64,000 nucleotides of DNA from Mobula hypostoma (taxonomy: Eukaryota). A model generated the notes under the pieces. The model was not told the DNA's origin, searched no databases, and saw nothing but the letters and a program-made list of their open reading frames with translations. Positions 1 through 64,000 of the stretch are shown piece after piece. The translations under genes were made by a program, and so were the position numbers. Position 1 is the stretch's first letter; each line of letters begins with the position of its first letter. The stretch is taken from positions 22,756,001 through 22,820,000 of the forward strand of contig NC_086097.1 in the NCBI RefSeq assembly GCF_963921235.1. Reading direction: 5' to 3'.

Positions 1-3000
1 GTTGCGTTGCGTCAAGATAGGATGCTTTCTAGGATGCAGTGATAAAAATTGGTGAGGATTTAAGGCAGGAGTTCCCAGCCTGGAGTCCATGGACCTATTG
101 CTTAAGAAAAAAGATTGTGAACCGTTGGTCTAAGGGCTCAAGCCAAATTTCTTTATCCTCCTGAGGAACTAGATGCACGTGTGAGCTTTCTTGGCTACGG
201 GATCAATGTAGTTAGACCAGAACAGTCTATTGGTGATGTTCAGTCTTAGGAACTTAAAACTCTCAGCACCAGGAACATGTGCACTGCCACCCGCCCTGAA
301 GTTGTGCTGTATAAATCTATGAAGTTCAGTTTAACTCTATCAAGTAATGAGCTTCTGCACAGAGAATAAATCTATATGGCCAAATTCATGTCAATGAACT
401 TCCACCGAACTTGCAACGAACTAGAGATTCAAGAAGCTTTACGCAAGTCCAGATGCTGGGAAAGTGGGGAAGGCAAGAACAAAGAGGATACTGCGTGATA
501 ACGTGGAAAGCAAAAGGCGATGGCAGTAGAACAAATGATGCAAAAGCGTGTGGGCCTGCCAGTAGCTATAGGCAGGTACAGCAGCGTCATTTGTGAAATT
601 GTGGAATAGTGTATTGAGTCTGCATTATTTGATCTTTATGTTAAGATTATTAAGCTGTGTCCACAACTTGCCGCAGTCTCCTGCAGTCACGTGCAGAACT
701 GCTGCCACACCAAGCCATAATGCATCAAGATAGGATGCTCTCTATGATGCATCGATAAAAATTGGTGAGAGTTCCCAACCTGGGGTCCATGGATCTCTTA
801 CTTATTGGCCCATGGCATTGGTAGGCCTGGAAACATGATAGAGAATATAGGTAACAGGCTTCTGGAGGTTCAGGGCCACACTTGGGGATTGAATCAATGT
901 GTTCTGCTGAGTTCGCTTTACTTGTTTCCCCAATTTAGGGAAAACTGTTGCAAAAGAGAATTAAAAGTGGTACGAGTTAAACCATTGTTTCATTTGGAAA
1001 GAGTGAGGGAGAATAAACAACGAGGTCCTGTGTGAAGAGAGATGTTTTCTTACAGTTAATGAGTAAAAGATGGTGACACATGATATAGGTGGGGATAAGA
1101 GTAAGGTAAGTTTTAGTGTTGACTATATACTAGTGGGGTAATAGTTGAGAATAAGCAGCCTGTCTTTCCACAAGGCACGTTATCCCTTATTATTTCAATT
1201 TGATGTTCAGCAGTTTAGGTGAGAATCAGAATCAGGTTTATTATCGCTGACACATGTTGTAAAATTTGTTGTTTTCTGGCAACAGTACTGTTCAATACAT
1301 AAAAATATACGACAAGTTATAATAAAAGATAAATAGGGCAAAAGAGGTAGTATTCATGGGTTAACGGACGATTCAGAATCCAATGGCAGATGGGAAGGAG
1401 GCATTCCTAAAACATTGGGAGTGCATGTTCAGGCTCCTTTCCTTCTCCCTGATGATAGGAATGAGAAGGGAGCATGTCCTGGATGCTGAGAAGCCTTCAA
1501 GATGGATGCCGCCTTCATGGTTCTGCAGTAGCCATGACATCTCCTACAGACCTATCACTTGTTATACATCTCGTTTTTCTCTTTTTTGGTTCTTTTACAT
1601 CGTTTGCATCTTCATGGTTGCTTCATCTTTCTGATTTCATTAGAAATATCATTAACCCAAAATGTAAAATCTCTCTCCCCCACAGATGCGGCCTGATCCG
1701 CTGAATATCTCAAATATTTTCTGTTTTATTTCGGACTTCTAGTATCTGTAATATTTTGCTTTTGCCCTTCTGTGAGCTGGGTTAATTAAAATAAACAGAG
1801 CAAAGTGAATTAATTAACATCATTAAATGAGGCATGCAGCTTAACTGCTGTCAGTTAAATACTTTGTGATCTGAGGAATAAACGATGCAAAAAAAAATCA
1901 TTTCTCTCCTGTTCCTTTGACCTACAGTAAATACTGGTGTGACAGGAATCTTGTAATTCCGAAATGTTGTTCCTTTGACCTAAATACTGGTGTAACAGGA
2001 ATCATGTAACTCCGGACTGTAGCAGTCAAGAAATTGTTTCTTTCTAAAGAAATATTGGTTTGTGACCTAACTGAAATCTATGAAGAAGTACAATCCATGC
2101 ATTTTGTGGACTGCTCTAAGATGCCTCAAAGGGCTGTACAGACAATAAAATACTTGTAAATGTCACTCTTCTGGCAACTCTCATTCTGTGCTCTCTTGAA
2201 AGCAGCAAAAACAGGTCAAATTGTGTAAGTCATAGAACGTGGAACATAGAACTGTAGAGTACACAATGTTGTACTGAACATTTACCGTAATATGTTCTTA
2301 CCTTTCTCTTCCACATAGCCCTCCATTTTTCTTTAAAAATCCCTAATGTATCTACATCTACCACCAACCCTGACAGTGTGTTCCCTGTACCCAGCACTGT
2401 CCATGTAAAAAAAAACCTCCCTCTGACAACAAGAATGATGTAAAGGCTGAACAGTTTGAGCAGCATCACCTCACCCCATCACTCAGCTGTTCCCACAACC
2501 TATGGACTCACTTTCGAGGACTCTTCATCTCATGTCCTCAATAATTATTGTTCATTTATTTATTTATTTTTATATTTGCACAGTTTGTTGTCTTTTGCAC
2601 ACTTGTTGTTTGTCCATGCTGTTGGGGGCAGCCTTTCATTGATTCTATTGTGCTTCTTGTATTTACTGTGCATGCCTCTAAGACATTGAATCTCAAGGTT
2701 GTATATGGTGACATAAATGTACTTTGATAATAAATTTACTTTGAACTTTGAAGAGACCTACTCTGAGACCATAAGACATAGGAGCAGAATTAGGCCACCT
2801 GGCCCATTGAGTATGCTCTGCCATTCAATCGTGGCTGATCCTTTATTTTTCTCCTCTGCAACCCCAGATTCCGGCCTTCTCCCCATAACCTTTGATGCCA
2901 TGTCCAATCAAAAACTTATCAATCTCTGCCTTAAATACACCCAGTGAGCTGGCCTCCACAGCTGTAAGCCTGAGACTTTTTGTCAGTTCTGAGTGCCTCC

Positions 3001-3094
3001 AACATTTTCTGTTTTTTTTAATTTCGAACTTCTAACATTTCCAGTTTATTTTATTTAAATATATAGTTCTGCTCGTCAAGTTTGGATGGCAATG

Positions 3095-3642
3095 TACACT
3101 CAGTGATACCTAATAAAATGGCCACTGAGCACACATTCATGGCCTTCGGTGTTGTAACCCATCCACTTCAAGGCTCAATGTTTTGTGTGTTCATAGATGC
3201 TTTTCTATGCTCTTCTGCACATCACATGATTATTTGAGTTACAGTTGTCTTCCTGTCAACTTGAACTAGTCTGGCCATTCTCCTCTGACTTCTCTCATTA
3301 GCAAGGTGTTTTCACCCACAGAACTGCCACTCACTGGATGTCTTTTTTGCACCACTTTCTATAAACTCTAGAGCCTGTTGTGTGTGAAAATTCCTGGAGG
3401 TCAACATTTTCTGTATAGAAAAGTGCAAACCACCCCATCTAGCACCAGCAATCATTCCATGATCAAAGTCACTGAGATCACATTTCTTCCGCATTCTGGT
3501 ATTTGGTCTAAACAACATCTGAACCTCATGACCATGTCTGCATGCTTTTATGCATTGAGTTGCTTTCACATGATTAGTTGATTAGATATTTACATTAATG
3601 AACAGGTGTAGAGTTGTACCTAATAACAAGGCCACTGAGTGT
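3095..3642 (-). mobile_element. Non-autonomous Tc1-like element (TIR tacactcagtggccac family) with transposase N-terminal remnant
   Basis: Ends tacactcagtg... / ...gccactgagtgt. The minus strand encodes a degenerate paired-like HTH (KKCDLSDFDHGMIAGARWGG...KTSSEWQFCG). Two more copies occur in the window. Confidence 0.85.
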
Positions 3643-6453
3643 GGTTTGCAGTTTTTTTTCACAATGTGCATCACACAAGATCTTGAAGTTTATCATTAAT
3701 CAGAATTTTCCAATCTCATACGTGAAAGTCTTTCAATTCAAGTGAAACACCATGAATATAACAACCTCATTGGACATTAGAGCTGGTAAGGAAGAATCGG
3801 TTGTAAACTGCCATCACCAGAAATAAGAACTGCTTGAGAAAAAAATTAAAATGCATGTGTTTCAATGGGATAATTAACAGATCATTATCAGAAAATATGA
3901 CTGACTGGAAATGTATTCCGTTTATAAGTAGTAAAGAAAGAAGCATTGGATTTTCCCATTGCAAGGTCACATGAGATACTTAAGGTTGTCCATGCATTTC
4001 ATTTCATTCTGCATCTGTTATGCACAATGGTCAGTGTAATAAGCCAGTTCATCTCAGCCATAAACCACTGTCAGCTTCTGTACAGGATAAATTTCTGATT
4101 GTAAACTCACTTAATACTCTGCTAAGGAATGAAACTGCAAGCAGTTTAAGGCTTATATTTTAGTCTCTTGTACGGTAAAATGACTTGAAGATTTTCATTG
4201 GGAAGGAATTGTCTTTGTGAAGGGGATTTGTCAAGTAACTGACAAAGCATTTCACATCATGAACATTACAGTGTACGTTGTGTGGAAATGCATGGTACCT
4301 GTTATGAATGTTAACACCTTGAAAATAAGGCATAGCTCTTAGGCCATGACGTATCGGCGTAACATGGACGAATGGGATTGGTGTTGATAGATAGAGCAAG
4401 TGGTCTGGAGTGGTGGGCTGAAGGGGCCTTTTTCTCTGCAGTATAACTCTGCGACTGAGTTTTAGTGCCCTTTCCTTTTTAGCCTTTACCTGAATGTGAC
4501 AGAGACAATTTCCGCATTGTTTAACATCACTTAGGAAATTCATTTGTGCTCCTCCAATTGTGATTCACCAAGATCCCTCAATTATCAACAGAATGATGTC
4601 ATTCCCTGAACAATAATCCTTTTGGAACATTGGGAAAGCGGGGGGCGGGGGGGGGGGGGTAGCGTGGATGGGGGTAGTGTGGAGTGAAATGAGACCAAAT
4701 GATTCTGGGAGAGACATCATCTGTATTCTGGTTAAGATAAAGTCTGTGTGGGCATGATAACTTGACTTTTAATTTGAACTGTTTCCTGTTGAATTGCCTT
4801 TAAAGAAGAAAGAAAAACAGCATTCAGACAACATTTTTTATATCTTTGTGTGTGTGTGTGTGTGTATGAAATGGGCTTGCTTTGCTGGTGGTCCTCTTTA
4901 TCCTGTTGTTGCTTGTGTTGCTCTGCTGAACAGTGTGGGTGTTCGTGTATTGGTATAATGTGGCGACACTTGCGGGCTGCCGCCAGCACATCCATAGGTT
5001 GTGTTGGTTGTAAGCACAAATGATGCATTTCATTGTATGTTTAAATGTACGTCATAAATAAATCTGAATTTGAATGTGTATCTGAATAATTAGATGCTAA
5101 AAAAGGAATGTTAAGCTACCCAGTGGGATGGCTGGTTTGCTCCTACACAGAACCAGTATGAAACCAGGATTGTGAAATGGTTACCTCCATGCTATCAATA
5201 TTCTATAATTATGTAATGGGATATCTAGATTTTAATACCACAAAACATTTTTCCCATCCCACCTCAACCACAATAGTTCACAAACCTCCCATTCGCACCT
5301 CCCTGCCACTTGTTAATCTGATTCTGCTTCCATTTCCCTAGCCTAAATCTAGGCTTTTGACCCTCCAGTCTGCTGACATCCCAGATCTCAGATCTTCCAA
5401 CATTCCAAGGCAGCATAATGATGGCAGCATCCATTGTGAAGGACTCTCATCATCCCAGGACATGCCCTCTTCTCATTACTACCATCAGGGAGGAGGTGCT
5501 GGAGTCAGGAGACCCACACTCAACATTTTAAGAACAGCTTCTTTCCCTCTGAGTTTCTGAATGGTCCATGAACATTGCTTTAATATTTTGTGGGCCAAAA
5601 GGCCTGTACTTTATTGATGTGTACTGCTGTATGCTCTGTCTTGATACTGAATTTGTTCTCCTTTTGCTTGATTTATTTTTGTTCACTTTTTATTGTAACT
5701 TACATTTTTTATATTACACTGTACTGCTATTACAAAAGAACAAATTTCACAAAGTACCGTATGTCAGTGATAATAAATCCAATTCCAATTCTGATTCTGA
5801 TTCTGAACACCCCCTCCCCATTTGTTCTAGTCCCTAGAGCCAAGTTTCTACAACAGAAATTGCAATATCCTTTTTATTGCACCTAAAGCCTTGGAGCTGA
5901 AAGCTTGATTTCTTCCTTTCCAGCTATCAAGTCCCAGTTTCTGAAAAAGCTGAGCTGTCTTAATCACTTTGTGATCTTAAGCCCAGATATTGAGTTAAAC
6001 GTTCCTCCTGCGCCACGTTTGGTGCATCAGGTGGCAACTTTTTTTTTTAACATTTGTCCATTTTACGAGGCCAAGTTGCTAGCTCAAAGCTCAACCCAGC
6101 GCGAGCAGAACTTATGCGAGGAGCCAGCTGGAATTGAACCTGCGACCTCTTGCCCCGAAGTCCAGAGCAGATTCCACCACAGTAGCGGCGCAGATAGTTA
6201 TTGTGCGTAACTTTCTCTCCCCAGGCAGTTAATCTGGTCAACCTTTCCAGTTAGCTCCTCCCTCCAACCCTCCTATATTACCGCCGTCACTGCACTGCAG
6301 AGACATTAAACTACTTTTTGCGTTGTAAACATATGCTGGCATTTAGTTGCTGTTTCAGGCAGAGACCCTGCATTATTTTTATGTTATTTCGAGATACAGC
6401 ACAGTATCAGATCCTTCTCGCCCAATGAGCCCACGCTGCCCAATTGCACCCAT

Positions 6454-6642
6454 AGGCATAGTCATAGTCATAGTCATAGTCATACTTTATTGATCCCAAG
6501 GGAAATTGGGTTTCATTACAGTTGCACAAACCAAGAATAGAGTATAAATATAGCAAATATAAAACCATAAATAATTAAATAATATGTAAATTATGCCAGG
6601 TGGAAATAAGTCCAGGACCAGTCTATTGGCTCAGGGTGTCTG
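6454..6642 (-). mobile_element. 3' tip of a Rex1/Babar-type LINE with (TATGAC)n tail, inserted into a V-SINE
   Basis: (catagt)n tail; sequence matches the 3' end of the plus-strand copy at 19943-20500; flanked by acccat at 6448-6453 and 6643-6648. Confidence 0.75.
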
Positions 6643-8587
6643 ACCCATGTGACCAATTGGCCTATTAACCAGCATGGTTTGGAATGTGGGAGAAAACTGG
6701 TGCACCTGGAGGAAATCCATGTGGCCACGGGGAAGATGTACAAATTCCCTTCGGACAGCGGTGGTATTGGACCCGGGTTGCTGGTGTTGTAATGCCAACG
6801 TGCCAATGCTATGCAACTGTGCCACCCAGTTTGCTGTGGTTTCAATGAAATTAAAGAAAATATTTTAAAATCAGTGAAATCTACTTAAAATCACTCAGAA
6901 AGCTTTTGAAAACAGCTGAGGAATCAGAGATGGCTAAGAGCTCTGAATATGATGCCTTAAACCAGCTTATCTTGTCATCTGGAGAGGGCAGAGAGATGGT
7001 TATTGGTCTGGTGGATCAACTCAATCATTTATCCTCACCTGGAAATAAAAAAAAACAATATTCACAAGAAAAAATCGCACAATGGATTTTCATTCTTACA
7101 TTAACAGTCAATGCATTAAGTAGTGCTTTATTGCATTCCTTAAAACCAATAGGACTTTTGGAGCACTTCTACAACAATTGAGGGGCTTCCTTCCTCGATC
7201 CAGCACCTCCCTGTCCAGGAACAGATGAAACCAATACTGTGGCCTTCTCCACAGAGTCCGTGCATGGCTGACATGCTTGTGGTTGGGGACTTTAGGTCGG
7301 AAGTCAGATCCGAACCAGAGCCAGGTTTAATATCTCCACCATATGTCGTGAAATTCGTTAACTTTGTGGCAGCAGTGCAATACAATACTTGATGATAGAA
7401 AAAAACCTGAATTACACTATGAATATAAATACTAAATTATTAAATTAAATAAGCAGTGCAAACAAATGGAAATAAAAAAAGTAGTGAGTTGGCGTTCATG
7501 GGTTCAATGTCCGTTCAGAAATTGGATGGCAGAGGGAAGTAAGCTCTACCTGAATCGTTGAGTGTGTGCCTTCAGATTTCTGTACCTTCTTCCTGATGGT
7601 AGCAGTGAGAAGAGGGCATATTCTGGTGATGGGGGGTCTTAAAGATGGATGTTGCCTTTTTGAGGCACTGCTCCTGAATCCATGACATTTTATCCTGTGG
7701 TGACAAGGGATCCTCTGGAATGGGCAGATTGAGAAGATGAGATTTTACATTAGATTGTGAGGACACGCAGTCCTCTTTTATTGTCATTTAGTAATGCATG
7801 CATTAAGAAATGATACAATATTCCTCCGGTGTGATATCACAGAAACACAGAGCAGAGCAAGACGGAAAAACTAACAAAAACCACATAATTATAACATTTA
7901 GTTACAACGGTGCAACAATACCATTACTTGATGAAGAGCAGGCCATGGCACAGTAAAAAAGTTCAAAGTCTCTCGAAAGTCCCACAAAGAGGAGGAGGGA
8001 ATGAGATGAAAGACCTAAGTAATGGCAGGAAATATTTAAGATCCTTGGCAGAACCTTTATTCATTAGTAATGAAAGTGTTGTTTCGTTAAATATTTTGGA
8101 TGGTATTTAATTTGAAAATTTTCACTGCATTTCTCTATTATTAAAAAAACATCAATAAAACATCTTTAAAGCCCGGAGGCTTCAGTATATGAACTCTTAC
8201 TAGCAATTTGCCAAATTAACATAACATTTTCAGTTCTAACCCTTTATAACATGCATTCCTGCTCTTCCTACACTTACAACGTTCAGATTTCTTTGGCTCA
8301 TCTGTTGCCTGTTCATCTTCTCCCTTTGTGCCACATTCTTCTCTTATATTGCATTAATTGAAAAAAAATGACACATGACTTTCATTCACAATCAATGTTA
8401 GATAAAATAATGGAGCATTCAATTTACATAAATGTGAATTTAAATCTTCAGCATCTGTTTCATTAATATATCTTCCTTGATGCTGTCAGCGCGTCCCTCA
8501 GGAATAGCCTCAACATCTGTGTTCTGTTGTTGTTTTGATTGATTATTGGGAAGAAGAAAATTTATCTTCAAACAATTGTAGCACATA

Positions 8588-8969
8588 CAGTACAATGAAA
8601 AAGGCTGTAAAAATTCTGTAAAGTGAAGATGCTTTCAAAATAATAAAATGAAGTTTCTAAATACAAAAAAAACCTATAAAAAGCAATAAGCAATTAAAAA
8701 CTAAATCAAATTAATATCTCGTGTGAACACCCTTTCCCTTTAAACCGGAATCAATCCTCTGAGATACACTGTCATACACTCTCAACTGATAGGTTTTTTG
8801 AAGCATCTTGTAGAACTTACCGCAGTTCTTTTGCGGGCTTTAGCTGTCTTGCTTGCTTCTGTCTTGCCTGGTAATCCCAGACAGCCTCGATGATGTTGGG
8901 ATCATGGCTCTTGTGAAGGCCATACCATCGGAAACCATATAGGGTGCCGAAGACTTTTGCACCGTACAG
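8588..8969 (-). mobile_element. Degenerate Tc1-like MITE (cagtactgtgcaaaag TIR family) with transposase C-terminal remnant
   Basis: Right TIR gtgccgaagacttttgcaccgtacag. The minus strand gives MVWPSQ../..DPNIIEAVWDY, the Tc1 WPxxSPDLNxIE region. Confidence 0.6.
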
Positions 8970-11900
8970 CGGATTTATGTTAAAATACTGGAGTTGTGCT
9001 TTTTTTATTATTGGTGCACATCAATTTTAAACAGGAAAGCATAACTCTGCAAATCCTTTTAAGAACTCAATTGCTGAGTCTCAGAAGAAGATTGTACCTT
9101 ATGTTACCTATGCCAGCTCTTTCAAAGACTTACTTGGTTCTATGTTCAACTTTTTCCTGACTCTGTAAATCAGTACTCTTCAATTACACGTCTATGCAAA
9201 AGATGAAATGAAAAATCTTGAGGATTTTAAGGTGAATAGTTGGTGAAAAGAGGCACTAAAAACTCCCAATGTGTGACAAATTTGACTGAGTTGGGTCAGA
9301 ACATAGTAGTGTCTGCAGATTATATGCCTTTCCCTGAAAGTCAGCAGAACTGAACATAACTGTTGGCAAATGTGATATGGCATATTTTGTATTCCATCTT
9401 AAGTTCAAATTCAGCCACCACTTTGCTGTCTCCTGCTTGCCTTAATTAAGCCTTTGGTCCTGAGTCCTACAGAGCTATTGAGTTATCCAGCACAGAACCA
9501 GCCCCACCAGCCCAAAAATTGCTTGCCATCCAAGGTGCCCATCTATCTAGCCCCAGTTGCTATGTTTGACCCACATTTTAATGTTGCTAAAGTCCCTACC
9601 TCAACCACTTCTTCTGGTAGCTTATTCTGTATGATGACCACCCTCTGGGAGAAAATATTGCCTTTCGGGTTCCTGTTATATCTCTCCCAAGTGGACTGGC
9701 CTTTTTATCTGTGGATTTTCAATAACCTGATACATTTGTGGACCACTTTGAAGCTCAAGAGTTTCCCCTGATAAACCTCTTAATCTCTACCCCCCAACCC
9801 TCCTTTTAAGACGCTTCCCCAGTTATCTCTTTGACAAAGCTTTCCATTGTCTCACATTTTACTTCATAGCTTGCCCATGAATTGCCTCAGTGCGTTGAAA
9901 TGAATTGAAAGTGCTACATTATGCTTTTTCTCAGCTTGCGCTTTTAATGCTGTTGACTGTGTTCAGAACCAGAATTTATCTTGGGATCATTCATGAGTAA
10001 GTGATAATGTAAGATCCCACAGGCCTGTTTGCCTTATTTGGTGGTGCAACAGGCAGTGTGGGACCTGCGTGGCCTCAGTTGTAGCAAAGACTGCTGCTAC
10101 AGTCCAGGAGAGAGACGCCAAAGGTGACGTAGCATGGCGTCCGTGCTTGGCTGGGGACTGGCCACTCCTACTGTTGTGCCCTCGAGTGTTCGATCGGTGG
10201 AATGACAGGCTGTATTGCAGTAGCTCTGCACTGCCGGGAATCTGTACAATCAATTTGCGAGACATGTTGCTCAGGGTGTTGGAGTATATATGTGTTTCTT
10301 TTTGTGTGACTGTGTTTCAAATAATGAGAGTAGAATATGCCAACATACTGATCAGGCCATATTAAGAGCGGAATATACTAACATACAGATCAGGCCATGT
10401 TTCTGGGAGAAGAAACAGAGTTAGTGTTTCAGGTCTAAGACAAAGGATCTTTCCACAACCATGAGTAGTCTGCAGAAGCTGGAAATCCAAAGCAGCGCAC
10501 ACAAAATACTGGGAGGAGCTCAGCAGATAAGAACAAAGAAATAAACTGCTGGAGGAACTCTGTGTGTTAGGTAGCTTTTGTGGAAGCAGATGAATAGTTG
10601 GCATTTTGACAACCTTCTCCCCCCAAGCTGTCCTCACTTACATTAAAAGGGCATCCGCTGGTATTAGCCAATGTCACCTTGGGAAAAAGGCACTGGATAT
10701 CCACTCTACATAAACTTATACAATCCTATCAAGTTGCCTCTCATCCTCCTTGGTTCCAAAGAGAATAGCCCTAGCTCACTCAATCTCTTCTCATGAGACA
10801 TGTTCTTTAATCCAGGAAGCATCCTGGTAAATCACCTCTAAAGATTCCATATGGTTCCTAGAAAGAGGTGACCAGAACCAACACAATATTCCAAGTGTGG
10901 TCTAACCAGAGATGCAAAAGTACTTTTTAAACATTGCCTTTAATGTCCTTTTTGGTACATCCCAAAGGACATTAAAAGCAAAGTGTGTTCCTAGGAGCAG
11001 CCAAATTGCACACAGCAAGTTTCCTCAATCAGCTCTAGGATAGTGATGAGACAAACATTTCTTGGTAATGTTGAATGGGAGACTAATATTGGCCAGGGTA
11101 TTATTGGTGGCATAAGATCTTTAATGTCCATCTTAAAGAGCAGATGATTTAATATTTCATCTGAAAGATATTATCTCTGAGAAGCAATGGAAAAAGTGAA
11201 GTAGACTACATAATTAAACAAAATATGTACATAATCATAATACCTGTACTTATGTGCCTTAGAATGATACATCAGGTGAACCCTTTGTCTGCTTTTTAAC
11301 GGATATAGTCTCAGAATTGACACAGCACGTAATGAACAAACTATCTGAGAATTAGGAAACTGTTCTCTGTGAATGAGTGAGGCCTCTGTTGTTCAGGGTT
11401 TACCATGGATGCTGCGTCCTAGCTGTCTAGATACACAAGCCAGGGCAGTACAATATGGAGAGCAAGCTCCACTTTTCCACACATCTGTTGAACCCAAAGG
11501 AACGACAGAGACTGATAAGATTCAGCACCAGCAGTTGTAGCAGGAATTGCTGGTCAGCATTGAACTCCTGCCTTAGGGGCTCCAGCTCAGCATTGTTCTC
11601 TAATGCATTGATCTCTCTTAAGGTATCTTGAATGTTATTTGATAATTTTACAAATTTCAACACTGGCATTTTCTAACATCACATGGCTTTATAATAATCT
11701 CGTTTACAGTGTGAGATCTGCATTGTTGACCTTTAAATATCCATTAAGCTAGTGGTTGTAATGCAACGCCAGAATCTCATGTCCAAGGCTATTATATCAC
11801 ACACTTGGAGTCACGTCTACAACCAGAGCCCTATAATTCAGCTGTCATGTTAGATATACAACTATACCTTGTTTCAGTTGATTTGTGACTTTTTGACATG

Positions 11901-12072
11901 AAGAGACAACAATGGTTAAATAAAGTATTATGGTTATCTTTTTATAACTAATCCCCTAAAGCACATTTCATTTTTAAATGGGAAGGTAATTTCATCTGTT
12001 ATTTCTCCAGTCTTCTACCTTATGTGAGTTTGTACACCTTACTCAAAAATTCCCATTGTCCAGTAATGCAAG

Positions 12073-13238
12073 TTGAATTGAATTGATTTTATTTCTTACA
12101 TCCTTCACATTCATGAGAAGTAAGAATCATTATGTTACGTCTCCATCTAAATGTGCCATGTGCAATCATAATAATTTATAATAAATAGAACAGTCAATGT
12201 CATATAGAGTACGCTCAGTCTGATGGCCTGGTGGAAAAGGCTGTTCTGGAGCCTGTTGGTCCTGGCTTTTATACTGCTGTACTGCTCCTTGGATGGTAGC
12301 AGCTGGAATAGATTGTGGTTGGGATGACTTGGATCCCCAGTGACCCTACGGGCCTTTTTTACACACCTGTCCTTGTAAATGTCCCGAATCGTGGGAAGTT
12401 CACAACTACAGATGCGCTGGGCTGTCTGCACCACTCTCTGCAGAGTCCTGCAATTAGGGGAGGTACGGTTCCCAAACCAGGCAGTGATGCAGCCAGTCAG
12501 GATGCTCTCAATTGTGCCCCTGTAGAAAGTTCTTAGGATTTGGGGGCCCATACCAAACTTGCTAAACCGTCTGAGGTGAAAGGCGCTGTTGTGCCTTTTT
12601 CACCACACAGCTGGTGTGTACAGATCATGTGAGGTCCTCAATGATGTGGATGCCGAGGAACTTGAAGCTGTTTACCCTCTCAGTCCCAGATCCATTGATG
12701 TCAATAGCGGTTTGCCCATCTCCATTCCTCCTATAATCCACAACCAGCTCCTTCGTTTTTGCGACATTGAGGGAGAGGTTGTTTTCTTGACACCACTGTG
12801 TCAGAGAGATGACTTCTTCCCTGTAGGCCAGCTCGTTATTGTTTGAGATAAGGCCAATTAATGTAGTGTCATCAGCAAATTTAATTAGCAGATTGGAGCT
12901 GTGGGTGGCGATACAGTCATGGGTATACAGGGAGTAAAGGAGGGGACTCAGAACACAGCCCTGAGGGACTCCTGTATTGAGAGTCAGAAGGTTAGAGGTG
13001 AGGGAGCCTACTCTTACAACCTGCTGGCGATCTGACAAGAAGTCTAGAATCCAGCTGGACAAGGCAGTGTCAAGGCCGAGGTCTCTGAGCTTCTTGTCAA
13101 GCCTGGATGGAACTATGGTGTTGAACGCTGAACTGTAGTCGAAGAACAACATTCTCACATAAGCATCCTTCTTCTCCAGATGTGTAAGACTGGTATGTAG
13201 AGCAGTGGCTACTGCGTCATCTCTCGATCGGTTGTGTT
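12073..13238 (-). mobile_element. 5'-truncated Rex1/Babar-type LINE, reverse transcriptase pseudogene
   Basis: ORFs 12625-13350 and 12147-12551 carry [37 protein letters not shown] and FYRGTIESILTGCITAWFG. There is a premature stop at 12625 and an (ATTCA)n tail. Confidence 0.9.
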
Positions 13239-13887
13239 GCTTGATCAATAAAATTTTGGTTTTGCTGTATGTAATGGATCTTAAATTATAGTCTAATGTT
13301 TGTTCTGGATTGAAGACCCAATTAAAAAAATGCAATTTTATTGCAAACATTTAAAATATTGGTTAGTAGCTATGGAAAAGAAGTATTACTGTTTCAGATT
13401 AAAGGCCTTTCATCAGATCCGTCATTAATTTTTCTCTTTCCACAGCTTCACCTGACTTGCTGTCCATCTCAAGTCTTTTCTGTTTAACATTCAAATCTCC
13501 ATCATGTTAAGTTTTATTTTTAACTAATAATAATTACACTCATTGGTTGTATTATTAGGTACCTCTTCTACCAAACAAAATGGCCACCTGCTGCTTCATG
13601 CTCTTCTGCACACCATTGTAATGTGTGACTATTGACTTGCCATCACCTTCCTGTCAGCTGGAACAAGTCTGGCCAATCTCCTCTGACCTCTCTAATTAAC
13701 AAGGCATTTTTGCCCACATAACAGCTACTCACCAGATTTTTTTTTATTTTTTTGGATTACTGTTCATGAAAATCCCCAGGAGATCAGCTGTTTCTGAGGT
13801 ACTCAAACCACCCTGTCGAGTGCCAACAATCAATCCATTGTCAAGGTCATCTAAATCACATTTGTTCCCCATTCTGATGTTTGGTCT

Positions 13888-14750
13888 TGTTACGTACCCC
13901 GTAACTGGGTTGCCAAACCAGCAGAAATGGATCACTCAGTTGGAGTCTGGAGTACTAGAACTAAGAAAGTTTTATTAAAGAAATAAGCAACACAGTAATT
14001 GAAAGGATAATAAATGCAACAGTTCAGCAATGATAAACACACATGTGCACAGAATTAAGATAACAGGATCAATCAAGCTCTATCGTTGTCTAGGGGTAAA
14101 TGACCAAATTTCAAAGTGACTCAAAGTTCAGTCCAGTTTAGTAGTTCAGTTCGCAGTAATCGTTGCCATGGCGATGGACAACGTGGGGGGAGAGAGTGAG
14201 GGAACAGGAACAACTGATCATTCAGACACGGCTTCACTCACAGACCGGCGAGATGGCTCACAAGTAACTTTTGGGCGGGTCCTTGGTGATGTCACCTGAG
14301 GTCACCGACTGTGACCCCCTCCTCCAGATGCGGTCGATCCTCTGCAGTGAACCCGGCACCCAGACAAGGGCGGACACACACCGGGTTCCCGCTGATCGTA
14401 CCTTTCCACCCTGGCCGTTGTCTGATACTTCTCACCGACTCGTGAGAGGCGTACCGCTTCCAGGGTCTCGTTACCTCGGGTGTCGTGTGTGTCCTGCCTT
14501 AGCGAACCGGTCCCTTTTTATCCCCCTGCTGGGGTATCGTCTGTCCATCACTTCAAACAGTTCAGGGTTCAAAGGGGGAGCCGCTCCAGACAGCTCTCTC
14601 TCCCACGTCCCTTCATTACACATCTCCAGTCGCTGCTCCATTGTTCCTTATCTCTCCTTCCCCTGAGGGCAGGTGGCAGATCACTTGCTGATGTCACTGA
14701 TGCTAATCTAGGCCAGCAAACATCTTAATTTTATGTGTATTCTCGTCACA
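13888..14750 (-). repeat. 3' LTR
   Basis: tgttacgtacccc...tctcgtcaca; about 12 substitutions versus the other LTR by eye; AATAAA on the minus strand near 13972-13977. Confidence 0.95.
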
Positions 14751-14762
14751 CTTCCCCCCTTT
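14751..14762 (-). other. Polypurine tract (AAAGGGGGGAAG)
   Basis: cttccccccttt directly abuts the 3' LTR. Confidence 0.9.
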
Positions 14763-14923
14763 AAGGATTTTTACCGGGAGGTAAAAATTACAAACATGAA
14801 TACATTATTTGATACATACACAAATATACATCTTTATCAGCTATTTGGCTAACACAGCGAGTCTGAAGCTGTCAACACCTTGACAGACAGTCATCGCATT
14901 TTCTGTTCCTTTTACACGTGTTA

Positions 14924-15682
14924 TTAATAATCCCTTAGACCAGGCTCCAACTCAGCAAACTTCATAGTGGCCAAAAACACTGATGAATTGCGACCAATGT
15001 AACCTCTCATTTGGTTTTGTCCCGGACCACAATAACAAGGGTCGTCCCATTCCGACTCAGTTTTCTCTCGCAAGGGCTTAGTAGGAGGGGGACGGGTATT
15101 GACCGCAGAGTTATTGCAAAACTTCCTGCAGTACCCCACCATCTCCAAGAGCCTTCTGAGGGCCCTCTTGTCTGTCGGGGTTGGGAGGTCAGCAATAGCC
15201 TGCACTGTAGCTTGCATCGCTGCCAGCTGCCCCTGTGTCACCTCAATTCCCAGGTAAGTGACCTTCGTGTGGCCGAATTCATTTTTTTCAAGGTTCACTA
15301 TCAAACTGGCTTCAGACAGCCGTATTAAATTGCCAATACACACCTCTGTGTTCATCAGCCCTTTAGTCACTGAATTACTCATTATATATGAATGTTCTTT
15401 ACTGGGCTGCCCTATTGTAACAAACATCACCCAACGTCCCAGTTCTTTGCATTTCCTCGGGACAATCAAACACACGGGTGCGAGTCGTTTAATTACTTCT
15501 TCTAAAGATTCGCTTTGTTCGGGGATTAAGGGAGAGACCTTATCAGTAGACCTGGCCAAAACAATAGCCTTCTCCCATCTGACCGATCCCATCCTAATCT
15601 TTTCAAAATGGTTTTTTCCTCTTATCAGGGGGCCCCTAGCTTCATTGATTTCCACGCTAACACCGACTAGGTTTGTTAGCAT
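14924..15682 (-). pseudogene. pol: Decayed pol remnant (RT palm and thumb fragments, no YxDD)
   Basis: VNLEKNEFGHTKVTYLG...VQAIADLPTPTDKRALRRLLEMVGYCRKFC matches the gypsy RT thumb. The catalytic YIDD position reads VCIGN. An RNase H end-like HVKGTEN follows the stops. Confidence 0.85.
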
Positions 15683-15702
15683 ATCAAAAGCCGGTGACCA
15701 TC

Positions 15703-17853
15703 TCAGTTCGCGTCGGTCATGATCAATAACATTCTTCCCCCGGGCAGCCGGTAAATCTCTTTCATGATTCCACCAACTGTTTCCTCCAGCACCGCAAAAT
15801 GTCCACCGGGGGGTACCTCGTGGGCCATGTTAAAAACCTCATCCCCATAACTTTTTTGCACCACCCCCCATTCCTCATCTGTGGGTACTGTACTTGATTT
15901 CCCTTTTCTCCTTAGCACTTCCTCCTCCCCACAATAGCCTACTAGTTCCCTTGTTAAAGCTGTGTCAGAGAGAGCTGCCTCTGCCAAAACCATCAGCCCC
16001 TCGTCTCGCTCCGGCGTCTGCACAAATTCTTTCCTGGCTACTGCTACGTCTGTCCCAGCTCCCTCACTACCTCTTGTCTCACTACACCCCGTCTCATACA
16101 AGGTTGGCAGAAATGTTTCAGCTAAATTCACTATCGCGGGCCCGTGATGAACCTGTGAGTCCATGGGCGGGGCCTCAATGCTGGCAGGCTGACCTGTCAA
16201 TCTCACGACTGGGAACACGATTCCTCCGGCGATGTCATTACCGAGCAAGACTTCCACGTCTTTCATCGGTAATTCGGACCTCACCCCGATCGTGACTAGT
16301 CCAGAGACCAGGTTGCTCTGTAAGTGTATCTGGTGCAAAGGGACTGACTCTGTCCCTTCCCCAACACCTTTGACCTCTACCTCCCCAGTCTGGGTCTCTG
16401 AGCTAAACTCTAATACACTCTTCAGTATTAGTGACTGACACGCTCCCTTGTCTCTCCAGATCCGCACTGGAACTGGTTTTAACCTCTCCTTCACTGACAC
16501 CAATCCGGCCGAGATAAACCTCTCGCGCCCTTCCTGGACTTTTTCAGACCTGTCCTTCCCTAGCGGTTCGCTTAACAGCTCAATACAGCCATTCAACATT
16601 TCCGCTTTTCCTTTCCCCGTCTCCTTCCTTGGGGCAAAGCACCTGGATGCAAAGTGTCCAACTTTCCCACAATTATAACAGACGACCCCAGGAGCCTTCC
16701 TACCAGACTGCTCCCGGTCTACCTTATCCTTTTCACTAGTCCCCGGCTTACTTTCTGACTTTTCCGGCGGACTCTCCCCTCCGTCCTGACTACCCTTCTG
16801 GTAGCCTTTACTCGGAGCAAACTTCATTTTATGCGTCAACGCATACTCATCCGCTAACTTAGCAGTTGCGGCTAACGTGGCTGCCTCTTTCTCATCGAGG
16901 TAGGGTCTCATACCCTCAGGGACACAACCTTTAAACTGCTCAATCAGGATCAGTTGTAGCAGTCTGTCATAATCCCCCTCTACCCCCTTTGAGGCGCACC
17001 AACGCTCACAATATGTCTGCATCTCACGGGCAAACTCCAAATACGTGCGGTCCCACCGCTTCCTCGCATTCTGGAACCTCTGCCGGTATGCCTCCGGGAC
17101 CAACTCATAAATCCTGAGGATGGCCTCTTTCACCACCTCATACCTCTGGGCATCTTCCGCGGATGAAGCGGAGTAAGCTTGTTGGGCCTTCCCTTTCAGT
17201 ACACTCTGAAGTAAAACAACCCACTTATCCCTCGGCCATTCCTGACTTATAGCCACTTTTTCGAAGTGGAGGAAGTACCGATCCACGCCGGTATCGTCAA
17301 ATGGGGGAACCAGCCTAACCTCCTGGGTCGCCCGGAACCCTCCACCTTGGTTCGGCACGAGCCCCTGCTCAGCCCTTATCTTTAACTTCTCCAGCTCAAA
17401 TTCCCTTTCCCTCTGTTTCCCTCTCTCTTCTCGCTCCCATTGCCTCTCTTTCTCCTCTCTCTCTAACTGTCTGTCCCTCTCTTTCTCTTCTCTCTCCAAC
17501 TGTCTTTCTCTCTCTTGCCTTTCCACCTCTTTCTCTCTCTCCTGCCTTTCTAACTGCTTCTCTTCGTGTTCTAACTGCCGTACCCGGAACTCGTGCTCGA
17601 GTCTCAGTTTTTCAAGCTGTACCTGTACCGTGTCTCCAGCAGGTTTTTCAATAGACACCACCACCAGCTCACCTTGGGGAAACACACCTTTAGATACATA
17701 GTGCTCTACAATAGCTCTGTGTATCTCCTCTCTCCTCATTGTCGACTTCACCTTAGCAAGATTCAACCGTTTGGCCACAGCTATCAATTCCGATTTCCTG
17801 GCATCCTCTAATGCCTCCAAAGTCAGCGCCTTTATAAATTCCTCAGCCTCCAT
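15703..17853 (-). CDS. gag: Gag (coiled coil, SCAN/capsid-like domain, CCHC knuckle) fused to a protease-like domain and a partial integrase Zn-finger, 716 aa
   Basis: Uninterrupted ORF. Motifs: LVPPFDD..VDRYFLHFEKVA, YELVPEAYRQRF, LILIEQF (Gmr1/SCAN-like capsid); CYNCGKVGHFASRC; WRDKGA...LLGND (protease-like); MAHEVPPGGHF (integrase HH). Confidence 0.9.
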   Translation of the reverse strand: MEAEEFIKALTLEALEDARKSELIAVAKRLNLAKVKSTMRREEIHRAIVEHYVSKGVFPQGELVVVSIEKPAGDTVQVQLEKLRLEHEFRVRQLEHEEKQLERQEREKEVERQERERQLEREEKERDRQLEREEKERQWEREERGKQREREFELEKLKIRAEQGLVPNQGGGFRATQEVRLVPPFDDTGVDRYFLHFEKVAISQEWPRDKWVVLLQSVLKGKAQQAYSASSAEDAQRYEVVKEAILRIYELVPEAYRQRFQNARKRWDRTYLEFAREMQTYCERWCASKGVEGDYDRLLQLILIEQFKGCVPEGMRPYLDEKEAATLAATAKLADEYALTHKMKFAPSKGYQKGSQDGGESPPEKSESKPGTSEKDKVDREQSGRKAPGVVCYNCGKVGHFASRCFAPRKETGKGKAEMLNGCIELLSEPLGKDRSEKVQEGRERFISAGLVSVKERLKPVPVRIWRDKGACQSLILKSVLEFSSETQTGEVEVKGVGEGTESVPLHQIHLQSNLVSGLVTIGVRSELPMKDVEVLLGNDIAGGIVFPVVRLTGQPASIEAPPMDSQVHHGPAIVNLAETFLPTLYETGCSETRGSEGAGTDVAVARKEFVQTPERDEGLMVLAEAALSDTALTRELVGYCGEEEVLRRKGKSSTVPTDEEWGVVQKSYGDEVFNMAHEVPPGGHFAVLEETVGGIMKEIYRLPGGRMLLIMTDAN

Positions 17854-17929
17854 TTCTGCTGTTTGTCTTTTCTTTCTTTCAGGAATTTTAACCCAATCAA
17901 TTTACTCCGTCCCAAATTTAGCGTTCAAA

Positions 17930-17947
17930 ATCCCGGACGAGCCCCCA
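17930..17947 (-). other. Primer binding site, tRNA-Pro
   Basis: Minus strand TGGGGGCTCGTCCGGGAT, the canonical 18-nt Pro PBS, 4 nt inside the 5' LTR. Confidence 0.93.
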
Positions 17948-17951
17948 CTTA

Positions 17952-18814
17952 TGTTACGTACCCCGTAACTGGGTTGCCAAGCCAACAGAAATGGATCACT
18001 CAGTTGGAGTCTGGAGTACTAGAACTAAGAAAGTTTTATTAAAGAAATAAGCAACACAGTAATCGAAAAGATAATAAATGCAACAGTTCAGCAATGATAA
18101 ACACACATGTGCACAGAATTAAGATAACAGGATCAATCAAGCTCTATCGTTGTCTAGGGGTAAATGACCAAATTTCAAAGTGACTCAAAGTTCAGTCCAG
18201 TTTAGTAGTTCAGTTCGCAGTAATCGTTGCCATGGCGATGGACAACGTGGGGGGAGAGAGTGAGGGAACAGGAACAACTGATCATTCAGACACGGCTTCA
18301 CTCACAGACCGGCGAGATGGCTCACAAGTAACTTTTGGGCGGGTCCTTGGTGATGTCACCTGAGGTCACCGACTGTGACCCCCTCCTCCAGATGCGGTCG
18401 ATCCTCTGCAGTGAACCCGGCACCCAGGCAAGGGCGGACACACACCGGGTTCCCGCTGATCGTACCTTTCCACCCTGACCGTTGTCTGATACTTCTCACC
18501 GACTCGTGAGAGGCGTGCCGCTTCCAGGGTCTCGTTACCTCGGGTGTCGTGTGTGTCCTGCCTTAGCGAACCGGTCCCTTTTTATCCCCCTGCTGGTGTA
18601 TTGTCTGTCTATCACTTCAAACAGTTCAGGGTTCAAAGGGGGAGCCGCTCCAGACAGCTCTCTCTCCCACGTCCCTTCATTACACATCTCCAGTCGCTGC
18701 TCCATTGTTCCTTATCTCTCCTTCCCCTGAGGGCAGGTGGCAGACCACTTGCTGATGTCACTGATGCTAACCTAGGCCAGCAAACATCTTAATTTTATGT
18801 GTATTCTCGTCACA
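17952..18814 (-). repeat. 5' LTR
   Basis: 863-bp direct repeat of 13888-14750. Confidence 0.95.
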
Positions 18815-19942
18815 GTCTAAACAACTGAACCTCTTGACTATGTCTGCGTACTTTTATACATTAAGTCATGATTTGTTGATTAGATATTTGCATTAAAGAG
18901 CAGCTGTGCAGGAGTACCTAATAAAGTGGCTATTGAGTGTAAGTTTGCCAGTGTAGTCAGTTCACTTGTGATGCTTGGAGTTTTCAAATCTTTGACTTTT
19001 TTTTTTGACTTGACTGCAGTAAATCAGTTCCTGATTAAAGGATTTACTCTGTAATTCAAGGAATTGCTCTTTTCCCTAGTAAAGCACGCCATTTTCAAAA
19101 GATTTTGCACTGCAAAAATGATCTTGTTTGCTGAAGCAAGTCCCAGATATCAAAGAGATTAGATTTGTTATTTATCACAATGGCTTTGCCAGTCACTTAT
19201 TTATTGCAGTCCTGTTTACATGGAATCCAGCAATGCCACTGCAATAGCAGAGTTCCCTTAGAACAAATAATAATAGCAAATTTATTTTGGAAACTATGAA
19301 TTATCTCCATCCATTAGCCTGCATGATGTGAGATTTTCTCAAATGAATGCAAGTCTTTGTACAAACTTAAACAAATATATTCAGGGCACAGATTTTAAAT
19401 TGCTCCTTGATGCCCTTTAAGTATCTAGTTTCTTTGGCAATTTGCAATCTTATATTTCTTTAACCTTTTTTTAAAAAAAAATCAGGCATATCTTTTGTTT
19501 CAGTTGTTTGCTGAATGATCAAATTTAAGCAAAGGCAGCAGTGTGACATGGTAGTTTGGATTTGTGTTTGTAGAAGCTACAGAGAAGCAAAGAATGAATG
19601 TATTCTGCAAAAGACCATATGATATAGGAGCAGAATTAAAAGGTTAATTAAAAGGTTCAGAGGAGCAGGTTAAAAGGCCAGCATAGCATTGTGGGCCAAA
19701 GGGCCCCAATACTGTGCTGTATTGTTCTATGAATCAGAAGGGGCAAGTCACTAAGTTGTTCTTGTTCCACTACATTACAGTACTGTGCAAAATTCTTAGA
19801 TGCGTGTATATATATAAAACATAGAAAACCTACAGCACAATACAGGCCCTTCGGCCCACAAAGTTGTGCCGAACATGTCCCTACCTTAGAAATTATTGGA
19901 CTTCCCCATAGCCCTCTATTTTTCTAAGCTCCATGTACCTAT

Positions 19943-20500
19943 TTCCTGAGGAGACTGAGGTCCTTTAACATCTGCCGGATGATGCTGAGGATGTCCTACA
20001 AGTCTGTGGTGGCCAGTGCGATTATGTTTGCTGTTGTGTGCTGGGGCTGCAGGCTGAGGGTAGCAGACACCAACAGAATCAACAAACTCATTCGTAAGGC
20101 CAGTGATGTTGTGGGGATGGAACTGGACTCTCTGACGGTGGTGTCTGAAAAGAGGATGCTGTCCAAGTTGCATGCCATCTTGGTCAATGTCTCCCATCCA
20201 CTACATAATGTACTGGGTGGGCACAGGAGTACATTCAGCCAGAGACTCATTCCACCAAGATGCAACACAGAGCGTCATAGGAAGTCATTCCTGCCTGTGG
20301 CCATCAAACTTTACAACTCCTCCCTTGGAGGGCCAGACACCCTGAGCCAATAGGCTGGTCCTGGACTTATTTCCTGGCATAATTTACACATTACTATTTA
20401 ACTATTTATGGTTTTATTACTATTTAATTATTTATGGTGCAACTGTAATGAAAACCAATTTCCCCCGGGATCAATAAAGTATGACTATGACTATGACTAT
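19943..20500 (+). mobile_element. 3' fragment of a Rex1/Babar-type LINE nested in a CR1 3' fragment
   Basis: ORF 19979-20353 (YKSVVASAIMFAVVCWG...HPLH...RKSFLPVAIKLYN); (TATGAC)n tail; ctat at both junctions. Confidence 0.85.
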
Positions 20501-20704
20501 CCAAAAGTCTCTTAAAAGATGCTATCGTATATATTACTAGTGTGTCTCAGTATATTACAGTACTGCATGTAATAAAAGGAAAACATGTTTAAAACACTCA
20601 GCAAATCAAACAGCATCTGTGGAATGAGAAAGGGTTAAATGTTGTAGTTCTCAGCATTGTCTCAGAACTGGGAAAATGAGGAAAATGTTAGCTTTCATTA
20701 CAAT

Positions 20705-21460
20705 GTTACGTTAAAGTTGTATAAGACGTTGGTGAGGCCTAATTTAGAGTATTGTGTGAAGTTCCGGTCATCTGCCTACAGGAAATGGATCTATAAGTTT
20801 GAAAGAGTACAGAGAAAATTTACAAGAATGTTGCTATGACTTGAGGACCTGAGTTATATGGAAAGGTTCTTTCTTTCTTTTTAAATCTTTTTATTGAGTC
20901 AGTATACAAAAAAGGTAAGCCATATAAACATTAATACAATGTTAAAGTATAATAAAATTCCAAAAGATAACAATACCAAAAAGAAAATACTACAAACAAT
21001 GTAATTTAAGCATAAGAAACCAAGATAACATAATAGTATACTAGATTTTATATATATCAATGGAAAAAAAGAAAAAAAAAACCCCCAAAAAAAACCCACC
21101 GTGCAACTAACTAAAAGCAAAGCAAAGCAATGGGCTAACTTGAAACCAAACAGAGTTAAACTTAAAATCACGTCCTCAATCCCGACCTCCATTAAAACAG
21201 TGAAAAAAAAACAAGAAGGGTAAATATTATATGGAAAGGTTAAACAGGTTTGGACTTCATTCCCTAGAGCGTAGGAGAATGAGGGCAGATTTGATAGCGG
21301 TGTTTTTATATATATTACAAGGGCTGTAAGGGAGGGTAAATGCAAACAGGCTTTTCCATTGAGGGTAGGTAAGACTAGCACTTCGGCCACAGGTTAAAGG
21401 TGAAAGGTAGAATATTTAAGGAGAACATGAGGGATAATTTCTTTACTCAGAGGGTGGTAC
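20705..21460 (+). mobile_element. CR1 LINE 3' fragment, interrupted
   Basis: LYKTLVRPNLEYCVKF...ERVQRKFTRM and downstream CR1 C-terminal sequence. Confidence 0.8.
20869..21226 (-). mobile_element. 5'-truncated non-LTR insertion (L1/Tx1-like 3' UTR) with (GAAA)n tail and 15-bp TSD
   Basis: Perfect TSD ttatatggaaaggtt at 20854-20868 and 21227-21241; AATAAA before the tail. The clade call is tentative. Confidence 0.75.
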
Positions 21461-24400
21461 TCTACAACTCTTTGCTGAGAAGATGGAGGGGGGATAGATA
21501 GAATAAGGGAATATTTTTGATAGGATGAGACCAAATGAGTTAATACAGTAGTTAGAATCAGAATAAATACATAAAAGGAACTCCATGCAAATCCTAATTA
21601 CTAATTTGCAACCTTGCAAGAGACTCCAGTAAAGAGGTTTATTTGCATTCATCGTGGCATTTTGGTTTGGTGACTGTTACACAGGACTCTGTCCAATTAT
21701 AAGGCCGTGGTCTTCTATCTGTGATGGGTGCTCTGACTTTCTTTTAATAAGGTCAGTGCTCCTGTTTATCCGTGAAGCCTAAAAATTGTGACACGTTGTC
21801 ATCCAGGCCATCTGCTACAGATCATAATTCTTGACCATTGAATAGATTGTTATGTATTCAGCTCCTGAAAAAGGTCATGATGTAGCAACAAGGAACACCA
21901 TCACCAGCACAAAAGTTAAGGCTGTGGCTGGCTCACATAATTGAACAACTGATTTATTTACATCCTTGATGTCCCATGGTGAAGATTTTTGTTTTGATGA
22001 AGGGAAGCACCGTATTTCGATGCAAGCGTACCTGAAGTAATATTTTAGCTTACTCATTCATGATTCAATCAGAGATTCTCTTTTTTCTTATGGATGACTA
22101 CCGAGTGTTAAGGAAAACATAAGGCATTATGCAGAGAGATTCATATCAAAGAACTTGCTGCTTTGATAATATATAATGGCTGAATCAATAAAAGTGCAAC
22201 CAACTTCCTCCTAGACTTGCGATGGACTTGTCTATTTACCATTCCATTAAGGTTATTAGTAAGGCTGAGAAATTGCTAATGTCTTGGTGGTATAAAGCTA
22301 ATGAATTCCTGCTGAGTTACCTTGCAGATTTGCAGGAAACAGGAAATATAAATCATTCCCACAAGGGTTGAAAGAGAAAAAGCATTGTATATTATCAATA
22401 AGACCATAATGCTTTGAAACAGAATTAGGCCATTCTGCCCATTGAGTCTGCTTTGCTATTCGATCATGTTTTCCCTCTCAACTCCATTTCCTTGCCTTCT
22501 CTCCATAATCTTTGATGCCCTGACTAATGAAGTACCTATCAATGTGTGCTTTAGATACACCCAATGATTTAGCTCAACAATTGGCGGGTTCATTATAAAA
22601 GTAGCAGTTCTTCTCTCACTCTAGGGCAAAGCAACCGGTGCCTGAAGTTTCCTTAGTCCTAGTTTTGTTCCACCTTTAAATTATGACTTGCTGGTTTCTA
22701 CGAATCTGTGCACCATACAGTTATTTATTTATTTCTTTAACGTTACTGTACGGACTAGGCCCTTCCTTCCGGCCCTTTGACCCGCAGCACCCCAGCAAAC
22801 CCTGACAACCCCAATTTCACCCTAACCTAATCATGGGACAATTTGCATTGGCCAGTTAACCTACCCTTTATATCTTTTGACTGTGGGAGGAAACTGGAGT
22901 ACCCAGGGACAACCCATGCATTCCATCTGGGAGGCGTACAGAGGCTCCTCACGGACGGCTGCGGAATTGAGTTCTGATGCCCCAGGCTGTAATACTGCTT
23001 CACTAATTGCTACACTACCCTGGTGCCCCACAGTTAAACAGCGCCTCTGTGAAGAGAAGGTGTGGAATGTATTTGATGACACTATTGCCACTTCTGTGTT
23101 TTTAGATTTATGGAGGAGCCCACTTTCTGGTGACTGTATTTTCTATTTACCCTGGCTCAAGTGAAGTTGTATAGTTTCCAACAAACTCCCGTCCTGATGA
23201 AGGATCTCAGCCCTCAGTTCTTAAAATCTGTCAAATTAAGGAGAAGATGAATATAGTGGACGTAGTGGTCACTTGAAAACAAACCAAAACTGTTCAGAGA
23301 CTTGAGTATGGGGTTGACACTGTGTGACATGCTTTCCACAATAATGAACTTCCAAATCAAGATCCTTTGTTACAAAGCCAGCAAAGACAAACAATTTTGT
23401 AGCAATAAGAAACTAGTGAAACTAAAACTAGTGATATAATGAAATAAGCGGCATAAATCAGCAATTGAATAGCTGTCAACCCAAAAAAATCACCCGTCTC
23501 TAACTAGACTAAGCTGAATATGGTGGAGCAGACTCGATGGGCCGAAAGGCCTAATTCTGTTCCTGTGTCTTATGGTCTAATATTGGAAGCTGAATTCAAC
23601 ATGGATATATAAGAAATAAAAACAGAAAATTGTGAAAAATACTCAGAGGTTGGGAAGATTCAATGGAAAGTGAAACAAAGTTCACATTTAGTGATGAAGG
23701 TCTTTCATTAAAACTGAATGAAATGCATGTAATGAATTGCAGGAATCTGATATATTGATTTAACTTTAAGGCTGCCTTGCTAAAACTGACACATTGAATC
23801 ATTTATAGCAGTCACTGCCATCAGCTATTTTTACAAGAGATTTCCCATCCGGCAGTAGATATGGTCTTGTAATCAACTCAGTCATGTTCTAACTGCCTGG
23901 AAATTCCACCTTTCCCTAACAGGGTGCCAACAATCCTTTAGATCATTGGCCGTAAACGGGAGACTTTGATTGTTGCATATTTGTCTCGAGACTGGATATT
24001 CAAGAGTCAAGATTCAAGATTCTTTAATATCATTTCCAGAACACAAATGTAAAGAAGAACAAAATAGTTGTTACTCTGAATCCAATGTAGCACAAAATAA
24101 AAATACAATGAGATAAAGAGCACAATAATAAAAAAAAACACAATATATATAAATATATAAGATAGCTTATATACATAGACTGATTGTATGTACATAAAGT
24201 GACATTACGTACAGGAGTGTCTGTACATAATGTGACTGATAGGAAATGATAAAGTGGTGGTGGTTGTGAGTATGGAGGGGTGGGGTAGTGGGTGGAGGTG
24301 TTGATCAGCCTTACTGCTCGGGGAAAGTAACTGTTTTTGAGTCGTGGTCCTGGCATGGATGCTACATAGTTTCCTTCCTGATGGAAGCGGGACAAACAGT

Positions 24401-27258
24401 CCATGAGCAGGGTGCAATACCTGTAGAACCAGCTGATCTCCAAGATGGCGGTGTGCATGGGCATGGCAGCCACTCCAGCTCCTACCAGTGGTGAAATTTC
24501 TTGCAATGTTTGTCTTTTCCATGACTGAAAAACAATGCTCAGAAAGGCAGCATCCATTATTAAGGACCTCCAGCACCCAGGGTATGCCTTTTTCTCACTG
24601 TCCCATCACGTTAGAGATACAGAAGTCTGAAGGCACACACTCAGCAATTCAGGGACAGATTCTTCCCTTCTGCCACCTGATTTCTAAATGGACATTGAAC
24701 CTGTGAACACTACCTCACTTTTTTAATACATATTATTTCTGTGTTTTTTTACACAATTTTTAATCTATTCAATATGCATATACTGTAGTTTATTTATTTA
24801 TTTATTATTATTTTTTTCTTCTTCTTCTATATTATGTATTGCATTGAACTGCTGCTACTAAGTTAACAAATTTCACGACATATGCCGGTGATAATAAACC
24901 TGATTCCGATGGTACTAAAATCTGCGAGTCTACCTCACTCGTGAGTGGAATACCGAAGGTGCTGTGCAGCTACAGACTAACGTCCCCTCCCTGTCTGCCA
25001 CAGAGCAGTTTCTGTACCATGCAGTGATGCAGCATTTTAGGATGCTGTTTACTGAGCATCTGTAGAAGGTTGAGGGTATCGATGTGCATGACTGGAATCA
25101 TTTGCAATGCTTCCAAGACCTTTAAGCTCATTAGGTTTTATTAATCTGGTGATCCGAAAGGAAATCCGGGCTGGCACTGACAGCTCGTTGTCAGGTGTTT
25201 TGGGGCAGACCTGGCAGCTTATTGCAGCTTGGAGATTGACTGACAGTCTGGCAAAGGGCTCTCGAGTGGCACAGACAATTGGTTGAAGAGAGTTTGAGGC
25301 TCAGGTTGGTATTTTGTTGGATCTGGAGTATGAAAGCATAAGACCACAAGACATAGGAGCAGAATTAGGCCATTCAGCCCATTGAGTATTCTTCACCATT
25401 CCATCATGGCTGATTTATTATCCCTCTCCACTCCACATTCCTGCCTTCGCCCTGTAACCATCACTTTTAATATACCCAGTGACTTGGCTTCCACAGCTCA
25501 CAGATTCATCACATTCTGGCCAATGAAATTCTTCCTCATTCTTTCTAAAGCACCACCCTTCTATCCTGAGGCTGTGCCCCCGATCCTAGACTACTCCACT
25601 ATAGAAAACATTTCTCCATGTCCACTGTATCTAAGTCTTTCAATATTCAACAGATTTCAATGAGATTCACCCTCATTCTTTTAAACTTCAGCGAGTTACA
25701 GCCCAAGTGCTATCAAACTTTCCTTATACCAACTTAACTACTTTCTCATCTGCTCTTTTCATTACATTATTTGAAAGTGATCCATTTGAGTTCCTATTTG
25801 CTTGGGTTGAATGCTACTTTAATCTAAGAAGCTGAGACTTTCATCTTACCGCTGCAATTCAGCTCTTTGGCTCATGTTAGGATTAAGAATGTGATGATAT
25901 CTGGTACTGAGCGAGCTTGCTGAAATATGAACCTGGCATTGGTGAGCAGGTTATTGCTGAGAAGATTGAGTTTGGAAGCAATGCTGATGACAGTTTCCAT
26001 CACTTTGGTGGGCAGTTTACTTTTGTCCTTTTGTCTATAAATGCAGAACACTTAGTTGGTTAGATAACAATGTTCTAACTGTACTGGAACAGGTTGGCTG
26101 CAGACAGGAGATGAAAATCAAAACTATCAAAAGGTGCTGGGAATTTGAAACAAAATATAAACTGATGGAAATATTCTGTGGAAAGAGAAACAGAGATAAG
26201 GTATCAAAAATGCATTAAGTCACAGACTTTGTGTCAGAATTGAGATGGAGAGAAAAAAATAAACACAAGAGCTTCTTCAGATGCTAGAAATCTTGAGCAA
26301 TACACACCAAATGCTGGAGGACCTCAGATAGCATTTATGGCAGGGAATAAACCTGCTAGAGATAAATAATATGTACTAGGCTCTGATAGAGTGGTCAAAC
26401 GGCATCGTTTTCCCAGTGTGGAAATGTTTAATATGACAGGGCATATGACTAGAGGAAGCTATAAGGGAGAAAGTCAGAGGAAGGTATTTTAGACAGAGAG
26501 TGGTTAGTGTATGGAATACACTGCCAGGGCTGTTGGAAAAGGAAGGTACATCAAGGACTTTTAAGAGACTCTTAGACAGGAACATAGATGAAGGAAATTA
26601 GAGGGCTTTCTGGGAGGGGAGCGTTAAATTGATCTTGAAATAGATTAAAAGATTGGTACAATATCGTAGGCTGAAGGACCTGTGTTGTCTCATTCTATGG
26701 CTATCTCAATTAGAACAATTGCTGTTTCACTCAACAGTGGAAGACATCCTTGGTGTGAAGACTTTGTCTCCACAAGAATTCTGTGGTGGTCAACACCACC
26801 AGTGCTGCCATAGTTGGATAGATAAGCCACAGGTAGATTATATAGTTGGGGTGCTTAAGGCTTTGTCAATGTGGAGCAGAGAGTGAGTTTGTAAATTTGG
26901 CGGGAGCAAAGGATATTGGGAATGGTGAGGTTTGAGCACCGCGGGGGGGATGTGGGTGTGGGACAGTTGGCAGAGAAGGAGTGCCAGGATTGGGGGTGGC
27001 GTGAGTGTAGACACACCCAGCCCTGGGACATCAGTCAGGCAAGGTCATTTGATTCCAAACAATTGGTTTATTGATCATTACAGAATGTCTCTCTGATACT
27101 TCCCACTCCCTCCCATTTCCCTTCCCCTTTTCCCAGCCATCATTCCCCTCTCCCATTCTCAGTCCAACATATCAGAATCAGGTTTATCATCACTCACAGG
27201 TGTCATGAAATTTGTTTTTTTTTGTGGCAACAGTACAATGCAATACATAAAATTACTA

Positions 27259-27325
27259 CAGTACTTTGCAAAAGTCTTTGGCACCCTAGCAATGTATATG
27301 TGCCTGAGACCTTTGCGCAGTACTG
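27259..27325. mobile_element. 67-bp Tc1-type mini-MITE
   Basis: TA-flanked; TIRs cagtactttgcaaaagtctttggcac / gtgcctgagacctttgcgcagtactg. Confidence 0.75.
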
Positions 27326-28158
27326 TAGACCGATGTGCTACCATTTTGCACAGCTTTGGAGTTGTAGGATAACTCAGAACACAAGGTTCTGGATTTTCCA
27401 CTCAACTGCACGTGCATGCTACAGAAGTTGAAACGAATACATTCTTTCGTACTTGTGAGTACCTTCAGTCTTGTCATCAGGAGCAGTTATTACAACCATC
27501 CTCCTGAACCAGCATGGGTAACTTCACTTGCCAAAAGTACAAATTGATTCCACAACCTACAGACACTTTACAACTCAGGTTCTCGGTATTATATTTTACT
27601 TGAACAATTTGGAGTTCTTTTGGTTGTTTGTCAGTCTTTGTTTATGTATAGTTTTTCATAAATTATATTGTATTTCTTTATTTTCCTGTAAATGCCTGCA
27701 AGAAGATAGATCTCAAGATGGTGTGTACTAGCATAATAAATTCGACTTTGACTTTGAATAATCCTAGATTTCAGTTTAATATGTTTTTGTGTGAGTTATC
27801 CTGAACCAATTGTTGGCAGATTTTGGAATGGATTTTGTCTTGTGATGATCTTATACCATTACCCTTGCTCTTGAATGTTATAGCAATTACATTTCCATTT
27901 ATATGGAGACAAAATTCCTGGGGCACTTCACAAAACCTTAACTCTAACAGGCGACAGAGGATACTGAGCCTGATAGAAACCTTCCCAAAGGAACAACACA
28001 CATAAAAATGCTGGAGGAACTCAGCAGGTCAGGCAGACTCCAGTCTTCCAGCATCTGTGGTCGCTCTCATGTCTCCAATTTGTCTAACGAAATAGGTTTA
28101 AAGACGTCTAGAGATGAAAGTGTTCAAAAGTCAAAGTCAATTTATTATTAAGTACATA

Positions 28159-28463
28159 CGAGGGGTGATTGATAAGTTCGTGGCCTAAGGTAGAAGGTCA
28201 ATTGTAGAAAGCCTAGCACATTTATTTCTCAGCATAGTCCCCTCCTACATTTACACACACAGTCCAGCGGTCGTGGAGCATACAGATCTTGGACCTCCAG
28301 AAATTGTCCACAGCAGGGTTGATTGATAAATTCGTGGCCTGAGGTAGAAAGAGATGAGTTATACAGCTCTCGTTACACGCACGTGCAGTTCAACTCTTTG
28401 AGTGATTATGCGGAAAGATTGAAGTTAATAACTCATCTCCACGAACTTATCAATCACCCCTGG
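28159..28463. mobile_element. Mariner-type MITE, 305 bp
   Basis: TA TSD; 25-bp TIRs cgaggggtgattgataagttcgtgg / ccacgaacttatcaatcacccctgg; an internal TIR copy near 28315; interrupts a LINE 3' tail. Confidence 0.88.
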
Positions 28464-28914
28464 TATGTCACCAATCTTGAGATTCATTTTCTTGCAGGCA
28501 TTCACAGTAGAACAAAGAAGTACAATAGAATCAATGAAAAACTACACTCAAGCAAAGACCGATAAACAGCCAATGTGCAAAAGAAGACAAGTTGTGGGGG
28601 AAAAAACAAATAAATAAATGTATAAACAAACAACCAAATGCATACATTCATAAATAAACACTGAGAACATGTGTTGCAGAGTCCTTGAAAATGATTCCAC
28701 AGGTTGTGGATTCAGTTTAGTGTAACCGTGAGTGAAATTATCCACGCTGGTTCAGGAGTCTGATGGTTGATGGGTAATATCTGTGGCTGAACATTGTGTT
28801 GTGAGCCCTGATGCTCCTCTACCTCCTTCCTAATGACAGCAGAGTTGAAGAGATTAAAGGAGGTCCTGGGACTCAGGCAGCTACAAACATGGAAACCATT
28901 GGTTGAGAATGACA

Positions 28915-29155
28915 CTGTACCATGTAGTGGTTAGCACAACACTTAACAGACGACGTGGGTTCAATTCCCGCCACTGCCTGTAAGGAGTTTGTACATTGTC
29001 CCTGTGACCACATGGGTTCCCTCCCACAGTCCAAAGATTTGCCGGTTGGTAGGTTAATTTGGCTTTGCAAATTGCCCCATGATTGGGCCAGGATTAATTC
29101 AGGAGATGGCTGGGCTTTGTGGTTTGAATCTGCACTGTATATCAATAAATAGAAT
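28915..29155 (+). mobile_element. tRNA-derived V-domain SINE (HE1-like), representative copy
   Basis: A/B-box-like gtagtggttagc...gggttcaattcc followed by V-domain-like ggagtttgtacatt...cctcccacagtccaaaga. Similar copies near 6385-6830, 22725-23030, 29855-30800, 46850-47040, 48455-48880, 52295-52855 and 59915-60215. Confidence 0.75.
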
Positions 29156-29892
29156 AAAATATATTAGAATTCAGAATTAGATGATTTCCTTTGAAGAATT
29201 GGGATTGGAAAAGTGTGTAGACAAGGGAATTAAGTGGTGGGGTGTGGGTGTTGATTCGAAGACAATGTTAAGAATTTTAAATATAGTCTGCCATGGGATT
29301 TAGCTTTGCACTGGCAACGGGATTCATTGTACATTACACAACAACATCTAGCCAGGTCTCATTGTAGTTGTAAATGTCCTTTAAATTACTGATGTATAAT
29401 TGTTCATCTTCCTTTACATATATAAAGTGGAGATGTTAAATATTAATATTAGTTTTCTGTCCCTGTGATTTGTTTTCTGCATCTATTTGACATTTGCTGT
29501 TGACATGGATGATAATTATTGGATTGCTATGTAATTTAGCAGTCTGCATTGCAGCACCATTAACAGTAATAATATGACTGTACCTGGTAAATAATGACAC
29601 GCCTGGAAGGGATAAAAGTGGTCAAACCTTAAATACTTGAAGTAACAAATAAAAACTGTCGGCTATGAATAATATTACCAACATTAAGTACCTTCAATGA
29701 CATATCCTTTTCTCTTTAAATGTAAGAATTAACTTCACATTGGCTTCGATTTTAACAGTTGCCTACAGTAATTTTGTAATTTTTATACAGATAATTTACA
29801 CAATTTTAAAATTACCACAACAACTTGGACTGATATATCTTCAGTGTAGCGGGGCGGGATATTAGTGTAGTGGTTGACACGTTGCTTTAAAG

Positions 29893-30565
29893 CAGGGGTC
29901 CCCAACCTTTTTTGCACTGCGGACCAGTTTAATATTGATAATAATCTTGAGGACCGGCCGACTGGGGGAGGGGGTGGTGTTCAAGTTGGTTAAACTCACC
30001 TCAACATGTCTTTTACAGTTAGGGTTGCGAACTTTCTTAAGGGACAAAAGTAGCAGTCAAATCCTGGGACACTTTGCCCCCGGAAAGACTACCATGACCA
30101 TGAAGCCTTGCGCAGGCACCTGTGTGCGCATGCACGAATGTGCCGAATTTTTCCCCACTAATCGGTTTTGCCTTCATCTTCCTGACTATACCATACATAC
30201 ATTATTTCTGCTTTATATGGGCTGTGTATTCATCATATCATTCCTGCTTTTACTATATGTTAGTGTTATTTATTTTCAGTTATATGTGTTATTTGGTATG
30301 ATTTGGTAGGGTTTTTTTGGGTCTTTGCTTCACGCCATTTCGACACGAAAGGTTTCATAGGAACGCTCTACCTTAGCGGGGGAAATACGGGACAAACCAA
30401 TTTAGCCCAATATACGGGATGTCCTGGCATATATGGGACAGTTGGCAACCCTATGTTCAAGTTCAACAGTGCATGACAGAGAATGAGGAAAGGCGCAGCT
30501 GACTCATATCGTTTCCTCATGGCCCGGCAGCACATGCTTTGCGGTCCAGTGGTTGGGGACCGCTG
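29893..30565. mobile_element. hAT (Charlie-like) composite MITE inserted in a V-SINE
   Basis: TIRs caggggtccccaacc / ggttggggaccgctg; 8-bp TSD ctttaaag / ctttacag; inner inverted pair agggttgcgaac (30021) / gttggcaaccct (30441-30452). Confidence 0.85.
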
Positions 30566-30928
30566 CTTTACAGTGCCAATGACCCAGGCTGAATTCCCAC
30601 TGCTGCCTGCAATGAGTTTGTACGTTCCCCGCCATGACTGCGTGGGTCTCCTCCAGCTGCTCCGGTTTCCTCCCACAGTCCAAAGATGTGGCAGTTGGTA
30701 GGTTAATAGCTGATTGGAAATTGTCCCGTGATTAGGCTCAGATTAAACTGGGAGACCACAGGGCAGGGAGGACCTACACCATGCTGTATCTCAATAAGTA
30801 AATTAAAAAATAATAATGATAATTTCATTGGCTTCTGGCTCCTATGCACCTAGAATTTAAAGTATCAATTGTACCATTACTGTATTTATGCATATCATTA
30901 GAGATAAACTGTTCTGAACTTTGGACGA

Positions 30929-31440
30929 CTCTCAGTGGCCACTAAGGTACAGGGGTAGAACCCGGAGTGACCTTCTGATGCTGTAGCCCAGCTGCTTCAA
31001 GGTTCAAAGTGGTTATTGAAGTTACTGTTACTTTCCTGTCAGCTTGAACCAGTGCGGTCATTTTCCTCTGACCTCTCTCATAAACAAGGCATTTTCGCCC
31101 ACAGGCCTGCTGTTCACTGGATTTTTTTTTTTTGTTTTGTTTTGTTTTAGGCACCATTCTCTGTAAACTCTAGAGACTATTGTGCATAAAAATCCCAGGA
31201 GATCAGCAGTTTCTGAGATACACAGACCACCCCATCTGGCACCAACAATCATTCCATGATCAAAATTACTTGGATCACATATCTTCCCCATTCTGATGTT
31301 TGTTCTGAACAACAACTGAACCTCTTGACCATGTTTGCATGCTTTAATGCATTGAGTTGCTGCCACATGATTGGCTAGTTAGATATTTGCATTAACGAGC
31401 AGGAGTACAGGTGTGCCTAATATAGTGGCCACTGAGTGTA
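30929..31440 (-). mobile_element. Non-autonomous Tc1-like element, third copy of the tacactcagtggccac family
   Basis: TIRs ctcagtggccact / agtggccactgagtgta; remnant MGKICDPSNFDHGMIVGARWGGLCISETADLLGFLCTIVSRVYREW. Confidence 0.85.
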
Positions 31441-33355
31441 TGTTTTGCTTTGTGAGAGAGCATGTTGTATTAAAGTGTGCCTTATTGGGGATTTTATTCA
31501 GTTGAGTATTAAAAATTGATCACTGATTCAGATTACATTTGTAGAAATTCCAACTTCTCTGAGAGTATTAGGTTTTGTTTCTCAATAGTGATTTGTAGAT
31601 GACAATTTCAAACTTCATGTAGTTGGTCTTTCAGAGGCTTGTTAAAACTGTTGACAAGCTAGAACATGGAGTTTGATGTCATTGTGACATATCGGTTTAA
31701 GTATCAGAATCCCCAATGTGAAGGTCTGGTTTCAGCTGGGCTGTCAAAGGGGAAGAACTGATTAAACAGAAAACATCCTTCATGATTGAGATGAAGGAAA
31801 AGTAATGGGAGACATGTCAAAACTTGGCCCATCCTCAAGCTCCTGCCTTGGCTAAAGGTTTGTCAAATGTCGTGTGCTAACTTCTGTGATCTGTCAGCTC
31901 AAAATCAGAAACTCTAGAGATCCCCTCCTGCGTGGCTCAGAAAGCGGCAAAGGATTTCAAGCTCTGCCAACTCCATCATAGGCACCAACTTCCCCAGCTG
32001 TGAGGACATCTTCAAAAGGCAGTGCCTCAAAAGGGCGGTATTCAAACTCAGTCAACGCCATCATGGGCACTAACCTCCCCAGCATTGAGGACATCCTCAA
32101 AAGGCAAAGCCTCAGTCATCATTAAGGACCCCCCATCACCCAGGAAGTGCCCTCTTCTCGTTGCGAGCATGAGGGAGAAGGTCCAGGAGCCTGACAACAT
32201 GCGCACACTCAACTTTTTAGGAACAGCTTCTTCCTTTCTGCCAGCAGGTTTGTGAATGGACATTGAACCAATCGTTGAACATTACTTCACTATTTTTTGG
32301 TTCTCTTTTTGAACTACTTAGCACTGCTGCCTCAAAACAACATATTTTACAACATATGTCAGAGATTTTGATGCACAGAGATTGAGGTAGGAATTTAAAC
32401 AAGGCTTTATCTGCTCTCATTGGAGGATGTGAGTGAATTTTGACTTCTTTGAAGAAGAGCGATTCTAATTTGCAAACTGTCCAATATTTATCTCTCAACT
32501 CACAACACTTAAAGCTAAATATACACAGGTTCTGGATATTGAAGTGAGGTGATACATTAATCTGTGAGACCTTGCTGTGTGCAAATCGGTTGTAGTATGT
32601 TTTGTATTACTGCAGTAACTAAATTAAAAAGAAATCACAGTATGTTAAGCATTTTATGAAATATAAATGCTTTCTCTCAATTATAGAACAGTAAGATTGG
32701 GATATTTTACATGAAGTACCATAAAACAAGGTTCTGCCTAAGGTTCTCCCCCCTGTCTTCCTGTCTATAGAAGAGGGGTGTAGAGGTTTTGCTCACCCTG
32801 AAGAACCTACACTCTCCTGATGACCCCAGGTTACATCATTGATGTGCCCCAGCACATCCTAGGATATATCTCAGCATCTCCCCCTCTCTCTCTCTCTGTC
32901 TCCCCCACCATCCTCCCCATCCTCTCTCAGCCTAATTCTATCTGATTGGTCCCAGAGCGGCACCTACAATTCAAGTCATTGTCTTTCATTAAGTGGCTGC
33001 AGTGTAGGGGTGCAGTGCTGCCAGAGCTCACTGGAGCGCTGTTCCGGCAATGCTGTCAAAAAAAAGTCAAAATAAACAAGCAGGGTATTTAAAAGCGGCT
33101 GCATATTAAATAGAGGGAATTTTACGGAAGCAGGGGTTGGGGAGAGAGGGTGATGACTGGTGGGGAAAATACCACCAATAACATAAGGAGATTTGATCGT
33201 TTTTGGTGAAATCCTGGAGCTGTGATTGTTTTTTATTTAGGTATTTGTGAAATTCCTCCTCGCTCGACCCGTTGTCCCAGCATTCCCTGCTGTAGCCTCC
33301 CGCCATTTCACCGATCCTCAGTCTCTCTCCAGCACTCGTTGTTTGAGCACTGTTT

Positions 33356-33768
33356 GCTGAGAAAATAAAAATCTTAGATCTTTTGAAAAGTAGCATGTCG
33401 CTCGCTGAAGTGGGCCATAAGGTCGGTAAGAACAAATCGAGCACGATAAAGTAGAAAGAAGCTGAAATTCGTGGAAGTGTTAGTGCTACCCCTACAATGG
33501 CAAAAATGGTCTCTTTGGTTCGTGATAAAGTGCTTGCAAAGACTGAGAAAGCATTAAGTGTGTGGCTAGAGGACATGTCACAGAAGTATATCCCTGTTGA
33601 TGACAAAATTATGCGTGAAAAAGCACTTAGCCTCTATGAGCACTACTGTGAGGAGGTTGAGGAGAGCGAGAGGAAGGAGTTTAAGGCTAGAAAGGGATGG
33701 CTGGCCAGCTATGTAAAGCGCTAAAGCCTCAAGAACTTAAAGACCATGGGAGAATCAGCATCGGCTAA
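33356..33768 (+). pseudogene. Tigger/pogo transposase N-terminal remnant (psq and CENP-B-type HTH)
   Basis: AEKIKILDLLKSSMSLAEVGHKVGKNKSSTIK*KEAEIR...EKALSVWLEDMSQK..PVDDKIMREKALSLY...FKARKGWL...*SLKNLKTMGESASA; two in-frame stops. Confidence 0.85.
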
Positions 33769-34514
33769 TTAGTGAGTGCAGCCATGCAATACTTCGTCAT
33801 ATTATATGTTTTATTGTACCAGTTATACACTGAAATGTAGTGATAGGCTATAATCTTGCTAATGTCTTAATAATCTATATTTCTGTGGAGCTCTGGAATT
33901 CATATATTTCTTTCATCTTGGTTTTGTGCTTGACATTATAAGAAGCCCTATACATATATATATATATATGTCACACGCAATTTATGTTCCTGCTTATTAC
34001 ATGAATGGGGCAAGGGAGTTGCCCAGTACTGTATATGAAATGAGCAGGTGCACAAATTGGGTGTGACATAGAGTTGAAGTCAGAAGTTTACATGCACCTT
34101 AGCCAAATATATTCAAACTGAGTTTTTCACAATTCCTGACATTTAATCCTAGAAAACATTCCCTGTCTTAGGTCAGTTCAGATCACTAATTTATTTTAAG
34201 AATGTGAAATGTCAGAATAATAGTAGAGAGAATGATTTATTTCAGCTTTTATTTCTTTCATCACTTTCCCAGTGGGTCAGAAGTTTACATACACTTTGTT
34301 AGTATTTGGTAGCGTTGCCTTTAAGTTGTTTAACTTGGGTCAAACGTTTTGGGTAGCCTTCCACAAGCTTCTCACAGTAAGTTGCTGGAATTTTGTTCCA
34401 TTCCTCCAGACAGAACTGGTGTAACTGAGTCAGGTTTGTAGGTCTCCTTGCTCGCACACACTTTTTCAGTTCTGTCCACAAATTTTCTATCGGATTGAGG
34501 TCAGAAAATGATGT

Positions 34515-35482
<968 letters not shown>

Positions 35483-35637
35483 CAAAGTGTATGTAAACTT
35501 CTGACCCACTGGGAAAGTGATGAAAGAAATAAAAGCTGAAATAAATCATTCTCTCTACTATTATTCTGACATTTCAGAGTCTTAAAATAAAGTAGTGATC
35601 CTAACTGACCTAAGACAGGGAATGTTTTCTAGGATTA

Positions 35638-35977
35638 CTTTATACTTTATTGTCGCCAAACAATTGATACTAAAATGTACAATCATCACAGCGATATTTG
35701 ATTCTGCACTTCACGCTCCCTGGAGTACAAATTGATAGTAAATATTAAAAATTTAAATTATAAATCATAAATAGAAAACGGAAAAGGGAAAGTAAGGTAG
35801 TGCAAAAAAACTGAGAGGCAGGTCCGGATATTTGGAGGGTACGGCCCAGATCCGGGTCAGGATCCGTTCAGCAGTCTTATCACAGTTGGGAAGAAGCTGT
35901 TCCTAAATCTGGCCATACGAGTCTTCAAGCTCCTGAGCCTTCTTCTGGAGGGAAGAGGGACGAGAAGTGTGTTGGCT
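35638..35977 (-). mobile_element. Rex1-type LINE 3' tip inserted in the right IR of the SB-like element
   Basis: 6-bp TSD ggatta (35632-35637, 35978-35983); minus strand ends SFFPTVIRLLNGS*; tail aataaagtataaag. Confidence 0.85.
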
Positions 35978-36474
35978 GGATTAAATGTCAGGAGTTGTGA
36001 AAAACTGAGTTTAGATGTATTTGGCTAAGGTGTATGTAAACTTCTGACTTCAACTGTATATATAGAGAGGATATAGGAAATGGCAAGCATTTTGTCAGCT
36101 CCCGCACCTAAAAAGTTAGCACTGCACCCCGGCTGTTATCTTAGAATATCAATGTTTTGAAGCTTTAAACTGCTATTATCAGTACATTTGAAGTCTACTA
36201 ATTTTCATCGGGTTTTGGACAGAAAATGCCAATTTCCATGAACAACACGAAGTATGTTCAGATAATGTCAGAATCAAAATAATGCAGATCTAGGAAATCT
36301 GAATTGATAATGAATTGAAGTTCATTAGACAGTTCTGTGAAGTGAGAATCATAGATTACTCTTCAGAGGCCAGTCACAGGAATGCCAGACACCCACTACT
36401 CCTTTTGTGTAAACAAAAACCTGCCCTGCACCTCTCCTTTAATCTTCCCCCCTCACTTAATAAATTTCCTCTCG

Positions 36475-37210
36475 TACTGATGGTGGTTATATATAGCCCT
36501 CTGAACAGTAGCCAGGATGTGGATATAATTTTCAATGGGAAATAGAAAATGCACGTAATAAAGGCAACGTTACAATAGTAATGGGGGATTTCAATGTGCA
36601 GGTAATTTGGGAAAATCAGGTTAATTGTGGATGCCAAGAGAGGGAATTTGTAGAATGCTTACAAGATGGCTTTTTAGAGCAGTTTGTGGTTGAGTCCACC
36701 AGTGGAAAGGCAATTCTGGATTCAATATTGTGTAATGAACCAGATTTGACTAGGGATCTGACTAGTTTGGAAGAAAGAGTTAATGTGTGAGAGGTGTTTG
36801 ATTGCTCTGGTCTTGTACACGCTATGGTTTAGAAGAATGAGAGGTGATCTTGTTGAAACCTATTCTATATTAAAAGGCCAAATTGGAATGGATATGGAAA
36901 CTCTCGGACCAGAAGGGGCAGCCTTTGATTAGAGGGGTCGTCCATTTAGAATAGAGATGAGGAGGAATTTATTTAGCCAGAGGATGGTGAATCTGTGGAA
37001 TTCTTTGCCATAGGTGACTGTGGAGGCCAAGTCATTGGGTGTATTCAAGGTGGAGGTTGATAAGTTCTTGATTAGTCAGGACATGAAAGACTATGGTGGG
37101 AAGGGAGGACAGTGGGGTAGAGAATGATAATAAATCAGCCATATTGGAATGGCGGAGCAGACTCGATAGGCCGAGTGGCCTAATTCTGCTGCTTTGCCTA
37201 ATGGTGTTAT
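36475..37210 (+). mobile_element. Internally deleted CR1: APE endonuclease fragment joined to the 3' end
   Basis: MGDFNVQVIW...FVECLQDGFLEQFV...ILDSILCNEPD followed directly by the CR1 C-terminus and 3' UTR. Confidence 0.75.
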
Positions 37211-37589
37211 GAATTTATATTGAGGATACTACACTCTGTTGTTCTTATGCTGCCCGTAACAGTGTGTATGTTTGTTTCTGTTTCTCTTTTAATCTGCCTG
37301 TGACTGCATTAGATTTGCAAACCGCCAGCCATCTGTAAGAAATTGGATGGGGATTTGCAAAGGCAAAGCTGTTGTAAGTTGGCTGCGATGTGGGAAGCCT
37401 GCTCAGCTGGCAGTGTGTTATATAAAATTAGTTTACACTGTAGAAGAATAACATGCAAATTGTTCAATCTGGTGACATGATTTGTGTAGCCATTGGGTTG
37501 CTGATCTTTGGCACTCTCTTTCTGAAGACAGAATTTGTTCTTTTTCTTTTCCACACTTAGCACAGTCCTAGATAAGTGCTTTTAAGTTT

Positions 37590-38478
37590 TAGACCATAAG
37601 ACCTTAAGATATAGGAGCAGAATCGGGCCATTTGGCCCATCGAGTCTGCTTCACCATTTCATTTTTGCTAATCCATTATCCTTCTCATCTCCAATCTCCT
37701 ATCTTCCTCCCCTATCCCTTCATGCCCTGACCAATCAAGAATCTATCTATCTCTGCCTTAAATATACCCAGTGATTTGGCCTCCACAGCTGCTTGTGGCA
37801 ACTAATTCCACACATTCACCACTCTCTGGCTAAAGAAATTCCTCCTCATTTCCATTCTAAAAGGATGCTCCTCTATTCTTAACTGTGTCCTCTGGTCTTA
37901 GACTTGCCCTCCGTAGGGAACATCCTTTCCATATCCACTCTGTCAAGGCCTTTCAATATTTGATAAATTTCATTGAGATCACTCCTCATTCTTCTGAATT
38001 CCAATGAGTATATGCCCAGAGCCATCAAATACTCTTAATATGACAAGCCTTTCAATCCCAGATACATTTTCGTGAATCTCCTTTGAACCCTTTCCAATGT
38101 CAGCACATCCTTTCTTAAATAAGAGCCTTTCTTAAATAAAGGGCACAAAACTGCTCACAGTACTCCAACATTACATCTTTCCTTTTATATTCTAGTCAGC
38201 TTGAAATAACTGCTAATATCACATTTGTCTTCCTCACCACCAACTCAACCTGTAAGTTAACCTTTAGGAATCCTACACAATGACTTCCAAGTCCTTTAGC
38301 ACCTCAGGGTTTTGAATTTCCTCTCCATTTAGGAAATAGTCTACTCTTTTATTTCGTCTGCCAAAGTGCATGACTATACACTTCCTGACACGGTATTCCA
38401 TCCGCCACTTCTTTGCCCATTTTCCTAATCTATCTAAGTCCTTCTGTAGCCTCTCTACTTCCTCAAAACTACCTACCC
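37590..38478 (-). mobile_element. Degenerate CR1 LINE 3' fragment
   Basis: LQKDLDRLGKWAKKWRMEY...MHFGRRNK..YFLNGE; (CTTATGGT)-type tail. Confidence 0.85.
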
Positions 38479-41400
38479 TGTGTATTATCTGCAAACAGAA
38501 AGTTTTCCTGTGAAGGTCAAGCCGGTCTGGTTGTTTTCTGATGTGGCACCAAATCATTGAGCAACATAGAAGAAGTATTTCTACCTATTACATTTCCAAT
38601 TTTTTTCAAAGATTATGTATTTATGCTCATTTAGTTCCATAGCTGTACTTCAAACCTTTTTTTTATTTAATTTTTTACTCTGTATTAATTGTTGAATGTT
38701 GTTGAATATCACACCAACGCACCACAGCAACTTCCTAATTCATGTAAATAATAAATATGTGATCCTTGATTTAGTCAGATAACCCTATTCCACCAGCTCT
38801 TTGTCTGTAGCAAAGTAGTTTTCTCTTCATGTATTCAGTTTGAACACAATTATTGAATCTTTTTCTAACACCCTTTCAGACAGTGGATTCTGAATTATAA
38901 GCATTATTGTGCCTATTACCCTTGGTTCTATTGCTAGTCAACTTAAATCAGGGCTCCCTTGTTATGAATCCCACAGCCACTGGAACAATTTTTCTTTTGC
39001 TAGAGTCATCATGATTTTAAACGCCTCTGCCAAATCTCCTCAGCCGTCTCTACTTTGAAGAGACCAGCCTTACCCTATCCACATAATAGACATTGCTCAA
39101 AGCTGAAACCATTGAGAGAGAATGAGACTGTGCTGGAAAATTGAAGGTGGGACCTGATAACCTCTTTTTGTTGACTGTGGTGTCGAAAAATACCGGATCT
39201 AAGCCTAACCTCAAAACTCAAAGTAAATTTATTGTCAAAGTACATATATGTTACTGTATGCTACCTTGAAATTCATTTTCCTGCAGGCATTTATTGGAAA
39301 ATAAAGAATTACGATAGAATTTGTTTAAAAAAAACTATAACTAACAAAGGCTCACAACTATCAACCAATGTGCCACAGAAGACAAATAATGCAGATAATA
39401 AAAAAGTAAACAAATAAGACTGAGAACATGAATTGTAAATTCCTTGAGTCTGTAGATCGTGGAGTTAGTTCAGGGTTTAGAAGTGAGTGAAATTATCCTC
39501 ACTGGTTCAGGAGGCTGTGGGTGCAGGGTAATACGTGTTTCTCAGTCTGATGGTGTGGGACTTAAGGCAGCTATGACTTCTGCCTGATGGTAGTAGCAAG
39601 AAGAGAGCATGCCCTGGATATTATGACCTCTGGGCAAAGCCATCCTTTTCTCTCAAGGTCAAGGTAGACCTCATTCCACAGCATTTGTGAGTTCTGAGCT
39701 GATTGCTTAATGGCTCTGGGTCTCTATTCACTGGAGTTTAGCCAGAGTGTAGTGAATCTGTAGTATTATCACAGATGGCTGTGAAGAGTAGGTCATTGGG
39801 AATGTTTAAAGCAAAGACTGCGAGCTTCTTGTTTAGTGAGGGTTACAGAGAGAAGGCAGGAGAATGGGGCTGAGAGGGAAAATAAATCAGCCATGATGGA
39901 ATGGTGGAGCTGAATTGGCTAATTCTGCTCCTCTGCTGTATGGTCTCATGATGGATGAAGCCACTGTGGGAACTGCAGCCTCTTCAAGAGGTGGAGAATG
40001 AATGAATTCCTTCTGCTATTCATGCTGGACTTGGTATTCTCAATAACACTTTGAGTGCTCCTCTTCTCTGATGTGCAGGCAAGGTCCAGAAATTCCCAGG
40101 AATCGGTGAGGATATTGTACTTTTTCCTGAGGTGTCAAGTACATTTTTTTTTCTGTCTGCCTGAGCATCTCTTCAGAAAGAATGTCCATCTGGGAATGTG
40201 GTGTTGGGCCAGCAAATGAGACAGCGTGCCAAACAGGGCTGAAGGAGTGTTATTAGGCCTCAGTGAGGGGGCTATTGTTCTTTGTCCTTTACTGTATATT
40301 CCCTATACCTTCCTCAGATCAGCTCAAATCTATGCCCGTATGCCATTTCCTCCCTGGGAAAACTCACTAGCTATCCACTTGATCGACAGTAGGCCTCTTA
40401 CCACTGGGGTAGGTGGGTTAACTGGCAGCTGTAGATCGTGTGGGGAAGATAACAAATCTGTGATGAAGGTGGGATTGGTGTAAACAGATGTGGACGCTGC
40501 GTGCCAAGGGTCTGTGTCTCCACCTGCCTATGAGGGATTGCCTGGCTCCTTTAGTTTTAAAGGTTAACTTTATTTGGCAGATGTACATCAAAACATTGAA
40601 ACATGCATTGAAGTGTATCATTTCCGCCGATGACTAGCGGAGTTGAGGATGCACGGAGGGTGCCTGGTGGATGTCACCACAATTCCTGGTCCGTGCATCT
40701 TTGGAATTATGGGAGGAAGCTGGAGCACTGGGAGGAGCCCACACACAATTGTGGAGCGAGCATACCAGACTCCTTGCGGGCAGTGATGGGAATCAAACCC
40801 AAGTTGCTTTGAAGTGTGACACTAGCTGTTCCACTACCATTCCCTCCATATACTCAACCAGGTTCACAATATAAACAGAGGTAATGACAGTCTCCTGGGG
40901 AGGGTGAGTATTTACCTGTCACGTCATGTCACATTTAGCAAGAGGGTGGTGAATCTGTGGAATTCACTGCCACAGGCAGCTATGGAGGCCAAGTCATTTA
41001 AGGCAGAGGCTGATAGATTCTTAATTAGTCAGGGCATGAAGAGATACGGGGAGAAGGCAGGAGGCTGGGGCTGAGAAGGAAATGGATCAGCCATGATGAA
41101 ATGGCAGAGCAGAAGCGATGGCCAAATAGCCTAATTCTGCTCCTTATATTTTGTGGTCTTACCGTATCTTTGCATGTGCAAATTGACCGTTGTGTTTTAC
41201 CGCAGCACTGCACCGAACTCTTTGCCTGTGAGGTACTGTGGGGGGTGAACTGAGGGCTGAGAAGTGATCCTGCATAGATCCAACTTGTGAACCAGAGCCT
41301 CTGAGCACTGGAACAGATAATGACTGCAATCAGCCAGGGATGCTTTCAACGGTACCTCTACACATTGGAGTGTTTGGTGACAACCAGTTTCAAGTTTATT

Positions 41401-43497
41401 TATCAAATGCACTTTGAATAATGGAGTGAAACGCGCCGCTTATGTTAACAACCAACCTTCAAATTGTGCTGGGGATAGCCCGCAGGTGTCACAACACATT
41501 CTGGAGCCAATATCACACATCTACAATGTTTAAGGCAAACTTTGAGAAGGAATTTCTTCAGCCAGAGGGTGGTGAATCTATAGAGCTCTTTGCTGCAGGT
41601 GCCTGTGAAGGCCAAGTCATTGGGCATATTGAAAGTGGAGATTGATCGTTTCTTGATTAGTAAGGGCATCAAGTGTAATGGGGGAAAGGCAGGAGAATGG
41701 GGTTGAGAGGGATAGTAAATCAGCCATGATGGAATTGTGGAGCAGACTCGATGGGCTGAATAGCCTCATTCTGCTCCTATGGTTTATGACCTTATTGTCT
41801 TTTTTTGGGCTGGAAAGGACAATGGTGTTTTGTTTAGCAACACACACACACACAATGGTTGAGGAATTCAGGAGGTCAGGCAGCATCTATGAAAAAAGAG
41901 TAAAGAGCCAACATTACGGGTGGAGACCCTTCATCAGGGCTGAAAGGGAAGGGGGAAGAAGCCAGAAGAAGAAGTTGGGGAGGAGGGGAAGGAGTACCAG
42001 CTAGAAGGAGATACATGAAGCAAGGTGAGGGGAATGGTGGGTGAGTGGGGGAGGGGGGATGAAGTGAGCAGCTGGAAGGTGATAGGTGGAAAATGGCTGA
42101 AGAAGAAGGAATCTGATAGGAATGATGTGACCTATGGGAAAAAGGGAAGGAAGATGGGCACCAGAGGGAGGTATTGGGCAGGTGAGGAGAAGAGAAGGGT
42201 TAAGAGGAGAGCCAGAATGTAAAATGGTGGGGGTGGGGGGGGGGTGGAATTGCGGGAAGTTAGGAAATGGATATTCCTGGTGTTTTGATTATCCTAGCAA
42301 TGAACTGGAAGCTCATGTCTAAAGAGATAGTAGCTTCATTGTGTGTGACTGCATTGTTGGAAGCGTTTTTTTTCCTTCAATTTATTTGGTGATTCTGCAT
42401 CAATGGCCCCCTTTGATGTGATTCTAAGTACCTAGTTCATCAACCAATGTCATCAGAAACAGATCTAATTATTTTTTTCTCTAACGTTTGCACTAAGGAA
42501 GTGGTATTGTCTGTCATTGCAGGAGAACGCAGTGATTTGGAGAGAATATCTACCACCTATCACTTTTCTTCAGTTGGGAATTGACAACTCATGGAGCCTC
42601 GATGATAAATTTTGTACATGACAGCATATTCATTTTTCCAAAATGAATTCCTTGTATTTATAATATATAATTAGCTGCGTTTGCTGGGGTCTAGCATCCT
42701 GGTCATGTTGTATAATGAACAGAAGCTATGGTTAATAAGATTAACCATAACTTTATGGTTAACCAGAGGGCACAACCTCAGAACATCAGGACGACTCTTT
42801 AGGACACGGAGATAAGAAGGAATTTCTTTAGTGGTGAATCCATGGAGCTCGTTGCCACAGATATTGTTCTCTTGCCCTCAGACCCACTAAAAATATGGTT
42901 TTGATTTCAAAAGGAAGTGCCTTAATACACACTCTTTCCATTTTTTTTATATCAGAGTAAATTGAAGGGGAACTTCTTCAGCCAGAGGGTGGTGAGTTTT
43001 TGGAATTCACCACCACAGATGGCTGTGGAGGTCAAGTCATTGGGCATATTTAAAGCAGAAGTTGATAGACTCCTGATTAGTAAGGGCATCAAAGGTTACA
43101 GGAGAAGGCAGGGCAATGGGGATAACAAATCAGCATGATAAAATGGAGGAGCAGAATTGATCAACCAAATTGTTTAATTCTGTTCCTACTGTATGTGTTA
43201 TGACCTTATCGTCTGAATAAATTAATATTCCAGGAAATAACTTCAAGTTGTGTTAGGAGCTAAGTTACTATTTATAGGCTTATTTTGAAAGTTTTTTTTG
43301 AGGACTGAAATTCATATGTTAATGTTTTATGATAGCATTACAGCTCCCTTATCTCTATGGCTAAATCTTCTCAGAGCATCTATACTTCCCTATCTCACAT
43401 TTAATGGTGTTAGGCCATTGGTTGTATTATTTACAAAATTCCTGATTAACTATTGACCTTGTATTAATAGATGGGTTGACTATTAACATGGCAATGT

Positions 43498-43757
43498 TCA
43501 TCATCATCATCATTATGTGTTGTGTCAGTATGACAAGGGCAATCACAATCTTTCCATGACCATGATCAGTGGTCACATAACCAGGACTTGTGATATGCAT
43601 CAGCTGCTCATATGACCATCCACCACCTGGTCCCATGGCTTCACGGGAGAAGGGGTTAAGCAGGTGTAACTCCTTGCCCAAGGGTGACCTGCTGACTAGT
43701 GGAGGGAAGGAGCACCTTACAACTCCTTTGGTTGAAACTTATCTCCACCCCACCACC
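43498..43757 (-). mobile_element. Short non-autonomous non-LTR element (Vingi/RTE-like) with (ATG)n tail
   Basis: (tca)n tail and a G-rich 5' end ggtggggtggaga on the minus strand. Family recognised from memory only; 11395-11590 resembles an internal piece of the same family. Confidence 0.45.
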
Positions 43758-44179
43758 AATGTTGATATTAGGAAAGATTAATAACTAAAAACTGCAAATA
43801 ACAAGTAGTCAATACTACCAAATGCATTGTTGTAATTCTCTCAGACCCAAGGAGAAAACAGCTCTGCTTTAAAAAAAATGCCTCATTACAAACACTTCCT
43901 CTGCTTTTCATCTCAATGTATATTGAGGAGGAATTTCTTCAGTCAGAAGGTGGTGAATCTGTGCAATTTGTTGCCACAGGGGTCTGTGGAGGCTAAGTCA
44001 TTCAGTATATTTAAAGTGGAGATTGATAGGTACATAATTAGTGAGGTATCAAAGATAATGGGGAGAAAGCAAGAGAACGGAGGTGAGGGGGAAAATGAAT
44101 CAGCTATGATTGCATAGCAGTCAGACTAATGGGCCAAATGGCCTAATTCTGATCATTCTAATCTGCTGGAGTTGTCTAC

Positions 44180-46375
44180 TGTGATGACCTCCATTCAGGG
44201 CCTCAAACAGTCCTTCCAGGTGAGGCAATACTTCACCAGCAAATCTGTTGGGGTCACTTACTGTACCCAACTTACTGCAAAAAGGCAACAATTATACCAG
44301 TGCCTAAGAAGAATAATCACATCGACAGTGATGAAATGCTTTGAGAGGCTGGTTTTGTCTAGGCTGAACTCCTGCCTCAGCAAGGACCTGGATCCATTGC
44401 AACTTGTTATCGCCATAACAGGTCAACGGCAGATGCAATCTCAAGGGCTCTCCACACAGCTTTAGACCACCTAGACAACACAAACACCTACGTCAAGATG
44501 CCATCCATCGTCTATAGCTCAGCATTTAATACCATCATTCCCACAATCCTGATTGAGAAATTGCAGAACCTGGGCCTCTGTTCCTCCCTCTGCATTTGGA
44601 TCCTTGACTTCCTAACTGGAAGACCACAGTCTGTGCAGATTGGTGATAACATATCTTTCTCGCTGACGATCAACACTGGCGCACCTCAGGGGTGTGCGCT
44701 TAGCCCACTGCTCTACTCCCTGTATACGCATGACTGTGTGGCTAAACATAGCTCAAATACCATCTATAAATTTGCTGACAATACAACCATTGTTGGTAGA
44801 ATCTCAGGTGGTGACAAGAGGGCGTACAGCAATGAGATATGCCAACTAGTGGAATGGTGCTGCAGCAACAACCTGGCACTCAACATCAGTAAGACAAAAG
44901 AGCTGATTGTGGACTTCAGGAAAGGTAAGATGAAGGAACACATACCAATCCTCATAGAGGGATCAGAAGAGGAGAGAGTGAGCAGCTTCAAGTTCCTGGG
45001 TGTCAAGATCTCTGAGGATCTAACCTGGTCCCAACATATCGATGTAGTTATAAAGAAGGCAAGATAGCAGCTGTACTTTATTAGGAGTTTGAAGACATTT
45101 GGTATGTCAACAAATACTCTCAAAAACTTCAATTGTTGTACCGTGGAGAGCGTTCTGACAGGCTGTATCACTGTCTGGTATGGAGGGGCTACAGCACAGG
45201 ACCGAAAGAAACTGCAGAAGGTTGTAAATCTAGTCAGCTCCATCTTGGGCACCAGCCTACAAGGTACCCAGGACATCTTTAAGGAGCGGTGTCTCAGAAA
45301 GACAGTATCCATTATTAAGGACCTCCAGCACCCAGGGCATGCCCTTTTCTCACTATTACCATCAGCTAGGAGGTACAGAAGCCTGAAGGCACACACTCGG
45401 CGATTCAGGAACAGCTTCTTCCCCTCTGCCATCCGATTCCTAAATGGACACTGAAGCTTTCGACACTACCTCACTTTTTTTTTAATATACAGTATTTCTG
45501 TTTTTGCATGTTTTTTTTAAAATGTATTCAATATATGTAATTGATTTACTTGTTAGTTTATTATTTTTTCTCTCTCTGCTAGATTATGTATTGCATTGAA
45601 CTGCTGCTGCTAAGTTAATAAATTTGACGTCACATGCCGGTGATAATAAACCTGATTCTGATTCTGACTCTGGTGCTGCTTGCTTTACATTCGTGACTGA
45701 CTGTCAAGTGGGGCATCACTTTGTCGAGCACCTCTGCTGCATCCACAACAGGCAGCATTTACCGGTGGCTAACTATTTTAACTTCACTCCCATTCCAACG
45801 TGTCTTTCCACGGCCTCCTCTTTTGCCACAATGAGCCCATTCTCAGGTTTGAGGAGCAACATCTCATAATCCATTTGGGTAGCTTCCAATCTTGTGGCAT
45901 GAACATCGTTTTCTCTAATTTCTGTTAGATTTCCACCTTCCCCTTTCCTCTTCTTCCATTCCCCACTCTGGCTGCCATCTTACCTCTTCTCTTCTCCTTA
46001 CTGCCTATCACCTCTCCGGATCTGATACTCCTTTCCTTTCTCCCATGGTCCACTCTCCTCTCCTATCAGATTCCTTCTTCTTCAGCCCTTTACCTTTTCT
46101 ACCTATCACCTCCCAGCTTCTCATTTCATTCCCCCCCCCGCAACTTCCCTACCCACCCACCTTCCCCCTCACCTGGCTTCACCTACCTCCTTCTAGCTTG
46201 TACTCCTTTCCCTCCACCCACCTTCTTATTCCGGCTGCTTCCCCCTTCCTTTTCAGTCCTGATGAAGAAGCTTCTCAGTCCAAAACATCAACTGTTTATT
46301 CCTTTCCATAGATGCTGTCTGACCTGTTGAATGTGTTGCTCTGTATTTCGAACATCTGCAGAATCTCTTGGGTTT
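44180..46375 (+). mobile_element. Penelope-like element remnant (GIY-YIG endonuclease plus pyrimidine-rich terminal repeat), split by a Rex-type LINE
   Basis: TSIQGLKQSFQVRQYFTSKSVGVTYC | ...HFVEHLCCIHNRQHLPVANYFN...EEQHLIIHLGSFQSCGMNI, followed by a degenerate hammerhead motif at 46255-46293. Confidence 0.8.
44268..45667 (+). mobile_element. 5'-truncated Rex1/Babar-type LINE, RT pseudogene
   Basis: [65 protein letters not shown]; (GATTCT)n tail. Confidence 0.9.
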
Positions 46376-47896
46376 CTAATTCTGTTCCTATGTTTTATGG
46401 TCTAAATCTGCTAATTCAGAAGAAGATTGCCTCAGCAAAGCACTGCCTCTCCTGGTCACTCGGATTTCTGTGTTGGGTTCTAATACGATTATTAGTTGAA
46501 AATCTCAAAATTGAGTGTGGAATTTGCTGTGAATTCTTCTGTTGTTCAGGCGCCAGTGGAGTGTCTCTTACTTTTGAATGACCTGGGGGCTCAGAGATGT
46601 GAGATATTTAGAAACTTGAACACATACCTTCAGCTGTACAAGAATGGGCTGCCTCCTGGTTCTACAAATTTGCATTTCCCATTAGGATGTAAAAAGACCA
46701 GATGTTACAACAGATGGAAGAACAAATGCTATGGGCCAGAAGTATTATTTTACCGTACTGGCTGCCTGGAAGGAACACCTTGCATCTAAGATTCATGCTA
46801 GGAATTTATAAGTTAGTTTGTGTAGGCTAGGAGATGGGAATCCAAGTGATCTGGGTGGCATGGTAGCATAACAGTATCACAGCACCAGCAACCTGAGTCT
46901 TGTTCTGCCGGTAGCTGCAAGGAGTTCCTACGTTCTCCTCGTGACCACATGGGTTTCCTTCTGGTGCTTGGTTTTCTCCCACTTTCCAAAGGCGTATGAG
47001 TTAGTGGGTTAATTAGTTATGTGGATGTAATGTAATTGGGCGATGCTGTTTTTTGCCGTTGCAATATAAATATGGGGCATTTTGTAAGTTTTTTTGTACA
47101 AGGAGATTTGATTTTTTTTGTTTTGTGGCTATCTGGAGAAGACAAATCTCAGAGTTGTATATTGCATGAATACTTTGATAATAAGTGAACCTTTGAACTT
47201 TGAAGGAAACCCCTTCATGTTTGCAGATCTTTCTTTTGTTGCTGTTGGATCTGGAGATGATATGGTCCAGAAGGTTCTTCGGAAGTCAAGAATGAGGCGC
47301 CACTCTTATGGTTAAGCCGTTTTTATTATATGCTCATAATGAAGAATAACCGTAAAGTGGGGTGAGCAAATAACATCAGGAAATTGACTCTAAATGTAAC
47401 CAGCTCACTCTCACCAAGAACATGCCTTGTGGTCTTTCTTTATATGGCTTAAGGGAATATTCTCAGATAAGAACAATCTGGGAGACAACAAGGACAATCT
47501 TGATTTATGCTGCCATGACTCAGGCTTATGGTGGGCATCCATTATCAAGTGCCCCCACCATCCAGATCATGCTTTGTTCTCACTGCTGCCATCAGAAAAA
47601 AAGGTACAAAGGCCTCAGGACCCTCAACAGCAAGTTCAGGAACAGTTAATACCTCTCAACTATCAAACTCTTGAACCAGAGAGGATAACTTCACTTAATT
47701 TCACTGGCCCCATCACTGAACTGTTCCCACAACCGAAGAGTTTGCTTTCAAGGATTCTTCATTTCATATTCTTGATACTTATTGCTTATTTATTATTTAT
47801 TATTATTATTACTACTGTTTTTCTTTCTGTTTTTGCACAGTTGTCTTTTGTACACTGGTTGTTTATCCATCCTGTTGGCTGCAGTCTTTCATTAAT

Positions 47897-48354
47897 TCCT
47901 GGGATGGCGGGACTGTCATACGTTGAAAGATTGGAGTGACTGGGCTTCTATACACTGGAATTTAGAAGGATGAGAGGGGATCTGATTGAAACACAAGATT
48001 ATTAAGGGATTGGACACGCTAGAGGTAGGAAACATGTTCTTGATGTTGGGGGAGTCCAGAACCAGAGGCCACAGTTTAAGAATAAGGGGTAGACAATTTA
48101 GAACGGAGTTGAGGAAAAACTTTTTCACACAGAGGGTTGTGGTTCTGTGGAATGCTCTGCCTCAGAAGGCAGTGGAGGCCAATTCTCTGGATTCTTTCAA
48201 AGAAGAATTAGATAGAGCTCTTAAAGATAGTGGAGTGAAGGGATATGGGGAGAAGGCAGGAAAAGGATACTGATTGTGGATGATCAGCCATGATCACAGT
48301 GAATGGTGGTGCTGGCTCGAAGGGCTGAATGGCCTACTCCTGCACCTATTGTCT
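47897..48354 (+). mobile_element. CR1 3' fragment nested in a Rex-type 3' UTR
   Basis: IPGMAGLSYVERLE...SRTRGHSLRI...FFTQRVV; attaat at both junctions (47891-47896, 48355-48360). Confidence 0.85.
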
Positions 48355-51300
48355 ATTAATACTATTGTGTTTCTTGAATCTACTGTGTATGCCCACAAGA
48401 AAATGAATCTCAAGGTTGTGTATGGTGACATTTATTTATTTATTTATTTATTTATTGTGATACAGGTCGGAATAGGCTCTTTGAACGGGCCACCCAGCAA
48501 TCCTCTGATTTAGATAGATAGATAGATACTTTATTAATCCCTAAGGAAATTACAATATCACAATAGTATTACAAGTGCACAGTTATGCAAATATTAGAAG
48601 AGAAGTAGAAAGAATAAAAAATAAGTTACCTCAAACAGTAACTTACTTTTTATTCTTTCTTCTTCCCTTGGAATATTTGCATTAGTCTTAGACTAATCAT
48701 GGGACAATTTATAATGACGAATTAACCAAGCAAGCAGTATATCTTTGGAATGTGGGGGGAAACCGGAGCACCCGGGGGAATCTCATGCCATCATTGGAAG
48801 AATGTATAAACTCCTTACAGCCAGTGGCGGGTAACAAACCCGAGTCACTGGTTCTGCAGAGTGTTTTGCTAACATGCCACCCTGTATGTACTTTGATAAT
48901 AAATGTACTTTGAACAAAGAAACTGCGGAAGTAGAAAACCATCTACACTACAAATAAATTAAAATCCATTGAGCAGTTACAGACAAACAGGTGATTAATC
49001 AAGCATAAAGAAAGTTAAACAACAGGAAATATAATATAGACCCTAATCCAACATTACTAACCCCTCTGAAAAGAAAGCATAGGGTCATTAAAATTATTTT
49101 TCTTTCATATTCATTCACATTCTTGATCCATATAAGCATTGTAAGTGGTAGTGATTCAGATTCAGGTTCTGGTTTATCATATGTACATTGAAACACAGTG
49201 CAATGTGCCATTATTGTTAACAAGCAACACAACCAAGGCTGTGCCAGGGCCAGTTTGTAAGTGTCGCCACACATTCCGGCACCAACATAGTATTTCATTA
49301 TCACAAAATCTGCAGACGTTGGAAATCCAAAGCTACACACACAAAATGCTGGAGGAACTCAGCAGGCCAGGCAGCATCTATGGAAAAGAGCAAACAGTCC
49401 AATTTTCAGGCTGAGACCCTTCATCAGAACTTGATCCTCCAGCAATTTGTGTCTGTTGCTTTGGTATTTAATTGTTGTGGTTTACTAGGTCATGAAGTCC
49501 ACAAAAAGAGGCAAAATTCCACTCTAATTGTCCCTGTCTTCTACCTTCAATCAAAACTGAAGCATTGGAAGTTATGACTGACATCCTAATCATCTGCTCA
49601 ACAATAGTCAATTTTGTTCCACCAGCTCCACTAGGCTCCAAATTTCATAACAGCTTTGGTCCGAGAATGGCCAAACTCTCTGAACTTAAGGGGGGAGGTG
49701 AATGACTATCCTTGATATAAATTTTGTTTTGACTAAGCTTGATGTCAAAGCGCCCTGATGTTGGTGAAGAAACTCTGCACTGGAAAATTGCAGTGATGGC
49801 TGTAAACTCTCTGAGTATCCCTGCAGTAGTAGGAGACTAGTATAACTTCAGTGACTTCATTAATGCATTACCCTTCAGAAGATTAGAAGCAGGGACGTTC
49901 AGTCCACTGATAATGGCATCATCTCCAATTATTTACATGACATCCTGTCAGATAATGAAGCCATTCCTGCCTACATACACCAAACCTGGACAAGGTCAGG
50001 TACGGTCTGATTAAGTGGCAAATTACATTTACATTCGTCATGTAATGAGGGATATAGATAGCATAAATGCAAGTAGTCTTTTCCTACTGAGTTTGGGTGA
50101 GACTAAAACTAGAGGTCAGGGTTAAGGGTGAAGGGTGAAATGCTTAAGGGAAACATGAGAGGGCACTTCTTCTGTTAGAGGGTGGTGAGCATGTGGATCG
50201 AGCTGCCAGCAGAAGTGATGGATTCTGGTTTGAACATTTAAGAGAAATATGGATAGGTACATGGATGGGATGGGTATGGAGGACTATGGTCCGGCTGCAG
50301 GTTGATGGGACTAGGCAGGTTAATAGTTCGGCATGGACTAGATGGGCAGAAGGGCCTGTCTGTGCTGTAGAGTTCTATGGCTCTATGACCATCACCAATG
50401 CAAATTATTCAATCACTTTGCCATGACTGAGCATCAACATCCTGAGAATAATTATTCACAGTAATTTAACTAGGCAGAACAAATCAATACTTTGGCTGTA
50501 AGTGCCCACCAGAGGCTCAACACCCTGTAGTCAGTTGCTTTCTACAGGCTTCCCAGAGCTTGTTTTACCACATACGTGGCACAGGTCATAAATCTGAGGA
50601 CTTCTTATGCGCCTGGATGAGTGCAGTTCTTACAACAATTTTAGTTATAAAAATATATACTCAAAGGTTGAAAGAGATCTTATCCATTAGGTCAAAGAAA
50701 TCCTTTGATTTATCATAGTTTAGTATCTTGGAGTGCTACAGCACAGAAACAGGCTCTTCATCCAATCCAGTCCATGGCTAATTGTTATTTTACCTTGTCC
50801 CATCAACCCACCCAGAGACCATTGCCCTCCCTACCCCTCCGATCCCTGTACTTATCCAAACTTCTCTTAACTGTTTCATAAGAAACCATGACCATCACGT
50901 CCACTGGCATACTGGCAGCTGGTTCCACACCTACACCACTGCTTGCATTTACGCTATCTATACCTCATCATTTTGTATGCCTCTATCCCTCATTCTCTAC
51001 ACTCCAGAGAATATAGTAGTAACCTATTCAACCTTGCCCTCTGACTCAGGTCCTCGTGATCTGACAACATCCTTGTAAATTTACTTTCTACTCTTTCAAT
51101 CTTACTGATACCTTTCCTATAGATAGGTGACCAGAACTGCACACACTATTCAAAATCTGTCCTCACCAATGTCTGATATGTTACATCCCAAATGAACTCC
51201 TGGAATCAATACTCTGATTTATGAAGGGCACTATGCCAAAAGCTTCCTTTATAACCTTTTCAACCTGTGACGTCACTTTCAAGGAATTTTGGATCAATGT

Positions 51301-51392
51301 TCACAGATCGAGCTCAACAGTATCCTGGCCACACTCGCCCAATTCATTGGCACACTGGTTAATCTCTCTCTTGACCATCAATCCAATATAGA

Positions 51393-51846
51393 TTTGAAGT
51401 AGGTTGCCATGGGATAATTGCGTTCACTTTCCAGAAGTGGCTGCATGACCTTGGCTTCACTAGAAGAGAGATCAAGTCAACCAGCAGGGCTGTAGCTGAG
51501 GCGGCAGAGAAAGGATCAGCATGGGTGTGGAACAAGTATGTCCAGAGGGGTAGATATATGTATACAGTGTATACATATCTTGAAAACCCTTCAGTAGTTG
51601 CATAGATACCTGAAGAGCAGGCCATCTGTTGGATGGAAGTGACCAACAACTCTGATAGAGGCAGATGCCAAGTTTTTAAGCTCACCAGTGGGAGGTGGTG
51701 CTTTAGCACTGCTGGCCTACCACCTTGAGGGAGTCTTGATCATAAGCGGGCCAAAACTCCTGAAGACAGGTGGCAGATCAACTGATGATCCCACAGGTGA
51801 TAGCACAGGACAGTTAACATCTTAGTCCACGTGTATTTTTAACTCA
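51393..51846 (+). mobile_element. 3' fragment of a Hero-like (restriction-like endonuclease) non-LTR retrotransposon
   Basis: Frame from 51393 reads FEVGCHGIIAFTFQKWLHDLGFTRREIKSTSRAVAEAAEKGSAWVWNK, matching the EVGCRG...AE.aS.W.W C-terminus of Hero-clade proteins. This frame is not in the supplied ORF track. Confidence 0.75.
51730..51794 (+). ncRNA. Candidate non-circularly permuted hammerhead ribozyme, probably inactivated in this copy
   Basis: GGAGU-C-UUGAUC ... GGGCC-(A)AAA-CUCC ... GAUCAA-CUGAUGA-UCCC. Stems I and III pair perfectly around the core positions. Confidence 0.6.
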
Positions 51847-53712
51847 GTGTGCCCAATCTATGCAACTTGCTGATGCTGCTATGATGAATCTCTTAAAACC
51901 CCAGTCTCTAACATTGAGAAGGAAAAGACAAGCAGACATTTAGGTTTGTCACCATCTGGAAGATTCCCTTCAAAGCTGACACCTTACTGACTTGGAAAAA
52001 TATCCATGAACGCTATAGTCAATGTGACCAGCGCAAACTGCAGTGGTTCAAGAAGGTGTTTCAGGGCAAATAGACTAGTGTAATAATTTTGGACAGCATC
52101 CAGAAATCAAGGTAATAATACCTTAATTGTTTGCTGTTTAGTAATGTTGACTGAAAGGTAGACATCAGCCAGAACATTAAGAATTGTTCTAAGCTCTTTT
52201 TTCAAAGAGTGCCCTGGGATCTTTTATGTGTGCTGATAAATCAGAAGATTGACTGCTTGAATGTCCCATCCAGAAGTCATCACGGTACATACACGTGGGG
52301 TGGCATGGTGGCGTAGTGGTTGTGCAATTGCCTGACGTTGTCAGTGATCACCATTCACCGATTGGAGTTCGATTCCCGCCACTGTATGTAAAAAGCTTGC
52401 AAGTTCTCCCTGTGATGCGTAGGTTTCCTCTGGGTGCTCCGATTTCCCATGTACCAAAGATGTATGGGTTAGGGTTAGTGAGTCGTGGGCATGCTATGTT
52501 GGTACTCAAAGCATTGTGACATTTGCAGGGTGTTCCTAGGATATCCTTACTGATTCAATTTGATGCAAATGACACATTTCACTGTATGTTTTGACGGTTC
52601 GATATATATGTGACAAGGATGGTGTGGTGACGTTGTACAGGCAACCTGGGTTCAGTTCCTGCTGAGTGTGACCACGTGGATTTCCTTTTGGCTGAAGCAG
52701 TTTCTTCCCACAGCCCAAAGACGTACTGGTTAGTAGGCTAAATGATCATTGCAAATTGTCCCATGATTAGGCTAGGATCAAATTGGGCTGCCGGGTGGCG
52801 TGGCTCAAAGGGCTGAAAGGGTCTATTCCGCACTCTATCTCAATAAATAAATAAAGCTAATCTTAATTTCCATATGCAGTAGTATCCTCAGGACTGCACT
52901 GCAATGCCAGCTGAACTATGTTGCCAACTGTTTGGGATGGGGGTAGAATTCACAACTATCTGACTCTTTAGTGAGTGTTCTACACACTGTGCCACAGCTG
53001 TGGTTATAATGGCCAGTGAAAATTGAAGAGACCCGTGCAATTTTTCAAAACTTATTAGATAGCATTTGTTCTCAAAGCACTTTATCTTTTTAATCAATCC
53101 ATCACCGTATTAGGATTACATCTGATCTTGTAGGTGATGTTTGAAAATCCCAGGATATTTTTTTAAAGTTCAAATGTTATTATTCGACTAGTTGCCAATT
53201 TTCTCAACTTGTTTTCCAAAGGTCCTCCTTTCCAATCTCTCTGGTCTTTTATTTCACAAAAGACAATTATTCTTGATTAGTTTGTGATTACTTTTTTACT
53301 AATCTTTTTTTAGGAGTCTGGAATCTGAAAACAGATGACTGAAATAAAAATTAAATTTCTTAGAACTATTCATCAATCGTTTGAAAGTAGCAATGAACAG
53401 CTTTTACAATGATTGCTGTTGGCTTTTCCTGACGTGAATGATTCCTCATTTATGCTGCGTTGTAAATCATTGTAGAATGAGATCTGAGCTGGGCTGCAGC
53501 CCCAGGGATGCAATGCCATTCCTCAGCAGTGAGCTCTGGGTCCTTTTTGACAGGTGGTGAAGTCTTGGAACAGCAACTATTCTGACATGTCACCAGAAGC
53601 TCCGGTGAGTGCGATTCAGTTGAACTCAATGCATTTTTATTAAGTGTCAACAAGTAGCTTAACCCTCTGGTTCCTGCAGCAAGAAGTTGATAAAATGGTT
53701 TATTTTGTCTCA

Positions 53713-54101
53713 GGGATGAGATGTTATGCTGATGTCCCTGTCTGCACTTTCAGGGTGAATATAAAAGATTCAAGTGCTAATTCAAATTATAGAACATAGA
53801 ACATAACAGCACGGTACAGGCCCTTTGGCCTACGTTGTTGCACCAACCTTTTAACCTGCTCTAAGATCAGTCTAACTCTTCCCTCCTACACAGCTCTCTA
53901 TTTTTCTAATAGAACATAGAAGTTATCCCAGGGGTTGTGGACAATATTTATGCTTCATTGAACAGCATTAAAAATTAATGCTCATTATCACATAATGAAC
54001 TTCCTACTCTACTGGTTTTACCTACCATCAAAGTATTTTGTTGGCTGAAAATTGCATTTGAATATCCCGAGGACATGAAGGATCAATGATAAATACAAGC
54101 C
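53713..54101 (+). mobile_element. Degenerate Deu-domain SINE (SacSINE1/AmnSINE1-like), interrupted by a CR1 tail at about 53790-53920
   Basis: ggatgagatgtta...ctgtctgcactttcagggtgaatataaaagattc...ggacaatatttat...cattatcacat resembles the Deu domain. Similar minus-strand copies near 10920-11180 and 52130-52280. Confidence 0.65.
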
Positions 54102-54233
54102 TGGTGCATTTTTGTTGTCTCTGTACACTGAGATTGCATTTTGCAAATCAACTGCAAAGATTAGATGTAAATAATACTAAAAATATTTTTGACCTTCTTT
54201 CAAACTTGATGGAAATGTATACCTGGCCAAATG

Positions 54234-54767
54234 CAGACATCCCACCTCTCCCGGAACTTCCAGGAGTCTCCTGCATATTAATAGTAGCTCCTGATGCCCG
54301 CAAATTATATACAATATCACGGAAATCAATTTTTTTGAGAGCGAGTGAGAGAAAAGCAACAGAGAGCGCGAGAGCGACCACGGGAGAGAGAGAGAGCAAC
54401 CACGGGAGAGCGCGAGCGAGAGCACGCCATGGCAGAGTGTTCCAAAAAAACATAAAACGTACGTCACCCCAGACTACGCTAAAGTGTACCCCTGCCTAAT
54501 AGGGGTCAAAAATAATGACAGTGTTGCTCGCTGCACTGTTTGCAACAGTGACTTTTCTATTGCCCATGGTGGGTTAAGACTGTAAAAGATATGTTGAGGT
54601 GAGTTTAACAGGTGTCATTCGTTCATTAGCATAGCTAATGTTATTTAAATTAGCTGACTAGCTGCTAAGGAGCTACTCTATTGCAGACATCCCACCTCTC
54701 CTGGAAGTCTCCCGCAAGTTGATGGTGCTACCTCCCTGAAATGAGTTTTTGCAGGGTGGGGTGTCTG
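54234..54767 (+). mobile_element. hAT-like non-autonomous element with 6-bp TSD and BED-finger exon remnant
   Basis: TIRs cagacatcccacc / ggtggggtgtctg; caaatg duplicated at 54228-54233 and 54768-54773; ARCTVCNSDFSIAHGG motif. Confidence 0.8.
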
Positions 54768-55712
54768 CAAATGTGAAGTGTTGCACCTTGGTTGGCAAAC
54801 GTAAAGAGACAGTACACTGATAAGGGCCAACGCCTTAACAGTGTTGATGAGCAGAGGGATGTTGGAATCCAAGTTTAAAGCTCCCTGAAAGTCGCTACAC
54901 AGGTTGATAGTGTGGTTAAGAAGGCATGTGGCATGCTTGCCTTTATATGTTCAAAAGTCAGGAAGATATGTTGCAGCTTTATAAAACTCTAGTTAGGCTG
55001 CATCTGGAGTATAGCGAATATTTCTGGTTGGCCCATTGTAGGAAGGATGTTAAGGCTTTGCAGAGGGCGCAGAAGAGATTTACCAGGATGCTGTCTGGAT
55101 TAGAGGGTATGTGCTGTAACGAGACATTGGACAAACTTGGGAGTAGTGGAGATTGAGGGGAGATTTGATACAGGTTTATAAGATTATGAGAGGCACAGAT
55201 GGAGGCACATTCTCGTCGGAAAAACAGCACCAAGACAACACTGGAGGACGGTGCCTTCAAGTGCAGTCGCTGCAGCCGAGACTGTCACTCCCGTGTGGGC
55301 CTCTACAGCCACAACAGACACTGCTCTGACACAGACTGAAGCAAGACTTTTCAGGCGCAGATCCATGGTCTTGCGAGACTAACGGATGCCACTACTAGAT
55401 GGAGGATTGAAATGTTTACTATTAGAGGGCATGTATTTAAGGCAAGAGGGGCTAGTTTTAAAGCAGACATGGGGGGGGGGTGTCTTTTACACAAATAATG
55501 GTGGGTGCCTGGAATGTGCTGGCTGGGGTGATGGTAGAAGCAGATGCACATGGCATTTAAAAGATGTTTAGAAAGGCACATGAATGTGTGGAAAATGGAA
55601 GGATTTGAACATAGTATAGGCAGAAGGCATTAGTTTAGCTGGCATTTTGCTTGCTAATTTATTTGGTTCAGCACTAAACTGTGGGCTGAAGGGTCTGCTC
55701 CTGTTTTGTGTT
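54768..55712 (+). mobile_element. Degenerate CR1 3' fragment hosting the hAT-like and RTE insertions
   Basis: KCEVLHLG..., LQLYKTLVRLHLEY...QKRFTRML, then CR1 3' UTR. Confidence 0.8.
55206..55396 (+). mobile_element. 3' tip of an RTE-clade LINE
   Basis: FKCSRCSRDCHSRVGLYSHNRHC C-terminal Cys/His motif; (ACT)n tail; 9-bp TSD agatggagg (55197-55205, 55397-55405). Confidence 0.85.
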
Positions 55713-56779
55713 CTAAAAGATTACTTTACATAATAGCAGAAGTAGAAAAATACAGTTGCCTGGAAATCAGACACATTCATGCATTATTTTATACTCTGGG
55801 AAAATTGTGTATGAAAGCAATTTTTTTATACGTATGATGGTTTCAGCATTGATTAGTGTCCAACTGGAAATTAGTCGGGCACTTTTAGGTACAATCCATG
55901 GAAGTGTGACTGATATTTCCTCAGTATTAGATGCACTTGAAATCTAGCACCCATTTGCATGAGTATTAAGGGAAATTAAATGGAGGAGCTGCATCTATGG
56001 CCTGAATTCATAACTCACCAGAAGGCGAAAATGACCGTCCTTATCCATCAGTCTGTTGCTAGGGCTCAGTCAGAATAATTTGTGGGATACATCAGACTGG
56101 TTGTAAGCATCACTCAAAGGTTAGATTTCAAAGTAAATGTATTATCAAAGTACATATGTACAGTTTATGTCACTACACTGAGATTTATTTCCTTTCAGGC
56201 ATTCACAGCAGAATGCCTGCAAGAGAATCTAAGAAAGGATGTGTTGACATTGGAGAGGGTTCAAAGGAGGTTCACAAAAATGATTCCAGGATTAAACAGC
56301 TTGTTGTATGAGGAGCATTTGATGGCTCTGGACCTGTATTCACTGGAATTTAGAAGAATGAGGGGTGACCTCATTGAAACCTATCGAATGTTGAAAGCCC
56401 TTGATAGAGTGGATGTGGAGAGCATGTTTCCTATGTGGCAGAGTCGAAGACCAGAGCACACAGCCTCAAAATAGAGGGGTGTCCTTTTAGAACGAGATGA
56501 GGAGGAATTTCTTCAGCCAGAGAGTGGTGAATCTGGGGAATTCATTGCCATAGAAGGCTGTGAAAACCAAGTCATTAGATATATTTAAACCAGTGGTTGA
56601 TAAATTCTTGATTGGTCAGCGCATGAAGGGATATGAGGAGAAGGCAGGAGATTGGGGATGATAGGGAAGATGGATCAACCATGATGAAATGACAGAGCAG
56701 ACTTGATGGGCCAAATAGCTTAATTCTTTCTGCTCCTATATCTCACGTCCTTATGGTCTTAGAACAAAGTGATATTGCA

Positions 56780-58292
56780 AAGATGCATTAGTGATAATTT
56801 TTCAAAACTCGTTAGATTCTGGACTAGTTCCTGAGGATTGGAGGGTGGCTAATGTAACCCCACTTTTTAAAAAAGGAGGGAGAGAGAAACCGGGGAATTA
56901 TAGGCCGGTTAGCCTAACGTCGGTGGTGGGGAAACTGCTGGAGTCAGTTATCAAGGATGTGATAACAGCACATTTGGAAAGCGGTGAAATGATCGGACAA
57001 AGTCAGCATGGATTTGTGAAAGGAAAATCATGTCTGACGAATCTCATAGAATTTTTTGAGGATGTAACTAGTAGAGTGGATAGGGGAGAACCAGTGGATG
57101 TGGTATATTTGGATTTTCAAAAGGCTTTTGACAAGGTCCCACATAGGAGATTAGTGTGCAAACTTAAAGCACACGGTATTGGGGGTAAGGTATTGGTGTG
57201 GGTGGAGAATTGGTTAGCAGACAGGAAGCAAAGAGTGGGAATAAACGGGACCTTTTCAGAATGGCAGGCGGTGACTAGTGGGGTACCGCAAGGCTCAGTG
57301 CTGGGACCCCAGTTGTTTACAATATATATTAATGACTTGGATGAGGGAATTAAATGCAGCATCTCCAAGTTTGCGGATGACACGAAGCTGGGTGGCAGTG
57401 TTAGCAGTGAGGAGGATGCTAAGAGGATGCAGGGTGACTTGGATAGGTTGGGTGAGTGGGCAAACTCATGGCAGATGCAATTTAATGTGGATAAATGTGA
57501 AGTTATCCACTTTGGTGGCAAAAATAGGAAAACAGATTATTATCTGAATGGTGGCCGATTAGGAAAAGGGGAGGTGCAACGAGACCTGGGTGTCATTATA
57601 CACCAGTCATTGAAAGTGGGCATGCAGGTACAGCAGGCGGTGAAAAAGGCGAACGGTATGCTGGCATTTATAGCGAGAGGATTCGAGTACAGGAGCAGGG
57701 AGGTACTACTGCAGTTGTACAAGGCCTTGGTGAGACCACACCTGGAGTATTGTGTGCAGTTTTGGTCCCCTAATCTGAGGAAAGACATCTTTGCCATAGA
57801 GGGAGTACAAAGAAGGTTCACCAGATTGATTCCTGGGATGGCAGGTCTTTCATATGAAGAAAGACTAGATGAACTGGGCTTGTACTCGTTGGAATTTAGA
57901 AGATTGAGGGGGGATCTGATTGAAACGTATAAGATCCTAAAGGGATTGGACAGGCTAGATGCAGGAAGATTGTTCCCGATGTTGGGGAGGTCTAGAACGA
58001 GGGGTCACAGTTTGAGGATAGAGGGGAAGCCTTTTAGGACCGAGGTTAGGAAAAACTTCTTCACACAGAGAGTGGTGAATCTGTGGAATTCTCTGCCACA
58101 GCAAACTGTTGAGGCCAGTTCATTAGCTATGTTTAAAAGGAAGTTAGATATGGCCCTTGTGGCTACAGGGGTCAGGGGGTATGGAGGGAAGGCTGGGTTC
58201 TGAGTTGGATGATCAGCCATGATCATAATAAATGGCGGTGCAGGCTCGAAGGGCCGAATGGCCTACTCCTGCACCTATTTTCTATGTTTCTA
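56780..58292 (+). mobile_element. Young 5'-truncated CR1 LINE
   Basis: Uninterrupted RT reading frame plus 3' UTR ending in (TTTCTATG)-type repeats. Confidence 0.95.
56791..58203 (+). CDS. CR1 ORF2 reverse transcriptase domain (5'-truncated, 470 codons, no native start)
   Basis: NYRPVSLTSVVGKLLE, YLDFQKAFDKV, SGVPQGSVLGP, SKFADDTKL, LVRPHLEYCVQFWSP. Confidence 0.9.
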   Translation: MIIFQNSLDSGLVPEDWRVANVTPLFKKGGREKPGNYRPVSLTSVVGKLLESVIKDVITAHLESGEMIGQSQHGFVKGKSCLTNLIEFFEDVTSRVDRGEPVDVVYLDFQKAFDKVPHRRLVCKLKAHGIGGKVLVWVENWLADRKQRVGINGTFSEWQAVTSGVPQGSVLGPQLFTIYINDLDEGIKCSISKFADDTKLGGSVSSEEDAKRMQGDLDRLGEWANSWQMQFNVDKCEVIHFGGKNRKTDYYLNGGRLGKGEVQRDLGVIIHQSLKVGMQVQQAVKKANGMLAFIARGFEYRSREVLLQLYKALVRPHLEYCVQFWSPNLRKDIFAIEGVQRRFTRLIPGMAGLSYEERLDELGLYSLEFRRLRGDLIETYKILKGLDRLDAGRLFPMLGRSRTRGHSLRIEGKPFRTEVRKNFFTQRVVNLWNSLPQQTVEASSLAMFKRKLDMALVATGVRGYGGKAGF

Positions 58293-61200
58293 AAGAAATC
58301 CAATAGATTCAATGAAAGACTAATATATTACTTTGCGTTGTAGCATTACCAAATTCAGATTCAGATTCATTTTGCTATCACATGTACATAAAAACTTGGT
58401 GAATTGTGGCATTTGCATTAACAGCCAACACAACCCAAGGATGTGCTGGGGACTGCCAACGAGTGCCATCACACATTCCAGCACCATCATAGCATGCCCA
58501 CAAAGCTTTGTGACCTGCAGCACCTTTATCACTCTGCTGAAGGTTTAAGGTTGACTGATTAAGTGGTAACTAAACAAATTGGATTTGCCCTGCTTCATGT
58601 GAGAAGTGCACACATGGGGAGTTTTGCACATTGCCACATAGTTCTGCAGTGCAAGTATTCGGTACAACTGCACAGGTATCTGGTTCCGCATGTAGCTGCA
58701 GATTCATTTGTTACATTCAAATGGAAGCTGGATAAGTATGAAGGAGAGAATTTTCAGGGTTATGGAGAGAGGGGAACAGGTGGGATTAACATGATTGATC
58801 TTTCATAGGCAAATCATGGCACGACAGGCTCGGTGGGCTTCATGCAATAAAAATTTTGTAATTCCATGAAATGAATGTCATAAGTATTGATAATTATTGA
58901 TAATTGCCAATATGAATACAATGATTTATTTCTATTATCAATACAGTACTAGTAATTAATATAACCATTATTGCATGAATATTATATTAATACTATAATA
59001 TCTGCTGAGTTCCTCCAGCATTTTGTGTGTGTAATTCTAGCTTTCCAACGTCTGTGGAATCTCTTGTGTTCATACGAGTAAGTATTTTTATTGATCGATA
59101 AACCTTCTGTGATTTTGTTCTTTATTAATATATCAGTCTTCTTCATGCACAGAAATTGAAACCTAAATCCTGAAGATATGTAGTATTTTTAAACTGGGAG
59201 CATTTTAAAGCTTTGACCTTTCTGGAGGCTTTAGAGAGCGGCTTTGTACTCCTCAGTGGAGTTTCGGATTGATGAAAAAGTCTGCAGATGTTGGAAATCC
59301 AAGCAAGACATGCAAAATGCTGGAGGGACTCTGCAGGTCAGGCAGCATCATTTTAGCACTCCTGCGTGCGGTCAGTTCATGAAGGGTAGCTACTTCGGTT
59401 ATAGAACATCTCATGTCCTCTTTGGGAGATCTGGGATATGTGTGGAATGTGTTAGTGGCAGTACTGCACTTCAAAATGGGCAAATGTCAGTTCATACCAG
59501 CCCAAATTTACATGTACATTTTATTTAGTGTAAAATGTAGTGCAGAAAGTAAAGACTTATTTTGGATAGTAACACTTTCAACAAACTTTAAAGAAAAGGA
59601 AAGATTATTTATCAAATGTGCATTGAAATATCAGAAGATACAGTGAAATAGGTCCAGCACAGTCTGAATGTGTGTGGCAGCAGCCTTCTAGTGTCACACA
59701 TGTCCACAACTTACTAACCCTAAACCATATGTCTTTGGACCATGGGACGCAACTGGAGCACCTGGAGGAGAGCTACACGGTCACCGGGAGAACGTACAAA
59801 CTCCTTGCAGACAGAAACAAGAGTTGAACCCATCACTGATTGCCTCTGCTGTAATGGTACAGCTGCCCTGACATATCAGAACAAACAAACTTCCCCAGTT
59901 ACACTCCACAAGGGTGACATGGTGGCATAGCCATTAACACAATGCCTTACAATGCCAGCTGAAAGATTGGGGGTTTAATTCCTGTAAGAAGTTTGTATGT
60001 TCTCCCCGTGAACGTGTGTGTTCCCTCCGGGTGCTCTGGTCTCCTTCATGTTCCAAAGAAGTACGGATTAGGGTGCATGACTTATGAGCATGCTACATTG
60101 GCTCCGGGAGCATGGTGACACTTGCAGGCTGCCCAGCACAATCGGCGCTGATTTGACTTGATGTGAATAACACAATTCACTGTATGTCTTGTTGTACTTG
60201 TGACATATAAAGCTAATTTGCCTTTAATCTTTAATAGCATTATGCTAACCGCTGCACTGCCATGCCACCCTTGGGGGAAATGTAATTGGGGGATTTAGTT
60301 TGTTCTGATATGTCAGGACAGCTGTACCATTTTAGAATCAGAATCAGGTTTAATATCACCAGCGTATGTTGAGAAATTTATTAACTTTAGGGCAGTGGTA
60401 CAATGCAATACATGATAAATAAATATAGAGAAAAAATTAATTAAAGTAAGTATATATAAAATAGTTAAATTAAAATAAGTGGTGGAAATGAAACAGAAAT
60501 AAAAAAGTAGTGAGGCAGTGTTCACGGGTTCAATATCTATTTAGAAATCGAATGGCAGAGGAGAAGAAGCTGTTCTTGAATTGCTGAGTATGTGGCTTCA
60601 GGCCTCTGTACTCCTTTCTGCTGGTAACAGTGAGAAGAGGGCATGTCCTGGGTAGTGGGGGTCCTTAGTGATGGACAATGCCTTCCTAAGGCACTGCTCC
60701 TTGAAGTTGTCTTGGATACTACAACACCCCGATTTCAATCTGAATAATGGTATCTCCCTCAAGTACTTAGACAGCAATTTAAATAATTGTGTTCTAAATA
60801 TAATCTATCTGTGCACTGTAATGCTGCCTTTTAAAAAGGTTGCACAGTGTGATAATTGCAGCAAGCTTGACAGGACCTTAAAGAGGTATCTGCAGAGCAG
60901 ATGCAAAGAAGGTGAATACCAATCTCCAACAAAATAGAAGTGTGATTCTGAATCAAACAGCACTGCAGCATGTTGTTAAGCAAATAATGTATTCAAAAGA
61001 AAGGATGTCTACCCTCCGCTGGATGACAGAACCCAGGGATACATGTGTCTTAAACCTGACGTCATGACAATAAGTCACACTGAATGTACTGTAACTTTGC
61101 AAGAGGTATGTTTATGCATACAAATATTGATGCAGCTACAAAGAAAGCACGACAGTGGCTATATTTCATTAGAAATTTGAGTATGTCACGAAAAACACTC

Positions 61201-61595
61201 GCAAATTTCTACAGATATACAGATAGACTGGCTGCACCACATCGGGCACTGGGGGGAGGTGGTGGAGTGCGCAGGTTCTTTTCCACCACCATCCGATTTC
61301 TCAATGGACATTGAACCCATGAACAATATCTCAATACTTTTTTATTTCTAATTTTGCACTAGTTTTTTAATTTAGCTATTTTATATATATGTATAATTCA
61401 CGGATTTTTTTATTCATTATTATGTATTGCATAGTTCTGCTGCTGCAAAGTCTATAAATTTTACATCATATGCCAGTGATATTAAACCTGATTCTGATGC
61501 TGTCCCTATATTCCAGTACACGTGATGAGAAATTTCAACTGTAATTAATTCAGTCTTTGCAAACATAACAATTTTACAAATCTATTGAAAGATAT

Positions 61596-61800
61596 ACAAA
61601 ATGCTGGAGGATATCCGCAGATTAGGCAGCATCTATGGAAAGCAATGAACAGTCAAATTTCGGACTGAGACCCTTCATCAGGACTGGCGTGAAACATCGA
61701 CTGTTTACTCCTTTCCACAGATGCTGCCTGGGGTGCTAAGTTCCTCCAATATTTTGTGTGTGTTGCTCTGGATTTCAAGTATCTGCAGAATTTCTTGTGT
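61596..61800. mobile_element. Penelope-derived fold-back (inverted terminal repeat) element with a minimal hammerhead motif
   Basis: Arms acaaaatgctggagga...ggcagcatctatggaaa / tttccacagatgctgcc...tcctccaatattttgt; minus-strand AGUC-CUGAUGA-AGGGUCUCAGUCC-GAAA-UUU-GACU at 61651-61685. Confidence 0.7.
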
Positions 61801-61994
61801 TTATGAATTAAAAAATCTGTTGATAGGTTATAGATCAAAACAGAAGAAGGTAGCACAAACAAAGATAAAAGCACTAATCTTCAGAGTTTATAAAAATCTG
61901 GAGCAATACACAAAGTGCTGGAGGAATGCAACAAGTCAGACAGGATCTATGGTGGAGGATAAACGGTGGATGTTTCGGGCTGAGACGCTTCATC

Positions 61995-64000
61995 TGTGTG
62001 TCCAGTCCCTAGTGTGCAATGTGGGTGGTTCACCCGGAATTGGAAGTAACATTGGTGACTGGGACACACACGCTTGTAGCAGGTTTAAGGCCCCGAGTAA
62101 AATGGGTTCAGGCTGAAGCCATCATGACCCCCTCCTGTTAATAAATGTGCTAGCATTAAAACCCACACAAAGTTTGTCTTTTATCAAGAACATGGTGTCA
62201 GAAGTTGGCATGAGGTCTAAATATGAGGTGTAACTGAATACCACGAGTGATTATGAAAGAGATGCTAGGTTCCAACGGAGAGAAGCTGCTGGCAAGAGAG
62301 GAGCATCATGTTTGAAATATGCAAATTGTTTTCTTGTGAACAGAAACAAGGCATTAGCTTTCATTGATACTTAGCTGAGTTTGGAGATTGGAGAGACTTA
62401 CTAGTCAGCAATAAAATAATTTGCGGCATCCCAGATAATGAACTTAGAGAACACCTGCTCTGTGAAAAACACTGGAAAAGGCTGTGGATATGTGCAGAGC
62501 AGTGGAGACCACATGGGTGCAAGCTGAGGACCTGCACAGGGCAGAAACAATAGTGCATGCTGTGAAACCAGAGGGACAGAGCACAACACATTTCTCTAAG
62601 CAACAGCATAGCAAGAGGTAGGCTCAATAATAAATGCAGCAAATGTGGAGCTAGGTACATCTCGAAGAAGTGCCCTGCTTATGGAAAGTCCTGTGATAAG
62701 TGTGGGAAGAAGAATCATTTTGCAAAGTGCTGCAAAGCTGGGGCTGCCAAGAGAAAAGTGCACAAGGTTGCTGAAGAAATTGAGAAAGTCTTTGTAGATT
62801 CTCTACAGACAGCTGGTGCTGGTAAAATAGAATGGATTGTTCCAGTGATTGTGAATGAGGCAGTAATACCATTCAAGCTTGACTGCAGAACCATGGTAAA
62901 TCTGTTATCTGTGGATGATTACAAGTCTCTCAAACTAAAGAGCAAGATTTTACTCAGTGAGGTTAAAAGTGACAGGCTATACTAGAGAGGACGTTCCAGT
63001 AAAAGGAGGCTGTATAGTGACTTTCAAGCACAAGGGGCAACACCTAAAGACACAGCTACTGTTTGTTGAAAAGCAAGTATAGCCAATATTAGGTCTAACT
63101 GCACATGAAAGGCTCAACCTGGTGGAAAAAGTTTTCGTAGTGGCTTCACAGACATAAGGTTACCAGGCAACACTCAAGATGGAGTACACAGATGTCTTCG
63201 ATGAGGGGCTTGGATGCTTACCTGGTGTAACTTGAGAAACTCATAACAGCATCCAGGAGAGATCCAGAGAGGTTATGCAAGAGAAGCACAAGAACTCCAC
63301 CTTCCACAGACATCTGTATCAGCTACACCAGCATGACAGTCTGGATGCCAGTGCTGAACAGAGAGACCACGAAGAAGTCACCAGTCTTGCTTCCACATCA
63401 TGCAGCTTTGATTCAAAATCTGTCTCTCATCATCTTCCAGATAAAGATTGGAAATCAAAATAAATATCTCCATGATCCTCTCTGAAGTCGAAGAGGAAAA
63501 ATAAAAAAAGAACATGGGGAGAACAACAGCAAAACTTCAACACAAATCAACAGGAGTTACTATGATATGCAGCCAAAAGGAGCTCTGTGAATTGAGACAA
63601 AATCAGCTGGAACTTGTGTAAAGACTAACTAATCATGTAGAGGTAGTTCAGGGCTCCATTATGAGGAACATGGAGTGAATTATCACACAGCAAGAACAAG
63701 AAGAGACAAACAGATAGGACCCTGACAGAAGGATGTAAAAGAGACAAACATGTTGACTGGGATTCTCAAAAGGACAGTGGTATTAATGCAACAAGTGAAA
63801 GCAAGGCATCTGTGGAAACAGATGGCAGTCCAAAAGGGATCATTAAGCCACCACAGAGATGGATTGAGAGTGTCTGAGTGAATAAGGGACTGTATTTCCT
63901 TATTACAATTGGTTAAATATCTTTGTTGGAAAGCATCATTGTGTCTTACAGGTTTATGAGGACATACTATTGTGTTTGTTTTCTTTAAAGGAGGAAGATG
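61995..64000 (+). mobile_element. Degenerate, internally deleted Ty3/gypsy element (putative 5' LTR about 61995-62192; 3' LTR would start at 63999)
   Basis: ...CA followed by Leu-type PBS tggtgtcagaagt (62193); Gag knuckles CSKCG...CPAYGKSCDKCGKKNHFAKCC; protease remnant IPFKLDCRTMVNLL; PPT aaaggaggaaga then TG at the window end. The LTR start is uncertain. Confidence 0.8.

Follow-up and report, generated by a model that had tools for sequence, protein, structure and literature searches.

The window analysed here, a 64,000-nt stretch of Mobula hypostoma contig NC_086097.1, contains an LTR element at 13888-18814, on the minus strand, whose interior of 3201 nt lies between two 863-nt LTRs with TG..CA ends (3' LTR, 13888-14750; 5' LTR, 17952-18814; both minus strand). 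The interior length agrees with the 3.2 kb of the original prediction, which had also estimated by eye that the LTRs differ at about 12 sites, mostly transitions; an ungapped comparison gave exactly 12 differences in 863 positions, 11 transitions and 1 transversion (K2P 0.0141). The 3' LTR carries a single AATAAA, a putative poly(A) signal (13976-13971, minus strand), and adjoins a polypurine tract (PPT; 14751-14762, minus strand). A tRNA-Pro type primer binding site (PBS; 17930-17947, minus strand) lies 4 nt after the 5' LTR; read from 17947 to 17930, it is identical to the MLV site as printed in PMC4587795, where that site is termed PBS-Pro. A 4-nt target-site duplication (TSD), GTCT, flanks the element (13884-13887 and 18815-18818), and it is genuine because the rejoined flanks form one dispersed repeat, a paralogue of which at 3249-3649 represents an empty site with GTCT only once. 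Thus, the TSD, PBS and PPT that had been described as intact were all located. The host repeat itself (13645-13887 and 18815-18950), presumably Tc1-like, is older and dispersed, with paralogues at 3249-3649 and 31030-31445 that are 70-79% identical. In one sequenced organism (B), a contig at single-copy depth spans the left flank and stops at 13884, leaving 3 nt before the junction.

A 716-codon ORF (15703-17853, minus strand) comprises, as judged from domain matches and a structure model, Gag, a protease, a linker and the start of an integrase zinc domain. Pfam detected a SCAN-type capsid C-terminal domain at 16828-17097 (minus strand, residues 253-342; PF02023, E 4.7e-12) and a CCHC zinc knuckle of the nucleocapsid at 16639-16683 (minus strand; PF00098, E 9.4e-6). 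An aspartic protease domain with a retropepsin fold is predicted at 16186-16518 (minus strand, residues 446-556): the confidence of the model depended on alignment depth, with a pLDDT of 45 from 41 rows and 86 from 129 rows, and its top structural matches were the retroviral proteases of FIV, HIV-1 and HTLV (E 5e-4 to 1e-3). The ORF is therefore not Gag-only, as the original prediction had implied, given that the protease and the beginning of integrase are also encoded within it. The protease catalytic motif is non-canonical in the window copy and canonical in 13 of the 14 Mobula protein records that contain the motif region (record P0009 was not part of this survey). A charged, E/R/K-rich Gag segment (17443-17563, minus strand) consists of tandem 27-33 nt repeats, and copies of the element vary in length there through in-frame gain or loss of units.

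Downstream, a second frame (15829-14924), which the original prediction did not report, is open for 301 codons and encodes a pol remnant of 273 stop-free codons (14924-15744, minus strand) built from pieces joined by frame-keeping deletions. These pieces are collinear with P0123, a full-length relative of 1581 residues, and run in the order integrase zinc end, integrase C-terminal/linker, RT start, degenerate YxDD, RT thumb and RNase H piece; the thumb (15322-15035, minus strand) matches Ty3 RT structures (E 1e-4). Frameshift-aware mapping was noisy at 15745-15410, and there short segments were dropped and anchors from P0247 and P0017 used instead. From the integrase zinc motif to the end, 293 residues are present compared with 855 in the full-length form, and the integrase core, already noted as missing, is indeed absent (net -289 codons relative to the full-length protein). 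The statement that RT lacks YxDD holds in that there is no intact motif, but a degenerate site persists beside the deletions, so that it was not simply deleted. The C-terminus of RNase H survives out of frame at 14872-14958 (minus strand), ancestral pol stop included; this remnant matches P0123 residues 1550-1581 and now either belongs to the 3' untranslated region or is read in a different frame. An autonomous LTR retrotransposon was rejected as a description of this element, which has no intact RT (YxDD), RNase H or integrase core.

Because records P0002-P0006 read from Gag straight into the second frame, the window copy appears to carry a frameshift near 15740, within 15737-15745 (minus strand; an indel row was recorded at 15736), and its ORF ends early at 15703. 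The original prediction had taken the 716 open codons as kept by the element, but the end at codon 716 is a frameshift of this copy and not a family stop; as a candidate family product, 716 codons was rejected, relatives reading on into the pol remnant for up to 966 codons. Because the window copy is frameshifted and bears a non-canonical protease motif, the product under selection is not the one that its ORF encodes, and both changes were most likely acquired after insertion.

Deletions and copy number in the Mobula family

The closest protein matches to the ORF came from M. hypostoma; these records share 87-93% identity with it along most of its length. The family ORF spans about 940-970 codons in one frame through the pol remnant. 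P0004, with 966 residues and belonging to a cluster of 10, has the same end as the window's second frame, and Pfam found only SCAN and CCHC in it; the C-terminal end of the remnant is identical in P0004 and P0243-P0245.

Twenty Mobula records were retrieved, all of them gene models, which are biased to open frames and possibly spliced. The junction left by loss of the integrase core occurs in 12 of these (9 from M. hypostoma and 3 from M. birostris), the RT-N junction in 9, the post-YxDD junction in 8, and the RNase H junction together with the family end in 4 (P0004 and P0243-P0245). One record, P0017, is undeleted up to the integrase zinc domain, and the other 7 stop before the integrase-core junction. 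P0247, from M. birostris, is intermediate: it carries the integrase-core and RT-N deletions, yet keeps 18 residues after YxDD and gives weak Pfam matches to the integrase zinc domain and RT. In a capsid-protease tree of 30 rows, P0017, which is a fragment, adjoins the Mobula family clade (support 93/90). A deletion unique to the window locus was rejected, the integrase-core junction being common to 12 records from two Mobula species. Since the same deletions occur in these 12 records, including one intermediate stage, pol decay predates the window insertion, and the originally suggested mobilisation in trans follows, pol having been lost beforehand.

Contigs from three DNA-type sequencing runs, representing three organisms, covered 30 of 30 bins of 13300-17951. 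In run X1, summed contig depth, which is not copy number, was 2.0-3.2e5 for the remnant, 4.2-4.8e5 for the capsid and 0.9-1.4e6 for the LTR, against 23 for the unique flank; allowing for 31-fold overlap, the lower limit was about 280-450 copies with the remnant and about 1250 LTRs. The family thus has at least hundreds of copies. With 31 nt required on each side, the only junctions bridged by contigs among the 32 pieces listed out of about 80,000 were 15676-15650 and 15385-15374, both in organism B.

The remnants map on P0123 in the order PR-IN-RT-RNase H, and the protease fold was confirmed by structure prediction. Together with the SCAN capsid and TG..CA LTRs, this anatomy bears out the Gmr1-like affinity that had been suggested; the assignment is drawn from the SCAN capsid, domain order and LTR, PBS, PPT and TSD features, the 30-row capsid-protease tree containing no named Gmr1 reference. 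The Gmr1 lineage is the source of the vertebrate SCAN domain.

Relative rates, reading frame and age

We compared the window copy and an undeleted or less-deleted ray relative, each against 76 full-length outgroups (75 for the pre-IN region). Identity to the outgroups was similar for the N-terminal capsid (58% for the window copy vs 54% for the ray relative), SCAN (49 vs 52%) and protease (49 vs 48%), whereas the window copy was well below its relative in pre-IN (28 vs 45%), the integrase zinc domain (34 vs 56%) and the RT thumb (46 vs 56%); the surviving pol pieces are, as first noted, strongly diverged. Conserved columns followed the same pattern. The window copy keeps 63 of 75 strongly conserved capsid columns and 36 of 44 in the protease, as does P0015 (36/44), compared with 16 of 37 in pre-IN plus the integrase zinc domain, where P0015 and P0017 each keep 31 of 37, and 35 of 50 in the RT thumb, where P0247 keeps 43 of 50; in the RNase H piece it keeps 3 of 8. 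The remnant differs by 11-24% among deleted subfamilies and by 37-45% from P0247; the capsid and protease of close copies are 93-99% identical. These comparisons indicate that pol was decaying for a long part of the source lineage's history and that capsid and protease were not. The proposed constraint on Gag is thus upheld by protein-level evidence, capsid and protease being conserved as in undeleted ray relatives. Synonymous and non-synonymous classes could be assigned at 29 ORF positions among the 40 listed of 346 differences, a few and biased set; the window copy's own listed differences comprised 10 non-synonymous and 5 synonymous changes (a biased set of 15).

On the 3' side of the protease we counted nine net length changes (-12, -7, -5, +1, -289, -7, -128, -18 and -87 codons), despite which both anchors are in one frame in the window DNA. 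The chance of this is (1/3)^9 for all nine changes, or 1/81 for the four that destroyed enzymes, values to be read with the provisos that compensating shifts are possible within short unaligned stretches and that some changes may predate the loss of autonomy. The 273 remnant codons contain no stop, where 2.5-9.8 would be expected at 0.1-0.3 substitutions per site (probability of none, 0.09 to 0.0001). Eleven of the 12 indel rows listed (27 in all) lie outside the ORFs, and the remaining one is at the window copy's break. Over about its last 11 codons the family ORF departs from the ancestral frame, and the old RNase H end is stranded downstream. Taken at the level of sequence, these patterns suggest that the family was probably selected for translation through dead pol. 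Twelve records extend into the remnant; 8 of them end before the family stop, and two pairs share early ends (P0002/P0006 and P0005/P0014), so frameshifted sources could also have spread.

In the capsid-protease tree, the terminal branch leading to the window copy measures 0.011 substitutions per residue. This is close to the neutral drift of 0.007 per base given by half the LTR distance, and the interior and LTR ages therefore agree. If a rate of 1e-9 per year is assumed, the LTR distance corresponds to 7 My; the epaulette-shark mutation rate of 7e-10 per generation (PMC10587355) gives about 10 million generations. The element can be called young, as it was in the original prediction, within its family, but LTR divergence of 1.4% in a slowly mutating group may mean millions of years. 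Were the LTRs alike through gene conversion, the insertion would be old; the fit of the terminal branch to half the LTR distance makes this highly improbable.

Discussion

In our judgement (probability about 0.72), the window holds a copy, itself in decay, from a Gmr1-like Mobula family that is long-lived, multicopy and semi-autonomous, that is mobilised in trans and in which Gag-protease and an open frame are under selection. An ancestral element would first have lost the integrase core and the N-terminal half of RT, followed by more of RT and by RNase H, with replication continuing through several subfamilies. Source copies would make a Gag-protease-remnant polyprotein that builds particles, or co-assembles them with helper Gag-Pol, and processes them. 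Having lost RT, RNase H and integrase, the element must obtain them in trans, a point that rests on general retrotransposon biology; a helper would supply all three, and these would act on the PBS, PPT and LTR ends, which are intact. Selection on Gag would arise if the protein made from an RNA favours that RNA, and such cis-preferential packaging is plausible. The fusion protein of IAP 1Δ1 is described as aiding retrotransposition in cis (PMC6466679, PMC7411935), although cis preference in LTR elements is presented as debated in PMC13558583. Source copies would also be selected for translation almost to the 3' LTR, given that with an early stop a long part of the RNA would become 3' UTR, which might lower RNA stability or packaging; this could explain why the deletions kept the frame. 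Were translation to end right behind the protease, about 2.2 kb would lie untranslated before the LTR AATAAA, compared with about 0.95 kb for the family stop, and RSV RNAs with premature stops are reported to be packaged less (PMC5035971).

With Gag-protease still under selection, the open remnant could instead be a functional domain, the RT thumb and linker binding helper Pol or RNA and recruiting the enzymes to mixed particles. Of the pieces retained the thumb is the largest, it can still be matched to Ty3 RT structures, and it is 84-89% identical to that of P0243-P0246, compared with 76-83% for the adjacent linker. Its conserved columns have nevertheless been steadily lost, from 43/50 in P0247 to 35/50, several of the long copies do not extend to its end, and Pfam finds no pol domain in P0004, all of which makes such a role unlikely. 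On another reading, no product would be selected at all, and a recently deleted copy would have been amplified passively, its frames open for lack of time. The 93-99% identity of close copies in capsid and protease and the recurrence of some early-ending copies are what such a history would give, but remnants that differ by 11-24% among deleted subfamilies, and by 37-45% from P0247, span a divergence over which pol eroded and capsid and protease did not; passive amplification without selection is already largely refuted, and we give it very little weight.

The constraint on capsid and protease is real and might also reflect retention by the host, either to restrict a helper or for a developmental role like that of BHIKHARI Gag, spread then being a by-product; the Gag-only zebrafish elements Bik-1 and Bik-2 are reported to be needed for development (PMC12067270). 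However, copies of the Mobula family are dispersed, LTR-flanked and individually decaying, the window copy is frameshifted with more non-synonymous than synonymous changes in its small biased set, and the constraint fits successive source lineages rather than one fixed locus, so that a host function seems improbable. A domesticated gag gene, in the sense of a fixed low-copy locus, was rejected as a candidate on the basis of the window copy, which is LTR-flanked, multicopy and frameshifted.

Our preferred reading, a semi-autonomous family mobilised in trans, calls for a helper. No named Mobula protein was found among the best 120 of 544 long matches, and no autonomous partner sharing the LTR or terminal motifs appeared among the proteins searched. 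When the remnant was used as a query against 1.84 billion protein representatives, only P0247 scored below 1e-30.

The order SCAN-PR-IN-RT-RNase H is given as the hallmark of Gmr1-like elements (bioRxiv 10.1101/2025.03.03.638093). Like the Gmr1-like Ty3/gypsy elements described there, the Mobula family has a SCAN capsid, this domain order and a single ORF, P0123 being the intact form, but it differs from them in having no integrase core, in having lost most of RT and RNase H, and in being non-autonomous. Comparable semi-autonomous GAG-Pro elements of wheat are RLG_Sabrina_SA and RLG_WHAM (PMC9744471); PMC13570524 describes TR-GAG and the GAG/PROT families of sugar beet, a plant that, according to the same source, also has families with decayed pol pieces. 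The Mobula family resembles the plant GAG-Pro elements, as these sources portray them, in its LTRs, family-level Gag-protease, lack of working RT and integrase, and high copy number. It encodes Gag and protease with no RT, IN or RH domain, short pol remnants persisting and the window copy being broken, and it is multicopy with a shared structure (12 records from two species; runs from three organisms). Whereas plant GAG-Pro elements are described as mobilised by partners, mobilisation in trans is deduced here from the missing enzymes; the Mobula family further differs in its vertebrate host, its Gmr1 lineage, the in-frame fusion of its pol remnants and the preservation of a stepwise erosion series. 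Strict TR-GAG membership was rejected: a plant lineage is required, and the closest relatives are Mobula proteins, so the likeness is in mode of working only.

Among vertebrates, the closest cases in the sources considered are BHIKHARI and IAP 1Δ1, and Gag-protease elements are already known in plants. As in mouse IAP 1Δ1, shared internal deletions produce an in-frame Gag-Pol fusion in a non-autonomous yet abundant family. IAP 1Δ1 is, however, described as an ERV of betaretrovirus-like type in which a single 1.9-kb deletion has taken away part of gag, and as needing Gag in trans, whereas the Mobula family has whole Gag and protease and many successive deletions. Action of the fusion in cis is a reported feature of IAP 1Δ1 and would extend to the Mobula family by analogy, for which the preserved frame across the deletions and the lack of stops would be indirect hints. 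Bik-1 and Bik-2 are likewise described as non-autonomous LTR families of a fish that keep Gag and have no working pol, with a partner absent from the reference genome; in contrast to the Mobula family, which is known from sequences alone, they are ERV-derived, have no pol components and have a demonstrated host function. Among the titles and beginnings of abstracts listed from mostly open literature, we found none on a family of this kind; it may already be catalogued in repeat libraries.

A family that has no enzymes but apparently experiences purifying selection on capsid and protease would be direct evidence from genomes that Gag works to the advantage of its own RNA or of an obligate partnership, and would extend plant-type semi-autonomy to the Gmr1 lineage. 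Moreover, the series of undeleted, intermediate and fully eroded forms allows the constraint on each gene to be timed against each deletion. More tentatively, and with rather more doubt than confidence on our part, a vertebrate Ty3/gypsy element might be selectable on reading-frame continuity itself, with about 270 dead-pol codons kept translated through successive deletions because translating the whole RNA would be tied to its stability or its packaging in cis, and with a separate case in stingrays; if true, ray genomes would offer a natural test, in replicate, of cis preference among LTR retrotransposons.

The stingray records (P0019, P0020, P0023, P0024, P0028, P0033 and P0076, from Hypanus, Hemitrygon and one other) belong to a separate Gmr1-like lineage, most of them grouping together (100/99) outside the Mobula family. 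In 6 of these 7 records, the capsid end, nucleocapsid and protease are repeated after Gag-protease, in place of pol; P0024 was unscored, the anchor used for the tail comparison being absent from it. The repeated tails show 29-36% identity (E 1e-15 to 1e-8 in five records, 0.01 in P0020). Possibly, on the pattern of these sequences, this lineage is an independent semi-autonomous family whose open, degenerate tail derives from a decayed duplicate.

Several Mobula gene models bearing host-gene names (P0004, P0010 and P0009; the names are MACC1 isoform X1, phosphatidylserine decarboxylase isoform X1 and trichohyalin-like) consist largely of the element's ORF, and are annotation chimeras or element-driven first exons. 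Caution is warranted, as many 'uncharacterized' or chimeric Mobula gene models, including one named MACC1 isoform X1, are the element.

Other elements in the window

At 34068-36059, two pairs of inverted repeats (34144-34504/35277-35637, 94%; 34068-34149/35978-36059, 91%) enclose a frame whose match to DDE_3 is weak and falls short of the cut-off; this is a probable DNA-transposon remnant. A 476-codon open frame at 56773-58203 (plus strand) matches reverse transcriptase (E 3.7e-34) and belongs to an element that we take to be a LINE of the CR1 type; fragments at 36957-48255 are related to its 3' end. A non-LTR reverse transcriptase fragment lies at 12625-13350 (minus strand; RVT_1, E 2.3e-22), and a putative further fragment of this kind is found at 44363-45067 (plus strand).

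Follow-up and report, generated by a model that had tools for sequence, protein, structure and literature searches.

A 64,000-nucleotide stretch of the Mobula hypostoma genome (GCF_963921235.1, contig NC_086097.1, positions 22,756,001 to 22,820,000; hereafter the window) contains the letters of a hammerhead ribozyme core set out in an unusual strand order, which raises the question of what kind of RNA this locus encodes and whether that RNA would cleave itself. A first-pass annotation of the window had described three strands, GGAGTCTTGATC (51730-51741), GCGGGCCAAAACTCC (51746-51760), and GATCAACTGATGATCCCAC (51776-51794), as a hammerhead core in a non-circularly permuted order, and all three are read in the window exactly as it gave them. 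Its stem I, UUGAUC (51736-51741) with GAUCAA (51776-51781), is perfectly paired and lies directly 5' of CUGAUGA (51782-51788). Its stem III joins GGAGU (51730-51734) to ACUCC (51756-51760), the GUC triplet is at 51733-51735, and position 51753 is A where a hammerhead requires G12. The non-canonical order of cleavage-site block, GAAA block, and CUGAUGA block, all of which are present, is confirmed, as is the annotation's view that a pseudoknotted fold would be needed. Collectively, the observations described below lead us to favor, with moderate confidence, the interpretation that the locus holds a hammerhead-type ribozyme in decayed form, that its strand order is one we did not find described, and that it belongs to the 3' UTR of HERO-like elements, with both catalysis and the cleavage site being predictions.

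The host element and its 3' UTR motif

The motif lies in a 5'-truncated copy of a non-LTR retrotransposon. Twenty-nine other genomic copies align to the window over 51392-51845 only, yet they can be aligned with each other further upstream, and the flanks of genomic copies diverge after ...TAACTC. The reading frame of the window has its stop codon at 51603-51605, while comparison with the intact copy L031 puts it at about 51610. With the end of the ORF near 51605-51610, upstream of the site, the site is in the 3' UTR, where the annotation had placed it. The features of the copy and of the motif are as follows.

51392-51845, + strand: non-LTR retrotransposon copy, 5'-truncated, comprising the C-terminal end of the ORF and the 3' UTR, with the 3' end ...TTTTTAACTC
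51392-51610, + strand: end of the ORF, last part of the restriction-like endonuclease domain (FEVGCxGF...WVW), from alignment with longer copies
51714-51718, + strand: stem II 5' strand (G10.1 to 10.5), GGCCU here and GGCCC in the family, pairing with 51748-51752 (alignment columns 13-17 with 51-55)
51720-51725, + strand: helix IV 5' strand, CCACCU, pairing with 51768-51773 (alignment columns 20-25 with 72-77)
51726-51728, + strand: linker between helices IV and III with a conserved GA (G51727, A51728), proposed unbulged strand of a kink-turn
51729-51734, + strand: stem III 5' strand (16.6 to U16.1; alignment columns 32-37 with 59-65)
51735, + strand: C17, with cleavage predicted 3' of this base (51735/51736) by analogy with hammerheads
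51736-51741, + strand: stem I 5' strand, UUGAUC, from covariation
51742-51747, + strand: linker from stem I to stem II, AUAAGC, mostly uUAAA in relatives (median 4 nt; A-rich conserved columns 48-50)
51748-51752, + strand: stem II 3' strand (11.5 to C11.1), GGGCC, with C11.1 in 54/60 relatives
51753-51755, + strand: core G12, A13, and A14, with A at G12 (51753) in the window copy, from conservation in relatives and family copies
51756-51761, + strand: stem III 3' strand, A15.1 onward, from conservation and covariation
51762-51767, + strand: linker from helix III to helix IV, GAAGAC, proposed kink-turn strand with a 3-nt bulge (51762-51764) and with G51765 and A51766 facing A51728 and G51727
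51768-51773, + strand: helix IV 3' strand, AGGUGG, from covariation
51776-51781, + strand: stem I 3' strand, GAUCAA, from the window letters and covariation
51782-51788, + strand: CUGAUGA (C3 to A9), 3' limit of the conserved motif, from core conservation
51789-51845, + strand: 3' tail of the element past the motif, 57 nt, without covariation with the GAAA-side strand

The protein of the element combines a reverse transcriptase, a CCHC finger, and a C-terminal restriction-like endonuclease in a single ORF. Pfam recovered RVT_1 and zf-RVT in longer copies and, among the short ORFs of the window itself, no family for the C-terminal piece. The alignment blocks CxxC...H...C and RPD/ELTVPWE/K..KY/EVGCRGF are conserved, with the endonuclease motif read by eye and lying outside Pfam coverage. 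The nearest named protein relatives were from Branchiostoma (amphioxus), Lytechinus (sea urchins), bivalves, and fish, and the hosts listed for HERO members in one published account overlap with these (PMC7650587). Host range and domain layout are consistent with HERO, and we therefore refer to the element as HERO-like on the basis of its domains and nearest relatives rather than of a phylogeny.

Copies of the family are dispersed in the genome rather than in tandem. The equivalent of position 51753 is G in 27 of 30 family copies, and UC, GAAA, and CUGAUGA are all intact in 52 of 56 distinct other genomic copies, as expected from the annotation's prediction that A51753 reflects CpG decay in a family that has GAAA. 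Because its G12 is A, the window copy is probably inactive. Its match to a hammerhead is also weak when taken singly, since a relaxed scan of both strands (RAAA allowed, stem I of at least 4 bp, stem III of at least 3 bp) returned the site and one other weak match on the minus strand. Taken alone, then, the window match is not beyond chance; taken with the relatives described below, it is far beyond chance.

Core conservation and covariation in distant relatives

Homologous loci in metagenomes (31-47% protein identity) carry the motif in 59 of 66 cases, always on the sense strand and just past the ORF, where the 66 loci are those with at least 150 nt downstream of the ORF and the search used a covariance model of helices III and IV only; a clear match to this model was absent in the other seven. 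A strict scan matched 46 of the 66 downstream regions, and it matched none of the 1452 control regions (0/66 reverse complements, 0/66 upstream coding stretches, and 0/1320 dinucleotide shuffles).

Among 60 aligned relatives, of which 41 had been preselected by a scan requiring CUGANGA, GAAA, U, and non-G at position 17, such that only the other 19 test these letters without selection bias (six of which, by our own reading, had also passed the scan), the CUGANGA box has C3 in 58, U4 in 60, G5 in 60, A6 in 59, G8 in 59, and A9 in 60, with N7 variable. In the same 60 sequences, the GAAA box has G12 in 57 and A13, A14, and A15.1 in 60 each, while the cleavage-site block has U16.1 in 60/60 and C, A, U, or G at position 17 in 22, 19, 18, and 1, respectively. 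The 19 sequences outside the seed alignment have C in seven, U in six, A in five, and G in one at position 17. Both copies of one related family (L095, L101) have U at C3. Stem II is closed by G10.1 (55/56) and C11.1 (54/60), as G10.1-C11.1 in 49 and G-U in five, and stem III is closed by U16.1-A15.1 (60/60) followed by G16.2-C15.2 (58/60). The catalytically fixed pairs A15.1-U16.1 and G10.1-C11.1 do not covary, whereas neighboring pairs do.

Four helices covary across the relatives, with 93.6% of cells paired versus 64.2% in shuffles and a covariation score of 0.706 versus 0.183, a value attained by none of 500 shuffles; sliding the registers of the helices gave 36-47% paired. Helices I and II were absent from the search model that built the alignment. 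For helix I, the first three pairs reach 97.2% paired, each with changes on both sides, and 43 loci have 32 distinct stem I sequences. Stem II, formed with the upstream strand, is 91.4% paired with changes on both sides in four of five pairs, and stem III is 92.5% paired. Of the 14 pairs in helices I-III, 12 change on both sides, one varies on one side only, and one never varies. Helix IV is 94.5% paired, changes on both sides in all six pairs (permutation test z = -9.2), and adjoins the stem II 5' strand and the stem I 3' strand with a median of 0 nt between them.

The annotation had proposed looking for invariant CUGAUGA, GAAA, and UH together with covarying stems I-III, and in the 60 relatives CUGANGA, GAAA, and U-H are near-invariant and these stems covary. 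Its block order, its pseudoknot, its expectation of an intact GAAA in the family, and its 3' UTR placement stand, but its stem II partner does not: the real partner lies about 70 nt upstream of CUGANGA (51714-51718), and the sequence downstream of A9 is without pairing to the GAAA side. Helix IV was absent from its drawing. The alignments thus reveal a conserved fold with a conserved core. Because dozens of distant relatives keep it, the motif is very likely functional in this retrotransposon family, and self-cleavage is the function that we infer.

Duplex-energy permutations involving other segments of the region were not above the null for the GAAA-side linker with the linker after stem III, for the GAAA-side linker with the 3' flank, or for the 5' flank with the 3' flank. 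Many loci could form a closing helix from a conserved upstream ACUGC and a downstream GCAGU; this pairing did not reach significance (z = -1.4, a value matched or undercut by 20 of 300 permutations). Just upstream of the motif, many relatives have hairpins whose loops are palindromic (UGAUCA, UGGCCA).

Topology and relation to known ribozymes

In the proposed fold, the strands would run 5' to 3' as stem II 5', helix IV 5', GA linker, stem III 5', U-H, and stem I 5', followed by an A-rich linker, stem II 3', GAAA, stem III 3', a linker, helix IV 3', stem I 3', and CUGANGA. A canonical hammerhead core would be ringed by stems I, II, and III, with helix IV bridging the far ends of stems I and II and joining stem III via an internal loop. 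Since the stem II 5' strand is upstream of everything else and is followed by helix IV, the chain would enter the core at G10.1 and leave it at A9.

Classical type I, II, and III hammerheads have these same conserved letters in the core, three helices around it, the pairs G10.1-C11.1 and A15.1-U16.1, no constraint on N7, and any base but G at position 17, all of which our motif shares. The strand order of the motif, in contrast, is not a circular permutation of theirs, and it has pseudoknots in place of a pseudoknot-free three-way junction. Hammerheads require a continuous backbone from A9 into stem II, with at most one or two inserted nucleotides, and the motif lacks this continuity. Active natural hammerheads are described in which the A9/G10.1 junction admits an extra nucleotide, as does A10 in CChMVd (PMC1636495), and Penelope-element hammerheads are described as having a conserved extra nucleotide at the 9/10.1 junction (PMC4209133).

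Non-circular permutations of natural RNA, to which the annotation had alluded, were first reported in 2023 in environmental virus-like RNAs whose hosts are given as unknown; these include the type-SGC hammerheads (HRIMA-1 and variants; Eckert, Friedrich, Weinberg and Weinberg, NAR 2023, PMC10085705). According to that report, cleavage in vitro is seen for non-circularly permuted hammerheads that have the cyclic order found here and a bridging helix between stems I and II, and the three core blocks stay intact, with the CUGANGA block ('block C') assumed to be uninterruptible (PMC10085705). As type SGC is presented there, our motif resembles it in the cyclic order of cleavage site, GAAA, and CUGANGA, in a short linker between stems I and II (about 3 nt there, median 4 here), in an extra helix that links the other sides of stems I and II and connects to the far end of stem III, and in having at least two pseudoknots in the core (PMC10085705). 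However, type SGC has the 5' strand of stem II and the strand of the bridging helix after CUGANGA, with its termini at the far end of stem III. In our motif these two strands come first, at the 5' end; both strands connect stem III to helix IV, and the termini fall within the core, between A9 and G10.1. The type-SGC examples given are metatranscriptome contigs linked to hairpin ribozymes and have been shown to cleave, while our motif belongs to a protein-coding animal retrotransposon and is predicted to cleave. As judged from its pairing pattern, the motif corresponds to type SGC circularly permuted, with the opening placed within the CUGANGA block, and it is not the published type SGC because the real stem II partner is upstream and a fourth helix is present.

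Screening with Rfam yielded no match at the gathering score in the window, no hammerhead match at E up to 10 around the site, and, for six loci whose motifs are intact, no match at E up to 1. The lack of an Rfam hammerhead match is expected for a non-circular permutation. Our literature search yielded no description of such a strand arrangement, nor of any hammerhead in restriction-like endonuclease retrotransposons. Penelope-like element and retrozyme hammerheads (Cervera and de la Pena 2014, PMC4209133; Lunse et al. 2017) likewise place a hammerhead core in a retroelement, but those described are classical type I or minimal, unpermuted, and associated with terminal repeats in another class of retroelement, and are not in the 3' UTR of a restriction-like endonuclease element. 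The HDV-like ribozymes of R2, RTE, and similar non-LTR elements likewise represent self-cleaving RNA (here predicted) in a non-LTR transcript, yet they are of another class and are described as acting at the 5' end to free the element from a co-transcript (PMC3774820), while the motif here is in the 3' UTR. Rfam returned no HDV-like match in four longer copies, the true 5' ends of which are undelimited.

If the motif cleaves, then a break of the chain at A9/G10.1 is compatible with a working hammerhead core, and a class of arrangements escapes ribozyme searches that use descriptors. The rule of intact core blocks that holds for the 2023 permutations is broken here, and yet the catalytic nucleotides are kept across lineages at 31-47% protein identity. 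If true, our interpretation would mean that an animal genome carries a permuted hammerhead, with a known gene setting and in thousands of copies; restriction-like endonuclease elements would have a 3' UTR ribozyme beside the known 5' HDV-like ones, and the purpose of retrotransposon ribozymes would become directly testable. Since R2-type elements are under development for gene insertion, a conserved self-processing or protein-binding 3' UTR module in their relatives would also be of practical interest.

Predicted cleavage and competing explanations

In intact copies, the RNA would cut itself after position 17 (51735/51736), 110 nt before the 3' end of the element. The cleavage products would be kept together by about 16 base pairs (II, IV, and III), and a held nick, possibly resealable, would therefore be expected rather than clean release. 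We put forward a more far-reaching proposal only tentatively, and consider it unlikely in its entirety: that the motif adds a seventh topology to the natural hammerheads, the first whose chain enters and leaves via the catalytic core (A9/G10.1), that it is active in animal cells, and that it acts as a nick-and-reseal switch in HERO-like 3' UTRs, reversible because three helices clamp both cleavage products. Such a switch may decide the fitness of a transcript as a template for target-primed reverse transcription, for example by cutting RNAs with a tail that is unoccupied by the protein of the element.

Several points argue against cleavage. We found no precedent for activity with a chain that exits the core between A9 and G10.1, which would weaken the ribozyme interpretation, and an element that must be copied from its 3' end would gain nothing obvious from being cut 110 nt before that end. 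Equal conservation would be expected if a protein recognizes a hammerhead-shaped fold. The motif may accordingly be a hammerhead-shaped, non-cleaving RNA domain, either derived from a hammerhead or convergent, that serves as a 3' UTR platform for the reverse transcriptase of the element or for a host protein (e.g., a kink-turn binder), an explanation that we regard as a serious possibility even though we would not expect it to prove correct. The 3' UTR of R2-type elements, a related class, is described as structured, pseudoknotted, and bound by the R2 protein (PMC12222951), and the domain would occupy the same place. The break of the chain within the core and the expectation that products would not separate are consistent with such a platform. 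We know of no hammerhead core reported in the structured R2 3' UTR. Against a non-cleaving platform, however, all nucleotides of the chemistry are kept, position 17 is non-G in 59/60, the A15.1-U16.1 and G10.1-C11.1 pairs are held without covariation, and N7 is left free.

The ends of genomic copies bear on the same alternative. A sample of 30 genomic copies, retrieved with the last 110 nt, includes none that starts at the predicted cut site, and their 5' ends are scattered, all upstream of the motif; there is thus no fossil sign of reverse transcriptase running off a nick, in agreement with a non-cleaving domain. Contigs from four sequencing runs had no end pile-ups and no joints, and their depth looks more like that of low-coverage DNA than of RNA. 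Depth is 10- to 80-fold higher over the last ~100 nt, a rise that is uninformative on cleavage, since the loose ends accompanying it, at L021:1864, read like a SINE-like family with part of the same tail. What this family has in common with the element is a portion of the 3' tail (76% BLAST match, up to about 51822); it lacks two of the three core blocks, namely GAAA and the cleavage site. We take this as a weak hint that the reverse transcriptase can do without the complete fold and that target-primed reverse transcription is probably independent of it, which argues to a small degree against a platform for the reverse transcriptase.

A core built from two RNA molecules or from two tandem copies, which the annotation had raised, is very unlikely. 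Small Penelope-element hammerheads act as dimers, according to a title cited in PMC10085705, and the palindromic-loop hairpins upstream of the motif in many relatives could be read in the same sense. However, all five pairing partners of the motif are within ~75 nt, with short linkers of conserved length (median 0 to 5 nt), which fits an intramolecular fold, and the copies are not arranged in tandem.

Still less probable is the published type-SGC fold in the annotation's version, where the sequence immediately following CUGAUGA supplies one strand of stem II (UCCCAC with GCGGGCC). The order of the blocks matches type SGC, whose published alignment has GUCC directly after CUGAUGA, and as letters GGG (51748-50) can pair with CCC (51790-92) in the window. 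This pairing is not conserved: in 60 relatives, downstream pairing is at the level of shuffles (43.9% versus 43.5%; 38.5% in the annotation's own register), it is anchored at 0 bp in 38 of 44, and its duplex-energy permutation gave z = +0.2, whereas the upstream partner covaries strongly. The pairing statistics of the relatives therefore contradict this fold. Chance resemblance without conserved function, for which the one comparable match in the relaxed scan of a single window might speak, is vanishingly improbable and is refuted by the related loci, given the motif and its covariation in 59 of 66 distant relatives against zero matches in 1452 control regions.

The internal loop between helices III and IV is asymmetric and, as far as its letters suggest, often kink-turn-like. 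In a kink-turn, tandem G.A/A.G pairs come after a 3-nt bulge, with a regular helix on one side and a non-canonical one on the other. In 27 of 43 parsed loci, GA forms the end of the linker that runs from helix IV to helix III. The kink-turn pattern, NNN-GA with GA on the opposite strand, occurs as a pattern of sequence only in 20 of the 43 and in the family of the window, and the other loci have a one-sided bulge.

Host retrotransposon and decay of the window copy

The first-pass annotation proposed a non-circularly permuted hammerhead core at 51730..51794, composed of the strings GGAGU-C-UUGAUC (51730-51741), GCGGGCC-AAAA-CUCC (51746-51760), and GAUCAA-CUGAUGA-UCCCAC (51776-51794). All three strings were confirmed at these positions, as were the perfect pairing of UUGAUC with GAUCAA adjoining CUGAUGA (stem I), the pairing of GGAGU with ACUCC (stem III), and a GUC triplet at 51733-51735. 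Rfam returned no match at gathering score across the window and no hammerhead match at E up to 10 in the surroundings of the site. The window contains 58 CUGANGA words (both strands counted), and a scan with the freedoms of the original proposal (RAAA allowed) recovered the 51730..51794 site and one other weak match. On its own, the window match is weak evidence.

A search of the M. hypostoma genome (3.48 Gb) with 51360-51900 as the query yielded 1744 first-look candidates, 40 of which were scored and exhibit 93-95% identity over 51392-51846. In all 29 other fetched copies, the match to the window begins only at 51392 while their mutual match continues further upstream, and all fetched copies share the 3' end ...TTTTTAACTC followed by unrelated DNA. 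A dispersed non-LTR retrotransposon is thus present in the window as a 5'-truncated copy (51392-51845). Copies of greater length code for RVT_1 and zf-RVT domains and for a C-terminal block comprising a CCHC finger and RPD...ELTVPWE...K..KY...EVGCRGF, a restriction-like endonuclease pattern recognized by eye. Among named proteins, the closest belong to Branchiostoma (64-66%), Lytechinus (62%), and bivalves and fish (about 40-45%), taxa that overlap the hosts of HERO reference elements given in PMC7650587. ‘HERO-like’ is used here as a label for the element. The ORF stops near 51605-51610, upstream of the motif, which places the motif in the 3' UTR as initially claimed; the predicted cut lies 110 nt from the 3' end of the element. 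At the 3' junctions of copies L005, L017, L019, and L022, a terminal TAACTC-like word is partly repeated in several copies, a pattern also seen where elements use microhomology for priming or have short tandem repeats at their ends. A fragment of another reverse-transcriptase element, unrelated to this family, is located at 44363-45454 (+) (Pfam RVT_1, E 3e-17).

Position 51753 is G in 27 of 30 aligned copies and A in the window and two others. UC, GAAA, and CUGAUGA are all intact in 52 of 56 distinct other copies, with the remaining four carrying AAAA (two), UUGAUGA (one), or CUAAUGA (one). The window copy is thus a decayed member of a family that in its standard form has a complete hammerhead core, in agreement with the GAAA that had been predicted for the family.

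Conservation and fold among distant relatives

A protein alignment with 21 relatives was followed to DNA from metagenome contigs, giving 80 loci with 31-47% protein identity. DNA downstream of the ORF was subjected to a strict scan for CUGANGA, GAAA 15-70 nt upstream of CUGANGA, U followed by a non-G, and minimum lengths of 4 bp for stem I and 3 bp for stem III. Matches were identified in 46 of the 66 loci with at least 150 nt downstream, compared to 0/66 reverse complements, 0/66 upstream coding stretches, and 0/1320 dinucleotide shuffles. Stem sequences vary by locus, with 32 distinct stem I and 26 distinct stem III sequences among the 43 parsed motif-bearing loci (drawn from 29 record sets). 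As a less biased search, a covariance model limited to helix III and helix IV (an extra helix bridging stems I and II) detected the motif at E up to 0.01, the E-values being rough, in 62 loci out of 80, among them 59 of the 66 whose downstream DNA was long enough, and including loci that the strict scan had missed. Seven of the 66 gave no clear match to this model (L040, L070, L089, L105, L112, L113, and L114), although L113 has a weak one (E 0.087) resembling a decayed copy.

The first-pass observation and its hammerhead core with a GAAA family stood, but not its proposed stem II: anchored beside the core, this helix lacks any base pair in 38 of the 44 sequences, and its duplex energy does not differ from that of permuted partners (z = +0.2). 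On the 60-sequence alignment, it is 43.9% paired versus 43.5% in shuffles. By duplex-energy permutation, covariation instead joins the 25 nt preceding stem III to two other segments, the GAAA-side linker (z = -11.7) and the post-stem-III linker (z = -9.2). Parsing of the loci revealed a single architecture throughout.

Order of elements in the parsed motif, 5' to 3', with helix positions in the window
1. Stem II 5' strand, first base G10.1
2. Helix IV 5' strand, median 0 nt from stem II
3. Short linker, GA at its end in many loci
4. Stem III 5' strand
5. U-H, predicted cleavage site
6. Stem I 5' strand
7. A-rich linker, median 4 nt
8. Stem II 3' strand, last base C11.1
9. GAAA
10. Stem III 3' strand
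11. Linker, NNUGA in many loci
12. Helix IV 3' strand
13. Stem I 3' strand, median 0 nt from helix IV
14. CUGANGA
Window stem II: 51714-51718 with 51748-51752
Window helix IV: 51720-51725 with 51768-51773
Window stem III: 51729-51734 with 51756-51761
Window stem I: 51736-51741 with 51776-51781

On the 60 sequences aligned by the helix III/IV model, 41 of which were originally selected by the strict scan, the four-helix structure has 93.6% standard pairs versus 64.2% in shuffles. Its covariation score is 0.706 versus 0.183 and was reached by 0/500 shuffles, a count that should not be read as a probability given the relatedness of the sequences. Slid registers pair at 36-47%. Helices I and II, which are outside the model, are 97.2% and 91.4% paired, with both-side changes at 3/3 and 4/5 pairs, respectively.

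Core residues in the 60-sequence alignment
U16.1: 60/60
Position 17: C22, A19, U18, G1
G12: 57/60; the three A exceptions come after C, like the window
A13, A14, A15.1: 60/60 each
C3: 58/60
U4, G5: 60/60 each
A6: 59/60
N7: U33, A15, C9, G3
G8: 59/60
A9: 60/60
G10.1: 55/56
C11.1: 54

The A15.1-U16.1 pair (constant in 60/60) and the G10.1-C11.1 pair (present in 49, G-U in 5) are without covariation; both are fixed by hammerhead chemistry, and their neighbouring pairs covary. Position 17 in 19 sequences outside the seed alignment is C7, U6, A5, and G1, a test that is only partly independent since, as we read it, 6 of the 19 also passed the strict scan. Departures from the core are confined to single copies, save in the related copies L095:2207-2315 and L101:2157-2265, which carry U for C3 (UUGAAGA) with other core residues intact and possibly represent a family-level core variant. 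Unrelated families acquired the change of G12 to A (CG to CA) separately (L096, L109, L113, and window 51753), as predicted by the CpG decay originally invoked for 51753, and is the commonest route of core-residue loss in these motifs.

Immediately before stem II, some 20 nt upstream of the motif, many loci (e.g., L042, L044, L055, and L072) form a hairpin (about 51690-51713 in the window). Its loop is UUUA in the window family and a six-letter palindrome (UGAUCA or UGGCCA) in many relatives, where loop-loop dimerisation is possible. ACUGC is conserved upstream (alignment columns 7-11) and GCAGU occurs about 15 nt after CUGANGA (e.g., L054, L055, L037, and L082); a helix between them could close the A9-G10.1 gap, and it did not reach significance by permutation (z = -1.4).

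Relation to published hammerheads

Eckert et al. (2023; PMC10085705) describe three blocks, S (cleavage site), G (GAAA), and C (CUGANGA plus two adjacent strands), that are assumed to be incapable of interruption. They show type SGC to be natural and cleaving, with CSG and GCS likewise but less surely, such that non-circular permutations had indeed been reported. In type SGC, a ~3-nt link joins stems I and II, and an extra helix ties their other sides and is connected with stem III at its far end. The stem I-II link, the bridging helix, and the connection to stem III all recur in the present motif; unlike in type SGC, the 5' strand of stem II and the next strand of the bridging helix are at the 5' end rather than after CUGANGA. 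The motif is therefore a type SGC hammerhead in circular permutation, opened between A9 and G10.1 and thus within block C. The type SGC examples are environmental contigs, whereas the present motif is in the 3' UTR of an animal retrotransposon; the accessible text and supplement of PMC10085705 contain no link to retrotransposons beyond cited titles. In the literature searched, which excludes most subscription journals, no later description of this arrangement was found, nor any paper treating hammerhead ribozymes together with Hero retrotransposons, and ‘type-SGC’ appears in Eckert et al. alone. What the motif presents is a hammerhead core, conserved and covarying, whose arrangement was not found described and whose genetic setting is new.

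In the proposed fold, helices I and II would leave the core side by side, as in known hammerheads, and meet helix IV at a second three-way junction; helix III would have to fold back for helix IV to get there. The internal loop between III and IV is asymmetric in every case, and the window family and 20 of the 43 parsed loci have in it a kink-turn sequence pattern (3-nt bulge, GA opposite GA).

Candidate kink-turn in the window
51762-51764: bulge
G51765: opposite A51728
A51766: opposite G51727

Active natural hammerheads are known with an extra nucleotide at the A9/G10.1 junction, namely A10 in CChMVd (PMC1636495) and one in Penelope-element hammerheads (PMC4209133). This suggests that the backbone can leave the core there, the precedent being a single nucleotide and not a complete break or a long excursion.

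Predicted cleavage and function

From sequence, the motif is read, with moderate confidence, as a probable self-cleaving and possibly resealing ribozyme. The main rival, a hammerhead-shaped binding domain that does not cleave, is a possibility that we regard as less likely. None of 30 sampled genomic copies starts at the predicted cut site, where insertions would be expected in number if cut RNA were often copied, and contigs from four sequencing runs show no piles of ends on the element. For a self-cleaving motif, stems II, IV, and III (about 16 bp) would still hold the 5' product after the predicted cut, so a held nick and perhaps religation would be expected.

A SINE-like family has part of the 3' tail in common with the element, starting near L021:1866 in one fetched locus, and is without the S and G blocks. 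Its two copies in the window, at 14662-14727 and 18726-18791 (+), have their counterpart at L021:1864-1952, with 76% identity over 66 nt between repeat and tail. Loose ends at L021:1864 resemble SINE-like upstream sequence in three of four runs, and depth over the last ~100 nt is 10-80x that of the rest of the element in two of four. The repeat and the element look like a LINE/SINE partner pair. The lack of S and G blocks hints that reverse transcription may need only the tail, which would weakly suggest that the full fold serves another purpose. The SINE-like tail also terminates each of two near-identical ~370-nt stretches that lie about 4 kb apart (14380-14745 and 18440-18806); these may stem from a local duplication or represent a single non-autonomous element present twice.
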